A stretch of 57,628 nt of DNA from a virus (taxonomy: Duplodnaviria > Caudoviricetes): positions 1-57,628 of IMG/VR virus record IMGVR_UViG_3300048833_000443; one strand, written 5' to 3'. The position numbers and the translations under genes were made by a program. The stretch's first letter is position 1. The number at the start of each line of letters is the position of its first letter. The notes under the pieces are model-generated. The model was not told where the DNA came from and made no database searches. It saw only the letters and a list, made by a program, of their open reading frames with translations. Shown one piece after another: positions 1-57,628 of this stretch.

Positions 1-127
1 GTCGAGGAGGCCTCGAGCCCGGTGCTCGGCGAGGTTGTCGTTGGAGACGCAGATCTCGTAGCTGGTCCGCTCCTCGTCGGCGGGGTTCAGGGAGACGGTC
101 TCGAACACGCAGATGAAGTCACCGAGG
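1..127. repeat. Terminal direct repeat, copy 1 (identical to 57502-57628); probable assembly overlap of a circular contig
   Basis: The first 127 nt match the last 127 nt; 127 is a common assembler k-mer; an ORF reads through the junction. Confidence 0.95.
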
Positions 128-234
128 ATGGCGAAGCTGGAGTCTTCCTCGTTGGCGAGCACGGCGGCCAGCTGGGCGAGGGAGTCGGAGACGCGGGCGA
201 TGGCCTCGCGGCGCTCGGCGGAGGTGGTGTCCAT
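1..234 (-). CDS. 5' part of an ~88-aa hypothetical protein spanning the circular junction (234 to 1, continuing 57501 to 57469)
   Basis: Manual translation MDTTSAERREAIARVSDSLAQ...RARGLLDLGLDLVMEDL*; GC-rich third positions; its stop overlaps the next GTG start. Confidence 0.75.
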   Translation of the reverse strand, partial: MDTTSAERREAIARVSDSLAQLAAVLANEEDSSFAILGDFICVFETVSLNPADEERTSYEICVSNDNLAEHRARGLLD

Positions 235-388
235 GCGACGAGGGTAGCTCAGGGGGAGGTGATGAAGCGGTGCGGGAGGGAGGTTCTTTGCTATGAACGA
301 AGGTGCTGGAGTTTGGTTGGTATTTCGACACGGGCAACGCGGGAGGGGGCCAACGGCGAGAGTCCTGCCGCGCCGCCCGATCGGCCGC

Positions 389-456
389 ACACATCCGGGG
401 AGGCCCGGATGTGTACGCACACGTGTGTGTGTGCGTGTGTGTGCGTGTGCACACGC
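389..456. repeat. 11-bp-stem hairpin (389-414) overlapping a 48-nt alternating purine-pyrimidine tract (409-456)
   Basis: ACACATCCGGG-gagg-CCCGGATGTGT, then ATGTGTACGCACACGTGTGTGTGTGCGTGTGTGTGCGTGTGCACACGC. Confidence 0.85.
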
Positions 457-552
457 CCGCGAGCCGCCCGACTCGCGTGCCTCACCACGTCCTCTCACGT
501 GTGAGAGCACGCGCTTCACCACGGCTACCTCTGGCGCTCGACAGCGCCAGAG

Positions 553-978
553 CTACCCGGCGTCGGACTGGATCGCCGTCTCCTCGATGCCCGCTGCCTC
601 GAGGATCTCAGCGTCCAGCGAGCGCACCTCGTCGACGTCGTGCGAGACCTTCGTCTCCGCCTTCGACGGAACGAACCGGTTGAGCACCGTCTCCGCTGCG
701 CGGATCTTGTCCTGCGCCTTGGCGTTCGGATCGTCGAGGACAGAGCGGATCGCCGCGACCGCCTCGTCACCCAGGGACCGGAGCTTCTGCTTGAGCTCCG
801 TCTCCGCGTCCTCGAGGCGCTGGGCTGCCTTCACCGCCGCCGGCGATGGGTGACCACGGGACGCACCACCAGCTCCGTGCATCGCACAGACGAGCGCGCC
901 GTTCACCGCCCAGCGACGACAGCGTTCGCCCGAACGCTTCGACGTGGCGCGGCACTGGATCTTGAGGGGCTGAGGCAT
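553..978 (-). CDS. terS: Probable terminase small subunit with HGGxSTG-like Zn-binding N-terminus
   Basis: CRATSKRSGERCRRWAVNGALVCAMHGAGG motif, then a helical region ending KIRAAETVLNR; lies just upstream of TerL on the circle. Confidence 0.6.
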   Translation of the reverse strand: MPQPLKIQCRATSKRSGERCRRWAVNGALVCAMHGAGGASRGHPSPAAVKAAQRLEDAETELKQKLRSLGDEAVAAIRSVLDDPNAKAQDKIRAAETVLNRFVPSKAETKVSHDVDEVRSLDAEILEAAGIEETAIQSDAG

Positions 979-1049
979 GGGAGGCTCCTTCTTCACGGGA
1001 GTGGAGAGCAGGCTCCATCCCGGACTGGGGGAGGAGCTACCTCAGAACC

Positions 1050-1421
1050 CTAGCCTCCGCCGCCTTCCAAGGATCGTCCCTGGTCCAAGCCAAGCTCCGC
1101 CAGGCAGTCGGGACACGCCGACCGAGTGGCCTTCCCCATCAAACTCAGGCCTCGCTGCCCGCAAAGCCCGACCCTCCCGTGTCTCGGCCCGCGCTCCGTG
1201 GCGTCCACCAAGTGCGTCAGCCCGTGTGCGACGTTCGTGAGCCGCCCGAACCGGTACCACCTACCGTTGATGTGAAGGTCCCACCAGCTGTGCCGCAGCT
1301 CCGGCCGCCAGAACCAGCGCCAGCGACCACCGCCGCTCTCACTCACGACGTCGTGCAACGCTCGAACGTGATGCTCCTGCATAGTCTGCATCCTCCTCAG
1401 CGACCCGTGCAGCCGCATCAC
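1050..1421 (-). CDS. Hypothetical protein with C-terminal Cys/His cluster (start uncertain)
   Basis: ORF on the coding strand with H...LCG...CPDC pattern. Confidence 0.4.
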   Translation of the reverse strand: MMRLHGSLRRMQTMQEHHVRALHDVVSESGGGRWRWFWRPELRHSWWDLHINGRWYRFGRLTNVAHGLTHLVDATERGPRHGRVGLCGQRGLSLMGKATRSACPDCLAELGLDQGRSLEGGGG

Positions 1422-1460
1422 AGCGACACTACCAGGAGCAACACCGCTCTATTCACGCGC

Positions 1461-1557
1461 TGCACCGTCTTCATAGTGTTTCGGAAACTACCTCTATACG
1501 TACGTAGCCTTATAAGAGTTACCAACCGACTATGAAACCACTGCAGCCGGTGTAAAC
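1461..1557. other. Origin-like element copy A: AT-rich core flanked by degenerate inverted 9-bp repeats
   Basis: Intergenic and AT-rich, with TACGTACGTA core and TTCATAGT/ACTATGAA inverted repeat; aligns without gaps to 34728-34824. Confidence 0.55.
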
Positions 1558-1802
1558 AACGATGTTTCCCGTCGTCAACGCGCCGCCTCACCCTGCACAG
1601 TCCCGCACAGTCTGCACCCGCCTCTCATCCCCGAGGCAACCCTCGTCGACTCTCGCCCCCTTTCGTGCCGTACCAAGTTTCTCGTGCAGGTACTCTGCAT
1701 TTCGTACCCTTCCAAACGAGCAGATCTCCCACCAGACCGCCCTATTTCATCCCGTCTACCTCCCCGACGCCCTCCCCGGGTACCAACCTACCAACCGCCC
1801 GT

Positions 1803-2024
1803 CTACCCGCGAACGTACGCCCCGAGGTCCAGGTCGCACGCGACGGCCAGCCTCGCCGCGACGTCCAGTCCAGCCCGGCGCTCGCCAGCCCCGTCTCGGA
1901 GCCAGGGGTACAGGGCGTTGTGACTCAGGCCCGCCAGCCTCGCCAGCCCGCAGGCCGTGAGGTGCTGCCGTCGCATGAACGCCTGCACGTCGTGCTTGAA
2001 CGAGGCGTCATCCCAGCAGCACAT
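1803..2024 (-). CDS. XRE-family helix-turn-helix protein
   Basis: LTACGLARLAGLSHNALYPWL...LDVAARLAVAC is a typical HTH_3 pattern. Confidence 0.7.
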   Translation of the reverse strand: MCCWDDASFKHDVQAFMRRQHLTACGLARLAGLSHNALYPWLRDGAGERRAGLDVAARLAVACDLDLGAYVRG

Positions 2025-2592
2025 CACGTCTCCCCACCAGTCGTACCGCCTCTCCCTGCGCCAGCCGCTCCGCCAGTCCCTCGACCTCGATCCGCGCCAG
2101 GCGATCGACCAGCTCCACGACCCACCACGGCTCGCACGAGTCCCAGTACCAGACCCCCTCCCTGCCGTATGCGCCGTCACGGCCGCGCACCTCCGGCTCG
2201 AGGACCACCCTGCCGTCTCGCAGCGCGGCGAACGACGGGAGCCAGATCCAGCCCTCACCTCCACCCTCCACGTGCTTGCGGCAGGCGATCGCAGAGAGGG
2301 TCACGGCCAGCTCGCAGCCCTCGCCCAGGCGCTCCACGCCCGGCTCGACCTCCTCCCAGCCACCGGAGCGTCGTAGCCGGTCCGAGCCTTGACGCACCGG
2401 CAGCAGCTCGACCAGCAGCCCGCTCTCCAGCGGGACGTACCGCATGCGATCCCCGGGCGACGTCGCGTGCCCCAACGAGCGGGCCAGCTCCGAGGCCTCG
2501 TACGTCTCGCCGCCGGGTGGGCAGACCAGCGCCACCACGGGCAGCCGGCGATCCCGACCCTCCTCATCCACCAGCACGACGACGTCCCTCAC
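2008..2592 (-). CDS. Hypothetical protein
   Basis: 194-aa ORF with overlapping neighbours. Confidence 0.6.
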   Translation of the reverse strand: MRDVVVLVDEEGRDRRLPVVALVCPPGGETYEASELARSLGHATSPGDRMRYVPLESGLLVELLPVRQGSDRLRRSGGWEEVEPGVERLGEGCELAVTLSAIACRKHVEGGGEGWIWLPSFAALRDGRVVLEPEVRGRDGAYGREGVWYWDSCEPWWVVELVDRLARIEVEGLAERLAQGEAVRLVGRRDVLLG

Positions 2593-2804
2593 GATCGCAC
2601 CAGCCGAACGCGGTGGGTGAACACGACGTGCTCCGGCTCGTACTCGTCGTCCGGCGAGGTCGACGTGTAGCCGCGACGGAGCGTCGTTGAGACGACCTCA
2701 TACACGTCCTCCTGCGTGCCGTACCGCCAGCGAGGTTCGATCTCCTCGCCGGTGTTGGCGTCCACGAACCGGTGCTTGCCCGCCAACTCCACGCCGAAGG
2801 TCAC
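2589..2804 (-). CDS. Hypothetical protein
   Basis: GTGA overlaps at both ends. Confidence 0.6.
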   Translation of the reverse strand: MTFGVELAGKHRFVDANTGEEIEPRWRYGTQEDVYEVVSTTLRRGYTSTSPDDEYEPEHVVFTHRVRLVRS

Positions 2805-3214
2805 GACGGCTCGCACCCTTCGACCCGGCCCAGGTCGACCAGGCCGGTCACGTTGGGGTAGAGCGACATCGGACCCCAGCGCCAGCCGATCGCGGTGACC
2901 TCGTACCGGTGGCACGGCTTGATCCGGCCGTAGAGGTCGGACGTGTTCCACCGCAGCGCGATGATCGAGTCCGCGACCTGGTACGTGCCACGCTCCGTGT
3001 AGACGAGGTACCTGCAGCTGACCTTCCCGTCGCCGTTGGACGAGCACACCCGCTCCTTGCCGGCGACGACGGTGGTGTCCGTCTCCGGGCGGGCGTACGA
3101 GCCCCACAGGGCGACGATCGCCACGATGACGATCACCACCGCGATGAGCACGCTCAGGCCCCTCCCGATGTCGTCGGCGACCTTCCCGTCTCCGTCTCGG
3201 TCGATGATGTTCAT
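2801..3214 (-). CDS. Membrane-anchored or secreted protein
   Basis: RBS GAAGGAAG; hydrophobic run LSVLIAVVIVIVAIVALW followed by a Cys-containing beta domain. Confidence 0.75.
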   Translation of the reverse strand: MNIIDRDGDGKVADDIGRGLSVLIAVVIVIVAIVALWGSYARPETDTTVVAGKERVCSSNGDGKVSCRYLVYTERGTYQVADSIIALRWNTSDLYGRIKPCHRYEVTAIGWRWGPMSLYPNVTGLVDLGRVEGCEPS

Positions 3215-3348
3215 GCTTCCTTCTCCTTGTCGTTGTGCTGCTTCCGCAGCTCGTTGCGCACCCCTCTGAGTGCGACGTCGATCGGCCACAGCCGTAGCAG
3301 CGCTGCGATCGCGATGATCTCCCACCATCCCACGGACAGCCTCACTGC

Positions 3349-3738
3349 TCAACCCCTCCGCAGGTCCCGGGCGACCCGCCAGATGATCCCCGCCAGCAGG
3401 CCGTCCAGCTTGGCGACCGCGTCACGCAGGTGTCGCACGTCCTGGTCCCAGCCGGCCTCCAGCGACGGCACTCCCTCGTGGTCTAGCAGCACCTCCAGGT
3501 CGAAGGCCATCGCGGCAGCCAGCTGCCAGGTCGACCGCTCGATGTTCAAGACCAGCCGCGCAGCCTCCTGCCTGGCGTAGTGCTCCCCGTCCTCGAACAG
3601 GAGAGCGAGCACGCGATCCCGCAGCTCATCCTTGCCGAACAGCCGACGGCACAGCAGCTCGCGGACCGCGCCTTCCGCCCAGTCGTTCCGCTGATCGAAC
3701 GGGATCCCGTCCTTCACGAGGTCCTTCTCCGTCGCCAT
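3349..3738 (-). CDS. Hypothetical protein
   Basis: TGATG overlap with upstream gene; GC-rich third positions. Confidence 0.65.
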   Translation of the reverse strand: MATEKDLVKDGIPFDQRNDWAEGAVRELLCRRLFGKDELRDRVLALLFEDGEHYARQEAARLVLNIERSTWQLAAAMAFDLEVLLDHEGVPSLEAGWDQDVRHLRDAVAKLDGLLAGIIWRVARDLRRG

Positions 3739-4055
3739 CACAGGTCCCCCACGGTCTGGCAGCCGCTGACGAACGCCTCCGCCAGCGCCCACGCCTGCAC
3801 GTCGGAGCAGCCCGCCTCGACGGCGATGGCGTACGCGGTGGCGCGCATCGCGCCGTCCATCGAGTCGGGGAACATCCGGTGCGACCGCCGGCCGTTCACG
3901 ACCGGGACCAGCATCGAGCTTCCGTCCGGCGGCCAGGTCGCCTGGGCCAACTCGACCAGGGCGGAGCGAGCCTCGCCAGGTGCGGTGCTGTCCTCATCCC
4001 CGGTCGATCCCGGGTAGTCGACCCGGTCGTCTGGTGCATCCTGCGAGGGGGCCAT
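3738..4055 (-). CDS. Hypothetical protein
   Basis: 105-aa ORF coupled to neighbours. Confidence 0.6.
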   Translation of the reverse strand: MAPSQDAPDDRVDYPGSTGDEDSTAPGEARSALVELAQATWPPDGSSMLVPVVNGRRSHRMFPDSMDGAMRATAYAIAVEAGCSDVQAWALAEAFVSGCQTVGDL

Positions 4056-4225
4056 CAGCGCTGCCCTCCCTTCCCGCTACGAGCCGCCCGGCCCTTCGCC
4101 CGCCGGGCCTTGGCCGACCCCTGCAGGTTGAGGCCGGTCTGCTGCAGGAACCGCGCCTGCCTCCCGGCGTCGGAGAGGCGGGGCGACGAGACCTGCTTGG
4201 TCTTCTTCCCGTCGTTCTTGCTCAC
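4055..4225 (-). CDS. Small basic protein
   Basis: RBS GGAAGGAAG before GTG; Lys/Arg-rich, 56 aa. Confidence 0.55.
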   Translation of the reverse strand: MSKNDGKKTKQVSSPRLSDAGRQARFLQQTGLNLQGSAKARRAKGRAARSGKGGQR

Positions 4226-4274
4226 GTCTTCCTTCCTGGTTCGACCACGGCGGCCAGACCCTTCCACCACCGAA

Positions 4275-4303
4275 GGCCCGAGCCCCCCGAAGGGACCCGG
4301 GCC
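4275..4303 (-). terminator. GC-rich hairpin with TTCG-type loop, probable terminator
   Basis: GGCCCGGGTCCC-ttcgg-GGGGCTCGGGCC downstream of the 4335 stop. Confidence 0.6.
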
Positions 4304-4334
4304 GGCCGGTGAGGCAGCTGTGCGGGACGGTCGC

Positions 4335-4994
4335 TCAGCTCCAGTTGCCGGAGAAGTCGCTGTCGATGAACTTGGCCCGCGCCGCGTTGATGGCGTCCTC
4401 AGAGAGGTTGCTCGAGACGGAGGTCGATCGGCTGCCCACCGACTGGGCGTTCTGGACGAGGCGACGGGTGGTGACGAACGCCACCTTGTCGTAGGCGGCC
4501 AGCGGAGCCATCGGCTCGGAGTCGCCGTCGGGGAAGATCAGGAGCAGGACGTCGAGGCAGAGCTCCTTGAGCGCGTTGGCCTCGGCGAGCTCGATGCCGA
4601 GGTCGATCATGTCACGCGCCGTCCAGTGGCCCGGCTCGCTGGCCTTGGCGACCATCTGGGCGGTGATGGCGTCGGGCCGTGCGATCGCCTTGTCGATCGA
4701 GCGGCTCAGCGACCGCTCACGCCAGGCGACCTTCTCAGCCTCACGCTCTTCCTCGGTGGGGACCGACCGCTCGACCTGCAGCTCGGCGTCGCCCTTGATG
4801 ATGAACGAGCCGGTGTCTTCGAGCGTGACCACCACGTTGGTGGTCTTGCGCTCGATCCGCTCGACGGCGACCCGCCCGAGCGCCGGGTTGATCACCTTCT
4901 TGCCGGTGACCACCGTGTCGAAGTCGACCGTGACCAGCTTGTCGCCCTTGTTGAGCTCGGTGGCCTTGATGGTGTGGATCTCGATGACAGGCAT
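4335..4994 (-). CDS. Hypothetical protein (first gene after promoter P1)
   Basis: 219 aa, strongly biased codons, preceded by the conserved leader. Confidence 0.8.
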   Translation of the reverse strand: MPVIEIHTIKATELNKGDKLVTVDFDTVVTGKKVINPALGRVAVERIERKTTNVVVTLEDTGSFIIKGDAELQVERSVPTEEEREAEKVAWRERSLSRSIDKAIARPDAITAQMVAKASEPGHWTARDMIDLGIELAEANALKELCLDVLLLIFPDGDSEPMAPLAAYDKVAFVTTRRLVQNAQSVGSRSTSVSSNLSEDAINAARAKFIDSDFSGNWS

Positions 4995-5045
4995 TTGCTT
5001 CGTCCTTCCGTCCTGCCGGGCGAACCGTTCGCCTCGACAACGATA

Positions 5046-5074
5046 AGTCTAGCACACTCCCGTGAGGAATGCAA
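5046..5074 (-). promoter_or_regulatory. SigA-type promoter P1
   Basis: TTGCAT-17nt-TAGACT with TG extension. Confidence 0.75.
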
Positions 5075-5201
5075 CAAGTTCTTGAGAAATCTTTCGCGGG
5101 TCACTCCAGGCGGTCGAGCGTCTCCTGATCGAACGAGCCGTCGAGTTGCCCGCCGCGACGTCGCGTGACGCCTGCGCCGGCAACGAGCAGCCGCTCTGAT
5201 C

Positions 5202-5645
5202 TCACGTGCCCGGGAGTCGCCACGACGCCCCCTTGATCGCGACCTCGCCGCCGACCCCGACGCCTCGGAACGCCTCGTCTTCCATCTCCTCCCACCCGTC
5301 GACCCACGGGCCTGCGTGCTCGTGCTTGGCGATGAGGCGCCGCACCTGCTGCGGCTCGTAGCGGAACACCTGCTCGATGTCACCGAGCTCGTAGAACCTC
5401 GAGCGAGGCATCGACGCCTCACGGCCGTTCGAGTAGTCGAGGACCCACGGGATGCCGTGCATGTTCACCTCGACCCACGCGTGCCAGAACCTCTTGCCCT
5501 GCGACGGGCCGGGCCGCCGCATCCTGGGCAGCCCGTGCACGAGCTTGGGCCTCGCCTCCGGCGGCAGCCCTCCCGGGCCGATCACGCCGGCGAGCGCGAC
5601 GATGAAGCAGTCACCGCTCATCTCAGCTTCCGTCACATCACTCAC
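5202..5645 (-). CDS. Transglutaminase/papain-like fold protein
   Basis: GDCF...HAWVE...VLDYS, a Cys-His-Asp arrangement. Confidence 0.55.
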   Translation of the reverse strand: MSDVTEAEMSGDCFIVALAGVIGPGGLPPEARPKLVHGLPRMRRPGPSQGKRFWHAWVEVNMHGIPWVLDYSNGREASMPRSRFYELGDIEQVFRYEPQQVRRLIAKHEHAGPWVDGWEEMEDEAFRGVGVGGEVAIKGASWRLPGT

Positions 5646-5983
5646 GATCCGAACTCCTCACGGTGCTTGTCCCATGCTTCCTTGATCTTGCGTGCGGCTC
5701 GATCCTTGCGGTCCCACGCGGTGTCCTCACGGACCTTCCGTGCGGTGATCCGCTCGCCGGCGGTGGTGCCGCAGGTGTGCGTGTCCCGGTCGCCCTCACG
5801 CCACCACGTGCACGCCGCGCACTCGTTCATGCGGTCTTGAATCTCCACCGCCTCGACCAGCGCGGCGTGCCGACGAGCCAGCGTGCGGATCTTCCGCAGC
5901 GACGCCAGCTCCGCCTCCCGCTTCGCGATGTCCTCCTCCACGTACCCGAGGATGCGGAGCGCGTTGTCATCGGTGTAGCTCAT
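5642..5983 (-). CDS. Hypothetical protein with coiled coil and CxxC/HxC motif
   Basis: RBS AAGGAGG before ATG at 5983; MSYTDDNALRILG... Confidence 0.65.
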   Translation of the reverse strand: MSYTDDNALRILGYVEEDIAKREAELASLRKIRTLARRHAALVEAVEIQDRMNECAACTWWREGDRDTHTCGTTAGERITARKVREDTAWDRKDRAARKIKEAWDKHREEFGS

Positions 5984-6487
5984 CACACCGCCTCCTTCAC
6001 CGGCAGGCCCTTGAGGCAGGTGTGGAACTTGACATCCGCCATGAACTCTTCCTCGAGGAGATCCCAGCAGGCCTGCTCGTCGGTCGACCAGTCCAGCCCC
6101 GCGATCACCGACGTGGTCTCCGTAGACGTCGGCGACGACGCCGAGGCGGGACTTGGTGGTCACCGCCCAGTTGTCGCCCGTCTTGGGGCACTGCTTGCAG
6201 TCCGCCGAGTGAACCGTGAAGTAGTGATCGGCCCGGGGGGTCCGGCAGATCACCACGTCCGCCTGGGTCATCGGGGCCGGCTTGCCGGTCGAGCCGGTGC
6301 GGCCGTAGATCTCGGCGCCGCTCCGGGTTCCGGTGAGGTTCCCGTAGTTCCCGTCTTCGACCAGGTGGCAGCTCTGCTCCCGGAGCAGGAACCGCAGCTT
6401 CTCCTTGGAGTAGCTCACCGGCCCGGTGTAGCCGAACTCGTTGGGCTGGGCCAGGAGCTCCTTGCGCGACATCTCTTCGATCTTCAC
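5983..6487 (-). pseudogene. Hypothetical gene with an apparent +1 frameshift near 6106-6115
   Basis: The plausible coding frame switches after VYGDHV; the alternative frame ends in a TGATG overlap at 5983. Confidence 0.5.
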
Positions 6488-6672
6488 GACCGGACCTCCA
6501 GCACCTTGCGGAGCGCGTGCTCCATGACTTCTTCGTACCCGTGGCCGTCGAGGTCGTACACCTCGTTGCCGGTGGCGATCTCAGCGAGCATCATGGCCGC
6601 GTCACCGTCGTGCTCGATGTTCGTCGGAGCCGGCGTGTCGTCGATCGCTGCCTTCATCTCTTCGATGTTCAT
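6484..6672 (-). CDS. Hypothetical acidic protein (first gene after P2)
   Basis: Conserved leader then ATG; GTGA overlap downstream. Confidence 0.7.
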   Translation of the reverse strand: MNIEEMKAAIDDTPAPTNIEHDGDAAMMLAEIATGNEVYDLDGHGYEEVMEHALRKVLEVRS

Positions 6673-6716
6673 CTTCCGTCCTTCCGTCCTGCCAACCCGA
6701 CCGGCTGGCAAGAACA

Positions 6717-6745
6717 GTTCTAACTCACATCTGGCTCCAGGTCAA
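6717..6745 (-). promoter_or_regulatory. SigA-type promoter P2
   Basis: TTGACC-17nt-TAGAAC, with the shared upstream AAGAACTTG. Confidence 0.65.
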
Positions 6746-6807
6746 CAAGTTCTTGTGAAATCTTTCCAGCACGTCTCGAGCGTCTCTCCAACGAGCGAGC
6801 CGCTCAA

Positions 6808-7047
6808 CTACCCGCCGCCTGGCTGGTCTCCCGTCTCGAGGAGACCGAGGGCGCGCTCGCCGGCCTCGGCGAGCAGCAGCCCGAGCGCCCAGGCACGCGA
6901 GGTCCACCCGTTCCTGCGGAAGACCTCATCGAGCTGCGGGACGGCGTCACGCTGCCGATCCACCTCGGCCGTGGTGGCGACGATGATCTCCTCGAACCGA
7001 GCCAGCGTGTCCTCGTTGATGATGATGACCTCCGGGACGAGTCTCAT
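6808..7047 (-). CDS. Hypothetical protein
   Basis: 79-aa ORF, ATGA overlap. Confidence 0.6.
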   Translation of the reverse strand: MRLVPEVIIINEDTLARFEEIIVATTAEVDRQRDAVPQLDEVFRRNGWTSRAWALGLLLAEAGERALGLLETGDQPGGG

Positions 7048-7454
7048 CGCCGCTGCCTCGCATCCTCGAGGACGTAGCCCGCGTCGTTGAGCCGCTTGAT
7101 CATCTCCTCCGCGTTCAGCTCATCAGGCTGCCGCCCACGTTCGATGGTCCAGTCGGCGTGCTCATTGAGGAACTGCGTGATGACCTCCTCGACCGTGGCG
7201 CGTGCGGCACGACGACCACAGGCTCGGCAGACCTCCAGCCCAAGGAGTGCCGCTTCCCGCTCCGTGAGCTCCACCACCTCGATCTTGGGCGTCCACATGG
7301 TGACGTCTTGGCCGAGCTCCTCATCGAACCGAGTGACCGGTGGCTCGGCGTCCTGCGGCTTGGTGAGAGAGCCGCAGTCGGTGAACAGGTGGAACCGCTT
7401 GACCGTGATGGGTCCGTCGTTGGTGCGGTTCACGAGCATGGGCAGATCGTTCAC
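7044..7454 (-). CDS. Hypothetical protein with HxxxxC...CxxC metal-binding pattern
   Basis: FHLFTDC...VCRAC. Confidence 0.65.
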   Translation of the reverse strand: MNDLPMLVNRTNDGPITVKRFHLFTDCGSLTKPQDAEPPVTRFDEELGQDVTMWTPKIEVVELTEREAALLGLEVCRACGRRAARATVEEVITQFLNEHADWTIERGRQPDELNAEEMIKRLNDAGYVLEDARQRR

Positions 7455-7747
7455 GATGCACCTTCCTCACTGAGGTCCAGGGAGCGCACCAGCTCGATGT
7501 ACGTGCGTGCCGCTGTGTGCAACGAGCGCCACACGTCGGAGTCGACCAAGTCGTCTCCTCCGTACGCCTCCTGGGCGGTGAGGATGCCGGCGTCAACCGC
7601 CGTCTCCACGAACTCCCAGGTGACTTCGGCGGCGAGGCCGTCGATCGGCTCCGACTCGTCTCGGAGGTTGGTGATCGACTGCGGCGCGTTGGCTTGCACC
7701 ACGTCGTGGTGCGCCTTCATGGCGAGGATGACCTTGTCGATGTTCAT
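7451..7747 (-). CDS. Hypothetical protein
   Basis: RBS GAAGGA; MNIDKVILAMK... Confidence 0.65.
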   Translation of the reverse strand: MNIDKVILAMKAHHDVVQANAPQSITNLRDESEPIDGLAAEVTWEFVETAVDAGILTAQEAYGGDDLVDSDVWRSLHTAARTYIELVRSLDLSEEGAS

Positions 7748-7832
7748 CACTTCTTGTCCTTCCCGGGTCGGGTCTGCTTCTTGCCGCGATCGGCGCGGCG
7801 GAACTTGGGCGGCTGCTTGTCGAGGTACCGCA

Positions 7833-8156
7833 TCAGAGCCACTCTCCCGGCTCGCAGGTGGCAGCCTCCACCATGGCGTCGATGATGGCTTCGAGCCCGC
7901 TCTCCTCCGGAACGACTCGCGGGTCCTCATCGTTGATGCCGAACGAGTCGATGCCCACGTACAGCTCGACCGCCGGGTCGAAGCCGTCTCCCGTGCCCGG
8001 GCCGAGCACCGCGACCTGCTCCGCATCTCGGATGTCGCCGGTGAACAGCTTGGCGCTGGCGAAGATGGTCATGCACCCGCCGCCGGTGCGCCAGAGCTCG
8101 GCGGTGAGCCCGCGCTCCTCGAGCGCCTTGACGATGGTGTCTGCGGTGAAGTTCAT
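7833..8156 (-). CDS. Hypothetical protein (first gene after P3)
   Basis: Conserved leader; WRTGGGCM motif. Confidence 0.75.
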   Translation of the reverse strand: MNFTADTIVKALEERGLTAELWRTGGGCMTIFASAKLFTGDIRDAEQVAVLGPGTGDGFDPAVELYVGIDSFGINDEDPRVVPEESGLEAIIDAMVEAATCEPGEWL

Positions 8157-8201
8157 CTCTTCGTCCTTCCGTCCTGCCGAGCCGTAGTGCCCAGCGAGAT
8201 C

Positions 8202-8230
8202 ACCATAGCACATCGACACGGGCATTGCAA
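8202..8230 (-). promoter_or_regulatory. SigA-type promoter P3
   Basis: TTGCAA-17nt-TATGGT with TG extension. Confidence 0.75.
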
Positions 8231-8411
8231 CAAGTTCTTACGAATCTTTCAGATGCCCTGCTCTCGATCCTCGAGCCGGTACCTGCTGGCGAGCATCACG
8301 CGCCGCTCCGCACGTTGTCGATCGTGGATGCGTCGGACGAGCGCTAGCACGTACCCAGCGACGCGGTCCTTCTCCTTCTCCGACATCCGCGCCACACGTG
8401 CTCGCTCGATG

Positions 8412-8615
8412 TCACGGATGCGTGCTGTGCTCAAGAGGTGACACCTCCTCGGTGCTGCACTCCTCATGCCTGTGCTTCGGGTCGTACATGAAGCAGTCAC
8501 CGCCGGTGACGTGGATCGTGCCGTGGTGCTTGCACACCGCACGGTGACCCTCCGGCACCGGCACCCGACGCTTGGGCGGCTTGCCTGACCGACCACGGCC
8601 TCCTCGCTTACTCAC
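8412..8615 (-). CDS. Small Cys/His-rich basic protein
   Basis: GTGA overlap; CKHH...C...H..C. Confidence 0.5.
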   Translation of the reverse strand: MSKRGGRGRSGKPPKRRVPVPEGHRAVCKHHGTIHVTGGDCFMYDPKHRHEECSTEEVSPLEHSTHP

Positions 8616-8833
8616 GACACCGCCACCATTGTGAGGACGCCGATCACCACTCCAACGAGCAGCACGACGACGAACTGCAGCGGAGTCATCTGATGGCGAA
8701 CGATGACACGTGGCCCGCTCATGTTGATGATCGAAGAGAGGGACCGCACGACATCCTCGAGCGGCTGGGCGGTCGCGTTGGCGATCGTCACGCAGTACTC
8801 GAGGTCCTTCTTGTTGAGCTCGGTGGCTTCCAT
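8612..8833 (-). CDS. Small membrane protein
   Basis: C-terminal FVVVLLVGVVIGVLTMVAV. Confidence 0.6.
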   Translation of the reverse strand: MEATELNKKDLEYCVTIANATAQPLEDVVRSLSSIINMSGPRVIVRHQMTPLQFVVVLLVGVVIGVLTMVAVS

Positions 8834-9099
8834 CAGTCTTCTCCGATCCAGCGACCGCGTTCGTCACGCAGCCCCTCGTGCATCTCCTCACGCCACTGAT
8901 CCTCGTGAAGATCGAACGGCGTGACATCGTTCGATCGAGGCTCGATGCCCGGGCAGACGTAGATCCCCTCGGGCTCGTCGAACAGGATCCCGTGAGGCTC
9001 GTGCGGCACCTCGTTCACGTGATCATCGCACGGGTCTTCCTCGAGGCGCAGCGACGCGCACATCTCTTCGGTGAACACCTGCCCTGCATCGGCGCTCAT
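8833..9099 (-). CDS. Hypothetical acidic Cys/His protein
   Basis: 88-aa ORF, C...HEPH...CPG. Confidence 0.6.
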   Translation of the reverse strand: MSADAGQVFTEEMCASLRLEEDPCDDHVNEVPHEPHGILFDEPEGIYVCPGIEPRSNDVTPFDLHEDQWREEMHEGLRDERGRWIGED

Positions 9100-9569
9100 A
9101 GTCCCTCCTCCGTGAGCTCGTCGATCGCCTTCTTGATGTCGGCTTGGAGCGACTCCAGCGACGCCACCGCACCGATCCCGTCGTGGTCGCGAAGCACCCA
9201 GTGCTCGGACTGGATGGAGCGCACCTCGAGCGTCACGCCATCCAACAGCTCGAGCACGTTGTGGAGATCGTTCACCTGACGTGCACGGCGACGACGGTCG
9301 AGCTCCTTCTTGAGCTGGTCGTCGTCGTAGTGCTGCAGGTGCTGCACGTCTCGGTACACAGCGACCTCGTCACCGTGATCGAACTCACGGTAGTGCCCCT
9401 CCTTCGAGACGGTGAGGCGCCACTTGGGTCCGCCGCCGACGTCCACACCCGCCGGCTCTTCCATGATCGGGTACGTCCTCTCAGTCGTCGGGTCTTCGAA
9501 GTCGGTGGTGATCAGGTGGTCACCGATGCGAACCCGGGTGACCGGGATCATGAGTCGTTCGAGAGTCAT
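9096..9569 (-). CDS. Hypothetical protein
   Basis: Preceded by a leader variant (hairpin + CAGGACG...GGAAGGAC). Confidence 0.7.
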   Translation of the reverse strand: MTLERLMIPVTRVRIGDHLITTDFEDPTTERTYPIMEEPAGVDVGGGPKWRLTVSKEGHYREFDHGDEVAVYRDVQHLQHYDDDQLKKELDRRRRARQVNDLHNVLELLDGVTLEVRSIQSEHWVLRDHDGIGAVASLESLQADIKKAIDELTEEGL

Positions 9570-9630
9570 CTTACGTCCTTCCATCTTTCGTCCTGCCCGC
9601 TTGTGCGGACTTCTACGACCGTACCACAGG

Positions 9631-11892
9631 TCAGATCCCGTACGAGTTCACTTGGGTCGGCAGCACCTTGAGACCGTTCCAGGAGATGGGACGAGTCGAT
9701 CGAGCCTTCACGAACCCACGCTCCTTGAGCTTGATGCCGAACGACGTCGATGTCATCGGCCGTTCGCCGTTCTCCTGGCACCACGACGTGTAAGCGAGGT
9801 AGAGGTCCTTCGACGAGGTGAGGGCGCTCTGATCCGACACGTCGATCCTCTCCTCGAGGAACACAGAGAACTTGTCTTGCTCCTCGCGGTACTCCGCCGT
9901 GTCCTCCTCGACAACGAGGCACGTACCCAAGCCGGCCTGCTGCCAGAGGAGGCAGCCTCGGACCGCCCAGGCGAGGAACGCACGAGCCACTTCCGATGAC
10001 GGGTCCTTCATCATGGCCTTGAGCCGCATGTCCTGCTGCGCCTTCGGCACCTCGACCGGGAACGGCACGCGCTTGATCCGACGCCAGATCGCGTCATCGT
10101 ACGCACGGGGCGCGTGGTTCGTTGCGATCCACAGCTTGAACGTCGGGATGAACTCGAAGCGCGTCTTGTAGAGCTGACGAGCGGCGATCTTGTCGCCACC
10201 AGTGAGCTGCTTGACGAGCGCCTCGGCGAACCGCTGACCTTCCTCGATCTCAACGGTGGCGACCATGCGAGCTCCGAGCATCGAGGCAAGCTCATCCTTC
10301 GGAGCCTGGGAGCCGCGCATGTGAACGAGCGTGTCGGCCTGCGTTGTCATGGACAGCTCGCCCAAGACCGTCTGCATCCCATCGACGAACGTGGACTTGC
10401 CCGAGGCCTTCGGGCCGTAGATCATGAAGAACACCTCCTCGACGGTCAGGCCCGTGAGGGTGTAGCCCACGGCGCGCTGGAGGTACGCCTGCAGGTCGGT
10501 GTCGCCCTGCGTCACCGAGTGCAGGTACTGGTCGAAGATGGCTGACGTGGCGCTCGGATCGTACGTGACGTGTGATCGTCGCGTGATCATGTCAGCTCGC
10601 CGGTGCTCACGAAGCTCTCCGGTGCGCAGGTCCACGGTGCCGTTCTCCACAGCGAGGATCATCGGGTCCTTGTCGAAGTCGTGCACGGACGACACGAGCA
10701 GCGGGTCGGTGCGAGCCAGCGTGACCATCGCTTCGATGCGCTGCCGTGACTCTGACGCCTTCGCCCAAGCGAGCCACCGCTCACGCTCATCGCCGGACTG
10801 CCGAGCTGCGTACGTGAACATCGTCGCCACAGTCTGCTTAGCGAGTTCCTTGTGCCGACCCAGCTCATCGACTCGCCACTTCGTCCCATCCCAAACGAGC
10901 CAGTCGAGCTGTGACGCGTACCGCACGTCGTTCTGGTGCTCGTTGGCGAACCGCTTGGCGTTGCCGACGTCGGTGTCCTTGGTGTCCGGCGGTGGCGGCG
11001 GTGCGCCTTCCTGCGGGCCTGCCGCAGCCGTGGGATCCCAGTCCGGGAGCGGGTCGGGCTCCACCTCGCCCCACACGCGATCGAGCTTGCGAACGACCTC
11101 CTCCCAGGGCCACTCATCGCCGGGTGGCTGCTCCGACTCGGACCAGTGGCGCTTGAGCTCCTCAAGCGCGTCCTGGTACGACCAGTCCATCTTGCGAAGC
11201 TCGAACGCCCGGGAGTTGAAGAAGTGGTCACGCGCGCCCTTCGGCGGGCCGGTTCGACAAGCCTCACGGTAGTCGTACGCGGGAGCCGGGGCTCCGTCTC
11301 CGCCGTGTCCTGTCCTGACTCTCGATCGTGCCCCTCTGAGATGCCCGAGAAGCGGCTCCGCGACCGTTGCCGCAGGATCCGTCGACATCCAGCGATACGA
11401 GCCGCCAGAGACGTGCGAAGACGGCGCGACGAGGACGTAGCCGCCCTCGGCCTTGATGTCGACGCAGGGCAGCCAGCCGGTGGCGTTCTTGATCCCCCCG
11501 GGCCACGTGTAGAAGAGGTGGCGTCCACCGGACCCGGTCTCCGCCTCGAGCGTGCTGGGGATCTCCACGCCATTGGCCTCCGCCCAGGCCTGCAGCTCGA
11601 TGTGACCGTCGGTGTCCTCACCGATGTCGAGATCCACGACGAACAGGTTCGTCCCAGGCCCGAGCGCGACGGCGATGTTCGCCTGCGGCCAAGTGTTCCA
11701 CCACTCACGAACGACTGCAGGATCGCATGACGCGTTCTCCAGCTTGCGCCCCATCTTGACCAGCGGGTGCTTGCCTGGCGCGGTGCAGAACGGGTTGCCA
11801 CAGCCGCACATGCCGTCGGAGGTCCAGAAGATGGGGATCACGCGCCAGCCCTGCTCCGCGTAGGAGAGTGCGTGCTTCTTCATCATGCTCAC
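9631..11892 (-). CDS. Bifunctional primase-polymerase fused to a D5/P4-family SF3 helicase
   Basis: Prim-Pol motifs GWRVIP, PGKHP, VVDLD, TGSGGRHLFY, GGYVLVAPSSH; TDVGNAKRF; Walker A GPKASGKST; VKQLTGGD, TNHAP, AIWRR. Confidence 0.95.
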   Translation of the reverse strand: MSMMKKHALSYAEQGWRVIPIFWTSDGMCGCGNPFCTAPGKHPLVKMGRKLENASCDPAVVREWWNTWPQANIAVALGPGTNLFVVDLDIGEDTDGHIELQAWAEANGVEIPSTLEAETGSGGRHLFYTWPGGIKNATGWLPCVDIKAEGGYVLVAPSSHVSGGSYRWMSTDPAATVAEPLLGHLRGARSRVRTGHGGDGAPAPAYDYREACRTGPPKGARDHFFNSRAFELRKMDWSYQDALEELKRHWSESEQPPGDEWPWEEVVRKLDRVWGEVEPDPLPDWDPTAAAGPQEGAPPPPPDTKDTDVGNAKRFANEHQNDVRYASQLDWLVWDGTKWRVDELGRHKELAKQTVATMFTYAARQSGDERERWLAWAKASESRQRIEAMVTLARTDPLLVSSVHDFDKDPMILAVENGTVDLRTGELREHRRADMITRRSHVTYDPSATSAIFDQYLHSVTQGDTDLQAYLQRAVGYTLTGLTVEEVFFMIYGPKASGKSTFVDGMQTVLGELSMTTQADTLVHMRGSQAPKDELASMLGARMVATVEIEEGQRFAEALVKQLTGGDKIAARQLYKTRFEFIPTFKLWIATNHAPRAYDDAIWRRIKRVPFPVEVPKAQQDMRLKAMMKDPSSEVARAFLAWAVRGCLLWQQAGLGTCLVVEEDTAEYREEQDKFSVFLEERIDVSDQSALTSSKDLYLAYTSWCQENGERPMTSTSFGIKLKERGFVKARSTRPISWNGLKVLPTQVNSYGI

Positions 11893-12248
11893 TGCCAGTG
11901 CACCTCGATCTTCGGCGTGCCGAACTTGTGTGGGTCGAACGGTCGTCCGCCCGTCTTGAACTTGAAGAACTCGCTGAGCTCGTGGGCCTCGTTCTGGACG
12001 ATCATCTCAAACACCCAGCGGAGGCATGCGGCCTCGGACTCTTGCGCCGCCTTGGGGCACGGGGCGCGCCAGACGTACGGCCGCGCCGGCAGTCGTGGGT
12101 CATCGGCGTCCTCGTCCACGAAGACGATCACGAGCTCCTGCTCAGACATCATCTCGTCGTTGAGGATCCGACCCGCGACCCAGGGCTCTACGGTCAGAGC
12201 GTGGCACCGGTACTCGACCGACGCGACGACTTCGTCGAGGATCGTCAT
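11889..12248 (-). CDS. Hypothetical protein with HExxE motif
   Basis: ATGA overlaps; EAHELSEFF...PFDPH. Confidence 0.65.
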   Translation of the reverse strand: MTILDEVVASVEYRCHALTVEPWVAGRILNDEMMSEQELVIVFVDEDADDPRLPARPYVWRAPCPKAAQESEAACLRWVFEMIVQNEAHELSEFFKFKTGGRPFDPHKFGTPKIEVHWQ

Positions 12249-13153
12249 CGGGGGAAGAGGCTGTCGACCTCGTCCTTCGTCCACGTGAACGGTTCTCGGC
12301 CCCAACGGTGCAGGGTCTCGCCGAGGCTGATCATGGAGAAGATCTGGACTTGCGAGCCAGGACCGCTCGACACGCCGGACGGCTTCACCATCGAGCCGCC
12401 GTAGTTGCGCCGAAGGTAGACCCGAGGCGCGTCATGCTGCTTGGCCACGATCTCGAACAAGAGGCCAGTCTCGTCCTCGAAGAAGTAGGCGCGGTCGGTG
12501 GAGACGCCGAGCAGCAGGCTCTGCGGCTCGACGGTGAGGCCAAGGCACATGAAGATGGCACGGCCTGCTACGGCTCGCGTTCGGGCCACCATCTTCTGAC
12601 GACGGAGTTCCTGCTCCTCCTGACGAGCGTCATGCGCGGCGAGAGCCTTGTCGATCAGCGACGGTGTGCGGCTCGGCTCGAACCGCTCGAGGAGCGCCAC
12701 GCACAGCGGCGACTCCCGCAGGTTGCGCTTGATGTCACCAAGAGACAGCGACGACGCTCCCGTGAGGAACGTCTCGATCTTCCGAGGCCACGACTTGCCG
12801 ACGTAGCACGCCCAAGCCAGCGCGTAGTACCTGGGCGCCTCGTCCAAGATGAACGAGTACACGCGACGAGCGTGCTCTGGCGTCATGTCATCGACGGCCC
12901 AGCGCTTCCCTCGCGCGTCACCCCACCACACCTCCTGGACCATGCTCCCGTGGTCGTGCGTGAGCCACAGGACCTCGGCCCGCTTGCGCTCGTGCTTGGC
13001 GAGGGCGTCGAGGAAGTCCATCCCGATCGAGAGCACCGTGGTGCAGAGGTCCGTGCCAGTCATCTCGATCTCGAGAGTCGGCGTCCCGTCGGCGTCCACG
13101 TCGGTGATCACCACCCGGGTGCCTTCGTTGAGTTCATACGTCGTTTGCATCAT
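12245..13153 (-). CDS. Hypothetical protein
   Basis: ~302 aa, preceded by AAGACGGAAGGAC. Confidence 0.7.
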   Translation of the reverse strand: MMQTTYELNEGTRVVITDVDADGTPTLEIEMTGTDLCTTVLSIGMDFLDALAKHERKRAEVLWLTHDHGSMVQEVWWGDARGKRWAVDDMTPEHARRVYSFILDEAPRYYALAWACYVGKSWPRKIETFLTGASSLSLGDIKRNLRESPLCVALLERFEPSRTPSLIDKALAAHDARQEEQELRRQKMVARTRAVAGRAIFMCLGLTVEPQSLLLGVSTDRAYFFEDETGLLFEIVAKQHDAPRVYLRRNYGGSMVKPSGVSSGPGSQVQIFSMISLGETLHRWGREPFTWTKDEVDSLFPR

Positions 13154-13221
13154 TCGTCCTTCCGTCTTACGTGATTCCCGTGACAGGGTCTGCACGGCTT
13201 GCTTGGAACTTCAACCGTAGC

Positions 13222-13485
13222 TCAGAGCAGCACGGCCCGCTCACGCGCTGGCTCGCGATCTCCAACGCGGCGCTGACGCGCGATGCGACGCCGCGATCGC
13301 TCAGACTCACCACCCCAGATCCCGTGGTTCTCGTGCTCGAGTAGCGCGTACTCGAGACACTCGTGCTGCACCGGGCAGCTGTGGCAGATGCGGCGTGCCT
13401 CGTCCTGGTGACGTGGCTGGTCCGAGAACCACAGGTCCGGTCCATACGGCACGCACGCTCCTAGTGACTTCCAAGGTAGGTCCAT
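13222..13485 (-). CDS. whiB: WhiB-family Fe-S transcription factor
   Basis: WKSLGAC...PDLWF...ARRICHSCPVQHECLEYAL...GIWGG. Confidence 0.95.
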   Translation of the reverse strand: MDLPWKSLGACVPYGPDLWFSDQPRHQDEARRICHSCPVQHECLEYALLEHENHGIWGGESERSRRRIARQRRVGDREPARERAVLL

Positions 13486-13736
13486 ACCAAGCACCCCTTC
13501 CAGATCACGTGCGGCGGGAGCCGCACTCCTTCTTCACGAACACGAACCACATCGTGGTTCGTTGGCTCAACCACTGCTGGGAACTGCCGACCTCCGAGTC
13601 GGACGTGGTACCCAGACGGAATGTCACCGGCATACACGAGAGACCACCCGTCCCAGTTGGTGAAGCCCCCGCCTGGCGAAGCGAGACGCTCACGACCGTT
13701 CACGGTGACCACGTGGGTGTCAGTCCTCATCTTCAC
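13461..13736 (-). CDS. Hypothetical protein
   Basis: 91-aa ORF filling a gap on the coding strand. Confidence 0.45.
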   Translation of the reverse strand: MKMRTDTHVVTVNGRERLASPGGGFTNWDGWSLVYAGDIPSGYHVRLGGRQFPAVVEPTNHDVVRVREEGVRLPPHVIWKGCLVWTYLGSH

Positions 13737-13848
13737 GCCGCTCCATCCGTCGCTCCCAAAGGGCGAACCCGACCATGCCCCACAGGAAGAACGCGACCAG
13801 CACCGCTGCGATGTACACGCCGCTGTTGGTGACAGCGATCGCGATCAC
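13720..13848 (-). CDS. Small membrane protein
   Basis: GTGA overlap; single hydrophobic helix. Confidence 0.5.
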   Translation of the reverse strand: MIAIAVTNSGVYIAAVLVAFFLWGMVGFALWERRMERREDED

Positions 13849-14099
13849 GGGTTCACCACGAGTCGCTGGCCCTTGCCCGTTCCGAGCGTCGGGTACATCC
13901 GGTAGGCGTGCCAGTGGTCGACGCACCCATGCGCCCATGGTCCCATGCGCGTCTTGAAGTCGTACATGGCCGGGACCGACCCGTCGCCCAGGAGGGTCCG
14001 GCAGAAGTCGCAGGTCGGCAGCACTGTGACCGCAACCTCGCTCCCAGGAGGAGGAGCGATGGCGGGCTCCCCCTCCCGGGCGATCTCATTGGAGCTCAT
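13845..14099 (-). CDS. Small Zn-finger-like protein
   Basis: CDFC...YDFKTRMGPWAHGC..H...LGTGKGQ. Confidence 0.7.
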   Translation of the reverse strand: MSSNEIAREGEPAIAPPPGSEVAVTVLPTCDFCRTLLGDGSVPAMYDFKTRMGPWAHGCVDHWHAYRMYPTLGTGKGQRLVVNP

Positions 14100-14689
14100 C
14101 AGAACTTGCTCCCGCAGACTGGGCCGATGCCGTTGGCGATCGACCGCTCGTCGGTCAGCGTTGCGCCGCAGACGCAGCACGAGCCGTAGAGCGCGCCCCA
14201 CTCCTTGGCTTCCTCGAGGCTCATCTTGTCCTCGGCCGTGAGACGCCGCACCATCCCGGGAGCGTACTCGAACTCATGAGTCTTGGTCTTGGTCTTCATC
14301 ACGACCGGCTCGTCGAGCGCCACGAGCCGCTTGGCGTAGAGGTTGCCAGACCCGTGGACCGCCCGCTGGACCTTGTAGATCTGACCGTCCTTGCGGTACA
14401 TCCCCTCCGTGACGGGCTCGGCGTCGGGCGCCTGCTGCGCCTTCGGCTTGCGAGGGCAGCCCATGAGGAGGTCGATGAAGTTCGAGGTCGCCTTCTTGGT
14501 GGAGAAGACTGCGTCGAGGAACGTCTCGGTGACCGTGATGTTGGTGGACGCGATGTCCTTCTCGTCCAGCAGCCGCCGTACGAAGGCAACCTGCTTCTCC
14601 GTAGCCGCCGGCTGATCGAGGCGGGCAGTCCCGCGCCCGTGCACCTGCGATCCGTAGGTGCGATCCTTGGTGGGTACCTGCAGAGCCAT
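14099..14689 (-). CDS. DUF6011-like Zn-finger protein (first gene after P4)
   Basis: C-terminal CCVCGATLTDERSIANGIGPVC; N-terminal ATEKQ motif. Confidence 0.8.
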   Translation of the reverse strand: MALQVPTKDRTYGSQVHGRGTARLDQPAATEKQVAFVRRLLDEKDIASTNITVTETFLDAVFSTKKATSNFIDLLMGCPRKPKAQQAPDAEPVTEGMYRKDGQIYKVQRAVHGSGNLYAKRLVALDEPVVMKTKTKTHEFEYAPGMVRRLTAEDKMSLEEAKEWGALYGSCCVCGATLTDERSIANGIGPVCGSKF

Positions 14690-14734
14690 GTCCTTCATCC
14701 TTCCGTCCTGCCGGCGCTGTTGCCGACAGGAACC

Positions 14735-14763
14735 ACCATAGCACAAGCCCGTGGGGAAGTCAA
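14735..14763 (-). promoter_or_regulatory. SigA-type promoter P4
   Basis: TTGACT-17nt-TATGGT with TG extension. Confidence 0.8.
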
Positions 14764-14773
14764 CAAGTTCATC

Positions 14774-15199
14774 TCATACCGGCCAAACGTAGGGCAGGTC
14801 GTCGGGCAGGCCTTCCTCGAACAGGGAGCGGTACACGTCCGGCGCCTTCCGCAGCAGGTTCGATCGGTGAGACAAGTGGAGTGCTTCGTTGCCAAGCCAA
14901 GGCGGCCGTGGGTCGGTGTGTGTCACAACGAGCTGGTGGTCGACCCACATGTTCTCCCAGGCTCCATGGTTCTTGCCTCGCCTACGCCGCCACTCGTCGT
15001 TCATGGCATCGGCGTAGTCGAGGAGCCAAGACAGGTGCCTACGCCACATGCGGACCGCCGGGTGGTTCTGCCAGCCGTAGGTCGGGTCGGTGATGGCACG
15101 CCCGATCTGGCGCGCCTCGATGATCTGCTTGCCGAGGCGCCGCAAGTCGAGGGCAGCTGCCGACTCCTCGAAGCTCTCGTGAGGAAGGAAGGTCTGCAT
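14774..15199 (-). CDS. MSMEG_6728-like / pyrimidine-dimer glycosylase (T4 endonuclease V) superfamily protein
   Basis: MQTFLP...LDLRRLGKQ..EA.QI...GWQNHPAVRMW...PPWLG...HLSHRSNLLRK...YVWP. Confidence 0.85.
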   Translation of the reverse strand: MQTFLPHESFEESAAALDLRRLGKQIIEARQIGRAITDPTYGWQNHPAVRMWRRHLSWLLDYADAMNDEWRRRRGKNHGAWENMWVDHQLVVTHTDPRPPWLGNEALHLSHRSNLLRKAPDVYRSLFEEGLPDDLPYVWPV

Positions 15200-15348
15200 C
15201 AGCCAACCATCCGCACGATGAGGAGAACGCCGATACCGTTCTCGATCAGGTTGGCGCCTGCCCACCAGCCGTAGAGCTTGGTGAGGAATAGGCCGGCCAA
15301 GATCAGCCAGCCTGCGCCGACGATGAGCCGTCGTCTCGTTGCTTCCAT
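15199..15348 (-). CDS. Small membrane protein (49 aa)
   Basis: Conserved leader then ATG; hydrophobic; TGATG overlap. Confidence 0.6.
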   Translation of the reverse strand: MEATRRRLIVGAGWLILAGLFLTKLYGWWAGANLIENGIGVLLIVRMVG

Positions 15349-15454
15349 GGTGTGTCCTTCCGTCCTGGGAAGTTACCTTCCCGTGTCATCTGATCTCGGC
15401 GCTCTTCCGTGCGCCAGTCGTACGGGACCTCATGCCCCATCACGACGAGCCGCA

Positions 15455-15868
15455 TCACGGTGCGACCGGCTTCTTGGTCTTGTCGAACAGGATGCGGTCC
15501 GGCGTGATGTACCGGTTGTTCCTGTGGTTGGGCAGCGGCCCTCGCACCGTGACGTACTCCTGCGACGATGAGTGGTAGTACGACACGAACTCGAACCGCT
15601 TGCGCGGCAGCCCTTCGATCCGCACCACCGTCCCAGGGATGGTCTCACCTTCATCACCCGTGGAGCTGGCCTTGAGCCCGCGCCACTCCGTGAGCTTGAC
15701 CTCCGCACCTTCCCAGTCGGCGTCGGACTGGTCAGCGGGCGGGGCCACCGTGTCCTGCGACTCGCTCTGAACCTCGTCCAGGATCTCCTGCAGCCGCCCC
15801 TTCGGGTAACTGACCGGACCGGTGTAGCCGGCGGTACGGAGGGCCTTCAGCAGCTCGTCCCGGGTCAT
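15455..15868 (-). CDS. Hypothetical protein with N-terminal GYTGPVSY module
   Basis: 137-aa ORF, ATGA overlap. Confidence 0.7.
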   Translation of the reverse strand: MTRDELLKALRTAGYTGPVSYPKGRLQEILDEVQSESQDTVAPPADQSDADWEGAEVKLTEWRGLKASSTGDEGETIPGTVVRIEGLPRKRFEFVSYYHSSSQEYVTVRGPLPNHRNNRYITPDRILFDKTKKPVAP

Positions 15869-16599
15869 CGGCCGAGCGCCCGGTTCGAGCCGCCAACCCG
15901 GCGGTGTCCGACGTCGGCACGCTGCCCGTCCGAGCGGCCCGCCCGGGTGGCTGCGCCGTTGACCTTGGTGGACCGGGCGGTGCCCAGTCGCCCGTGCGCT
16001 GCGGCGACCGCAGCGTCGACCTTGTCCTTGCGGTCGACCAGCACCAGGGAGACGCCCGGCTCACCGGACTTGTGCTCCGCGACGGCGGTGCGCATCGACT
16101 CACGCAGCTTGGTGGCGGCGCCCTCGCCGTAGCCGATGATGTACGACTTGCGAGCTTGGAACTTCTCCGCAGCCGTCCACCAGCTGCTGTCTTGCGCGCC
16201 CCACCACTGCTTGAGCGATCGGCTGGCCTGCACCATCACGCTGGTGAACAGGATGTCGAGCCGCTCGAGGTCGGAGTGGAAGCCGTGCACCCTGGCTCGC
16301 AGGTTCTTTGAGCCGCCGCTCGAGTACTGGATGACCCGGCAGTTGAGCTCACGAGCGAGAGCGTTGAGCATCAGGATGTGCGCCTTCGAGTAGATCCCGG
16401 TGAGGTCGTACGTCTTGTCTTCGACGTCGTCGGCATTCTTGCCCGCCGCCGCGTTGAGCATGATCTCGTCGATCGCGTGCTTGGCTTGGAGGTCAGCTGC
16501 CTTTGCGAAGAACGCCTCAGCCTCCTCCGGGCTGCCGGCCCGCTCCGCCTTTGCCAGCAGCTTGATGATCCGCTGCGTGATCGTGTCTTGGTCTGCCAT
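15865..16599 (-). CDS. DUF2786 domain protein (first gene after P5)
   Basis: RIIKLLAKAE...EEAEAFFAKAADLQAKHAID; RKSYIIGY. Confidence 0.85.
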   Translation of the reverse strand: MADQDTITQRIIKLLAKAERAGSPEEAEAFFAKAADLQAKHAIDEIMLNAAAGKNADDVEDKTYDLTGIYSKAHILMLNALARELNCRVIQYSSGGSKNLRARVHGFHSDLERLDILFTSVMVQASRSLKQWWGAQDSSWWTAAEKFQARKSYIIGYGEGAATKLRESMRTAVAEHKSGEPGVSLVLVDRKDKVDAAVAAAHGRLGTARSTKVNGAATRAGRSDGQRADVGHRRVGGSNRALGR

Positions 16600-16645
16600 C
16601 TTGCTTGTCCTTCCGTCCTGGCCGGTGATTCCGGCCGATGAGAAC

Positions 16646-16674
16646 ACCATAGCACATCTTCTCGTGGTGTGCAA
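16646..16674 (-). promoter_or_regulatory. SigA-type promoter P5
   Basis: TTGCAC-17nt-TATGGT with TG extension. Confidence 0.75.
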
Positions 16675-16694
16675 CAGGTTCTTACAAATGACAA

Positions 16695-16748
16695 CGAGCG
16701 ACGGGCGACCTCTCCCGGGTGTGGGCAGGAGCTGTCGCCCGCCGCTCG
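16695..16748 (-). terminator. Long hairpin terminator
   Basis: CGAGCGGCGGGCGAC...GTCGCCCGTCGCTCG followed by TTGTCATTT, immediately after the 16750 stop. Confidence 0.65.
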
Positions 16749-16749
16749 A

Positions 16750-17169
16750 TCAGGCGGCGGCCTCGGCGTAGGCCGGCTGCCGGGTGCCGTTGAGCACCTT
16801 CACGACGCGGCCGGCCTTCTTGAGGCGCCACACGGAGATGTACGCGGCCTTCTCCGTGATGTCGAGCGCGGAGGCGATCGACACGGTGGTGATGCCGGTG
16901 GGACCGGCCGCCTTGATCGCGCCGAGCACACGCTCATCACGCGCCTGGACGAACGCGTCCTTGGGCCGACCACGACCGCGCTTCTCGCCGGCGCTCAGCT
17001 CGGGGGTCGAGGCGGCGGCGTAGGCCTTCCCGTCCTTGACCACGGCGCCCGCCGCCTCGAGGCTCTTCACAGTCTTCCGCACGGTGGTCTCCGACTTGCC
17101 AGTGATCTTCACGAGCTCAGCGACCGTCTTCGGGCCGTTCACGAGAGCGGCTTTGATGTTCTCTTCCAT
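16750..17169 (-). CDS. Tandem winged-helix DNA-binding protein with a central AT-hook
   Basis: TVAELVKITGKSETTVRKTVKSL; KRGRGRPK; IASALDITEKAAYISVWRL. Confidence 0.75.
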   Translation of the reverse strand: MEENIKAALVNGPKTVAELVKITGKSETTVRKTVKSLEAAGAVVKDGKAYAAASTPELSAGEKRGRGRPKDAFVQARDERVLGAIKAAGPTGITTVSIASALDITEKAAYISVWRLKKAGRVVKVLNGTRQPAYAEAAA

Positions 17170-17212
17170 CTTGCTTGTCCTTCCGTCTTGCCGGTGTTGG
17201 CGAGTAAGTCCT

Positions 17213-17241
17213 AACCTAACAAGACCACGTGGTCCTGTCAA
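17213..17241 (-). promoter_or_regulatory. SigA-type promoter P6
   Basis: TTGACA-17nt-TAGGTT. Confidence 0.8.
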
Positions 17242-17250
17242 AGCACACCA

Positions 17251-18486
17251 TCACCGTTCGCTGGTGGCTGCCCGGAACGCGTTGGTGCAGTCGTAGGTCC
17301 ACTCACGCTCACCCGTCGGCTCACCCGGGTAGGTGGACGGGTTGCCCTCCAGAGCGCGTCGGATCCACGTGCCGATCCACTCACCGCAGTCCACCGGGAT
17401 GCCCTTGCCCCACGTGAGACGAAGACCGCTGGCACGCTCGAGTGGACGGATGCGCCAGTCGTCCGGGAACCCTTGGATGCGAGCGACCTCACGGTGAGTC
17501 AGGGTGCGATCCTCCGTGGGGTGCATGATGAGGTCGAGGCCGCCGCCGGTCACCACACGAGCCATCTTGTCACCACGCCACCGGATCATCTGGTTGTAGC
17601 CCATCATCCAGTCCTTGGCGATGAGCTTCTCCAGCATCGTTGGACCCCACGACTCGGGCAACGTGCCGTGAGCCTCGTAGTAGCGCTTCGCCACGGTGGA
17701 GATGATCTCCTTCTGACCCCACGTGATGTCCTCGCTGTGAAGAAGGTCGAGGGCACGGCCGATCGCAGGAGTACGACGCCACTGGACGCCGCACACGGCG
17801 CCGGTCACCGAGCGACGCGGTCGACTCCACCACGTGGGTGGGCGGCGGTACGGCTGCTTCTCCCAGGTGGACTCCAGGCCTTCGAGGTCGCCGATGACGT
17901 CCATGAGCGTCGGCACCCGAGTGACCTCGACCGGGTCGATGCCGAACGGGATGCGGGACACGACCCAGAAGTAGCGCTTGCGAATCGCCGCACCGCCGAG
18001 CGATGCGTTGTTGTGTAGCACGTGGTGGAGGTTCCACTGCATGCCCGTGTCGTACTCGAGCTTGGCGCGCAGGTTCTGCATCAGCTCCCGCCCGCCGCCC
18101 TTCTCGGAGTAGGCCTGCCCCACCGACTCGAACACCGCGATGTACGGCTGCGTCCGAGCAACGAACCACTCGAAGGCCCACATGCAGTGGTTCACCGGGG
18201 AGTCGGCGCCACGGAAGTCCTTCCTCGAGAGGAGGCTGAACCCAGAGCACGGCGGGTTGCCGAACACGACGTGCGCCGGGATCGGCGTCCAGTCCTCTCC
18301 GGTTCCGGTCGAGACGTCGGCCTCCCAGTCGTAGCCAAGGAGCTCACGGTTGGCTTCGCAGTTCGCAACGCCGAAGCCTCCCTTCATCTCCTTCTTGCCA
18401 ACGAGCTTGAAGCCGGCTCTCACCATGCCGAGGGTGAACCCGCCGGCGAATGCTTGGCAGTCCACAGCGTGGAACTGGTCCGTCAT
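17251..18486 (-). CDS. C5-cytosine DNA methyltransferase-fold protein with atypical motifs
   Basis: Motif IV GNPPCSGFS, VI ESV, VIII RKRYF, IX HPTEDRTLTHREVARIQGFPDDW, X GKGIPV. Confidence 0.9.
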   Translation of the reverse strand: MTDQFHAVDCQAFAGGFTLGMVRAGFKLVGKKEMKGGFGVANCEANRELLGYDWEADVSTGTGEDWTPIPAHVVFGNPPCSGFSLLSRKDFRGADSPVNHCMWAFEWFVARTQPYIAVFESVGQAYSEKGGGRELMQNLRAKLEYDTGMQWNLHHVLHNNASLGGAAIRKRYFWVVSRIPFGIDPVEVTRVPTLMDVIGDLEGLESTWEKQPYRRPPTWWSRPRRSVTGAVCGVQWRRTPAIGRALDLLHSEDITWGQKEIISTVAKRYYEAHGTLPESWGPTMLEKLIAKDWMMGYNQMIRWRGDKMARVVTGGGLDLIMHPTEDRTLTHREVARIQGFPDDWRIRPLERASGLRLTWGKGIPVDCGEWIGTWIRRALEGNPSTYPGEPTGEREWTYDCTNAFRAATSER

Positions 18487-18683
18487 GACACGTCCTCATC
18501 TCTCCATTCGTACCAGACCTCTCCTGAGGCCTGGAAGCAGTGGTGCGCCGGGTCACCTTGCTGCGCGTGATCGAACCGGCGGTGACACTTGCCTCGGGTC
18601 GATTCTGCCACGCATCGGCTGCCGATCGAATCCAAGGGATCCGGGCCCGGGTCTTGGATCCGACGCGGCTCCGGCAGCGTCAC
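18483..18683 (-). CDS. Small Cys/His protein in the modification operon
   Basis: Overlapping start and stop at both ends; C...C...H...HH. Confidence 0.55.
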   Translation of the reverse strand: MTLPEPRRIQDPGPDPLDSIGSRCVAESTRGKCHRRFDHAQQGDPAHHCFQASGEVWYEWRDEDVS

Positions 18684-19195
18684 GTTGCGCCGTCCTGGTA
18701 CACGTAGCCGCAGGGGCAGTACTCAACGGCGTCGCTGCTGTCGGTGATCGGGTCGAAACGCGACGTGGTCTTCCGATCACGCTTGCAGATCGGGCACTTG
18801 TCCAAGCCGGTGTACCCCTCCGCCTGGCGGTCGGCGTTCACGTTCCGCTTCTCCATGTAGCGGTCAGCGAACCACTGGGCGAGAGCCTCCATGTCCATCT
18901 GGCCGTCGGAGGTGGACGCGACATCGACGCCGGAGACCGTGAGCATGATGTTCATGAAGAAGTGCCAGGCATCCACCATCTCCTTCATCGCCGCCGCGTG
19001 GTCCACGTGGTTGCTCGACGCCCAGGGCTTCCAGCCGGTCTCCTGGAGCATCTCCATGAGCTCGTCGATCAGCGCGAGGACGTTCCAGCGAAGGAACTCC
19101 ATGCGCTCCTCCGGCAGCATCCGCGTGGGATCCTTCCCGAAGGACTCACGCTGCAGCTTGAGCTGCGCGACGAGCATGTCAGCCATGTCGGTCAT
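18680..19195 (-). CDS. All-alpha (dimeric dUTPase/MazG superfamily) dCTP/dUTP pyrophosphatase with C-terminal Zn ribbon
   Basis: DELMEMLQETGWKPW...KEMVDAWHFF...YMEKRNVN..RQ..GY; CPIC...CPC. Confidence 0.85.
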   Translation of the reverse strand: MTDMADMLVAQLKLQRESFGKDPTRMLPEERMEFLRWNVLALIDELMEMLQETGWKPWASSNHVDHAAAMKEMVDAWHFFMNIMLTVSGVDVASTSDGQMDMEALAQWFADRYMEKRNVNADRQAEGYTGLDKCPICKRDRKTTSRFDPITDSSDAVEYCPCGYVYQDGAT

Positions 19196-19197
19196 GA

Positions 19198-20172
19198 TCA
19201 GGCTCCCGTCAGCTCGTCGTACACCCAGCGGTAGGTACGGGCGAGCCCGTCCTCGAGCGCGATGCTTGGCGACCAGCCGAGGTGCTGCTCGATGAGCTCG
19301 TTGTCGCTGTTGCGACCACGCACGCCGAGCGGCCCGTCGATGTACCGCCGTTCGAGGCGGACGCCGGCGATGCCCTCAACGATCGTGACGAGCTCGTTGA
19401 TCGTGACCATCCGATCGGAGCCGAGGTTGATCGGCTCGATGACATCGGACTCGATGAGGCGGATGGTGCCTTCGACGCAGTCGTCCACGTACATGAATGA
19501 ACGGGTCTGCTCGCCGTCGCCCCAGATGTCGATGGTGTGGTCTCCCGACAGCACCGCCTGGGCGACCTTCCGGCAGATTGCCGCAGGAGCCTTCTCCCGG
19601 CCGCCGTCGTAGGTGCCGAGGTCGCCGTACACGTTGTGGTACCGCGCCACGTGGCAGGTGGTGGAGGTCTCTTCGGTGATGTGGCCGCAGAGCCGCTCAC
19701 CGAACAGCTTCTCCCAGCCGTACCCGTCCTCGGGATCGGCGGGATACGCGTCACGCTCCTTGAGCCCGGGGATCTGCGCCTCGTCCTGGCGGTACGAGGG
19801 GTACACGCAAGCCGACGACGCGTAGAACACGTCGGGCACCTCAGCCTCCATCGCCGCCACCAGCGCGGCGGTGGTGGTCCTGGTCGTGAGCATGCACGCC
19901 AGCTTGTTCGTCTCGATGAAGCCCATGCCGCCCATGTCGGCGGCGAGGATGAAGACCCGCTCCGCGTCGTGGCTCAGGCTCTTGAGGAAGTCGAAGTTCC
20001 CCGGGTCCCCGACGTCGAACTCCTCGACCTGCAGGTCGCCGACGCGCTGGTGCCACTCCTCAAGCGGCTTCACGTCGGCGGTGACCACATGGTCACCTCG
20101 GTTCTTGAGCTCTCGGGAGAGGTGGCCTCCGATGAAGCCACCTCCTCCGAGAACGAGCGATGACGTGCTCAT
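19198..20172 (-). CDS. GDP-mannose 3,5-epimerase-like extended SDR
   Basis: GGGGFIG, LAADMGGMGFI, SSACVYP, YGWEK, GGREKAPAAICRK, WGDGEQTRSF, GVRGRNSDN. Confidence 0.9.
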   Translation of the reverse strand: MSTSSLVLGGGGFIGGHLSRELKNRGDHVVTADVKPLEEWHQRVGDLQVEEFDVGDPGNFDFLKSLSHDAERVFILAADMGGMGFIETNKLACMLTTRTTTAALVAAMEAEVPDVFYASSACVYPSYRQDEAQIPGLKERDAYPADPEDGYGWEKLFGERLCGHITEETSTTCHVARYHNVYGDLGTYDGGREKAPAAICRKVAQAVLSGDHTIDIWGDGEQTRSFMYVDDCVEGTIRLIESDVIEPINLGSDRMVTINELVTIVEGIAGVRLERRYIDGPLGVRGRNSDNELIEQHLGWSPSIALEDGLARTYRWVYDELTGA

Positions 20173-21200
20173 GTGATGATCCTTTCGATGTCGATGACCC
20201 AGGCGTCGAAGGCCTCGCGGGTCTTGGTTGGGATGACGGTGGATGGGAGGCCGCGCAGCGCGTCGTACGCCTGCGTCATGCACGTGAGGACGTCCATGGA
20301 GTCGTACGAGACGTCCCGCAAGACGTCGGTGACCTGCTGCGTGTAGCGGTAGCCGTGGAGCTCGTTGTCGAGGTCGACCAGGAGGTCGTGGTCGTTGCGG
20401 TCTTGCCGGACGAACGGCGGGCCGTAGTGGACGGCGAACCCGAGGTGGTCCATGACGGAGCGCGCGAGGTAGCTCGCCCAGATGTCGTCGAACCGTCCGA
20501 CGCCGGGCCAGCACATCATGAGAGGCGCCAAGCTCGCGCGCCATCCTGTGTTCTGGCTGTTGAAGGGGCACCACGTGCCAGGCTGCACGACGATCCCGTG
20601 GAGGGCATGTGGCGCGTAGTGCGTGACGTGCGGTCGGCACGCCAGCCGTTCGATGGCGTCGATGTCCGGGTCGCCCAGCCACAGGCCGGCGACGACACCA
20701 ACCGGTGCCCGCTGGTCGTGCGGCTTGAGATCGCTGAACACGAACCGATCACGCATGGTGAGGGGAAAGCCGCGATGGAAGACGGGCGGTGAGGCGACGC
20801 CGCCGACGTTCCACCAGTCGAGCTGCTCGTCCACCATCCACTGTGCCTCGCCTTGGAGCGCGAGCAGCACCTCGTGGAAGTACACCTCCGGAGCGAGTGG
20901 GATGTTGTCGTCATCGACCGTGACGATGGTGTGCGCTCCTCGGGCGATGGCTTCGAGGATGGCGACGTTGCGTCGCTGGATCGAGCGCCACCCGATCGCT
21001 TCGGACGATGCCCAGGAGGTCTGCTGCTCTGGGCGAAGGTACACGTTCTCACCTGGGAGACGCTTGAGCGTGTGCTCGATGTCGTCGTGCGGGGAGATGG
21101 TGTCGCCGGTGACGATGATCACGTCACCGTCTTGGAGCCCTCGTCGGTAGTCCGCCAAGACCGTCGGGTCGTTGATGGTGGTCGTGATCAGTGCCTTCAT
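20169..21200 (-). CDS. GT75 / reversibly glycosylated polypeptide (UDP-arabinopyranose mutase/STELLO-like) protein
   Basis: TVDDDN, HRGFP, GLWLGDPDIDA, PFNSQNT, GRFDDIWAS. Confidence 0.8.
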   Translation of the reverse strand: MKALITTTINDPTVLADYRRGLQDGDVIIVTGDTISPHDDIEHTLKRLPGENVYLRPEQQTSWASSEAIGWRSIQRRNVAILEAIARGAHTIVTVDDDNIPLAPEVYFHEVLLALQGEAQWMVDEQLDWWNVGGVASPPVFHRGFPLTMRDRFVFSDLKPHDQRAPVGVVAGLWLGDPDIDAIERLACRPHVTHYAPHALHGIVVQPGTWCPFNSQNTGWRASLAPLMMCWPGVGRFDDIWASYLARSVMDHLGFAVHYGPPFVRQDRNDHDLLVDLDNELHGYRYTQQVTDVLRDVSYDSMDVLTCMTQAYDALRGLPSTVIPTKTREAFDAWVIDIERIIT

Positions 21201-22501
21201 CGCTGGATCCCCATTCGTTGTTCGATCAGCTGCGCGTACCGCAGCTCCTCCGACGCAGCGTCGTAGAGACGCCGCTGCGCTCCTGCGAGCCACTCCCAGG
21301 TGTCTCGGCTGGTCGATACCGCCGCGATCCGCTTGGAGAGCTGCTCAGGGTCTTCTACCCGCAGCCACATGGCGAGGCTCGCGAGCTCATCATCGATGAC
21401 CTCTCCCTTCCTCACTTGGGCCAGCGTCGGGATGATGTGGCCCTGCGTGTCGTACTGCGGATGGAAGAAGCACACCGTGCCGGTCCCGAAGGCCTGCCAC
21501 GGCTTGGTCGTCGCCCAGCCCGAGCCGGACGAGGGCGTGGTGAAGGTTGCTGCAACCGATCGGAGTCGGTCGTAGTACACCTCGGAGGGCGCAGGCTCAA
21601 TGGACACGCCGAGCTCGGCTTGGCGCTCGGCGGGCCACTTCCCGTGGATGAACGCCGGCTGCTGCGGCAGCACCCAGTCGCGCATGGCGTCGAACCGGTT
21701 GTGCTTGACGTACGCCCGGGCCTCGTTGATGAAGAGCCCGAAGTGCTGCCGCCCCTCGAACGGTCCCATCTCCGTGGGCACGTGCTCAGGCGTGATGCCG
21801 CAGATCTCGAGGCGGGAGTACACGTAGCGCTGGGCAGACCTCCACACGTGTGGGTCGAGCTGCTCAGCTTCGAACCCGCACTCGGCCGGCGTGCGGGTGT
21901 CGGTGTATCGCTCCTGCTTGTCCTTGCGGGTGAAGTCGTACTGCCCGAGCACGGGATGGCGCAGCGGCCACTTGAGGTCCCGGGCCTTGATGTAGTTGCG
22001 AGGATCGGGGCAGAGCCAGATCTCCTCACGGGTCAGCGGGTCCTCCTGCCGGAAGGCGTTGATGCCTCGGACGATGTAAGACGCGTAGCGGACGAACGAG
22101 TCTTGCGGGTTGGTGACCTTCTCCCAGCCGGCACCCACGACCGGGATCGGCGTGTTGCTTGTGCCGTGCTGGCCGGTCCAGACGATGAGGTGATCCATCG
22201 AACGGAACCAGTCGAGCGTGAGCTCGTCGTGAACGGCGATGATGGTGGCGTGATCGGCGCCCTTCGTGCGGTCGCGAACGATGTCACGCCACGCAGTCCA
22301 CGGGTTGATGACGTTGGGCGGCATGCCCACGGTCGCCGGGTCTTCGCCGGAGTTGCGGCCGAGGATGTAGAACTCCACGTCCGGGTTCCGACGAGCGAGC
22401 GTCTTGAGGGTCAGCGGCGGCTCATCGTCGCCACCGACGGTTCCGAAGTTGTTCGGGTCGAGCGGCATGTTCCGCCCGATCTTGGCGTATCCTACGCGCA
22501 A
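21197..22501 (-). CDS. Putative DNA-base glycosyltransferase (GT-B fold, T4 beta-glucosyltransferase-like)
   Basis: TTG start with RBS GAAAGGA; LCPDPR; C-terminal WATTKPWQAF...FFHPQYDTQGHII...LRVEDPEQLSKRI...QRRL resembles the BGT C-terminus as I recall it; sugar-enzyme context. Confidence 0.65.
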   Translation of the reverse strand: MRVGYAKIGRNMPLDPNNFGTVGGDDEPPLTLKTLARRNPDVEFYILGRNSGEDPATVGMPPNVINPWTAWRDIVRDRTKGADHATIIAVHDELTLDWFRSMDHLIVWTGQHGTSNTPIPVVGAGWEKVTNPQDSFVRYASYIVRGINAFRQEDPLTREEIWLCPDPRNYIKARDLKWPLRHPVLGQYDFTRKDKQERYTDTRTPAECGFEAEQLDPHVWRSAQRYVYSRLEICGITPEHVPTEMGPFEGRQHFGLFINEARAYVKHNRFDAMRDWVLPQQPAFIHGKWPAERQAELGVSIEPAPSEVYYDRLRSVAATFTTPSSGSGWATTKPWQAFGTGTVCFFHPQYDTQGHIIPTLAQVRKGEVIDDELASLAMWLRVEDPEQLSKRIAAVSTSRDTWEWLAGAQRRLYDAASEELRYAQLIEQRMGIQR

Positions 22502-22527
22502 GGTGTCGTCCTTTCATCGTGGCCGAA

Positions 22528-22564
22528 GCCAGGAGGGGGCAGGGGAACGAACCCCCCTCCTGGC
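22528..22564 (-). terminator. 12-bp-stem hairpin between the SSB-like gene and the modification operon
   Basis: GCCAGGAGGGGG...CCCCCTCCTGGC. Confidence 0.6.
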
Positions 22565-22591
22565 GAACGGACCAGCCGAAGTGCCTTCGTG

Positions 22592-23451
<860 letters not shown>

Positions 23452-23455
<4 letters not shown>

Positions 23456-24216
23456 GGGTTCTCGACCTCCTGGGTCGGTTTGGTGGGCAGCTGTTGCTGC
23501 TGTGGGTACACGGTCGCCAGCATGGTGGAGATGTTGGGCTCGTCGACGACCTCTCCGAGCCTTCCTTGGACGCGCTCGCCAGCCTCGAACTCAGGGTGCG
23601 GGCTGATGAGCAATCGGCGGATCTTCCGCACGGGGTTGGTGGGATCGTCGGTGGGGACTTCCTGCACGAACAGGTACCCGACGATGTCCATCCAGTAGGG
23701 CAATGCGATGGTGATCTGGCCCTGCATGTACGGGACCCACTTGCCCTTGCTGTTCTCACGGGTCTCGGCGACGAACATCACGACCTGGATCGGAGCGGTC
23801 GGATGCAAGGTCAGATCACGGAACCCTCGGATGAGGTTGTCCATCTTGGACAGCAGGACGCCCCAGTCCTGCATCTTCATGGCCTCCGTCCCGACCAGCT
23901 GGGCCTTGCACTTCCGCTGGACCTCCGAGATGGAGTCGAGGCTCAGGCTTCGGAAGCTGTGCCCGCCGTGCTGGAGCCACGCGTACACCTGCTGCATCGT
24001 GTCGAACGACAGGACGTTCACAACGCAGATGTCCCAGGTGTCATCCCACACCGGCGGGCCCGACACCATCGGGTCCCACAGGGTCTTCCGACCCGGGATG
24101 AACTTGCTGCTGCCCTCGGCATCGAGGATCAGCATGGGCTTGGGCGCACTGGCGGTCAGGGTGGTCTTGCCAACCTTCGACCCAGCGTGGATCAGGATGG
24201 AGAGCGTCTCGAGCAT
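23452..24216 (-). CDS. AAA_24 / Sak4-like ATPase (recombinase)
   Basis: Walker A AGSKVGKTT, LILDAEGS, Walker B LSLDSISE. Confidence 0.85.
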
Positions 24217-24506
24217 CAGTCCTCGAACCGCTCGGTCTTCGGCCGCTTGGCGACGAACGCCAGGCCGCCACGAGTGAGCACCCGCTTGACGTCGTTGATG
24301 TTGGCGCCCGGCGCGGTGTACGTGACCACCGCGTCGCACACGCCGGACGACGCGCTGATGTTGATGAGCTCGCCGGTGAACTTGTCCGACGCCTCGGTGA
24401 TGATGGTCTCGAAGTCGTCGATGTTCTCCTCGTTGATCACGATGGGGACCGTGACCTTCTGGAGCTTCTTCTTCGAGCCTTCGGTGCTATTGGTGAACTG
24501 TCCCAT
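24216..24506 (-). CDS. Hypothetical protein
   Basis: RBS GAGGAG; TGATG overlap. Confidence 0.7.
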   Translation of the reverse strand: MGQFTNSTEGSKKKLQKVTVPIVINEENIDDFETIITEASDKFTGELINISASSGVCDAVVTYTAPGANINDVKRVLTRGGLAFVAKRPKTERFED

Positions 24507-24512
24507 GGTGGG

Positions 24513-26063
24513 CTACTCCTCATCCTTGCGGTCGAGGTCATCCTCGTACCGCTTGTGCGGGTTGATGACGACGAGGTTCTCGGTGATGTAGTCCTCCACG
24601 CGACTCCCGTCGTCGAACATCGTGCAGAGGTGGAAGAAGTCGCAGTCCCAGGTGCACTGCGACATGGGGTTGGGGTACGCCACCTGGTTGGCGTCCATGC
24701 CGGCGTCGAGCCGGCGCTTGGTCTCGAGGAGGTCCATGATCTCCCCGGTGATGCGGACGTAGTACGACCGCAGCACGTTGATGGAGTGGCGAACCTCGAC
24801 GCGATCGAAGAAGGGTGGCTTGGCAGTGCCGGTCCGCTTGACCTTGCGGAGCATGTTGTAGAGGCCACCGTCCGTGCGCTCCCCGCCATCGGCGCCGGAG
24901 GCCAGCAGGCCCAGCCACTCGAGCAGGTGGTAGTGCATCATCTGCTCGTCCATGTGCAGCGTCTTCATGGGCGTCGTGAGGTTGCCCACCGTCTTGTGAT
25001 CGACGAACAGCCGAGCGCCGTCGGTCGTCCGTCGGATGCGCACATCGAGCTTGCCCAGGAGAGCGATCTGCTCGCCCTGCGGCCCGGTCAAGTCGATCGG
25101 GACCAGCACCCTGGACTCCGGCGCGACCACCTCGAGGAACTGATCGACGCCGGTCTCGGCGAGCCACTCGATGTACCCCTCCACCATGGCCCGGCAGAGA
25201 TCGGCCTGCTTGTCGAACTCGTCGAGCTGGTCCTGCATCGGCTGCGTTCCTAGCAGGAGGTCGCGATCCTCCTTGAGCACGGTCTCGAGCGTCTCCAGCG
25301 GGTTCGCTGGGGTCTCGCCCGCCGGCACGTAGTACGCCTGCAGAGCGCGATGGACGCGGGTGCCGATCGAACGGACGCCGATGAACTCCGGCGTCGGCAG
25401 CCCGAGGCTGCGGTAGTAGCCCAGGTACCACTTGCGCCGGCAGCGCTTGTACGTCCGCAGCTCCGAGTTGGAGAAGGCGTACATCCCCTCCGGGATGTCG
25501 AAGGAAGGCTCGGCGGGTGCGGCCTCGGCGGAGTCCTCCGCAGCGCTGGGTGGCGCCGGGTCGGAGTCCGGGGCCGCACCCGCCTCGCCGGCGGGGGGAC
25601 CACCGGCGGCGGGAGGACCACCGGCGGCGGGAGGCGTGCCGATGTGGCTGCCGAGCTTGTTGGGCGTGGCGGCGACGTGGCCGCAGACGCAGGTCTTGCC
25701 TTCGGGATCGTTGGGGCACACGCCGTGCGACACGATGTCCTCGGGGTCGACGATGGTGTCCTCGACCTCATCCTCGCTCAGGGCGTGGATGTCACCCCCG
25801 GGGTTGGGCTGCGCCGCCGGCGCGTTAGGCTCCGGTGCCGTGGTGCCGTCCGAGCTGGACGCGCTTCCCTCCCCGGGGGTGACGTGCGGCGCGAGCGCCG
25901 CGATCTCATCGGGCCGAGGATCTCGACCCTTCTCGATGTTGCTGATCTTCGCAGGCGTCAGCCCGGTCAGCTCAGCGAACGCTTGACGTGACATCTTCCG
26001 CCGCTTGCGTGCGGCTTCGACGTCGGCTCCTGTGATGGACACGGTGGTGGTTCCTTCCGTCAT
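24513..26063 (-). CDS. Cas4/RecB-like PD-(D/E)xK exonuclease with N-terminal XRE HTH
   Basis: SNSEL..YKRCRRKW, GTRVH, GKLD, VDHKT, Q..HY, CTWDCDFFHLC; N-terminal MSRQAFAELTGLTPAKISNIEKG. Confidence 0.9.
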   Translation of the reverse strand: MTEGTTTVSITGADVEAARKRRKMSRQAFAELTGLTPAKISNIEKGRDPRPDEIAALAPHVTPGEGSASSSDGTTAPEPNAPAAQPNPGGDIHALSEDEVEDTIVDPEDIVSHGVCPNDPEGKTCVCGHVAATPNKLGSHIGTPPAAGGPPAAGGPPAGEAGAAPDSDPAPPSAAEDSAEAAPAEPSFDIPEGMYAFSNSELRTYKRCRRKWYLGYYRSLGLPTPEFIGVRSIGTRVHRALQAYYVPAGETPANPLETLETVLKEDRDLLLGTQPMQDQLDEFDKQADLCRAMVEGYIEWLAETGVDQFLEVVAPESRVLVPIDLTGPQGEQIALLGKLDVRIRRTTDGARLFVDHKTVGNLTTPMKTLHMDEQMMHYHLLEWLGLLASGADGGERTDGGLYNMLRKVKRTGTAKPPFFDRVEVRHSINVLRSYYVRITGEIMDLLETKRRLDAGMDANQVAYPNPMSQCTWDCDFFHLCTMFDDGSRVEDYITENLVVINPHKRYEDDLDRKDEE

Positions 26064-27949
26064 GCCGCCCACAGCGGCGTGTTCTCGATGGTGCTGATCT
26101 CGGCATCGTACGCCGAGGTGTCTTGGCCCTGTGCTGCGAGAACGGCCCGATCACGGACCAACTCCTCGAGGCGCTCGGCCTTCTCGTAGAGACGCATGAT
26201 CTGCTTCTCTTCGACTGTGCCTGGCGATACGACGTCGATGATGTGGACGTGATCGCCGTGAACCTCGGAGCCGATGCGGTGCACCCGGTCCTCGGCTTGC
26301 TTGTTCTCCAGCATCGACCAGCTCCGCTGCAGGAAGACGATCGTGTCGGCCTGCGCCTGCAGTCCATCGAGTCCAGTCCCGCCGGCCTTGATCGTGAAGA
26401 GGAAGACCCGAGCCTTACCTGCGATCCAGTCGGCCTTCGCAGCCTCGCGCTGGTCGTCGGTCATCCCGCCCACGATCTTGCGGTACGGCACGCCCTGCTT
26501 GTCGAGGCGGGCGCAGGCGAGCTCGATCAGCTGCCGCGACTCAGCGCACACGACGAACGGCTTGGCGATGTCGGTGAGCAAGCCATCGAGGACGTCCAGC
26601 TTGGACGAAGGATCGGTGAGTCGGACCTCACCGGCCTCGTTCACTTCGCAGTACGCACTGGAGAACTGCAGGAGGCGCGTGTTGGTGGTCAGGTTGTTGG
26701 TGGAGATGACCGCGTTGCCATCGTCATCGAACATCACCATGTCCTTCTCCATCGAGCGGTACGCACGCTCCTGCTTGGCTGACATCTCAGCGTAGCGAAC
26801 GTCACGCACCTTCGAAGGCAGGTACTTGAGCACGAGCTCCTTGGGCATCCGTCGGAACCGAGGATCGAGGATGCGGAAGAACTCATCCCGAGTGTCGGGG
26901 CGAACGCCGATGATGTCGAGCCCGCCGAAGTCGTTCCAGCTCATCAGAGCGTAGCGGTCGAGGTACGAGGTCTTGGTCGGGTAGTCCTCAGGAGCGATGC
27001 CGTGCATGATGGGCCACAGGTCGCCGATGTGGTCGGCGATCGGCGTGCCGGTGAGCGCCCAGGAGTACCACACCGAGTCTTGGTGCTGCACCGCCCAGAT
27101 CCCTCGGGTCTGCTTGGACTTGGGATCCTTCATGCGGTGCGCCTCGTCGACGACCACGGTGGTCCACGGGACGCGGTTCAGCTCACGCTCGTGAACCTCA
27201 CACTTGGACTCAGGGACTGCGTCATCGTCGCCGTCCTTCGGGCCGCCGTGCTGCGGGCAGCGCTTCAAGCGGATGCTCCCGTAGCCTGCGAGCCGGGAGT
27301 GAAGACGCACACTCTCCCAGTTGATGATCACGGCGACGGGCTGTCCGTCGGCGATCAGCTTCTCCGCCTCCTCGAACAGCTTGCGTCGCTTGGTGGCTGA
27401 CCCGGTCACGACGAAGACGGTGACGTGCGGAGCCCACTTGGCGAACTCGCCTGCCCAGCCCTTGCCACTCTTGATGGACCCCTTCGTCGAGTTGGGGACG
27501 ATGCCGATGAACGGCCAGGGCCATCCACCAAGCGCTTCGACTCGAAGGAGTGCCGCGATGACTTGCACCGTCTTGCCGGTGCCCATGTCATCGCCGAGGA
27601 GACCACGTTGCGCGGTGACGAGCCACAGCGTGCCAGGGTCTTGGAACTCGAGCAGCTTATCTCCGAGGAAGCTGTCGACACGGCGGGTCTCTGCACGCAG
27701 CTGGTTGGAGGGCGTGATGCGGTTCGTCATCTCTTGGTTCGCCCAGGTGACCAGGTCTGGGCCGATGGTCAGGTCCTGCCCGAACACACCTCGCATGGTC
27801 TGGCACGTGCCCCAGGAGAGGGGGAACGTCCACACCTTGCGCTGGCCGTTCCAGCGCGCGCCTGGGACCTGCTTGATGCGGTCCTTGTCTCGGTACTCAG
27901 TGTCAACGATGATGAGACCCTCATCGATGACTGCCTCAGCGTGTGGCAC
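26060..27949 (-). CDS. SNF2-family SF2 helicase
   Basis: DDMGTGKT, DEAH, LTGTP, GGTGLDGLQ, QAEDRVHRIG. Confidence 0.95.
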   Translation of the reverse strand: MPHAEAVIDEGLIIVDTEYRDKDRIKQVPGARWNGQRKVWTFPLSWGTCQTMRGVFGQDLTIGPDLVTWANQEMTNRITPSNQLRAETRRVDSFLGDKLLEFQDPGTLWLVTAQRGLLGDDMGTGKTVQVIAALLRVEALGGWPWPFIGIVPNSTKGSIKSGKGWAGEFAKWAPHVTVFVVTGSATKRRKLFEEAEKLIADGQPVAVIINWESVRLHSRLAGYGSIRLKRCPQHGGPKDGDDDAVPESKCEVHERELNRVPWTTVVVDEAHRMKDPKSKQTRGIWAVQHQDSVWYSWALTGTPIADHIGDLWPIMHGIAPEDYPTKTSYLDRYALMSWNDFGGLDIIGVRPDTRDEFFRILDPRFRRMPKELVLKYLPSKVRDVRYAEMSAKQERAYRSMEKDMVMFDDDGNAVISTNNLTTNTRLLQFSSAYCEVNEAGEVRLTDPSSKLDVLDGLLTDIAKPFVVCAESRQLIELACARLDKQGVPYRKIVGGMTDDQREAAKADWIAGKARVFLFTIKAGGTGLDGLQAQADTIVFLQRSWSMLENKQAEDRVHRIGSEVHGDHVHIIDVVSPGTVEEKQIMRLYEKAERLEELVRDRAVLAAQGQDTSAYDAEISTIENTPLWAA

Positions 27950-28024
27950 CTTGCGTCCTCCGTCGATCCGTCGAGCTCACTGTAACAGGAATCGCAGCGG
28001 CTGTTGTGCACACTGCGATGAGGA

Positions 28025-28060
28025 AGGCCCGGACCAGGGAGCAACCCCCAGTCCGGGCCT
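28025..28060 (-). terminator. Hairpin terminator
   Basis: AGGCCCGGAC...GTCCGGGCCT after the 28070 stop. Confidence 0.6.
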
Positions 28061-28069
28061 CAGCCTTCG

Positions 28070-28312
28070 TCAGATCACCTTGATGCTAGCGATCTTGTTG
28101 GCTCGGTGCGCCTCACGGTGCGTGACCCGGTCGACCTCGACGAAGCCGAGACTCTCCAGGTAGAGCACCACAACGCTCACCGCCTTGTACGGGACTTCCG
28201 ACTCATGAGCGAGATTCCCGAGCACCTCGCCGGCATCGCCCTGGGAGTAGACACCCTCATGTTCGAGGATGACATCCAGGACCTTGCTGGCGTACTCATC
28301 GATCTTGGCCAT
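28070..28312 (-). CDS. Small winged-helix-like protein with its own promoter and terminator
   Basis: LAHESEVPYKAVSVVVLYLESLGFVEV; leader variant. Confidence 0.65.
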   Translation of the reverse strand: MAKIDEYASKVLDVILEHEGVYSQGDAGEVLGNLAHESEVPYKAVSVVVLYLESLGFVEVDRVTHREAHRANKIASIKVI

Positions 28313-28353
28313 CTTCGTCTCTCCGTCCTGCCGGGTACTTCCCGACGAAGTCA

Positions 28354-28383
28354 AGTTTACCACAACGACTTGCGCTGTGTCAA
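28354..28383 (-). promoter_or_regulatory. SigA-type promoter P7
   Basis: TTGACA-18nt-TAAACT with TG extension. Confidence 0.75.
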
Positions 28384-28832
28384 CTCATTCCTACGAGAAC
28401 GCCGCGACGTGCCAGAGCGATCATCACCTGGCGCGTCGCGTCATTGTGGTGCCCGCCTCCACCCTTCGTCCACCAGCCGGCGTTGCGCAGCTTCTCATTG
28501 GTGGAGAACCGCTTGGCCTCCGACGCACCCGTGAGCTCAAACACATGATCGTACCGACGAGCGAGCCAACGTAGGACGCCGATCTGCTCGAGGCTCCACT
28601 GGCGGTCGCCCTGCGCCTTCTTGGCGGTGTTCATCGTGATGCGGAAGTCCTCGCATGCGATGACGCCGTGGACGTCCGCTCGCCACAGCCGCTCGGCCCA
28701 GTCCTGCGCGTGGTCGAGGAAGACGTCCATAGGCATCTCCTTCGCGCCGACCCAGGTCCCAGCGTCGTAGCGAGACACGCCGGTCATCTTCCCTGGGTCG
28801 GCACCTAGGATCCAGACGGGGTCACTCGACAT
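28380..28832 (-). CDS. RuvC-like Holliday junction resolvase
   Basis: ILGADPGKMTG, IACEDF, EQIG, HHNDA. Confidence 0.8.
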   Translation of the reverse strand: MSSDPVWILGADPGKMTGVSRYDAGTWVGAKEMPMDVFLDHAQDWAERLWRADVHGVIACEDFRITMNTAKKAQGDRQWSLEQIGVLRWLARRYDHVFELTGASEAKRFSTNEKLRNAGWWTKGGGGHHNDATRQVMIALARRGVLVGMS

Positions 28833-29265
28833 CGAGCTCAACCGTACCAGAGGGCACGGCTGGGCGCGGCATGACACCCCACGCTTCGATGGCGGACTCG
28901 CCCACGTCCATCAGGGTGGTGATGCACTTGCCGATGGCTTGCTGCGCCTTCGCCTCGAGGATGCGAGCGTCGCGGTCACGTCGTGCGCCAAGAGCATCAC
29001 CTCCGAGTTCTCGATGAGCCTCGGCAGCAGCTCTTGCTTCAGCTGCACCTCGCATGAACTCCACGGCCCGATCGAGGTACTGCTCCACCTGGCGACGGGG
29101 CAGGTCATAGTCCTTCATGACGCCTGTGTGCGATGGCAGCCCACCTGGCTGGCTGCCGAACTTGTCGTCGATGTATGACTGCTCGGCGGCCAGCCACTTG
29201 AGGAGTTCGTAGCGACCACGGCGGCCACCCGTTGGGAGAACGATGTCTCCGTACCAGTGCCCCAT
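28822..29265 (-). CDS. Hypothetical all-alpha protein (possibly MazG-like)
   Basis: EQSY...KFG...YLDRA...GK pattern; lies directly after thyX. Confidence 0.55.
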   Translation of the reverse strand: MGHWYGDIVLPTGGRRGRYELLKWLAAEQSYIDDKFGSQPGGLPSHTGVMKDYDLPRRQVEQYLDRAVEFMRGAAEARAAAEAHRELGGDALGARRDRDARILEAKAQQAIGKCITTLMDVGESAIEAWGVMPRPAVPSGTVELDVE

Positions 29266-29267
29266 CG

Positions 29268-30122
29268 TCAGACCTTGCGGGTCCCGGGGATCCACTCGCC
29301 GTCGGCGTTGACCTCGTAGTCCGCGAACAGGAGGGGGCACTCGTGACGCATGCGCTCAGCCACCTGCTGGAACACGATGCGGATCTCCTCCTCCGCCGCC
29401 AGGCTCGTGCGCATCTCGATGACGTGCCGCAGCGTGCGGATGTTCGCCGACCAGGTCATCATCGTGGAGAGACCGATCGGGGCCAGCCGGCGCAGCGCCG
29501 ACGTGACTTCCTTCTTGTAGTGGAACGGCACGCCCTCGTCGTCCAACCCGAAGGCTTCGGCAGCCTTCATCTGAAAGTCCTCGAGCAGCTCAACGATGTT
29601 GACGATCGCCTCAGCCATCGGCCGTGCGTTGACCACTCCCGTGTCGTCGGGATCGCGGTCGTGGATGATCTTGCTCGGATCGTTGAGGATTGGCGGGATG
29701 CGCACGCCCAGGTCGGTGAGGCGGACGTACCGCAGCGACTCCTGGGAGATGGCGACGCCGGTTCGATGACGCACCAGCTCGTGGGTGAAGACCCGGGACA
29801 CGTCCTGGAACACGAAGGTGAACTGCGCGTGCTCCAGCACCGAGCCGTGGCCGACGTCGATGATGTTACGCAGGTACTCACCGGTGTCCTCTCGAACCTT
29901 GGTGACGTTGGCGTTGAGGCCGGCGTCCCAGGATCGGTAGCAGCCACGGCCGGCGAACTCCACGAGGAGCTCAGGGTCCGACGCAACCGCCGGGGTCTTG
30001 AGGGTCGGCCCGACACGGCTGAGCCACGCCTCACCACCCACGTCGTTGAGGTACCGCGCCACCTCGCCCCAGTTGAGCTGAGGCTGTGCGATGAGGTACA
30101 CGGCAGGAGTCGTCTCGCGCAT
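29268..30122 (-). CDS. thyX: Flavin-dependent thymidylate synthase
   Basis: GHGSVLEH, SRVFTHELVRHRTGVAISQESLRY, NIRTLRH, EEEIR. Confidence 0.97.
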   Translation of the reverse strand: MRETTPAVYLIAQPQLNWGEVARYLNDVGGEAWLSRVGPTLKTPAVASDPELLVEFAGRGCYRSWDAGLNANVTKVREDTGEYLRNIIDVGHGSVLEHAQFTFVFQDVSRVFTHELVRHRTGVAISQESLRYVRLTDLGVRIPPILNDPSKIIHDRDPDDTGVVNARPMAEAIVNIVELLEDFQMKAAEAFGLDDEGVPFHYKKEVTSALRRLAPIGLSTMMTWSANIRTLRHVIEMRTSLAAEEEIRIVFQQVAERMRHECPLLFADYEVNADGEWIPGTRKV

Positions 30123-30124
30123 GG

Positions 30125-31900
30125 TTAGCTTCCCTTCATGCCCCAACGTGGGGCGATGTCTACGCCCGCAGTCAGCGGGACGGTGAATAGATCGCGCTCT
30201 TCCATGACGTCGCGGATAGTCACGGAGACGTCCTGGACGAGGTCCGCCGGCACGTCGAAGATGACCTCGTCGTGCACGGGCAAGATCATGTAGTCGCCAA
30301 GGCCGGCGTTGTCGAGCTCCACCAGCTTGCGCTTGAGCACCTCGGCGGCTGTGCCTTGGATCAGGTAGTTCACGAGGGCGTACTCCTTGCCCTCATCCGC
30401 GACGTGGCGGCGGCCCGTGAGGGGGCTGACCACGTACGACTGCCCTTCGACGGATCGTCGCTGCTTGGCGACCTGATCCACGGCGCGCTGGAACGTCTTG
30501 ATGCCCGGGAACTTGCTGTGAAGCGCATCCCAGAACGGCTTGCCCTGCGTCTCCTCGATGCCGGCGGTCATGCAGAACTTCCGGAGGCCTGACCCGTAGG
30601 CGATGGCGTAGATGGCGTTCTTCGTCAGCTGCCGACGCGGATCCTTCTTCTCAATGGTCGGGTCGCCGTAGATCTCACGAGCCAGGTTGGTGAAGAAGTC
30701 TCCTTCAGCGAATGCCGCTCGCATGCCTTCGTCGCCGCAGAGGTGAGCGAACATGCGAGCCTCGATCTGATCGAAGTCGCACATCACGAGCAGGTTCCCG
30801 TCTCGTGGGATGAAGCAGTTGCGCACTGCGATGGCAAGTGGGTTGTCGTCGGACTTGCGAGGCAGCGTCTGAAGAGCCGGGGTGTCTACGCTCATGCGAC
30901 TCGTGCGAGCCTCACACGTGTTGATGTTCGGGTGAAGGAAGCCGTCCTCATCTGCGAACGCGAGGAAGTTCTCGAGGTAGGTGCCGGCGAGCTTGCGCGT
31001 TCGTCGGTACTGCAGGACCGCAGCTGCGAGCGGGTGTCCCAGGTTTGCCTCGAGGACCTCGGCATCGAGTGCGAGGCGCTTGCCACTCTGCGTCATCTTG
31101 GTCAGGTGGCAGCCGTCGGCCTGCAGCCGCTCGATGATCTTGACATCCGAGCCTGGTGTGAGGTCGTAGTGCTCGCCGGTCCAGTGCTCGACCTCGGCGA
31201 GGTTGACGTGGAACGCGTTGAGCGTTCCTTGGGTGAAGTCCCGGTCGATGCGAGCGCCCTTCTGCTCCATCGCCAGTGCGATCCACTGGGCCGCCATCTC
31301 AAGCTCGTACGCGACTCGTGGGCCGGCGTCGAGCAGCGGCTGGAAGTGGTCGAAGATGCGACACGTCAGCACCGTGTCGAGCCCGCCGTAGAACCAATAC
31401 CAGTGGAAGTCCACGGGCACGGTCGCCCACGTCCACTTGTTGTCCGCCATGGCGTCGTGGAGGACCTGCTGGGCGGCGGCAGCACGGCGGTCGATGTACT
31501 TGGCCGTGAGTGACTTGAGGGCGGCGGACTGCGTCGAGTCGATGACCCGCGCCATCATCATCGTGTCGTGGATCCTCGAGCGATCGAGCTTGTGTCCGAG
31601 CTCGCGTTCGATCAGCGCGGTGTCGTACTTGGCGTTGTGCATGACGATGTCACAGCCGACGCGGTCCAGCGCCTCGATGGCGACGCCGCCCCACCGATCG
31701 AACGGGATGGCCCAAGCTTGGTTGCGATCCCCGAACTGGATGAGACGGATGCGGTCCTTGAACTTGTCAAGGCCGGTCGTCTCGGTGTCGACACCGATGA
31801 CGTCGTGCGGCTCGGAGATCCACTGCATGAACCTCGTCGCCATGAGCACCGAGTCCACGAAGTGAACGTTCACGTTGGAGAGTGCGGACGCCTCGGTCAT
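30125..31900 (-). CDS. polA: Family A DNA polymerase with 3'-5' exonuclease
   Basis: DTETTG, HNAKYD, DFDQIEAR, RQLTKNAIYAIAYG, NYLIQGTAAE, VHDE. Confidence 0.97.
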   Translation of the reverse strand: MTEASALSNVNVHFVDSVLMATRFMQWISEPHDVIGVDTETTGLDKFKDRIRLIQFGDRNQAWAIPFDRWGGVAIEALDRVGCDIVMHNAKYDTALIERELGHKLDRSRIHDTMMMARVIDSTQSAALKSLTAKYIDRRAAAAQQVLHDAMADNKWTWATVPVDFHWYWFYGGLDTVLTCRIFDHFQPLLDAGPRVAYELEMAAQWIALAMEQKGARIDRDFTQGTLNAFHVNLAEVEHWTGEHYDLTPGSDVKIIERLQADGCHLTKMTQSGKRLALDAEVLEANLGHPLAAAVLQYRRTRKLAGTYLENFLAFADEDGFLHPNINTCEARTSRMSVDTPALQTLPRKSDDNPLAIAVRNCFIPRDGNLLVMCDFDQIEARMFAHLCGDEGMRAAFAEGDFFTNLAREIYGDPTIEKKDPRRQLTKNAIYAIAYGSGLRKFCMTAGIEETQGKPFWDALHSKFPGIKTFQRAVDQVAKQRRSVEGQSYVVSPLTGRRHVADEGKEYALVNYLIQGTAAEVLKRKLVELDNAGLGDYMILPVHDEVIFDVPADLVQDVSVTIRDVMEERDLFTVPLTAGVDIAPRWGMKGS

Positions 31901-32406
31901 GTCAACTCCAGAACGTGAAGGCCTGAGTCCTTGAGGAGCTTGATGCTGCCGCTCGGGTCGCGATGCTTGTCCCGCTCCTCGACCCGCATGACGACCATCC
32001 GTAGCCCGGAGTTCGCCACAAGCTTGGCGCACGTCCGGCACACAGCGCTCGTGACGTAGATCGCGCCGCCCTCACGCTCGCGCCGGTCACAGAACATCAG
32101 GGCGTTGGCCTCGGCGTGGATCGTCAGGCAGTCGTCGTAGTGGATGCCCGGTACGGCATCGGGTTGCGCTCGCGGGCAATCCACCTCGCACGAGGGGTTG
32201 CGCCGCATAGGGCGGATCGCAGACCCTGGCCGAAGCGGCGTCGTGAGACCGGCGGGGAAGCCGTTGTACCCGGTTGCCACGACGCGGTTGGTCGGGTCGA
32301 CGATGACGGCTCCGATCTGGCGCCTGGAACATGGCGATCGCTTGGCGATGACGTCGGCCACCTCCATCCACGTCTCCGACCAGTCGGGTCGGTCTGGGTA
32401 GATCAT
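31897..32406 (-). CDS. dCMP deaminase
   Basis: RSPCSRRQIGAVIV, TGYNG, HAEANA, CRTC. Confidence 0.92.
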   Translation of the reverse strand: MIYPDRPDWSETWMEVADVIAKRSPCSRRQIGAVIVDPTNRVVATGYNGFPAGLTTPLRPGSAIRPMRRNPSCEVDCPRAQPDAVPGIHYDDCLTIHAEANALMFCDRREREGGAIYVTSAVCRTCAKLVANSGLRMVVMRVEERDKHRDPSGSIKLLKDSGLHVLELT

Positions 32407-33275
32407 CGGACGAACTCGTTGAGAGAGTCGCGCCACCAAGGATGCGGCGTTGCGTAGGTGTCCTCATCGCGCTGCTCGAGAAGGATCTGTGCGTCGTCCT
32501 CGAGGTGGCGCCACGGCGAGAAGGCCGACCCGAGGTCGCGGATGCCTCGTGGCGTGTTCGGTCGTGATGCGGCGGCGGGGTACTTGAGCATGCCGATCGC
32601 AGGGAAGTCGCGCTCGTAGGCGTGGAGGCTGACGGCGTGGTGGTAGTACGAGCCGGCCTGCACACCCAGGGAGTGGGCAACCGTCAGCTGCAGCTGCGTG
32701 AACTGGAACGCGTCGTACGCGAGTCCCCACCACACGTCGTTGGATCGCATGGTGACGTGAAGCTGCAGCTTCCCCTCACGGATGAGGAACATCAGCATCG
32801 TGGTGCACGGGTAGTCGTGCTTACCATCGAAGTTGAGGTCGAGCTCCGGTCGCCACAAGACGATGAGGGCCTGTCGACTGTCGGGATCACGCTTGAGACG
32901 GGCGACGACGATCTCAGCTTGGTGCACGTCGTCTCCCTCACCACGGCTGTCGAGTCGGACACGATCGCCGTACGCGCCCCAGAACCGGCCGCCGTCCATG
33001 AACTGCTCGAAGTTCTTGGAGATGCGGACCATCAGCTCGGGATCGGACCGACCGCCGATGAGCTGCAACGCCTCGGCGGCGGCGATGGCGGGGTTGAGCT
33101 TGCGGCCCACGCCGATCGGCAACACGTCGGTGGGGTCCAAGACCTCGATGGTCACGTCCGTCAGCTCATGGGTGAGCAGCCCGCGAGGTCGGACGCTGCG
33201 CCCCTCCAGGACGACGCGTCGACACACGTCCACGTAACCGGCGCGAAGGTTGGGAACGGTCATGCTGGTCGCCAT
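32403..33275 (-). CDS. Thymidylate synthase homolog, dCMP-specific type (probable dCMP hydroxymethylase or related C5-modifier)
   Basis: GAYG, DPDSRQA, catalytic PCT, MRSNDVWWGLAYD (Asp at the ThyA Asn177 position), SLHAY. Confidence 0.8.
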   Translation of the reverse strand: MATSMTVPNLRAGYVDVCRRVVLEGRSVRPRGLLTHELTDVTIEVLDPTDVLPIGVGRKLNPAIAAAEALQLIGGRSDPELMVRISKNFEQFMDGGRFWGAYGDRVRLDSRGEGDDVHQAEIVVARLKRDPDSRQALIVLWRPELDLNFDGKHDYPCTTMLMFLIREGKLQLHVTMRSNDVWWGLAYDAFQFTQLQLTVAHSLGVQAGSYYHHAVSLHAYERDFPAIGMLKYPAAASRPNTPRGIRDLGSAFSPWRHLEDDAQILLEQRDEDTYATPHPWWRDSLNEFVR

Positions 33276-34234
33276 GAGCGAAGGTCCTCTCCAGTGTTGA
33301 GTGCTGAGATGATCGTGCGGGCGTAGAGCGCGCCGGACTTGTTGTGGAACCGCCGGATGTACTGCGGGTGCGGCACCGCACCAAGTGGAACGCGCCCGGT
33401 GAGTCCTCGCTCGTGCAAGGAGCGACACGCTGCCTCGTAGGCTGCGTTGCCCAGGGCGACGATCGGGGGCCGTGCCAGCGAGCACCACAGCTCGTAGACG
33501 TCCTCCTCACAAGCGTTGGCGATGCCGATCGAGGTCTCAGACCCGAGGACAGGTAGCAGGTGCTCGAGCATGAACCGCCCGGAGGTTGCGCCTGTTGGCA
33601 CGAACGCTGCGTGGTACGCCTCCGGGTCGTTGCGCCGCTCACCGAGGATCAGGTAGTCCGGAGCGCTCGATCCGATGTACGTGGTGAAGCGACGCAGGTG
33701 GTTCGTGTGCAGCCACCTGGAGTACGCGTCCTCCACGATCTCTTCGACCAGCGGGATCTTGTGATCGTGCCCAGTGCAGTTCTCAGGATCGGTGCAGCCA
33801 ACGTGCATGGTGGGCATCACGTCCGATGAGATGGCTGTCTCGTACGTGTCGTAGATCGCCGGCAGGTGCGTGACGTCCACCATGTCGTCGCCTCGAGCCG
33901 CCACTCTGTCGGCGATCAGCTCGAGAGGTGGACAGAGGTACACCACCATGGCGCCTCGAGCGACGAGGAACGCATCGATGTGCCAGCGCCCAACGACGTC
34001 TAGCTTCGACTCACCTCGGAAGATCGGTCCGTAGACCAGCTCTCCGATGTGCCAGCGATCGGCGATGATCGGCGTGACGCCGTCCCAATCCGCCAGACGC
34101 TCCTCGTACTCGGTGAACGGGTCGCTACGAAGCGGACCGCTGTGCAGCTCGATCGCGTCGGGCATCCGTGCCTTGAGCCTCGCAGCGAGCGTGGTCTTGC
34201 CGGCACCATCCGAGCCTTCGAGGATGATGATCAT
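33260..34234 (-). CDS. dNMP kinase fused to a uracil-DNA-glycosylase-like domain
   Basis: IILEGSDGAGKTT, IADRWHIGELVYG; C-terminal LILGE...AFVP...SG, VALGNAA, VPHPQY. Confidence 0.8.
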   Translation of the reverse strand: MIIILEGSDGAGKTTLAARLKARMPDAIELHSGPLRSDPFTEYEERLADWDGVTPIIADRWHIGELVYGPIFRGESKLDVVGRWHIDAFLVARGAMVVYLCPPLELIADRVAARGDDMVDVTHLPAIYDTYETAISSDVMPTMHVGCTDPENCTGHDHKIPLVEEIVEDAYSRWLHTNHLRRFTTYIGSSAPDYLILGERRNDPEAYHAAFVPTGATSGRFMLEHLLPVLGSETSIGIANACEEDVYELWCSLARPPIVALGNAAYEAACRSLHERGLTGRVPLGAVPHPQYIRRFHNKSGALYARTIISALNTGEDLRSWRPA

Positions 34235-34269
34235 CGTGTTGTCGTCCTTCCGTCATTCCGTCGTTGCGA

Positions 34270-34298
34270 ACCGTATCGCTAGGTTCGCGGCTGGTCAA
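34270..34298 (-). promoter_or_regulatory. SigA-type promoter P8 for the nucleotide metabolism/replication operon
   Basis: TTGACC-17nt-TACGGT followed by GACGGAAGGAC. Confidence 0.7.
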
Positions 34299-34666
34299 CT
34301 CGCTCGTGGTGTTAGATCCTCCGACATGAACGCATCGAGAATCGCCTGATCCTGAGCACCTGCGTCCAGGATCGCACGGCGGGACAGGGCGGTGATGTAC
34401 CGCACGTCGTCCTCGTCGTACTGATGCAGCTGCTCGACGGCGGCGGCGGCGGTGCCGCACACGTGCGCCCAGCACAGGTCCTTGTCGCCCTTGCGAGTTG
34501 AGCGTCCGATGCCAGCGACGACGTACTCGCCATCCACGGTCTTGTAGATGTACACCTCAGACCACCGCTCCTTCCCAGGAGCGTGGGAGGTGGAGCTGCC
34601 GAGCAGATCGCCGTCGAAGACCAGTTCACGGTCACGTGCACGTACGTGCTGTCGTCGGTCCGTCAT
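34295..34666 (-). CDS. Hypothetical protein (possibly leaderless)
   Basis: RWSEVYIYKT..G.YV; TAAGGT lies 7 nt before the ATG and there is no RBS. Confidence 0.7.
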   Translation of the reverse strand: MTDRRQHVRARDRELVFDGDLLGSSTSHAPGKERWSEVYIYKTVDGEYVVAGIGRSTRKGDKDLCWAHVCGTAAAAVEQLHQYDEDDVRYITALSRRAILDAGAQDQAILDAFMSEDLTPRAS

Positions 34667-34718
34667 GTCTGAGACCTTACCATCGTTCGACGCTGCACGA
34701 ACCTCATTCCCGTGGCCC

Positions 34719-34824
34719 TGCACGGTTTGCACGGTTTACACAGGTGTTCAGAAACTAGCCTTGTACGTACATACATGTAGATGAGTTACTAGACAAGCGT
34801 GCAACCGGTGCAACCTGTGCAGAC
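34719..34824. other. Origin-like element copy B: three plus three inverted 9-bp iteron-like repeats around an AT-rich core
   Basis: TGCACGGTT TGCACGGTT TACACAGG ... GTACGTAC ... GTGCAACCG GTGCAACCT GTGCAGAC. Confidence 0.65.
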
Positions 34825-34879
34825 CCGTTGTCTCAGCTAAGTCGATGCGCGGCACAGGCTGCACCGCCTGCACCGTTCG

Positions 34880-35287
34880 CTACGCCGCAAGAGCGTGATC
34901 GACACTCGCCGGAAGGGTCGCGGCGGTCTCACTGTCGCCAACGTGGCTGGCCACCACGGACTTGAGGGTGACGAGTGCGGCCATGAGTGCTGCCCAGCCG
35001 GCGGCCTTCGCGGAGGTGATCGTCACATCGAAGACCGGAGCGGCGAGGAGGAAGCCGATGAACGCCACCGCTGCGGAGCGCACGACACGGTACACGACAT
35101 CGAGTGCGAGGGGGACCTTGCCCAGGTTCGCTGGGAGACCGTTGGCGATGACAGTCAGCGCAGCCGGCAGCGCGGCGATCGCCAACTGCGTCGTGAAGGT
35201 GACGCGATCGGTCGCGATGACCAGGATCAGCAGGGACTGCACGTAGGTCCAGAAGACCTTCTCGAGCAGCTGGATGAAGGGTGTCAT
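34880..35287 (-). CDS. Holin (two tandem r1t-holin-like halves)
   Basis: Four hydrophobic segments; EKVFWTYVQ and YRVVRSAAV; C-terminal LKSVVASHVGD; lysis context. Confidence 0.7.
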   Translation of the reverse strand: MTPFIQLLEKVFWTYVQSLLILVIATDRVTFTTQLAIAALPAALTVIANGLPANLGKVPLALDVVYRVVRSAAVAFIGFLLAAPVFDVTITSAKAAGWAALMAALVTLKSVVASHVGDSETAATLPASVDHALAA

Positions 35288-35691
35288 GGGATGCTCCTGT
35301 ACGTTGGGTCTTCGAGACAGTGTTCGTAGCGGACCTCGAGCGGGCCAAGCGCCGCAAGCTTCCGCTCAGCGTCCTTCTGAGCGGCGTCCGAGCTGGACTG
35401 AGTAACCAACACCCGGAACTGCTCCAAGGTGACTGCAAGCTCGTACGACCTGCAATCGGAGACCGCTGCGGTCGCGGTGGTGGCCGACTGGTCACGAGCC
35501 GTGAGCCACCACCCACTTGCGCAGACGATCAGAGCGACGGTGAGGATCAGGTTCACGCCCATGCTGCGGAACAGAGCCTGCTCCAGCTTGCGGACGGAAG
35601 CGAAGGTGTGGTCGAGGCTCGGGCGCTTGGGTCCATCACCGTCGAGCGTGCTCTTGCGAGGCGTCACACGGGTGGCCTTACGGAAGCTCAT
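35284..35691 (-). CDS. Membrane protein of the lysis module
   Basis: One TM helix, two extracytoplasmic Cys. Confidence 0.65.
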   Translation of the reverse strand: MSFRKATRVTPRKSTLDGDGPKRPSLDHTFASVRKLEQALFRSMGVNLILTVALIVCASGWWLTARDQSATTATAAVSDCRSYELAVTLEQFRVLVTQSSSDAAQKDAERKLAALGPLEVRYEHCLEDPTYRSIP

Positions 35692-35980
35692 GCTCTTGCT
35701 CCTTCTCCTTGTAGATCCGGTGCAAGGCATCTGTGATCCCTTGTGCCAGCTTGGCGGTGAAGTCTGAGAGCAGAAGGTCGACTTGCGCTTGCAGAGCACG
35801 GAGCTCAGTCTCGAGCTCCTCCACCTTGTCCGACTTGGCTTCGTAGAGCTGCCGGTACGTCTCGGTGAGCTCACGACGACGCTTGTCGTAGACGCTTACC
35901 GCCGCTCCACCAACGGCGATGCCACCAAGCACGAAGCTGACCACATCGCCAGCGGAGATCTCAATCGCGAACAGCAGCAC
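35678..35980 (-). CDS. Membrane protein with coiled coil (lysis module)
   Basis: N-terminal TM helix followed by heptads. Confidence 0.7.
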   Translation of the reverse strand: MLLFAIEISAGDVVSFVLGGIAVGGAAVSVYDKRRRELTETYRQLYEAKSDKVEELETELRALQAQVDLLLSDFTAKLAQGITDALHRIYKEKEQEHELP

Positions 35981-36021
35981 CTTCGGTCTGCCCTTTCCTC
36001 AAGGTGTACGGGTCGTGTGAG

Positions 36022-36963
36022 CTACTGCTTGGTCTTCTGCGCGTGCTTGATGCTGAGCACCAGCGCCGTGATCTCATCGGCATCCGGGAAGTCGTCGATC
36101 CACTCCGGATCGACCACTGGGATCTTGGCGGTGTTGGGAGCCCCTGGCCACGGCATGATGAGGCCAGCGACGAGGAGAAGCTTCAGCTCCTCCTTCTCCA
36201 CGTGGGTCTTGCCGTTGCCGTTGAACACGAACACCCGGCCGTCGGACTTGCGTCGGACGACGCCGAAGTCGGCGCCGGCCTTCGCGATCCGATCGCCGAG
36301 CCGCTGCTCCACGCGACCCAGGGCGGCGATGATGTCTTCCTTGTCTCCCACTTGCAGGCCCTCCTTAGGCTTCGTTCCGGTCCTCGAGATGAGGGCCGGC
36401 AGGACGATCTCGTTCCACTGGCGGATGCGCTCGAGCCCCGGGCACTGCTTGCCTCGGCTCGAGTACGGGATCCATGGCGTCGGGCCGGTCCCCCACATGG
36501 AGTGGTAGCCCAGGCCGCGACCTTGGCCTCCGGTCGCGCGCTGCGGCTTGATCCCGTGGGTCTCGAACAGCCAGTGGTGCGTCATGATGAGCATCTCGAT
36601 CTGCTCATCGGTCCACGGGTCACGGTTGAAGGCCGCCGCCCCCTCACCACCACGGTACGCGGCGATGGTGGCTTCCTTGGAGTTCTCGGTCTCGATCGAC
36701 ACGAAGCCCCAGGCGACTCCATCCTCGTACCAGAGGTTGCCCTTGTAGTTCGCGTCGGCTCGCACCTCGGTGTCGATGTACTGCTCGAGGATGCCCGTGA
36801 GGCCGATCCACAGTGTGGACTCCAGGTTGCTGCCCGTGAGCCAGTAGTTGTAGAGCGAGCCGGTACCTGCCTGGGTGTGGTCGATGGCGCCGGCAACGCG
36901 GATGCGAGTCTGCGTGGCGTTCTCAGGAAGCAGTCGCTTGTGAGCGAACGGGATCAGTGCCAT
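36022..36963 (-). CDS. Endolysin, N-acetylmuramoyl-L-alanine amidase
   Basis: Zn-amidase pattern DHT, SIETE, GYH, KQCPG. Confidence 0.88.
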   Translation of the reverse strand: MALIPFAHKRLLPENATQTRIRVAGAIDHTQAGTGSLYNYWLTGSNLESTLWIGLTGILEQYIDTEVRADANYKGNLWYEDGVAWGFVSIETENSKEATIAAYRGGEGAAAFNRDPWTDEQIEMLIMTHHWLFETHGIKPQRATGGQGRGLGYHSMWGTGPTPWIPYSSRGKQCPGLERIRQWNEIVLPALISRTGTKPKEGLQVGDKEDIIAALGRVEQRLGDRIAKAGADFGVVRRKSDGRVFVFNGNGKTHVEKEELKLLLVAGLIMPWPGAPNTAKIPVVDPEWIDDFPDADEITALVLSIKHAQKTKQ

Positions 36964-37008
36964 GGGTGGTCTCCTCTCACAAGTCCTAGTCTACCTCATG
37001 TGACCGGT

Positions 37009-38223
37009 TCATCGCCGACCACCGCGACGAATGGCTCGGCCCATCGACAACGGCGGAGCGCCAACGGAGATCGTTGACTCGCTGTCTTCGAAGTCGACGT
37101 GCGACGTCAGATCGATGAGGCTGCCCCCGTTGTGTCGGTTGTCGTACCACACGGACATCCCATCGGTTACGGGCCACGTCACCTCGTTCACACGAAGCGC
37201 AACCGGGTAGATGTACTGCCCCTGGTACACGATCGGGTTGTTCAGGTTGAAGAGTCCGTCATCGACGTCCCAGACCCAGATCGTGCTCCCGGGTTCGACT
37301 CGAGCAGTCACGTTGAACTCTCGTGTTGAGATGCTCACCTCACGTGACGTGAAGTCGCGCTGGTTCAGCTCAAGCTCAGCGTCGGACATCGCGTCTTCTT
37401 CGGCGTCCTCCGTGGTCGTTGCCTCACTGCTTGGCCCCTGCTTCACCAGGGTCAGAGGAAGCGTGTCACCCAGAGGGTTCTTGTACGTCCACGTCGCGTA
37501 GGCCGTCTGAAGCGTGGTTCGCTCGACCCGCTTGTCATCGGAGTCGAGGTACGACCAGTCGGTGATGGACGTGACTCGGAAGAGCCGATCACGAGTCGAC
37601 TGCGCGAGGGAGAGCTCGACGTCCGTGAGGCCGTCGACCGCCAAGCTTCGGCCGCCTCGGCGGACGGCCAGCGGGATGGCATCTGGGACCGGCCACAGCT
37701 CGGACTGGTACCCGATGTCCAGGGTGAGATCCGGGTTCACCCGGTAGACGACGCCGAACTTGGGGCAGATCCACGTGTCGAGGATGGTCTTGGGAGTCTT
37801 TCGTCGGAAGCCGCCCTTCTTCTTCACAGAGCTGTCTGGGCCGCCAACGAAGCCGGCGGTCAGGCCCGTGCCGAAGTCATCGAGGATTGTGTCCAGCCAC
37901 CCGCCTAGCGCGCCGTTAGATGTCCCGTTCTTTGAGATGGTGTCGAGGGTCATCGGACCGGTCTGTTCGACGCCATCGCTCGACTCTCCGAGGTACCACG
38001 TCGCGCTTGCGCCGCCGATCGTGAACCGGTCGTTGCGATCGAGAAGAACGCCTGTGAACGCTCCAGGAGCGGAGTCGACCTGCCCGCCTTGGATCCGCTG
38101 CGGGTACACACGGATCAGGCTGTACCATCCGTTGTCGAGCACGCGTGAGATGCTCCCGGGGAGGCTCTCACGCAGCGGGATCGTGAACGAGCCCCAGCCC
38201 ATGTGAACTTGCGTGATGGTCAT
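37009..38223 (-). CDS. Minor tail protein
   Basis: 404 aa, beta-rich, second gene after the tape measure gene. Confidence 0.7.
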   Translation of the reverse strand: MTITQVHMGWGSFTIPLRESLPGSISRVLDNGWYSLIRVYPQRIQGGQVDSAPGAFTGVLLDRNDRFTIGGASATWYLGESSDGVEQTGPMTLDTISKNGTSNGALGGWLDTILDDFGTGLTAGFVGGPDSSVKKKGGFRRKTPKTILDTWICPKFGVVYRVNPDLTLDIGYQSELWPVPDAIPLAVRRGGRSLAVDGLTDVELSLAQSTRDRLFRVTSITDWSYLDSDDKRVERTTLQTAYATWTYKNPLGDTLPLTLVKQGPSSEATTTEDAEEDAMSDAELELNQRDFTSREVSISTREFNVTARVEPGSTIWVWDVDDGLFNLNNPIVYQGQYIYPVALRVNEVTWPVTDGMSVWYDNRHNGGSLIDLTSHVDFEDSESTISVGAPPLSMGRAIRRGGRR

Positions 38224-40244
38224 CGGAGCACCGCTCTCACGTTCTCAGTCACGCCGGCGTACCACTGGTCGATGATGTCCTGCGACGACGGTGTGAACGC
38301 GTCGGCGTACCACCCGAAGGCCACCTGCAGCGAGTCGACGGCCGTGGTCATGTAGAACCCGGGTTGGCCCGAGACCACTCGCGTCGCCGGGTACGTGGTC
38401 ACGGCGAGAACGCGCGTGCCGTCGGAGTTCGCGGTGGTCTGCACGAGGCCGTTGCCGGTCCGCGTGCTGCAGGCGATCGTTGAGCCTGCCCTCAGTCCCC
38501 AGTCGCGGACGTTCGGAGCGTCGACTGTAAGATCGACCAGCGATGAACCTCGGCGAAGACTGAGCGTCATGTCCATCGACTCGAAGCTCGAGTTCGATTG
38601 AATGCCGAGGCGGACCACGCAAGCCTCCGGCGAGTTGCGAATCACGGACGCCGACACGATGCGAAGAGCAGCCGGGTACGTTGCGTTCTCAACATCCGTG
38701 ACGAACCACTCGACGGGCAGGGACCAGTCCTCTCCGTTCCACATGGACGTGAGGAAGGACACGCGATCCGCGATGTACATCGGCCAGACACGGACAAGCC
38801 CGTTGCTGAGCTCCCAGCCGAACGTAGAGAGCCCGGCGTTGGTGCCAACGACCGTGTAGCGGTCGAACGCGAGCTCCTCAACGACGGGAGAGATCGTGAC
38901 CGACCCATGTCCTCTCGACCAACCGCTTGCGCGGGTCAGCGACGTCACAGCCGGGTCGAGGTAGCTCGACCCGCCGCCGCCGTCACCAGCCGGCTTGAAG
39001 TTCTGTCCCGTGGCGCCACCGCCACCACCGTAGTAGCCGCCGCCGCCGCCGCCGGCGCCGTAGAACTCGAGCCGAGGTGCTGACGCTCCGTTGCCGCCAA
39101 CCCGAAGCGCGCCACTTGCTCCGTTGTTCCCAGCCCACCAGCCGAACGGGTACGTCCCGCCTGATCCACCAGCCGACTCTGACCCGGGGCGACCAGTCGT
39201 CGTGGAACTTGAGATGTGCGAGCCCGCTGGGTAGCCGGCGTTCCCAGGAGTGCCCGTTGCCGTCTTTCGGATGTCGTGCCCACCAACGCCACCGCCGCCG
39301 CCAGCAACGATCACGCGATCCGCGCTTGTGCTGCCGCCCTGTCGGATGTCCGTGCCACCGCCACCGCCCCAGCCGTCGCCGTTCGTACCGTACCCGTTGC
39401 GGTCGATCGACCCTGCGCCGCCCTGTCCACCACCGTTCCAGCCGCCGCCGTCGATTCGACCACGGCCGCCAACGTAGAGACGCAGAGTCTCACCAGGAGT
39501 CACGTCGAGAACGCACTGGATGATGTCACCAAGGCCACCAGCTCGCTTGTGAGATCCGCCGCCTTCTGCACCGCGAGCCTCAATGAGCAGCTGGTACGTG
39601 TCATCCGGCACGACGTACTCCTGCACATCGCCAACGAACGTGAACACCTCTGTGGGGATCTCACTCGTGCTGCCAGTCCGGATCCGACTCGAGCCCGCGT
39701 ACCAATCACGGGGTGAGCACGTCCAGCGAGTGAAGTCGTTCAAGAACCCGTTCGTCCCGTTCGAGTACACCCGCACAGGGCCGTCGGCGGTGGCTCGGAG
39801 ATCTTGTGTGGTGGCGGGGCCGAACCCGGTTGCACCTTCGGGCACGGCTTCCCAGCCGACGCAGTTCGTGATCGTGTGGAAGTTCGGTCGCACGGTGCCG
39901 AGGAGTCGCGCCTCGAACAGGGGGGACACGTACCCGTTGATGCGGGTGACGCTCAGCTGGAACTTGATGAACCCGATGACAAGCGATCCTGGTCCCATTG
40001 AGACACGGACGTCGTTCACGGTGTAGAAGCCGTTCATGTACGGCTCCTCGTCGTAGATGAGCGGGAACACGAGCTCGTTCGGGTTGTCCTTCAGCCCGAG
40101 GAGCTGCTCCCGGATCTGGATGACCCGCTCACCGCCACGATAAGGGATCATGCCTTCGATCTGCAGCGAGTCGCCGTTGAAGTCGACGGCCGCCACGTTG
40201 GTCATCTCGTAGTCGACTCCGACTCGACCGAACTTGAAGCTCAT
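38220..40244 (-). CDS. Minor tail protein with an inserted glycine-rich domain
   Basis: Follows the tape measure gene; GAEGGG, GGGGGTD, IVAGGGGG, GGGGGGYYGGGGG, GGGGSSY. Confidence 0.8.
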   Translation of the reverse strand: MSFKFGRVGVDYEMTNVAAVDFNGDSLQIEGMIPYRGGERVIQIREQLLGLKDNPNELVFPLIYDEEPYMNGFYTVNDVRVSMGPGSLVIGFIKFQLSVTRINGYVSPLFEARLLGTVRPNFHTITNCVGWEAVPEGATGFGPATTQDLRATADGPVRVYSNGTNGFLNDFTRWTCSPRDWYAGSSRIRTGSTSEIPTEVFTFVGDVQEYVVPDDTYQLLIEARGAEGGGSHKRAGGLGDIIQCVLDVTPGETLRLYVGGRGRIDGGGWNGGGQGGAGSIDRNGYGTNGDGWGGGGGTDIRQGGSTSADRVIVAGGGGGVGGHDIRKTATGTPGNAGYPAGSHISSSTTTGRPGSESAGGSGGTYPFGWWAGNNGASGALRVGGNGASAPRLEFYGAGGGGGGYYGGGGGATGQNFKPAGDGGGGSSYLDPAVTSLTRASGWSRGHGSVTISPVVEELAFDRYTVVGTNAGLSTFGWELSNGLVRVWPMYIADRVSFLTSMWNGEDWSLPVEWFVTDVENATYPAALRIVSASVIRNSPEACVVRLGIQSNSSFESMDMTLSLRRGSSLVDLTVDAPNVRDWGLRAGSTIACSTRTGNGLVQTTANSDGTRVLAVTTYPATRVVSGQPGFYMTTAVDSLQVAFGWYADAFTPSSQDIIDQWYAGVTENVRAVLR

Positions 40245-43200
40245 CGTCGCGCGTCCTCTCCGGCGCGGACCGCGCCAGTGAATCGTCCGTAGTTCTTGGT
40301 GATCGACTTGGACACACCGTCGTCGATCGCTCGCTGCAGGTCTTCCACGCCGTAGACGTTGCCGACGATCGTGACGTCGGTCTTGAAGGTGGCAGGCCCA
40401 CCGCCGACCGCGACGTCGCGGGAGATCGGCTGGTACCGCGTAGGCCCGTTCACGAGACCGTTGCGAGCGGCGGTGTACTTGGCCCGCTTCACGACGTCGA
40501 GCCCGTACCAGTCTGCCAGCGTTCGGATGATCGGGATGGATCGCTCAGGTCGTCCGTTCTTGGGAACGAACCCCTCGCCGCCGGTCTCAGGCTCCGCGTA
40601 CTTGTACCGCGTTCCACGTGCGATGTGCGCAGGCGTGACTCCGCCCTTCGCGAACGCGAAGACGTTGCCCCAGCGGCTGCCGACCGTCGCCCTACGAGTG
40701 GCGGCACGCTGGGCGGCTCCATCGTTCGAAGTCACGACACGGATCGTTGCGATGCGTTCCCGGGTCAGTCGTCCGAGGATGCCTTCTGCCTCAGCTTGCC
40801 CAGAGACTTGCACGCGAGCATTCGCTGTGTCGGTTCGTCGTCCCCAGGCTCGCGCCCACCCGGTCAGCGTCTCGAAGTCAAGCTCCGCGATCGCTGTGGC
40901 GACGTCGGCCTGCGCCTCAGGGTGCAGAGCTGCGTACTCCATGAGCTCGCCCTTGATGAACTCCACCTGCTCATCAGCCGACGCAGTCTCCAAGTACGCG
41001 ATCGCAGTCGGGTCCGTGGCGACGATCGACGTGAGGGTCTGGAAGACGCGGGTCGAGGCCTCCGAGAGCTGTGACGTGTCCAGGTTCATGTACGCGGTCC
41101 ACAGCGAGCCGTCCCCGATCAGAGAGACGAGGTACTGCATCTTCCCCTGCGCGTCGAGTGATTCGAAGTACGCCTGCGTCGTGGGGTTCGAGTTCACGTA
41201 CTCGAGTGCGATGTCACGGAGGGTTGCGAACTTCTCAGCAGGGTCTGAGATGTTGGCTGCGACGTCGATGCGAGGATCTGCGTCGGACCACTCGCGGATG
41301 TTCGTGTTGATGCGCTCGAGCTCCTCTCGGAACTCCTTGGCCTTCTTAGCGTCGATCTTGGGATCCACGACCTGGCCGTTGACGCGATTGACGACGATGC
41401 CGTACTCGTCGGCGATCCGCTCAACCTCAGAGATCGAGAGCCCGACCGCAGATGCGATCGACTCGGAGCTCGTGTTGGCGCCTTCCTCCATCGTGAGGAG
41501 CGAGATCTCCATGGCCTTCGCAGCGTCCATGGCGACGGTCTGCGAATCAGACGTCGTGGCGCGGTGCGTGATGCGCGCCATCTCGATGAGTCGACTGTTC
41601 GCCGCGCTCAGAGCAGCTTCGGCTCCGTTCACGAGCTCCATCATGCGCCCGGTGGAGTCAGAGACGATGTCCTCGAGGAGAGCGCCAGCTTCGGCAGGAC
41701 CAGCCGTCAGAGCTCGCTTGACGAAGTTCGGATCGACCCCCATCTGGATCGCCTTGGAGATGTTGTCACCGAACTCCTGCGTGTCCTCGATCGCGGTGTC
41801 GTACCACAGCCGCAGGTTCTTGAAGCCGCCCGTGCCATCCTTCCCGAACTGGGCGATGACATCTTGCGACTTGGTCAGCCCCTTCGCAACCTCGTCCAGG
41901 AAGTCGGTCTCAGCCTTGGCAGCTGCTTCCATCTCCTCCACCGCCAAGTCAGAGAAGGCTTTCATCTCCTGTGAGTTGCGGCCCAGGCGTTCGCCGTGCT
42001 TCTCCAGCGCCTCGTCCGCCTTCAGCAGCATCGTCTCCACCGTCATGAACGACCCACCCAGGTCGATCTTGTTGCGATCGGCGAAGTTGGCAGCCTCGTT
42101 CGCGGTCATCCCGAACGCGTCTGCGAGAAGCTTGGTGTTGTGTCGCAGGACCTCTTCGCGTCGAACGTTCTTGGCCTGCTGCTCCTCGAGCTCCTCGAGG
42201 CGCTTACGAGACTCGGTGATGCCGTTCGACTCCCACGGGTTCGCAAGCTGGCTCAACTCACGCAGCGCGTTGAAGCCGTTGTCGCTACCTGCGAGTTCAC
42301 GCAGCCGGTCGATCTCATCACCCGTTGCCGCGACCGCTTCCTTGACAGACCACAAGCTGTTCGGGTCGATGTTGAGAGCCTCACGGAACTCCTTCGCCCA
42401 GGTCTTGGCCTTCCCCTCCTCGTTCGCCATCGCTCGACCAACACCGACGACTGCGACCGTGAACGCCGCGACAGCAGCCGTGATGGGGGTGAGGCCGGTC
42501 AGCCCGCCGAGTCCTGCGAAGAACTTCCCTGCGCCACCCGCGCCGCTTGCGCCTGCGGCGGCGGCTGCCTCGGTGAACATCAGCTTCGCGAACGCTGCTT
42601 GGTACGCGGCACGCTGCCACAGCGCAGCAAGGGCTGTGAGCCCAGCACCGCCGGCAGACGCCGCCTTCATGACGCCGAGAGTCACGACGACCGCCATGAC
42701 GACGCCGTCGAACCGGTTCGCCATGTCAGCTGCGAACGAGAAGGTCTTCCCAAGCGCGGTGAGCACACCCAGGATCGCCCCACCGGCCATGGTGAGTAGG
42801 AGCTCAGCGGTTGGTGCGATGGCCTCCCACACGTCCTGGGCCGCTTCCCAGAGGTCCTCGAACCCGCTCACCATGTCGTCGACGAACGGCGCGAGAGCCT
42901 CACTCGCGGTGCTCACCATGTTCCCGATGCCCTCACCCAAGGACTTGAGCCCGTCGAGTAGGGACAGGAGCGCGGGCAGCGCTGCGGACCCGATGGAGAT
43001 GGCGCCGGAGTTCAGCCAGTTCACGAAGATCTGCCACTGGTACGACAGCGCCTTCATCTGCTCCTCGAGCGCTTCACGCATCGCGCCTTGGCCTTCGTCG
43101 GCCCTCGCGATCCGCTCACTCGTACGAGCGTAGTTCTCGCCATCGGCTGCCATCAGAGCGAACGCACCACGCGCGGCTCGAACCTCTGGGAAGAGCTCAA

Positions 43201-44059
43201 GGAGTGCCGTGACGTTGCCGCCGGTGGTCTCACGCAGCTTCTCCATGACACCACGGAGTCCGAGTGCTCCGAGAGCAGCCTCACCAGAAGCGTAACCCCA
43301 CTCGGTGAAGGTGGCTCCGAGGGTCTCACTCGGATCGAGCAAGTCGGTGATCAGCCGGTTCAGGCTCGTGCTGGACTCTGCGGTGTTGATGCCGGCGAGA
43401 GTCATGGCCGCCAGAGCGGCGGTCGTCTCTTCGATCGAGATGTTCGCCGCCGCCGCGATGCCAACGTAGTCGCCCAGCTGGTTGGCGAGTTCCTCGAACC
43501 GCATGACGCCCACGTCGACGCCGGCGAACAGGACGTCGCCAACACGCGCGGCTTCGGACGCTGACATGCCGTAGGCGTTCAGCACAGCGACGATCGCCTT
43601 CGACGAAGTCATCGTGTCTGTCAGGCCTGCGGAGGCTGCGACCGCCGAAGCTTCGAGAACGGTCAGCCCTTCGGCGCCCTGGAACCCGGACGAGCTGATC
43701 TCGTACATGCCTTCGGCGAGCTCGTTCGCCGTCTGAGGAAGCGCAAGTGACATCTCTCGAACCGAGTCCGAGAGCTGGTTGAACCCTTCCTCTGAAAGCT
43801 TGGTGATCGAGTTCACGTTCCGCATCAAGCGGTCGAACTCGGTGGCCTTCGCGATCGCATACGCGAACCCTGCTGCGGCAAGGAGCCCGCCGGCCTTGGC
43901 CGCTGTCCCCCAGATCTGCATCGATCGCGAACCAGCGGACCCTGAGGTCGTGACCTTCTTGTTGAAGGAGTCGACGTCGCGGCTCGCAGCCATCAGCACA
44001 CCACGGAGCTGCGTGGCGTTGCCGGTGAGGAGGACGTTGATGTTACGTGATGCGCTCAC
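40241..44059 (-). CDS. Tape measure protein (TP901-type core)
   Basis: 1272 aa, Ala-rich and helical; FDRLMRNVNS...ELAEGMYEISSSG; follows the chaperones. Confidence 0.95.
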   Translation of the reverse strand: MSASRNINVLLTGNATQLRGVLMAASRDVDSFNKKVTTSGSAGSRSMQIWGTAAKAGGLLAAAGFAYAIAKATEFDRLMRNVNSITKLSEEGFNQLSDSVREMSLALPQTANELAEGMYEISSSGFQGAEGLTVLEASAVAASAGLTDTMTSSKAIVAVLNAYGMSASEAARVGDVLFAGVDVGVMRFEELANQLGDYVGIAAAANISIEETTAALAAMTLAGINTAESSTSLNRLITDLLDPSETLGATFTEWGYASGEAALGALGLRGVMEKLRETTGGNVTALLELFPEVRAARGAFALMAADGENYARTSERIARADEGQGAMREALEEQMKALSYQWQIFVNWLNSGAISIGSAALPALLSLLDGLKSLGEGIGNMVSTASEALAPFVDDMVSGFEDLWEAAQDVWEAIAPTAELLLTMAGGAILGVLTALGKTFSFAADMANRFDGVVMAVVVTLGVMKAASAGGAGLTALAALWQRAAYQAAFAKLMFTEAAAAAGASGAGGAGKFFAGLGGLTGLTPITAAVAAFTVAVVGVGRAMANEEGKAKTWAKEFREALNIDPNSLWSVKEAVAATGDEIDRLRELAGSDNGFNALRELSQLANPWESNGITESRKRLEELEEQQAKNVRREEVLRHNTKLLADAFGMTANEAANFADRNKIDLGGSFMTVETMLLKADEALEKHGERLGRNSQEMKAFSDLAVEEMEAAAKAETDFLDEVAKGLTKSQDVIAQFGKDGTGGFKNLRLWYDTAIEDTQEFGDNISKAIQMGVDPNFVKRALTAGPAEAGALLEDIVSDSTGRMMELVNGAEAALSAANSRLIEMARITHRATTSDSQTVAMDAAKAMEISLLTMEEGANTSSESIASAVGLSISEVERIADEYGIVVNRVNGQVVDPKIDAKKAKEFREELERINTNIREWSDADPRIDVAANISDPAEKFATLRDIALEYVNSNPTTQAYFESLDAQGKMQYLVSLIGDGSLWTAYMNLDTSQLSEASTRVFQTLTSIVATDPTAIAYLETASADEQVEFIKGELMEYAALHPEAQADVATAIAELDFETLTGWARAWGRRTDTANARVQVSGQAEAEGILGRLTRERIATIRVVTSNDGAAQRAATRRATVGSRWGNVFAFAKGGVTPAHIARGTRYKYAEPETGGEGFVPKNGRPERSIPIIRTLADWYGLDVVKRAKYTAARNGLVNGPTRYQPISRDVAVGGGPATFKTDVTIVGNVYGVEDLQRAIDDGVSKSITKNYGRFTGAVRAGEDARR

Positions 44060-44402
44060 CGCTTACCTCCTTCCTCGGCGTACTGCTCCACCTTGGCGAG
44101 CGCCACGTCCTTCGGGAGCAGCCCCACCTGCGCGCCCTTGGCTTTCGCCATGTCGTTCTCGCGCTCTTCCTCGATGCGCTGACACCCCGGGCAGATGCGG
44201 ACGTCGGCGATGTACGCGTCCTCGTCCGCCGTCCACTCTTCGGACCGCGTCCCGCAACCGGAGCAAGTCTCAGCACGGTAGCGCATGAACGCGAGTGCTT
44301 TGTCTTGGTCATCTTCGCTCCAGCCCAAGAAGGTCGAGTGTGGGACGCCGATCGGGACGCAGTACGCAAGCTGCTCAAGCAGCTCGGGATCGTCCCTCAG
44401 TC
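44056..44402 (-). CDS. Tail assembly chaperone, -1 frameshift extension (G-T type)
   Basis: Open -1 frame after the slippery site; WSEDDQDKALA...CSGCG...CPGC. Confidence 0.8.
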
Positions 44403-44957
44403 TTTTCCCCAGGTGTGGACCCGGCTCGTGCCGCAGACCGCCATGGCGGTCATCCACAACTGCATGAACTCCATCTCAGTCCACTCGTCGAGCATCTCTT
44501 CCAGCTCGTCGATCGACTCGAACCGGGGGCTGACGAGGGTGGCGTGGATCAGCGCCAGCGGAAAGGTCTCCGGGTTGAACTCCGGCTCGGACCCGGGGAG
44601 GCGCTGGTCATCGGGAGCCTTCGCCTGGTGCTCGACGAACTCGGCGATCTGCTCCTCGGTCGGCGGGTGCTGATCCATCAGCTTGCGGTACGTCTTGCGA
44701 CCGACCGCCTGGAACGTCAGGATCTCGCGGGAGGCGTCACGCTTCGCCTCAGCCTCCTTGAGCTGTTCCGCCAGCTCGGTGAGCCGATCGTTGTCGGGGT
44801 GCAGCAGCGCGCGTGCCCGCTTGACCTCCGGCTCCAAGAACGCCACCTCAGCGGAGGCCTCCTCATCGAGGTAGACCGCGAGCTTCTTGGTCGGGCGGGA
44901 CCGCTTCTTGAGCCGATCCTGCGGCTGCTTGCGAGTACGGGTGGTGGACTCTCCCAC
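44397..44957 (-). CDS. Tail assembly chaperone
   Basis: Between major tail and tape measure genes; HPPT, FNPETFP; ends WGKD*. Confidence 0.85.
   Translation of the reverse strand: MGESTTRTRKQPQDRLKKRSRPTKKLAVYLDEEASAEVAFLEPEVKRARALLHPDNDRLTELAEQLKEAEAKRDASREILTFQAVGRKTYRKLMDQHPPTEEQIAEFVEHQAKAPDDQRLPGSEPEFNPETFPLALIHATLVSPRFESIDELEEMLDEWTEMEFMQLWMTAMAVCGTSRVHTWGKD
44403..44410 (-). other. Programmed -1 ribosomal frameshift site GGGGAAAA
   Basis: TGG GGA AAA GAC TGA gives the heptamer G GGA AAA. Confidence 0.85.
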
Positions 44958-44976
44958 GGTGAACTCCTTCGTCTAA

Positions 44977-45088
44977 CCTCGGCCCGATTCCTATGAGTTG
45001 TAGTCCCCCGGGGCGAGCGGGAAACCTCATAGGATCGGACCGAGGATCGACACCCCGGATCGCTGGTCGCTACCGTAGCACGGCAGCG
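44977..45088 (-). promoter_or_regulatory. Structured intergenic region: short hairpin (45068-45088) plus a ~69-nt long hairpin (44977-45045)
   Basis: CCTCGGTCCGATCCTATGAG...CTCATAGGAATCGGGCCGAGG; CGCTGCCGT-gct-ACGGTAGCG. Confidence 0.65.
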
Positions 45089-45094
45089 CGATGA

Positions 45095-45562
45095 TCAGGT
45101 CGCAGCCGGGACGACAGCGTTCTGCTCGGGGGTGGCGGTGATGGCGAAGCCGACCATTGCCTGGGCGGGGTTGTTGCCCGTGGTGTACTCGTCGTTGAAC
45201 CCGGTCACCTTGACCGGCCACACCTCACACCGCTTGGTCGGGGTGTCGCCGTAGGGCAGGAGGAGGATGTACCCCTCGGTCCCCTTCGCGAGCGCATCGC
45301 GGATGTCGGAGTTCGTGTCATCGTCGTGGACGGTGAACGAGGAGTCCGCGACCGTGTCCTCGCCGTCGATCTGGCTGGTGAAGCGATCGGCGAGGTTGGG
45401 GGTCGGGATGGGGGAGTTGCTGAGCTGGAAGCCGTTGATCTCGGCGATGGCCGTGCTCAGATCGACGCCGGCGGAGATCTCCGCGCGGCTGGGCGAGTCG
45501 AGGTCAGCCACGTCCGGGAGGAAGTGGACCTTGCTGACACCCCGGCGGAAGAAGCGAGCCAT
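45095..45562 (-). CDS. Major tail (tube) protein
   Basis: RBS AAGGAGG; PSRAEISAGVDL...F.SQIDG...CEVWPVKV, actinophage tube type. Confidence 0.85.
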   Translation of the reverse strand: MARFFRRGVSKVHFLPDVADLDSPSRAEISAGVDLSTAIAEINGFQLSNSPIPTPNLADRFTSQIDGEDTVADSSFTVHDDDTNSDIRDALAKGTEGYILLLPYGDTPTKRCEVWPVKVTGFNDEYTTGNNPAQAMVGFAITATPEQNAVVPAAT

Positions 45563-45692
45563 GGTGGCCCTCCTTGTGTTGGTACTGCTGCTGGTGTGGA
45601 CGTCCGTCCCAGGAGTTGGCGTGCCACCGGTCGCTTACGCCTGGGAGCTCGACGCGTTCGGTGACTTCTTGGTGTCCGCTGGGCGTGGTCCC

Positions 45693-45842
45693 TTAGGACC
45701 CGGACGACTTGGCGATCTTCCACCCCTTGCTCTTCCACAGGGTCTCGAAGGACCGGCGGGTCACCTTGGCGGTGCCCTTCGTGGTGGGGTTCTCGATCTC
45801 GATGAACTCGTTGTGATCGGTCTTGGTCGTGGCTTCGGCCAT
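45693..45842 (-). CDS. Small 49-aa virion-module protein
   Basis: RBS AGGAG; MAEATTKTDHNEFIEIENP...WKSKGWKI. Confidence 0.65.
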   Translation of the reverse strand: MAEATTKTDHNEFIEIENPTTKGTAKVTRRSFETLWKSKGWKIAKSSGS

Positions 45843-45845
45843 GGG

Positions 45846-46289
45846 TCAGTCTCCTGGTGTGACGGTGATGATGAACCGCTCGGGAATAGTGTAGACCCTG
45901 CGGTCGGAGGGTCCCTCAGGGATCGGCACACTCGGCCCACCGGACGGTGATCGGTCGATCACCTTGTACCCGGCGACCACCGGCCCTGAGACTTGGAACG
46001 CTCCCGAAGGAGACCGGCGCGCGAGCATCGTTCGCCGCACGGCGTCAGACATCCAGCGGGCCTGCTTGACCGTCAGACCGATGGAGTTGACTTGCACGAT
46101 CATCGACGCCATCTCGTCAGGCAGCGAGAGTGAGCCGCTATACGTCGTTCCGTCGATGAAGATCACGACGGCGTAGGGGGCCTTGGCATTCTCCGGACTC
46201 TCGTGGTCGCCGATGTCCTTGCCGGTGCCGGTGCTGAGGATCTCGATGACCCAGTCAACGATCGGGGCGACGTCTTGGATGGAGCTCAT
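45846..46289 (-). CDS. Tail terminator protein
   Basis: GDHESP...PYAVV...VQVNSIG...QARWMSD; gene position. Confidence 0.75.
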   Translation of the reverse strand: MSSIQDVAPIVDWVIEILSTGTGKDIGDHESPENAKAPYAVVIFIDGTTYSGSLSLPDEMASMIVQVNSIGLTVKQARWMSDAVRRTMLARRSPSGAFQVSGPVVAGYKVIDRSPSGGPSVPIPEGPSDRRVYTIPERFIITVTPGD

Positions 46290-46690
46290 AGCCGCGTCAC
46301 CGCCAGTCCGACAGCGCGCTCGTAGCGGGGCATGATCTCCTCCACAGCCGGCCACACGTGCGGGAACGGCGGCTGGTCGTAGGCACGGCCGAGCGAGTCG
46401 ATCCCGGTGAAGCCGAACTCGAGCCGACGGCCCTGCGGCTTGCTGGTGCCAACGTCTCCGACCAGAGCTCCAGCTTCGGTGTAGTAGCGCACGTTCCAGC
46501 TACGGCGGTAGTCGCCGGTCGGGGCGTTCGGTCCAGGTCGTCCGGAGGCCTTCGCTTGCACACGTGTTTGCAAGAGTTGCGAGTACGTGCGGGTGACCTC
46601 GTTGACACGAGGCTGCACCTCGACCGCTGCGACTCGAGCAGCGGACGCCAGCTCCTTCGCACCCTGCGCGACGACTCTCGTGAGAATCAC
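46286..46690 (-). CDS. HK97 gp10-like tail completion protein
   Basis: TGDYRRSW...VGT...LEFG...QPPFPH.PA. Confidence 0.8.
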   Translation of the reverse strand: MILTRVVAQGAKELASAARVAAVEVQPRVNEVTRTYSQLLQTRVQAKASGRPGPNAPTGDYRRSWNVRYYTEAGALVGDVGTSKPQGRRLEFGFTGIDSLGRAYDQPPFPHVWPAVEEIMPRYERAVGLAVTRL

Positions 46691-47130
46691 CGAACCAGCT
46701 CCCCGTGGAGCGTTCGCTGAATCAGCATCGTCTTGGAGAACGAGTCGACGATCGTGTACTCCTGATCGACCAGCTGCGGATCACGTAGGGATGACACGAC
46801 GCGAAGGATCGAGCCCAGCGGGACGGTCGGTGCGTCCCATGGGATGTCGATCCGACTCTCAGACATCACGAGCGGCTCGTCGCCACGCTCGCCGCTGTAT
46901 CCGGTGCCAGGCGTACGCGAGATCCGACAGCGTCCTTCCAGCAGCCGATCGCTGTCCCCCAGGGTGTCAGGCCCGTAGACGATCGTGCTCGGCGGACGAA
47001 CGAGGTCCCCGGTGTCGGGGTCCAGGACGCCGGTCGAGGCCGGAGCGAACGTGATCACGCACACGTCACTCATCAGCTCGAACACCGCGTCACGCGCCGG
47101 TCCGAGGTCCGGCCCCGTCTCAACCGCCAC
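46687..47130 (-). CDS. Head-to-tail stopper (DUF6093-like)
   Basis: LMSDVCVI...DPDTG...VY.G.CR...DPQLV. Confidence 0.75.
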   Translation of the reverse strand: MAVETGPDLGPARDAVFELMSDVCVITFAPASTGVLDPDTGDLVRPPSTIVYGPDTLGDSDRLLEGRCRISRTPGTGYSGERGDEPLVMSESRIDIPWDAPTVPLGSILRVVSSLRDPQLVDQEYTIVDSFSKTMLIQRTLHGELVR

Positions 47131-47473
47131 TGAGGTACTCCTTCAGGACAGCGATCGTCGCCTCGACCGGGTTCATCCCATCGAGCGTGTCCGGCCGGTC
47201 CAAGACCTCGCGAGTCAGGGCCTCCACGTCGATGCCACCAAGCCAGGCACTCATCGCTTCCGCGCCAGACTCCGCCGGCGTCACGACGACGACGCCCTTG
47301 CCTTCGATGGTGCCGCCAGTATGAGAGAGCTCGAGGATCAAGCGTGGAGGGTTGTTGCCTTCCGCGTCCCACACGGCGCGGTAGACGTTCTTTGTGACGT
47401 CCGCGCCGTTCACGACGACGCTGGCACGCAGCCCGTCGTGCTCGATCTTGAAGTCTGCCAACTCTGCGTCCAC
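47120..47473 (-). CDS. Hypothetical protein in the head-tail module
   Basis: 117-aa ORF with RBS AGGAG. Confidence 0.65.
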   Translation of the reverse strand: MDAELADFKIEHDGLRASVVVNGADVTKNVYRAVWDAEGNNPPRLILELSHTGGTIEGKGVVVVTPAESGAEAMSAWLGGIDVEALTREVLDRPDTLDGMNPVEATIAVLKEYLSGG

Positions 47474-47476
47474 GGG

Positions 47477-48367
47477 TCATCTGCTCCTTGAGACTCGGCG
47501 GCGGCGTGCCGCCCGGCGCGCCTGCGCCTGTCGTCGTGCTGCATCCTGCGCGGCTTGCGCCCGCGTCTGCGATGGAGACACGCTACCACGTGCCTTGCGA
47601 GCGTCGGCAGCGGAGCGCAAGTCCGGTCGTGGACCGAAACCGCGTCGGCAGTTCGGATGCGACAGCGGGTGGCTCTGCGCCTCGGCCGCCGTGACGATCC
47701 TACCCAGGGCCTGCGCCGGGTCGCTGTGCGCGATCCAGCCGCAACCCGGGCCGTCGAACACCTCGAAGTACAGCGTCCCGTTCTCGACGGCGAAGTTGAT
47801 GGTGCCATCGTTGTACGCGACGCCCGTCTTGGTTCGGATGGCCATCTCAGCGTACTCACCGAGCCCGTGGCGCGCTCCGTTGCGGTACGTGATGGCGGCG
47901 ATCCCATTGTCCGCGAGGTCCTTCGCCAACGCAGCTGCCTGGCGCTGTGCGGTGTCGTCGATCGTTGCGCGGAGAGCACGCAGCTTCGCCGACTTGCGAA
48001 TGAACGTCTTCACGTCCCTACGAACGTACCGCGTTGCGCTCAGGAGATCATCGTACAGGTCCACGGCGTGGCGCTTGAACGCTTCCTCGTGGAAGTTGGT
48101 CCACGTGAACTCACCCAGTGAAGCGGCGGTGGCCCCGGCCTCGTAGACACCAGGCATGACGTCGCGGATCCAGGTTGCGGTCGCCGCGTCGAGGTTGTCG
48201 AGCTGGAGCTCAACGATCCGTTGGAAGCGCAGGAGTCGAGCTCGCTGCGCCTCGCGACGAGGGTCAGCGACGATCCGCTGCTGCTGCTCGGAGATGAGCT
48301 GCCACACCGATCGGTACGCGGCTCGCAGGTCCTCGGACGCCGCTGCAGCCTCTCCGGCGCTGGCCAT
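47477..48367 (-). CDS. MuF-like minor head protein
   Basis: YAEMAIRT...DGPGC...HPNCRR. Confidence 0.8.
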   Translation of the reverse strand: MASAGEAAAASEDLRAAYRSVWQLISEQQQRIVADPRREAQRARLLRFQRIVELQLDNLDAATATWIRDVMPGVYEAGATAASLGEFTWTNFHEEAFKRHAVDLYDDLLSATRYVRRDVKTFIRKSAKLRALRATIDDTAQRQAAALAKDLADNGIAAITYRNGARHGLGEYAEMAIRTKTGVAYNDGTINFAVENGTLYFEVFDGPGCGWIAHSDPAQALGRIVTAAEAQSHPLSHPNCRRGFGPRPDLRSAADARKARGSVSPSQTRAQAAQDAARRQAQARRAARRRRVSRSR

Positions 48368-48370
48368 GCC

Positions 48371-48706
48371 CTACCGCCGAGCTCCTCGGCGAACGAGCTG
48401 CTGCGTGCCACTGGTGCTCGACGACGGATCGACGAGAACGAGGGCCTCGTTGTACCCGTTCAGCTCAGCAAGCTGGCGCTCGAGGCTGGTGATGTTGCTG
48501 GCCGTGGACTGTGAGTAGTCCCCGGCGACAGCGAACTGCGACGGCTCCGCCTGCAGCTTCGCGAGGCGCTTGCGCAGGACGGACACCACGACAGCCTTCG
48601 GGCTGCCGACTCGGTCGAAGATCTCGTGGAGATCGTCGTCGGTCGGAGGCGTCTTGTCCGAGATCCAGTCGCGGACCGTCGCAAGCTGCCCGGAGGTGAG
48701 GGTCAC
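48371..48706 (-). CDS. Head-to-tail adaptor
   Basis: Helical 111-aa protein, second gene after the capsid gene. Confidence 0.65.
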   Translation of the reverse strand: MTLTSGQLATVRDWISDKTPPTDDDLHEIFDRVGSPKAVVVSVLRKRLAKLQAEPSQFAVAGDYSQSTASNITSLERQLAELNGYNEALVLVDPSSSTSGTQQLVRRGARR

Positions 48707-49044
48707 GACCGCAGCTCCTCAGCTCGATGGCGGATCGCGGCGAGGATCACCGCGTCGCTGGCGTCGGTTGGGAAGTGCTCGCCTGCGACGAGCTGCAGCC
48801 CGTTCGCGATGAAGAGCAGCTCGTCACGAGTGCTGGACTCGGAGGCGCCGGTCATCAGAGCGAGCATGTCGTTGCTGGTTGGGCCGGCGGTCACGTCCGC
48901 AGACTCGTTGGGTTCATCGCCTTCCCACACGCCCGGCATGGTGATCAGCGCCACGGCCCACTCCGGAACGTCATCGTCGGGGCCGAAGGTGACGGGCAAG
49001 AGGGTCGACGGGTCTCGGACCACCACGTGCGTTCGAAGCTTCAT
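48703..49044 (-). CDS. Small virion-associated protein
   Basis: FGPDDDVPEWA..LIT.P.VW motif typical of genes after actinophage capsid genes; HeH-like C-terminus. Confidence 0.7.
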   Translation of the reverse strand: MKLRTHVVVRDPSTLLPVTFGPDDDVPEWAVALITMPGVWEGDEPNESADVTAGPTSNDMLALMTGASESSTRDELLFIANGLQLVAGEHFPTDASDAVILAAIRHRAEELRS

Positions 49045-49080
49045 CGTCTTTCGTCTTTCCTTAGGAGTAGAAGAGCTGGT

Positions 49081-49104
49081 GGCCGGGGCCCGAAGGCCCC
49101 GGCC
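49081..49104 (-). terminator. Perfect 10-bp hairpin with cTTCGg loop after the capsid gene
   Basis: GGCCGGGGCC-TTCG-GGCCCCGGCC. Confidence 0.75.
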
Positions 49105-49123
49105 GGTCCGCTGCCCAGCGGGA

Positions 49124-50188
49124 TCAGAACTGCGCGATCACCGTGGTGGTGGGGTCGGAGACGTCCACCTTGAGGGTGAAGAGCAGCTCGGAGTTGGGGA
49201 CCACCGGGAGCGCCACGCCCGAGCCGACCGTGAAGGTCTGCACGGGGTGGTCGTTCTGGGTGACCACCGCGACCAGGCCGGAGGCCTGACGAGCGGTGAT
49301 GTACCCCTTCGACGCCAGCAGGACGCCCTCGGCCGTCGGGCCATAGAGGGTCTCGCCGTAGCGCTCGGCCGGCAGCATCAGGACGTACTCCGGAGGGAGC
49401 ACGTACTTCTGCACGCCGTTGTCCCGGACCATCGTGTCGTAGAACTCGATGGCGGGCAGGCCCTGCTCCTGCAGGACGGCCTGGATGTCGTCGAGGCGGA
49501 CGCGCACGGGGACGTTGCCGCCGCCGGCGACGTAGTCCCGCACCTCGTCGTTGACCAGGAGCGCCGGCAGCCGCAGCGACGACATCACGATCTTGCCGAT
49601 GCGGGTGCCCCGGGCGACCGCCGCCGCCTGGATCGCCAGCATGTCGGTGATCGGGGTCGCCGTGGCCTTGTTGGCCACGGTCCACGCCGTCGACACGGTG
49701 ACCTTCTGGTCGGTGGGCATGCCGTAGTCCACCTCGAGCGCGAGTCCGTGCTCGTGGAGGGTGCACTTCCCGTCGATGAGGGTGTCGAACCGAGCGACCT
49801 CGATGCGGGCCTCGACGGCACGGATCATGCGCTCGGTGTCGTCGAAGATCGCGTTGACGATCTCGTCGTTCGAATCCCGCTCGAGGGCTCGGAGCCGAAG
49901 CCCCTCCTCCTCGGACAGCGCGATCTGCCGGGAGACCGGCGCGATCTCGCCTCGGATCCGAGCGACGCCCGGGCGACCGGTCATGGGAGCCGGCACGTCC
50001 CACGGGCGGTACTTGGCGATGTCGACGTCGGTGAGGCCAGAACGCTTGAGGGCGTACTCGATGTCATCGACGGTGCGGTTCGGCAACAGGGTGTTGCCGG
50101 TGAAGGTGTTGGTGAGCACCTCGTTCGCGAACCGGCGGGCGTAGCCCACCAGCTCGGTCGGGTCGGCCAGGTCATAGACGAGGGTCAT
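49124..50188 (-). CDS. Major capsid protein (lambda E-like family)
   Basis: 354 aa, very biased codons, AVEARIEVAR, VDYGMP, GETLYGPTAE; follows the decoration gene. Confidence 0.9.
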   Translation of the reverse strand: MTLVYDLADPTELVGYARRFANEVLTNTFTGNTLLPNRTVDDIEYALKRSGLTDVDIAKYRPWDVPAPMTGRPGVARIRGEIAPVSRQIALSEEEGLRLRALERDSNDEIVNAIFDDTERMIRAVEARIEVARFDTLIDGKCTLHEHGLALEVDYGMPTDQKVTVSTAWTVANKATATPITDMLAIQAAAVARGTRIGKIVMSSLRLPALLVNDEVRDYVAGGGNVPVRVRLDDIQAVLQEQGLPAIEFYDTMVRDNGVQKYVLPPEYVLMLPAERYGETLYGPTAEGVLLASKGYITARQASGLVAVVTQNDHPVQTFTVGSGVALPVVPNSELLFTLKVDVSDPTTTVIAQF

Positions 50189-50190
50189 GA

Positions 50191-50904
50191 TCAGACCTCC
50201 CCTTCGAAGCGGATGTGCGGGACGTCGGCCTCAGAGGTCGACGGGATGGCGAACGGGAGCTTGGCCCGATCGACGACGCCCATCCAGAAGAGCGCGAACC
50301 CGGCGCGCCCGGTGGTGTTGGTGGGCTTGACCTGGACGTCGTTGAAGAGCAGACCTTCGAGGGTCTGGCCCGACTCGTCGTCCGCGCCGCCGGCGGTGCC
50401 GGTGGCGATGGTCACACCGGGGCTGGACCCGCCGGTGAGGGAGTTGGTGCCAACCGTGAGGGCCGGCACGTTCTCCTCGGCGAGGTCACCGGCGTACGTG
50501 ACGGTGTAGGGGCCGCCGGTCGAGCCGGTGACCACGACGTTGCCCTCGCCCAGGATCGCCTCGAGGCGGCTCTGGACGGTGGCGGCCGACGCGTTGTGGT
50601 TGATGGTCGCGGTCGGGTCGTCGGCGAGCGTCGACGCGAGCGTGTAGTTGCCACCGGTCGGCGATCCCGTGATGGTGATCGTCTGGACCTCGGTGGTCGG
50701 GGGGTCGTGGGGCTCGAAGAGCCCGGTGGTGCTGTTGTACGCGACCGGCGTCCCCGAGGGGATGTAGCCGTTGGCCGCGTAGTACGAGCTGTCGAACGTG
50801 GAGAGGTCGAGCGTGCCGGGCCGGCACTGGTCGAAGCCGAGACGCGACTTCGCCCAGGACCGATCACCGTTGCCGAACGTCTCTTCGACGATGGCCAGGT
50901 CCAT
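50191..50904 (-). CDS. Head decoration protein with an inserted beta domain
   Basis: GTLDLS.F...NGYIPSGTP...GLL...V..AKLP flanking EVQTITITGSPTGGNYTL...GGPYTVTY. Confidence 0.8.
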   Translation of the reverse strand: MDLAIVEETFGNGDRSWAKSRLGFDQCRPGTLDLSTFDSSYYAANGYIPSGTPVAYNSTTGLFEPHDPPTTEVQTITITGSPTGGNYTLASTLADDPTATINHNASAATVQSRLEAILGEGNVVVTGSTGGPYTVTYAGDLAEENVPALTVGTNSLTGGSSPGVTIATGTAGGADDESGQTLEGLLFNDVQVKPTNTTGRAGFALFWMGVVDRAKLPFAIPSTSEADVPHIRFEGEV

Positions 50905-50934
50905 GAGGGACCCTCCTTGTGGTTGTGATCAGGA

Positions 50935-51681
50935 TCAGGTCTTGCCGTGGCGGGACTCGAACCGGTCGTCAGCCTTCTTGAACCCGTCCACTTCCTTGGG
51001 TCGCTTGCGCTTCCCTCCGGGAGAGGCCGGCTTCGTGTCAGGCGTGGCGTCGTCGTCGTCGTCGTCGTCGTCGGCGTTGTCGGTTGCGAACAGGACCGGC
51101 CACCGCTCCTTGTAGGCGTCGACCGCGTCTGCGATCTCATCCTCATCGGCGCCCGGCTTCAGGTCGATCATGCGAGCCATCTCGGCCAGCTTCGTCCTGT
51201 CTGCAGGAGCGCCGACCGCGAGGAGCGCCATGCGGATGTCCGCCTGAAGCTCCTTGCGGGCGGCAGCGTCGGCAGCCGTCTTGGCCTTCGACTCGCGCTC
51301 GACGACTTCCTTGTCGTCGGGCCCAGTGTCGTCGTCGGCCTTCGGCGGCTTGGACGCGGAGCGCGCCTTGGTGATGAAGTCCTCAGCTTCTTCGATGGTG
51401 TCGAACCCCAGCTTCTCCATCAGCTCGCGGATCGCTGCCCGCTTGCCCTGGCGCTTCTCCTTCGCGCCGAAGCGCGTCAGATCGTCCTGGGTGAACTTCT
51501 TGGCGTCACCGGCGTCGTCATCATCGTCATCATCGTCGTCATCATCGTCACCGGCCGGGCCGTCCCCGCCTCGAACCTGAGGAACCATGCGGTGCAGGTC
51601 CTCCAGGTACCAGAAGCGATGACCGCCCAGACGAACGTCGATGGCGGCGGTGGTGGTGTCTGCTTCGGAGCTCGTGATCAA
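50935..51681 (-). CDS. Capsid scaffolding protein (start approximate)
   Basis: PQVRGGD followed by poly-Asp, FTQDDL, coiled coil, WPVLF; lies between portal and capsid genes. Confidence 0.8.
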   Translation of the reverse strand: MITSSEADTTTAAIDVRLGGHRFWYLEDLHRMVPQVRGGDGPAGDDDDDDDDDDDDAGDAKKFTQDDLTRFGAKEKRQGKRAAIRELMEKLGFDTIEEAEDFITKARSASKPPKADDDTGPDDKEVVERESKAKTAADAAARKELQADIRMALLAVGAPADRTKLAEMARMIDLKPGADEDEIADAVDAYKERWPVLFATDNADDDDDDDDATPDTKPASPGGKRKRPKEVDGFKKADDRFESRHGKT

Positions 51682-51775
51682 GGCGTGTCCTGTTCTTCCG
51701 ATCCCGCGTGGTTCACAGGGCGGGTCCTGGTCCAGGTGATGCAGCCTGGTCTGCTGGTGTTCACGGTAGCACACC

Positions 51776-53440
51776 TCACGTGAGTTCGGGTGCCACCGGA
51801 TCTGGGAGCGGCCCAGGACGTGCCCGACGACGCACATCGTCTTCGGGATCTTGGGCTGGTTCGTCCTCTTGACTTGGGAGATCGTCTGGGATCGGCATCC
51901 CGAGGTAGCGGAACGCCTCCCGCTCATCGCCGGTCGCTGAGGTGATGGTCTCGGCGCCTTCGAAGTCGGTCTCTCGGATGCGCCTGACCTCGTCGGCTGC
52001 GTTCTCAATCGGCAGCCCGGCCTCGACGAGCATCGCAACTGCGGTCTCGAGCGACACTCCTCGAGGCCGAGACTGCAGGAGGTTGGTGACGTTCTTGATC
52101 GTGTACTCGAGATCGCTCGGCAGGAACGCCCCGGGCTTCAGCGTCGGCCACTCTTCATCCTCACCAGGCTCAGCCGGCAGCCCTTCCACACCGATGGCTT
52201 GCTCGAGTCGGTGAGCGAACTTGAAGATGAGTGGGTACTTCTCCTCACGCACGAGCCGCATGCGGAAGATCATGGCGGTCAGCGGCGCGAACCCGAGTGC
52301 GAACGCCAGACCGGACGGAACCTCAGAGGGTCGAACGCGTCCGATCACCGACTCCGGCAGGTGGCTGTTGACCGCCAGCCGCGCAAGCAACTTGTCGAGG
52401 TACTTGATGAGCGCGTCGAGTGACTTGCTCGTGTCGATCGTTGAGAGGCTGCCGCCGAACACCGTGCCCGGGCCGTACGTCTCGACGCGCTTGCCATCGG
52501 TGTCTTCGATGGCGGCCAACGCGCCGTCTGCGGCGAGCGGCGGGAAGCCGGCAATGGCGGCGCCCTTCGCCAGGTCCGAGTCCGTTGCTTGGATCTCATC
52601 GAGAACCTGCAGCACAGTCGTCAGAGATGACTTGCCGAAGTGCTCGTCGTCATCGCGCAAGGTGTTGGGCAGGTGGACGATCGGGATGAAGTCGATCTTG
52701 AGGTCCACCTCCCGCAGCTCGTTGCCCGACGCGTTGGTGTACCAGCGTGCCTTCTGCAGCGGGAGCGTGTCGTAGTCCTGCGCTGGCTCCACCTCGAGGA
52801 GTGACCACTCTGCGTCGGAGTAGAGGCACGTGGTTGCACCGTCACGCTCCACGAGATCCCAGGTCATCCGTCGGATGTAAGACACGGGGTGCCCGCTGTC
52901 GTCGGAGCGCTCGAACTCCCAGGCAATGTGGACGCGGTCGGGGAACTCCTCGTTGCTCGAACCGTCGAGGATCGGGAAGTACGACCCGGGATCGAAGGTG
53001 CGCATGTACACGCGCTTCTTCACCCCGTCGGTCCACATCACGAGAACGCCGTCACCGAGCCCGATGGCCTTCTCTTCGAGCTGGTACACCTTGCGGGTCA
53101 GGTGCCACGTCTTGGCACGCTGGGTCGCCCAGCGCTCGAGGGCGTCGTTGGACGGGCACGTGACCGAGACGTCGTTCCCGAGGATCGCGGAGAGGATCGT
53201 GTCCACGATCACCTGTGCGTCGCCGAGCTCGCGCCGATCCTTGCGGATGTCCTCGTCGGCCGGCGCCAGGTCGAGGAAGAACCGGCTGACGTTCTCGAGG
53301 TACGAGGTCAGGATGACGTACGCGTTGAGCCGACGCCGCTGGTCGCCCACCCACGAGGCGATCGTGGTGGAGTTGACCGGCACCTGCCGCGACTTGAAGT
53401 CGAGGCCGGCCCAGGTGTCGAGAACGAGGTCGCGATCCAC
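51776..53440 (-). CDS. Portal protein
   Basis: 554 aa; GDGVL, FIPIVHLPN, HFGKS, PSGLA, SLETAV; gene position. Confidence 0.85.
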   Translation of the reverse strand: MDRDLVLDTWAGLDFKSRQVPVNSTTIASWVGDQRRRLNAYVILTSYLENVSRFFLDLAPADEDIRKDRRELGDAQVIVDTILSAILGNDVSVTCPSNDALERWATQRAKTWHLTRKVYQLEEKAIGLGDGVLVMWTDGVKKRVYMRTFDPGSYFPILDGSSNEEFPDRVHIAWEFERSDDSGHPVSYIRRMTWDLVERDGATTCLYSDAEWSLLEVEPAQDYDTLPLQKARWYTNASGNELREVDLKIDFIPIVHLPNTLRDDDEHFGKSSLTTVLQVLDEIQATDSDLAKGAAIAGFPPLAADGALAAIEDTDGKRVETYGPGTVFGGSLSTIDTSKSLDALIKYLDKLLARLAVNSHLPESVIGRVRPSEVPSGLAFALGFAPLTAMIFRMRLVREEKYPLIFKFAHRLEQAIGVEGLPAEPGEDEEWPTLKPGAFLPSDLEYTIKNVTNLLQSRPRGVSLETAVAMLVEAGLPIENAADEVRRIRETDFEGAETITSATGDEREAFRYLGMPIPDDLPSQEDEPAQDPEDDVRRRARPGPLPDPVAPELT

Positions 53441-53486
53441 AAGCGCCTACCTTAGCTCGGAGGTCCGTCACTCACGTGTGCGGTCA

Positions 53487-54287
53487 CTAACGGAACCACT
53501 TGGCGATGTCGTACTCGCTCCAGTCCCACGCGGGAATGCTGCCGAAGCCGTCTGGGAAGAAGTGCGATCCGAGTGACGTGGTCACGGTCGCGCCGGCGTT
53601 CTCCAGCACGGTGGCTGCCGCCGCGTACGGGACGACCTCGTCCGTGGTTAGGAGGTGTGCCTTGGTTCGGCTGCCGATGAGCGTCATCGGACCGGCGTTG
53701 GCCGCCGGGTTGCAGTCTGCGGCCGCCGTCAAGAAGGAGGCGCGATCCGTGCCGCCGTGAACGTTGAGCAGCGACTGCCGGATGGTCGTTGCGCCTGGCG
53801 CCAGCGACGTGTTCGCGAGCGTGGTGTCCCAGGTCGCTCCGAAGTCGGTGAGAGGTAGCAGGAGGTAGATACGACCGATCATGTTGGAGTTGCGCCACGC
53901 CCAGTTCAAGGCGTTGCACCCACCCATGGACGTGCCGAACAGGTGCACAGCCGATGCGTCGAGCCCATCGGCTTCGGCGGCATCCACCATGTCATCGAAC
54001 GCGCCAAGACCGGTGCCACCTACGTCGGGGAACGTGTCGGTTGGGTGACCCCAGTTCGATCCTGTGAATGGGATGTAGAGCGTGTACCCGTTCGCGATGA
54101 GGAAGTTGAGGTACCCGATGCGCATCAGGTCGACGGTCTGAAGCGCGGTCTGGGCTTGAGGCCAACCGTGAGTGACGATGACCGGGTGCAGCCCATCCTG
54201 CGTCTTGCCAGCCAGGCGGTAGTACGTCGTGCCGCCGCGAACACCCAGGGTTGTGGTACGCGGCTTCCGAGGATGTAGGGTAGGCAT
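53487..54287 (-). CDS. Alpha/beta-hydrolase (esterase)
   Basis: VTHG, nucleophile elbow GTSMGG, DEVVP, GSH; TGATG overlap. Confidence 0.8.
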   Translation of the reverse strand: MPTLHPRKPRTTTLGVRGGTTYYRLAGKTQDGLHPVIVTHGWPQAQTALQTVDLMRIGYLNFLIANGYTLYIPFTGSNWGHPTDTFPDVGGTGLGAFDDMVDAAEADGLDASAVHLFGTSMGGCNALNWAWRNSNMIGRIYLLLPLTDFGATWDTTLANTSLAPGATTIRQSLLNVHGGTDRASFLTAAADCNPAANAGPMTLIGSRTKAHLLTTDEVVPYAAAATVLENAGATVTTSLGSHFFPDGFGSIPAWDWSEYDIAKWFR

Positions 54288-55291
54288 CAGACCAGCTTCT
54301 GAACGAGGAGGTACGGGACCGAGCCAAGGGCTTCGAGCATCAGCAGCGACGCCGTCACGTCCGTGCTCGTCGTCCGGGCGGCAGCCACTCGAACCTGCAC
54401 CGTGTCGCCGGGCGTCAGCGAAGCGAAGCCGGTGGGAGCCACGCCGTGACTGTTGTCGAGCGCAGCGACCCAGCCGAGAGCAAAGGCGGTGAGGTCGGTC
54501 AGCGATCGCTGCTGGCCAGTTGCCATGGTCTTCCAGGTGGTGCCGCCGTCCTTGGTGAACTGCAGCACAGCATTGATCGCGCGGGTGGTGCTGTTGGCGC
54601 CCTGGGAGAGGCTCACGGCACCGAACTCGGCGCGGATCACCCGACCGTCGTACTCGAACGGGTCGGAGATGAGGCCAACGATCCCGGACGGGGTAGTGCC
54701 CAACGTGAACGAGGACGAGGAGGTCGGGGTGAGGATGTCGGCGATCTCCGCGCCGGTTCGGACGTCGATGATCCAAGCGCCTGAGCCGAGTGGTCCGATC
54801 TTCAAGTAGCCGATGCCCTCGTCCTCGGCGTAGTACCGGAACCCGCTGGGGACGTCCTCCGGATCTGGGATGTCCGCGATGTCACCGGCGTCGGCGGCGA
54901 TCGGCCCCTCGGGACCGGGCGGACCTTCCCGAACCACGATGGTGCCGCCGGACCCTGGGTCGGAGATGGTGACGTCGGAGAGGTCCAGCGTCCCGCCGGC
55001 CGGCACCTCGATGTAATACGTGGAGCCACCGGTGAACTGCTCGACGACGCGGTAGCTGAAGTCCGTCGGCTCGATGTCCGGGTCGTCCGTGGCCGGCAGC
55101 GTGACCGACAGCTCGCCGTCCTCGTCGATGTCGGCGGAGATGGTCTCTCCGATGACGATCGTGTCAGTCGCGGGACTCACGAGCCGTCCCACGACGGGAG
55201 TGAAGAGCAAGAAGCCCTGCACCGGGTCGCCGGTCAGGTCAACGAACTTGCCGGTGACCGTTCCGGTCTGGAAGTCTGCGGGCAGTGCCAT
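54287..55291 (-). CDS. Probable virion fibre or minor structural protein
   Basis: N-terminal LSVTLPATDDPDIEPTDFSYRVVE domain common in actinophage tail proteins; short GPPGPEGP collagen-like stretch. Confidence 0.7.
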   Translation of the reverse strand: MALPADFQTGTVTGKFVDLTGDPVQGFLLFTPVVGRLVSPATDTIVIGETISADIDEDGELSVTLPATDDPDIEPTDFSYRVVEQFTGGSTYYIEVPAGGTLDLSDVTISDPGSGGTIVVREGPPGPEGPIAADAGDIADIPDPEDVPSGFRYYAEDEGIGYLKIGPLGSGAWIIDVRTGAEIADILTPTSSSSFTLGTTPSGIVGLISDPFEYDGRVIRAEFGAVSLSQGANSTTRAINAVLQFTKDGGTTWKTMATGQQRSLTDLTAFALGWVAALDNSHGVAPTGFASLTPGDTVQVRVAAARTTSTDVTASLLMLEALGSVPYLLVQKLV

Positions 55292-55305
55292 CGGATGAAC
55301 GCTCC

Positions 55306-55614
55306 TTACAACGTGGCGTGGCCACTCTTGACGATGACCCGTCCTCGGGCCACCAGGGACCGTCCGTCGGTCGACGTGCCGGTGATGACGTCGTACTCGC
55401 CTACGCCGTCTGGGAGGTTCCGGCCGATGGACGCCGGCACCGTGACTCGAAGGGTGCCAGGCGCAGGCACGCTGATGCCATCGCCGAGGGTGACCTGCAC
55501 GGTCTGCCCCTCGACGGTGAAGGCGGCGGCGGCGGCGGTGACGCCCTGCGTTGTGGCCTCGAACTCGTGGGTCGAGTCCGCGTTCTTCACGATCACGAAG
55601 GTCGGTGCGATCAT
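55306..55614 (-). CDS. Small beta-sandwich virion protein
   Basis: ATGA overlap with terL; G.GEYDV...VARGRVIV. Confidence 0.6.
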   Translation of the reverse strand: MIAPTFVIVKNADSTHEFEATTQGVTAAAAAFTVEGQTVQVTLGDGISVPAPGTLRVTVPASIGRNLPDGVGEYDVITGTSTDGRSLVARGRVIVKSGHATL

Positions 55615-57179
55615 CGACGTCCTCTCCCTCGTCGGTCTCTCATTGTCGACACGGTGCCGGTGACGACAGACGGTACCATAAGCTTCGTAAGCGCCCACAC
55701 CAGGGCGTCGAGTCGGTCAGGTGAGTCCTCGTTGCCCTCGGGATCCCAGGTCGTAAGCTCCTCCTCGAGATCCTCGAGGCCGTTGCCCACGTGGTGGACC
55801 TTGCCCTGCTGGTAGAGAGCGGCGACGGGCTCGGCGCGCAGCACCTTGCCACGCGTCGCCGTGACGTCTTGGATCGGCGCGTTGGGTCGGATGGTGCGCA
55901 GGTTCGAGATGACGAGGTCACCGCCCTGGTTCTTCTCCACGACGATCCGGTCGGCTCGCCAGTCATCGAACGCCTTGATGACCTGAGTCCCCCACTCCAG
56001 CGGCGTGCCCTTCGTCGTCCGGTCGTCGAGCACGAGCGCGTGTGGCCCGTCCGCCTTGTGGCAGAAGGGGCAGGGACCTCGGGTCTTGGCCACGACGATG
56101 ATGCCGGTCTTGTTGCTACTCGCCTTGGACGACACGGCGGGGTCGACGCCGACCAGCGTCCTCCCCATGACGTCGAACGGCTCCGGCACGAGGTAGTCCT
56201 GCAGTCGGTACTGGTGGATGTCCTGCGCCGTCCAGAGGGCGCCTTCGAAGTCGTCCAGGATCTCGCCGCGCAGCTCCTGGCGCCCGAGGCGGGTCCCCTC
56301 GTAGGCGGTCTTGAGCTCCTGCAGCGCCGCACGTGCCAGGTTCCGTGCGTTCTCGTACATCGAGCCGGTCGTGATGATCACGCCGCCGTTCCGACGCTCC
56401 GCTCGGGCACGGAGGTTGCGGAGGAACTTGAGAGGCTTGGGCGTGGTCGTGATGATCACCTGCGGGTTCTCTCCGAGGCGGAGCCCGAACATCATCATGT
56501 CCCAGGTGTCCTGGAGGTACTCCCACGCGGCGAGCTCGTCCGCCCAGGCTCGGTGGTGCTGCGGGCCACGAAGACGCTCCGGCTTCTCCGCTGAGAAGAT
56601 CTTCATGCGCGAGCCGTTCGTCAGCACCAGCTCGCCGATGGATCGGTTCCAGTCCTCGAGGAGGCTGGCCGGCAGGATCCCGAGGATGCCGGACTCGCCC
56701 TCCACCATGGTGTCACGGCCGTCCGTGAACGTGGGCGCCACCAGCGCGATGCGGCACCCTGGGTTCTCGAGGGCGAACTTGATGACGTCCTCGGCCCCGG
56801 TCCGCGTCTTCCCCCACCCGCGTCCGGCGAGGATCAGCCAGATCTGCCAGTCGCGGTGGCCTCGGGCGTCGAGCCAGTGCGCCCGCACCGGAGCGACGGG
56901 GTCCTCGTCGGGATCGAGCGTCAGGTCGTGCTCCAGCGCGTACGCCTGGGCGGCCTCCTCGTTGGGAAGGGCGACCAGGACCTCATCGAGGAGAGGCTTG
57001 CAAGCCGCGCCGGTCGTGTCGTCACACAGCGCGTGCGGACCGGGCGTCCGCTGCTTGGGCCGGGACTTCAGCAGCCACCGGTACCGCACCTTCGCGGGCA
57101 GGGGCAACGCGGCGACCTGCTCGGCGGTGAGGATCGGCACCCCGTCCTCCCGGATCCGCACGGGAGTCTGGGTCGTCAC
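55611..57179 (-). CDS. terL: Terminase large subunit
   Basis: LAGRGWGKTR, LRGPQ, Walker B WADELA, TTTPK, VGVDPA, VEKNQGG, SPDRLDA. Confidence 0.97.
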   Translation of the reverse strand: MTTQTPVRIREDGVPILTAEQVAALPLPAKVRYRWLLKSRPKQRTPGPHALCDDTTGAACKPLLDEVLVALPNEEAAQAYALEHDLTLDPDEDPVAPVRAHWLDARGHRDWQIWLILAGRGWGKTRTGAEDVIKFALENPGCRIALVAPTFTDGRDTMVEGESGILGILPASLLEDWNRSIGELVLTNGSRMKIFSAEKPERLRGPQHHRAWADELAAWEYLQDTWDMMMFGLRLGENPQVIITTTPKPLKFLRNLRARAERRNGGVIITTGSMYENARNLARAALQELKTAYEGTRLGRQELRGEILDDFEGALWTAQDIHQYRLQDYLVPEPFDVMGRTLVGVDPAVSSKASSNKTGIIVVAKTRGPCPFCHKADGPHALVLDDRTTKGTPLEWGTQVIKAFDDWRADRIVVEKNQGGDLVISNLRTIRPNAPIQDVTATRGKVLRAEPVAALYQQGKVHHVGNGLEDLEEELTTWDPEGNEDSPDRLDALVWALTKLMVPSVVTGTVSTMRDRRGRGRR

Positions 57180-57472
57180 GGCGCGTGGATGTCTTCGACG
57201 CTCCGCCAGACGCCTCGCTCGAGGTACCCGTGGTAGGAGTAGGCGGCGACGGACCCGGGAGCGGCTCCTCGCACGCCCGCCCACCGGATGCTCGGCGTGA
57301 CGGTGACCGTTCCGTCGTCGTGGTGCGTGACTCGGAACGGCGGCTCGGGCAGCGGGAGGGCGAAGGGCGCCCCCGGCGGGCGGACGAGGGTGACGCCGGT
57401 GGCGGGATCGGTGACGTGGGCGGCGTCGGGGCAGGTGAAGCGCAGGCGGGAGTCGTAGCGGAGCTTGGTCAC
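57176..57472 (-). CDS. DUF6527-like protein
   Basis: TVTPSI...YHGYLERGVW; GTGA overlaps at both ends. Confidence 0.6.
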   Translation of the reverse strand: MTKLRYDSRLRFTCPDAAHVTDPATGVTLVRPPGAPFALPLPEPPFRVTHHDDGTVTVTPSIRWAGVRGAAPGSVAAYSYHGYLERGVWRSVEDIHAP

Positions 57473-57628
57473 AGGTCCTCCATGACGAGGTCGAGGCCGA
57501 GGTCGAGGAGGCCTCGAGCCCGGTGCTCGGCGAGGTTGTCGTTGGAGACGCAGATCTCGTAGCTGGTCCGCTCCTCGTCGGCGGGGTTCAGGGAGACGGT
57601 CTCGAACACGCAGATGAAGTCACCGAGG
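57469..57628 (-). CDS. 3' part of the junction-spanning ~88-aa gene
   Basis: Same frame continues from 1-234; TGA at 57471-57469. Confidence 0.7.
   Translation of the reverse strand, partial: LGDFICVFETVSLNPADEERTSYEICVSNDNLAEHRARGLLDLGLDLVMEDL
57502..57628. repeat. Terminal direct repeat, copy 2
   Basis: Identical to 1-127. Confidence 0.95.

What the first reader, a model, noticed from the sequence alone, without database searches (positions are those of the whole stretch)
17251..18486. C5-methyltransferase fold with natural motif X Asn-to-Lys and a broken SAM motif: probably not a plain methylase
Seen: the catalytic PC (GNPPCSGFS), the motif VI Glu and the motif VIII Arg are intact. Motif I reads DCQAFAGG instead of FxGxGG, motif VI is ESV rather than ENV, and motif X is GKGIPV rather than GN(S/A)(I/V)P. 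Established: the engineered motif X change N374K in M.MpeI turns it into a carboxy-SAM-dependent cytosine carboxymethyltransferase, and cofactor-free C5-MTases can remove the hydroxymethyl group from 5hmC or couple thiols to it. A normal C5-MTase would also have no substrate if C5 were already substituted genome-wide. Inference: the enzyme uses an anionic or alternative donor, or edits or conjugates 5hmC as part of the sugar pathway. I see no CmoA-like carboxy-SAM synthase here, so the donor is unknown.
Basis: partly seen in the sequence, partly recalled or inferred. Interest (0 to 1): 0.82.

Follow-up and report, generated by a model that had tools for sequence, protein, structure and literature searches.

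The report
Odd methylase relative in hmC phages
This phage gene looks like a DNA cytosine methylase but has a rebuilt active-site pocket, and it belongs to a large unstudied enzyme group that travels with the genes for making hydroxymethylcytosine DNA, so it may make or edit an unknown DNA base.

Summary
ORF 17251-18486 (-) is a 411-aa C5 DNA-methyltransferase-fold protein (Pfam E 5e-18; AF2 pLDDT 94; VIA Z 31 to DNMT1). Its catalytic Cys, Glu and Arg-x-Arg are intact. It has QAFAGG in motif I, ESV in motif VI and GKG in motif X. The Lys aligns with HaeIII/MET1 Asn and with SpCmoX Arg350.

These are the signature of a phage-restricted clade, not a one-off: Lys in 121 of 127 members, ESV in 122, Ser after the Cys in 108. 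The proven carboxymethyltransferase SpCmoX shares the Ser and the basic residue but keeps canonical motifs I and VI.

Of clade contigs, 41 of 48 carry a ThyA-like gene (21 of 21 near-complete ones), against 1 of 28 controls. Those checked bear the dCMP-hydroxymethylase signature. A MazG-like gene lies directly upstream in 47 of 56 loci and a T4 beta-glucosyltransferase-like gene nearby in 45 of 56. No CmoA or TET was found.

A basic motif X residue alone is not diagnostic: DNMT3A has Arg there, and M.MedI-N377K still methylates. The reaction is unknown. My ranking: editing of 5hmC DNA 0.35, plain methylation 0.27, anionic or extended-group transfer 0.17. Sugar coupling is unlikely.

The parts
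17251..18486 (-). K-clade C5 DNA-methyltransferase-fold protein (411 aa): Cys80, Glu120, Arg169/Arg171 intact; Gln11/Phe13 in motif I, Ser81, Ser121, Lys361
16750..17169 (-). winged-helix (TrmB/MarR-like) protein, 139 aa; its homolog is fused to the C-terminus of the MTase-like protein in relatives; preceded by a promoter-like TTGACA-17 nt-TAGGTT and a 21-nt leader
   Evidence: Pfam. P0002 and P0007 C-terminal extensions match it. One continuous ORF with the MTase domain in 10 distinct loci. Within 700 nt downstream in 11 of 56 loci. Sequence.
18680..19195 (-). MazG-like all-alpha NTP pyrophosphatase (dUTPase_2), probable dCTPase; the constant upstream neighbour
   Evidence: Pfam E 2.3e-11; PHROG dUTPase; found in 52 of 56 K-clade loci, within 700 nt upstream in 47
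19198..20163 (-). NAD-dependent nucleotide-sugar epimerase/dehydratase
   Evidence: Pfam E 1.5e-34; PHROG nucleotide-sugar epimerase; in 21 of 56 loci
20169..21200 (-). RGP-like protein (reversibly glycosylated polypeptide / UDP-arabinose-mutase family): second glycosyltransferase or NDP-sugar mutase; start codon uncertain
   Evidence: Pfam PF03214 E 1.7e-7; in 31 of 56 loci
21197..22501 (-). T4 beta-glucosyltransferase-like GT-B protein, probable DNA 5hmC glycosyltransferase; start probably at residue 12 of this ORF
   Evidence: no Pfam or PHROG hit; Atlas leads; AF2 pLDDT 88.8; Foldseek top 6 hits are T4 BGT, E 2.9e-7 to 4.4e-6; in 45 of 56 loci
32403..33488 (-). ThyA-like dCMP hydroxymethylase (L143D, D169 kept, N177D in E. 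coli ThyA numbering); true start probably downstream of 33488 because the ORF overlaps the kinase gene
   Evidence: Pfam E 3.3e-22; best PDB match MilA CMP hydroxymethylase E 1.1e-19; signature residues read with the criteria of PMC13326640
33260..34234 (-). P-loop nucleotide kinase next to the hydroxymethylase (probable dNMP kinase for hm-dCMP)
   Evidence: Pfam weak; PHROG thymidylate kinase; present in all 7 other K-clade genomes compared
31897..32439 (-). dCMP deaminase
   Evidence: Pfam E 7.7e-19; in 6 of 7 other K-clade genomes
29268..30146 (-). ThyX flavin-dependent thymidylate synthase (dTMP supply)
   Evidence: Pfam E 4.2e-39

Best explanation
The gene encodes a member of a phage-restricted clade of C5 DNA-methyltransferase-fold enzymes (here 'K-clade'). 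The clade is a core part of an actinophage 5-hydroxymethylcytosine (5hmC) programme. Shown by homology only: MazG-like dCTPase, ThyA-like dCMP hydroxymethylase, kinase, PolA incorporation, then a T4-BGT-like glycosyltransferase. My preferred mechanism is that it acts after replication on the phage's own C5-substituted cytosines, not on plain cytosine. Shown as conserved residues and fold: the DNMT1-like recognition domain flips the base, Cys80 adds to C6, Glu120 protonates N3, Arg169/Arg171 hold O2. Inferred: the pocket that normally receives the methyl group is enlarged and made polar by Ser81 (for Gln), Ser121 (for Asn) and Lys361 (for Asn), so that it holds the oxygen-bearing 5-CH2-O group. 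Also inferred: Lys361 acts as general acid or charge partner, so that the hydroxyl (or the whole hydroxymethyl group) can be exchanged or removed through the 5-methylene intermediate. This chemistry is known only as a side reaction of ordinary C5-MTases. The product and any co-substrate are unknown. The remodelled adenosine site (Gln11/Phe13; motif III Asp lost) suggests that SAM is bound differently or not used as a methyl donor.
For: Fold and catalytic residues. Four coordinated changes are conserved in the clade. Of the 127 sequences of at least 330 aa, taken from the 151 held (the query plus the best 150 hits), Lys361 occurs in 121 (Arg in 3), Ser121 in 122, Ser81 in 108, and motif I reads xG[F/L]AGG. 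They are absent from 8-9 canonical MTases in the same alignment. In M.HhaI, Gln82 and Asn304 line the pocket of the transferred group, and Q82A lowers methylation about 16-fold (passages). SpCmoX has Ser plus Arg at these two positions and accepts Cx-SAM but not SAM (passages). Link to 5hmC synthesis: ThyA family in 41 of 48 K-clade contigs of at least 10 kb, in 21 of 21 that are at least 90% complete, and in 5 of 5 GenBank phages, against 1 of 28 contigs with canonical MTases. The hydroxymethylase signature was seen in 11 of 11 and in 25 of 28 ThyA-likes examined. With dCTPase, hydroxymethylase, kinase and dCMP deaminase all present, unsubstituted C should be scarce in phage DNA. Adenosine-site changes not seen in SpCmoX. 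Ordinary C5-MTases form covalent complexes with 5hmC DNA and remove the hydroxymethyl group (passages). Some relatives are fused to class-I MTase-fold domains whose free-standing homologs lie beside ThyA-like genes in 14 of 18 loci.
Against: No natural enzyme of this kind is known, and no co-substrate can be named. Full replacement of C by 5hmC is inferred from gene content only, not measured. The G-G of motif I (Gly15 in 115 of 127) and the motif II Glu (85 of 127) are still conserved, which suggests a nucleotide cofactor is still bound. A basic residue at motif X is compatible with ordinary methylation (DNMT3A R887; M.MedI-N377K). The co-occurrence with ThyA is confounded by descent: the K-clade phages share one replication module (PolA, SNF2, DUF669, AAA_24, PDDEXK). 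Sugar attachment already has a dedicated BGT-like enzyme. Removing the hydroxymethyl group would undo the phage's own modification. The fusions may only reflect neighbouring genes that merged.
Confidence: 0.35

Rival explanations
1. Ordinary SAM-dependent C5-methylase. It methylates cytosines that escaped replacement by 5hmC in phage DNA (a back-up protection against restriction), or host DNA. The unusual motifs are lineage-specific variation.
For: Complete C5-MTase fold and catalytic set. Gly-Gly of motif I and the motif II Glu mostly kept. DNMT3A naturally has Arg at the motif X position. M.MedI-N377K gave >99% protection with SAM and M.MpeI-N374K 28%. All 15 GenBank phage homologs are annotated as methyltransferase or methylase. 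Base rate: most odd-looking MTase homologs are MTases.
Against: Four positions that are near-invariant in canonical enzymes are changed together and then conserved. Q82A in HhaI cuts methylation about 16-fold. SpCmoX with the same Ser-plus-basic pair does not accept SAM. Motif I Phe and motif III Asp are lost. An ordinary methylase has no reason to occur only with a dCMP hydroxymethylase (21 of 21 near-complete contigs against 1 of 28 controls) and would have little substrate there.
Confidence: 0.27
2. CmoX-like transferase. It puts an anionic or extended group on C5 of unsubstituted cytosine. The group would be carboxymethyl from Cx-SAM made by an unrecognised synthase. Alternatively (my own inference, no precedent in DNA) it would be the 3-amino-3-carboxypropyl group of ordinary SAM bound in another pose, with Lys361 pairing with the carboxylate.
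For: Lys361 aligns with SpCmoX Arg350, and Ser81 with the Ser after the SpCmoX catalytic Cys. Engineered N-to-K confers Cx-SAM use. A remodelled adenosine site would fit a different binding pose. Some relatives carry a second class-I MTase-fold domain, which is the fold of CmoA.
Against: No CmoA in the window or in 5 of 5 homolog-bearing GenBank phages. 0 of 201 sampled genomes of the actinobacterial class pass the CmoA cut-off; the best two score 163 and 110 bits against 193. The fused domains are FkbM- or UbiG-like, with no TIGR00740 match at E<=0.01, and the window has none. No AMP-forming ligase appeared among the window ORFs I scanned. SpCmoX keeps canonical motifs I and VI, whereas this clade does not. 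The clade profile is closer to HaeIII (E 5.7e-27) than to SpCmoX (E 1.7e-13). It has the same shortage of C5-H substrate as the plain-methylase reading.
Confidence: 0.17
3. Catalytically silent DNA-binding protein: a reader or regulator of modified or unmodified cytosine that works with the winged-helix partner, for example to control gene expression or to discriminate host from phage DNA.
For: Fusion or adjacency to a winged-helix domain; degenerate cofactor motifs.
Against: The catalytic Cys is present in all 119 aligned sequences that cover the position, Glu120 in 126 of 127, Arg171 in 127 of 127. Such conservation is not expected of a mere binder.
Confidence: 0.05

Closest known systems
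SpCmoX, DNA cytosine C5-carboxymethyltransferase of Synechococcus phage S-B43 (PDB 8YF3; PMC12783734)
   Same: Phage C5-MTase-fold enzyme with a basic residue at the HhaI-N304 position and Ser directly after the catalytic Cys. Model superposes at Z 24.1 over 290 residues.
   Different: Arg not Lys; SPPC not NPPC. Keeps canonical motif I (FAGGGG), motif VI (ENV), and Glu47/Asp69 for the adenosine. Encoded with CmoA and an amide ligase, neither found here. Cyanophage with no hydroxymethylase link reported. Only distantly related: profile E 1.7e-13 against 5.7e-27 for HaeIII.
Engineered M.MpeI N374K and M.MedI N377K
   Same: Asn-to-Lys at the same motif X position.
   Different: Single engineered change in otherwise canonical enzymes. 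They still use SAM (28% and >99% protection). Here the Lys comes with Ser81, Ser121 and a remodelled motif I-III, and is natural and conserved.
Canonical C5 DNA methyltransferases (M.HaeIII, M.HhaI, DNMT1, MET1, ZMET2)
   Same: Fold; catalytic Cys, Glu and Arg-x-Arg; motif IX; DNMT1-like recognition domain (Z 31.4 to DNMT1, 28.9 to HaeIII).
   Different: FxGxGG, PC-Q, ENV and GN are all altered. Phage-only in my searches, and tied to a dCMP hydroxymethylase.
DNMT3A/3B (Arg887 in motif X of mouse DNMT3A)
   Same: A natural basic residue at the N304-equivalent position of a C5-MTase (passages).
   Different: A true SAM methylase. From my recollection, not from any call, it keeps ENV and a canonical motif I. 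It was not recovered by the clade profile at E<=0.01.
Phage MT + TET/5mYOX + glycosyltransferase systems (PMC8256090; bioRxiv 2023.12.21.572611; search listings only)
   Same: A C5-MTase-family gene beside DNA glycosyltransferases in a phage hypermodification cluster.
   Different: There 5hmC arises from 5mC through a TET-like oxidase. No Tet_JBP was found here or in 5 homolog phages, and 5hmC is supplied by a ThyA-like enzyme instead.
T4-type 5hmC pathway (dCTPase, dCMP hydroxymethylase, dNMP kinase, beta-glucosyltransferase)
   Same: The window has an analogue of each step.
   Different: From my recollection, T4 has no C5-MTase-fold enzyme. This gene is the extra, unexplained core member.

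Membership tests
C5 cytosine DNA methyltransferase superfamily (Pfam PF00145) | Profile match over the curated cut-off | tested here: met
   65.9 bits against 22, E 5.4e-18, res 8-373
C5 cytosine DNA methyltransferase superfamily (Pfam PF00145) | Two-domain fold (Rossmann catalytic domain plus target-recognition domain) | tested here: met
   AF2 pLDDT 94.2; VIA Z 31.4 DNMT1, 28.9 HaeIII, 25.9 HhaI
C5 cytosine DNA methyltransferase superfamily (Pfam PF00145) | Catalytic Pro-Cys (motif IV), motif VI Glu, motif VIII Arg-x-Arg | tested here: met
   Cys80, Glu120, Arg169/Arg171. Conserved in 119 of 119 aligned (8 gaps), 126 of 127, and 125 and 127 of 127
C5 cytosine DNA methyltransferase superfamily (Pfam PF00145) | Canonical SAM motif I FxGxGG and motif III acidic residue | tested here: not met
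   QAFAGG: Phe replaced by Gln, first Gly by Phe. Motif III column is Gln/Glu in most of the clade
C5 cytosine DNA methyltransferase superfamily (Pfam PF00145) | Motif IV PC-Gln, motif VI ENV, motif X G-Asn | tested here: not met
   PC-Ser, ESV, G-Lys
C5 cytosine DNA methyltransferase superfamily (Pfam PF00145) | SAM-dependent methyl transfer to C5 of cytosine | not testable with these tools
   Needs an enzyme assay
CmoX (Cx-SAM-dependent DNA cytosine carboxymethyltransferase) | Arg at the HhaI-N304 position (R350) binding the carboxylate | tested here: inconclusive
   Lys, not Arg, at the aligned position. The paper's search required Arg.
CmoX (Cx-SAM-dependent DNA cytosine carboxymethyltransferase) | SPPC motif | tested here: not met
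   NPPC here; the Asn column is N 84, T 17, C 10 of 127
CmoX (Cx-SAM-dependent DNA cytosine carboxymethyltransferase) | Phage- or host-encoded CmoA to supply Cx-SAM | tested here: not met
   0 of 1 own genome, 0 of 5 homolog phages, 0 of 201 sampled genomes of the actinobacterial class over the cut-off. The host of this virus is not known.
CmoX (Cx-SAM-dependent DNA cytosine carboxymethyltransferase) | Neighbouring AMP-forming amide ligase (CmoY) | tested here: not met
   No such family among the window ORFs scanned with Pfam. Small ORFs were not all scanned.
CmoX (Cx-SAM-dependent DNA cytosine carboxymethyltransferase) | Use of Cx-SAM | not testable with these tools
   Needs an assay
Phage MT-TET-GT cytosine hypermodification system | TET/JBP-like 5mC dioxygenase in the genome | tested here: not met
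   PF12851: 0 of 1 own, 0 of 5 homolog phages. None of the 14 control genomes passes the cut-off, so this search had no positive control.
T4-type pre-replicative 5hmC pathway (genomic context) | ThyA homolog with N177D and L143D/E and D169 kept | tested here: met
   with the criteria quoted
T4-type pre-replicative 5hmC pathway (genomic context) | dCTPase, dNMP kinase, DNA beta-glucosyltransferase-like enzyme | tested here: met
   (homology and fold only)

The most novel reading that the evidence does not exclude
The K-clade would be the first natural C5-MTase-fold enzymes whose job is not methyl transfer to cytosine. Either they use covalent C6 catalysis on 5hmC in DNA, exchanging or removing the oxygen-bearing side chain through a 5-methylene intermediate. 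Or they transfer a non-methyl part of ordinary SAM. Either way, a still unknown cytosine derivative would exist in the DNA of a widespread actinophage lineage, made without CmoA or TET.
Probability: 0.3. Interest if true: 0.9.

Novelty: new variant of a known kind. Interest (0 to 1): 0.72.

Why it matters
Natural carboxymethyl transfer by a C5-MTase homolog (CmoX) was reported only in late 2025, and its authors searched only for Arg-type enzymes. This Lys-type clade has at least 171 clusters at 50% identity (E<=1e-30) and lies outside that search. It has no Cx-SAM source. It is tied to 5hmC synthesis and DNA glycosylation in phages of Gordonia, Micrococcus and freshwater Actinomycetia.

Several carriers are cultured (GodonK, Sixama, GMA2, Kurnik), so the question can be tested directly by nucleoside mass spectrometry and gene deletion. 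The result could be a new DNA base, a natural enzyme that edits 5hmC (useful for 5hmC mapping chemistry), or a new cofactor specificity for DNA labelling. If the enzyme is a plain methylase after all, it shows that the Ser/Lys pocket does not predict donor choice. That would matter for how CmoX-like enzymes are annotated.

Tried and rejected
Near-identical DNA in GenBank phages: none.

Close relatives in 185,579 bacterial and archaeal species genomes: none. The best were weak or partial matches to canonical MTases.

Sugar-coupling role for this enzyme: rejected as the leading idea once the 434-aa neighbour proved to be T4-BGT-like.

5-hydroxycytosine pathway (RB69/DLP3 type): rejected, because the ThyA-like protein keeps D169.

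TET route: no Tet_JBP.

tRNA substrate (Dnmt2-like idea, prompted by tRNA arrays beside the Gordonia homologs): the window has no tRNA gene, and the recognition domain is DNMT1-like.

Hidden CmoA-like gene: none in the window. The fused second domains of relatives are FkbM- or UbiG-like, not CmoA. Free-standing copies occur mostly in phages without a K-clade gene: 15 of 18 had no match.

Binding of the MTase-like protein to the winged-helix protein: the complex job gave no verdict (score 0.00, mark 0.32). I draw nothing from it.

Thanatos (PMC12838424), GMA2 (PMC4524720) and MetaGPA (PMC8670742) papers: the passages say nothing about this enzyme group.

Literature searches for a Lys-type natural enzyme, or for a C5-MTase homolog in 5hmC phages, found no report. 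Subscription journals and supplements were not visible. The CmoX paper's supplementary figures and its sequence-logo figure, which I could not see, may bear on whether Lys variants were noticed.

Full report
WHAT IS THERE. The window is a whole virus record of 57.6 kb with direct terminal repeats. It has about 65% G+C, and all credible genes lie on the minus strand. A WhiB gene and the nearest annotated relatives (phages of Gordonia, Micrococcus and an 'Actinomycetia' MAG phage) point to an actinobacterial host. ORF 17251-18486 (-) starts at an ATG behind a GAGGA ribosome-binding site and encodes 411 residues.

It matches Pfam PF00145, the C5 cytosine DNA methylase family, at E 5.4e-18. With an alignment of 41 relatives, AlphaFold2 gives a confident model (pLDDT 94.2, pTM 0.93). 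The best structural matches are DNMT1, MET1, ZMET2, M.HaeIII, M.HhaI, M.MpeI and SpCmoX. Foldseek E-values go down to 7.6e-19. VIA-align gives Z 31.4, 28.9, 25.9, 25.0 and 24.1 for DNMT1, HaeIII, HhaI, M.MpeI 4dkj and SpCmoX 8yf3, covering residues 1-3 to 379-383. It is therefore a complete two-domain C5 DNA-MTase fold with a DNMT1-like recognition domain.

THE MOTIFS. HMMER aligns GKGIPV with GNAVPV of M.HaeIII. The family profile aligns its GKG with the GN of HaeIII and MET1. MAFFT aligns it with GRMVPP of SpCmoX. The CmoX paper (sections 10 and 14 read) states that SpCmoX Arg350 replaces HhaI Asn304, contacts the carboxymethyl group of Cx-SAM, and mirrors M.MpeI N374K.

THE CLADE SIGNATURE. 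These features are a family signature, not a peculiarity of this gene. An exhaustive HMMER search of 1.84 billion cluster representatives gave 1555 hits at E<=0.001 and 171 at E<=1e-30. Of the 151 sequences held (the query plus the best 150), I aligned the 127 of at least 330 aa; 24 shorter ones were dropped. Motif X has Lys in 121 and Arg in 3. Motif VI reads E-S-V, with Ser in 122. The residue after the catalytic Cys is Ser in 108. Motif I reads D-x-Q/H-G-F/L-A-G-G. Cys80 is present in all 119 sequences that cover the position, Glu120 in 126, Arg169 in 125 and Arg171 in 127.

In one alignment with canonical phage and bacterial C5-MTases, 12 of 12 clade members have G-K, 11 of 12 have ESV, and 11 of 12 have Ser after the Cys. 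By contrast, 8 of 8 canonical sequences covering motif X have G-N, 9 of 9 have ENV, and 8 of 9 have Gln after the Cys. The region of motifs II-III is also rebuilt: a clade-specific GGFG...EANRxLLGxxW block replaces the usual acidic-residue/GD[I/V] pattern. The motif II Glu is kept in 85 of 127 but is absent in the Gordonia subclade. I call this group the K-clade.

COMPARISON WITH THE PROVEN CARBOXYMETHYLTRANSFERASE. I fetched the S-B43 genome and located its single PF00145 gene. SpCmoX reads FAGGGG (motif I), SPPC-S-AFS (motif IV), ENV (motif VI) and GRMVPP (motif X). It shares with the K-clade the Ser after the Cys and the basic residue in motif X. In M.HhaI these are the two positions (Gln82, Asn304) that line the pocket of the transferred group. 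Q82A lowers methylation about 16-fold, and smaller residues favour larger groups (passages of PMC3526304). But SpCmoX keeps canonical motifs I and VI, and Phe25, Glu47 and Asp69 for the adenosine, which the K-clade does not. The K-clade profile is also closer to HaeIII (E 5.7e-27) than to SpCmoX (E 1.7e-13). The similar pocket thus looks independently acquired, and the cofactor site has diverged further than Cx-SAM use requires.

WHY THE LYS ALONE PROVES LITTLE. Two results count against reading too much into it. Mouse DNMT3A, a true SAM methylase, has Arg887 at the motif X position equivalent to DNMT1 N1580 and the M.HhaI residue (passages of PMC13594970). M.MedI-N377K protected DNA by more than 99% with SAM, and M.MpeI-N374K by 28% (passages of PMC12015181). 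On the other side, wild-type SpCmoX accepted Cx-SAM only, and R350N accepted neither cofactor (passages).

GENOMIC CONTEXT IN THE WINDOW. Reading along the minus strand, the genes run as follows:
- a P-loop kinase (33260-34234)
- a ThyA-like gene (32403-33488)
- dCMP deaminase (31897-32439)
- PolA and ThyX
- an SNF2 helicase, a PD-(D/E)XK nuclease, AAA_24 and DUF669
- an unknown 434-aa protein (21197-22501)
- an RGP-like protein
- an NAD-dependent sugar epimerase
- a MazG-like dUTPase_2 protein
- the MTase-like gene
- a winged-helix protein, then DUF2786, a T4 endoV-like pyrimidine-dimer glycosylase, WhiB and a primase-polymerase/D5 helicase

The ThyA-like protein matches CMP and dCMP hydroxymethylases best (MilA E 1.1e-19). 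In E. coli ThyA numbering it has N177D and L143D and keeps D169. According to PMC13326640 (sections 24 and 28 read), N177D gives dCMP specificity, L143D/E goes with hydroxymethyl rather than methyl products, and D169N marks 5-hydroxy-dCMP synthases. So this is a dCMP hydroxymethylase signature.

The 434-aa protein has no Pfam or PHROG match. Its AF2 model (pLDDT 88.8) finds T4 beta-glucosyltransferase as its six best PDB matches (E 2.9e-7 to 4.4e-6), and the protein-atlas leads agree. The phage therefore has an analogue of every step of the T4 route to glycosylated 5hmC. The MTase-like gene is the extra member.

HOW CONSTANT IS THE ASSOCIATION? All five GenBank phages examined have a ThyA-family gene; none has Tet_JBP or CmoA. 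Their annotations show the same order: glycosyltransferase(s) or sugar-nucleotide enzyme, MazG-like, small ORFs, methyltransferase.

A scan of IMG/VR with a pattern from the K-specific motif X region gave 56 loci. I dropped 8 contigs shorter than 10 kb. Of the remaining 48 contigs, 41 carry a ThyA-family gene, as do all 21 that are at least 90% complete. Among 28 contigs carrying canonical C5-MTases, 1 does, and 0 of the 3 near-complete ones. Many of those controls are short fragments; by my count from the table, 1 of the 8 controls of at least 30 kb has one. Of the 28 ThyA-likes newly fetched (two of its 30 loci had been fetched earlier), 25 show the D/D/D signature by pattern matching, 2 were not captured and 1 was a mis-hit.

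In the 56 loci, tblastn with the window's proteins finds:
- MazG-like in 52, within 700 nt upstream in 47
- the BGT-like protein in 45
- the RGP-like protein in 31
- the epimerase in 21
- the winged-helix protein within 700 nt downstream in 11

Across seven other K-clade genomes of 56-129 kb, the genes shared by all seven are the MTase-like gene, the ThyA-like gene, the kinase, PolA and the SNF2 helicase. This cuts both ways. The association is very tight, but these phages share a replication module, so shared descent contributes to it.

FUSIONS. Of ten long relatives scanned, seven carry a second, C-terminal class-I MTase-fold domain by Pfam. With NCBIfam the count is eight of ten: FkbM family over its cut-off in five of nine scanned, and UbiG-like below the cut-off in three. 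None matches CmoA. One relative (P0123) has an intein inserted in motif IV.

Free-standing homologs of the UbiG-like domain occur in 18 IMG/VR loci. In 14 of them a ThyA-like gene lies in the fetched flank, usually in a block with kinase, dCMP deaminase and PolA. Only 3 of those 18 contigs have any match to the K-clade protein. That domain is therefore a separate tailoring enzyme of hydroxymethylase modules, sometimes fused to the K-clade domain.

The C-terminal extension of the closest relatives (P0002 at 58% identity, and P0007) is homologous to the window's winged-helix gene. In 10 distinct loci the two form one open reading frame. In the window they are separate, with a promoter-like TTGACA-17-TAGGTT between them.

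DONOR QUESTION. The window has no CmoA and no class-I MTase-fold gene. Among 201 genomes sampled evenly from the class of an actinobacterial centre genome, none passes the CmoA cut-off of 193 bits, and the two best score 163 and 110. That count includes one genome flagged as unpublished. Cx-SAM is thus unlikely to be available, although the real host is unknown.

WHAT IT MOST LIKELY DOES. Shown: the fold, the conserved catalytic residues, the clade signature, its resemblance to and differences from SpCmoX, the gene neighbourhood and the co-occurrence. Inferred: everything about the reaction.

Three readings survive. (a) It acts on the phage's own 5hmC-DNA: addition of Cys80 to C6, with Ser81, Ser121 and Lys361 forming an enlarged polar pocket for the 5-CH2-O group, and Lys361 helping the oxygen to leave. 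Ordinary C5-MTases do this as a side reaction: covalent complexes with 5hmC DNA and loss of formaldehyde (passages of PMC11347137). I give this 0.35, because it alone explains why the enzyme is a core gene only where cytosine is replaced. (b) A plain SAM methylase for cytosines that escaped replacement, or for host DNA: 0.27. (c) A CmoX-like transfer of an anionic or extended group: 0.17. This would be Cx-SAM from an unknown source, or, as my own speculation, the aminocarboxypropyl group of SAM in a new pose, which would need no special synthase and would fit the rebuilt adenosine site. A catalytically silent role gets 0.05, and the rest is left open.

NOVELTY. I found no paper that describes Lys-type natural enzymes or a C5-MTase homolog inside a ThyA-type 5hmC pathway. 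The CmoX authors required Arg350 and SPPC in their search, which excludes this clade. The GenBank records call these proteins 'methyltransferase' or 'putative methylase', and the GMA2 paper only speculates about protection from restriction (passages). The finding is a new variant of a known kind of enzyme. Its function is open and directly testable, because several carriers are cultured phages.

Noticed in passing
L128, L131-L140, L143 (IMG/VR loci); fused form in P0047, P0048, P0081 and in L130/L142: A UbiG/Methyltransf_23-like class-I methyltransferase of about 250 aa sits directly beside kinase, ThyA-like hydroxymethylase, dCMP deaminase and PolA in many viral contigs. A ThyA-like gene lies in the flank of 14 of 18 loci, and most of these contigs lack a K-clade gene. 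It may be an undescribed tailoring enzyme of 5hmC nucleotides or DNA.
   Followed up: partly
window 19198-21200; L004 (DSL-LC01) 5944-7041: The sugar genes are an NAD-dependent epimerase plus an RGP-like protein (the UDP-arabinopyranose mutase family). DSL-LC01 has a UDP-galactopyranose mutase at the same place. The sugar on the DNA may therefore be a furanose or pentose rather than glucose.
   Followed up: no
window 16597-16617 and 17167-17187 (-); weaker copy near 14682-14710: An exact 21-nt leader ending in the start codon precedes two consecutive genes (DUF2786 and the winged-helix gene): 2 matches against 0 expected by chance. The second copy follows a TTGACA-17 nt-TAGGTT promoter-like site. 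This is probably a shared promoter or ribosome-binding cassette.
   Followed up: partly
protein P0123 (752 aa, representative search): One K-clade member has an intein (Hint, LAGLIDADG and intein-splicing domains) inserted directly after the Pro-Pro-Cys of motif IV. Inteins tend to sit in essential catalytic sites, so this points to a functional active site.
   Followed up: no
window 14774-15265 (-); L004 11326-11832: A T4 endonuclease V-like pyrimidine-dimer DNA glycosylase lies a few genes downstream of the MTase-like gene, and directly downstream of it in phage DSL-LC01.
   Followed up: no
G205 (IMG/VR contig of 82.7 kb, loci L011/L165): This is the only large K-clade contig without a ThyA-family match. 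It is rated 80% complete and linear. In it MazG is displaced and the RGP-like gene sits directly upstream of the MTase-like gene. The ThyA gene may simply lie in the missing part.
   Followed up: no
window 32403-33488 and 33260-34234 (-): The longest ORFs of the ThyA-like gene and the kinase overlap by 229 nt, so the annotated start of the ThyA-like gene is probably too far upstream. The Pfam match begins at residue 85.
   Followed up: no
window 29268-30146 and 32403-33488: The phage carries both a ThyX thymidylate synthase and the ThyA-like hydroxymethylase, plus a dCMP deaminase. These are the same division of labour as T4 td, gene 42 and cd, but with a flavin-dependent ThyX.
   Followed up: no
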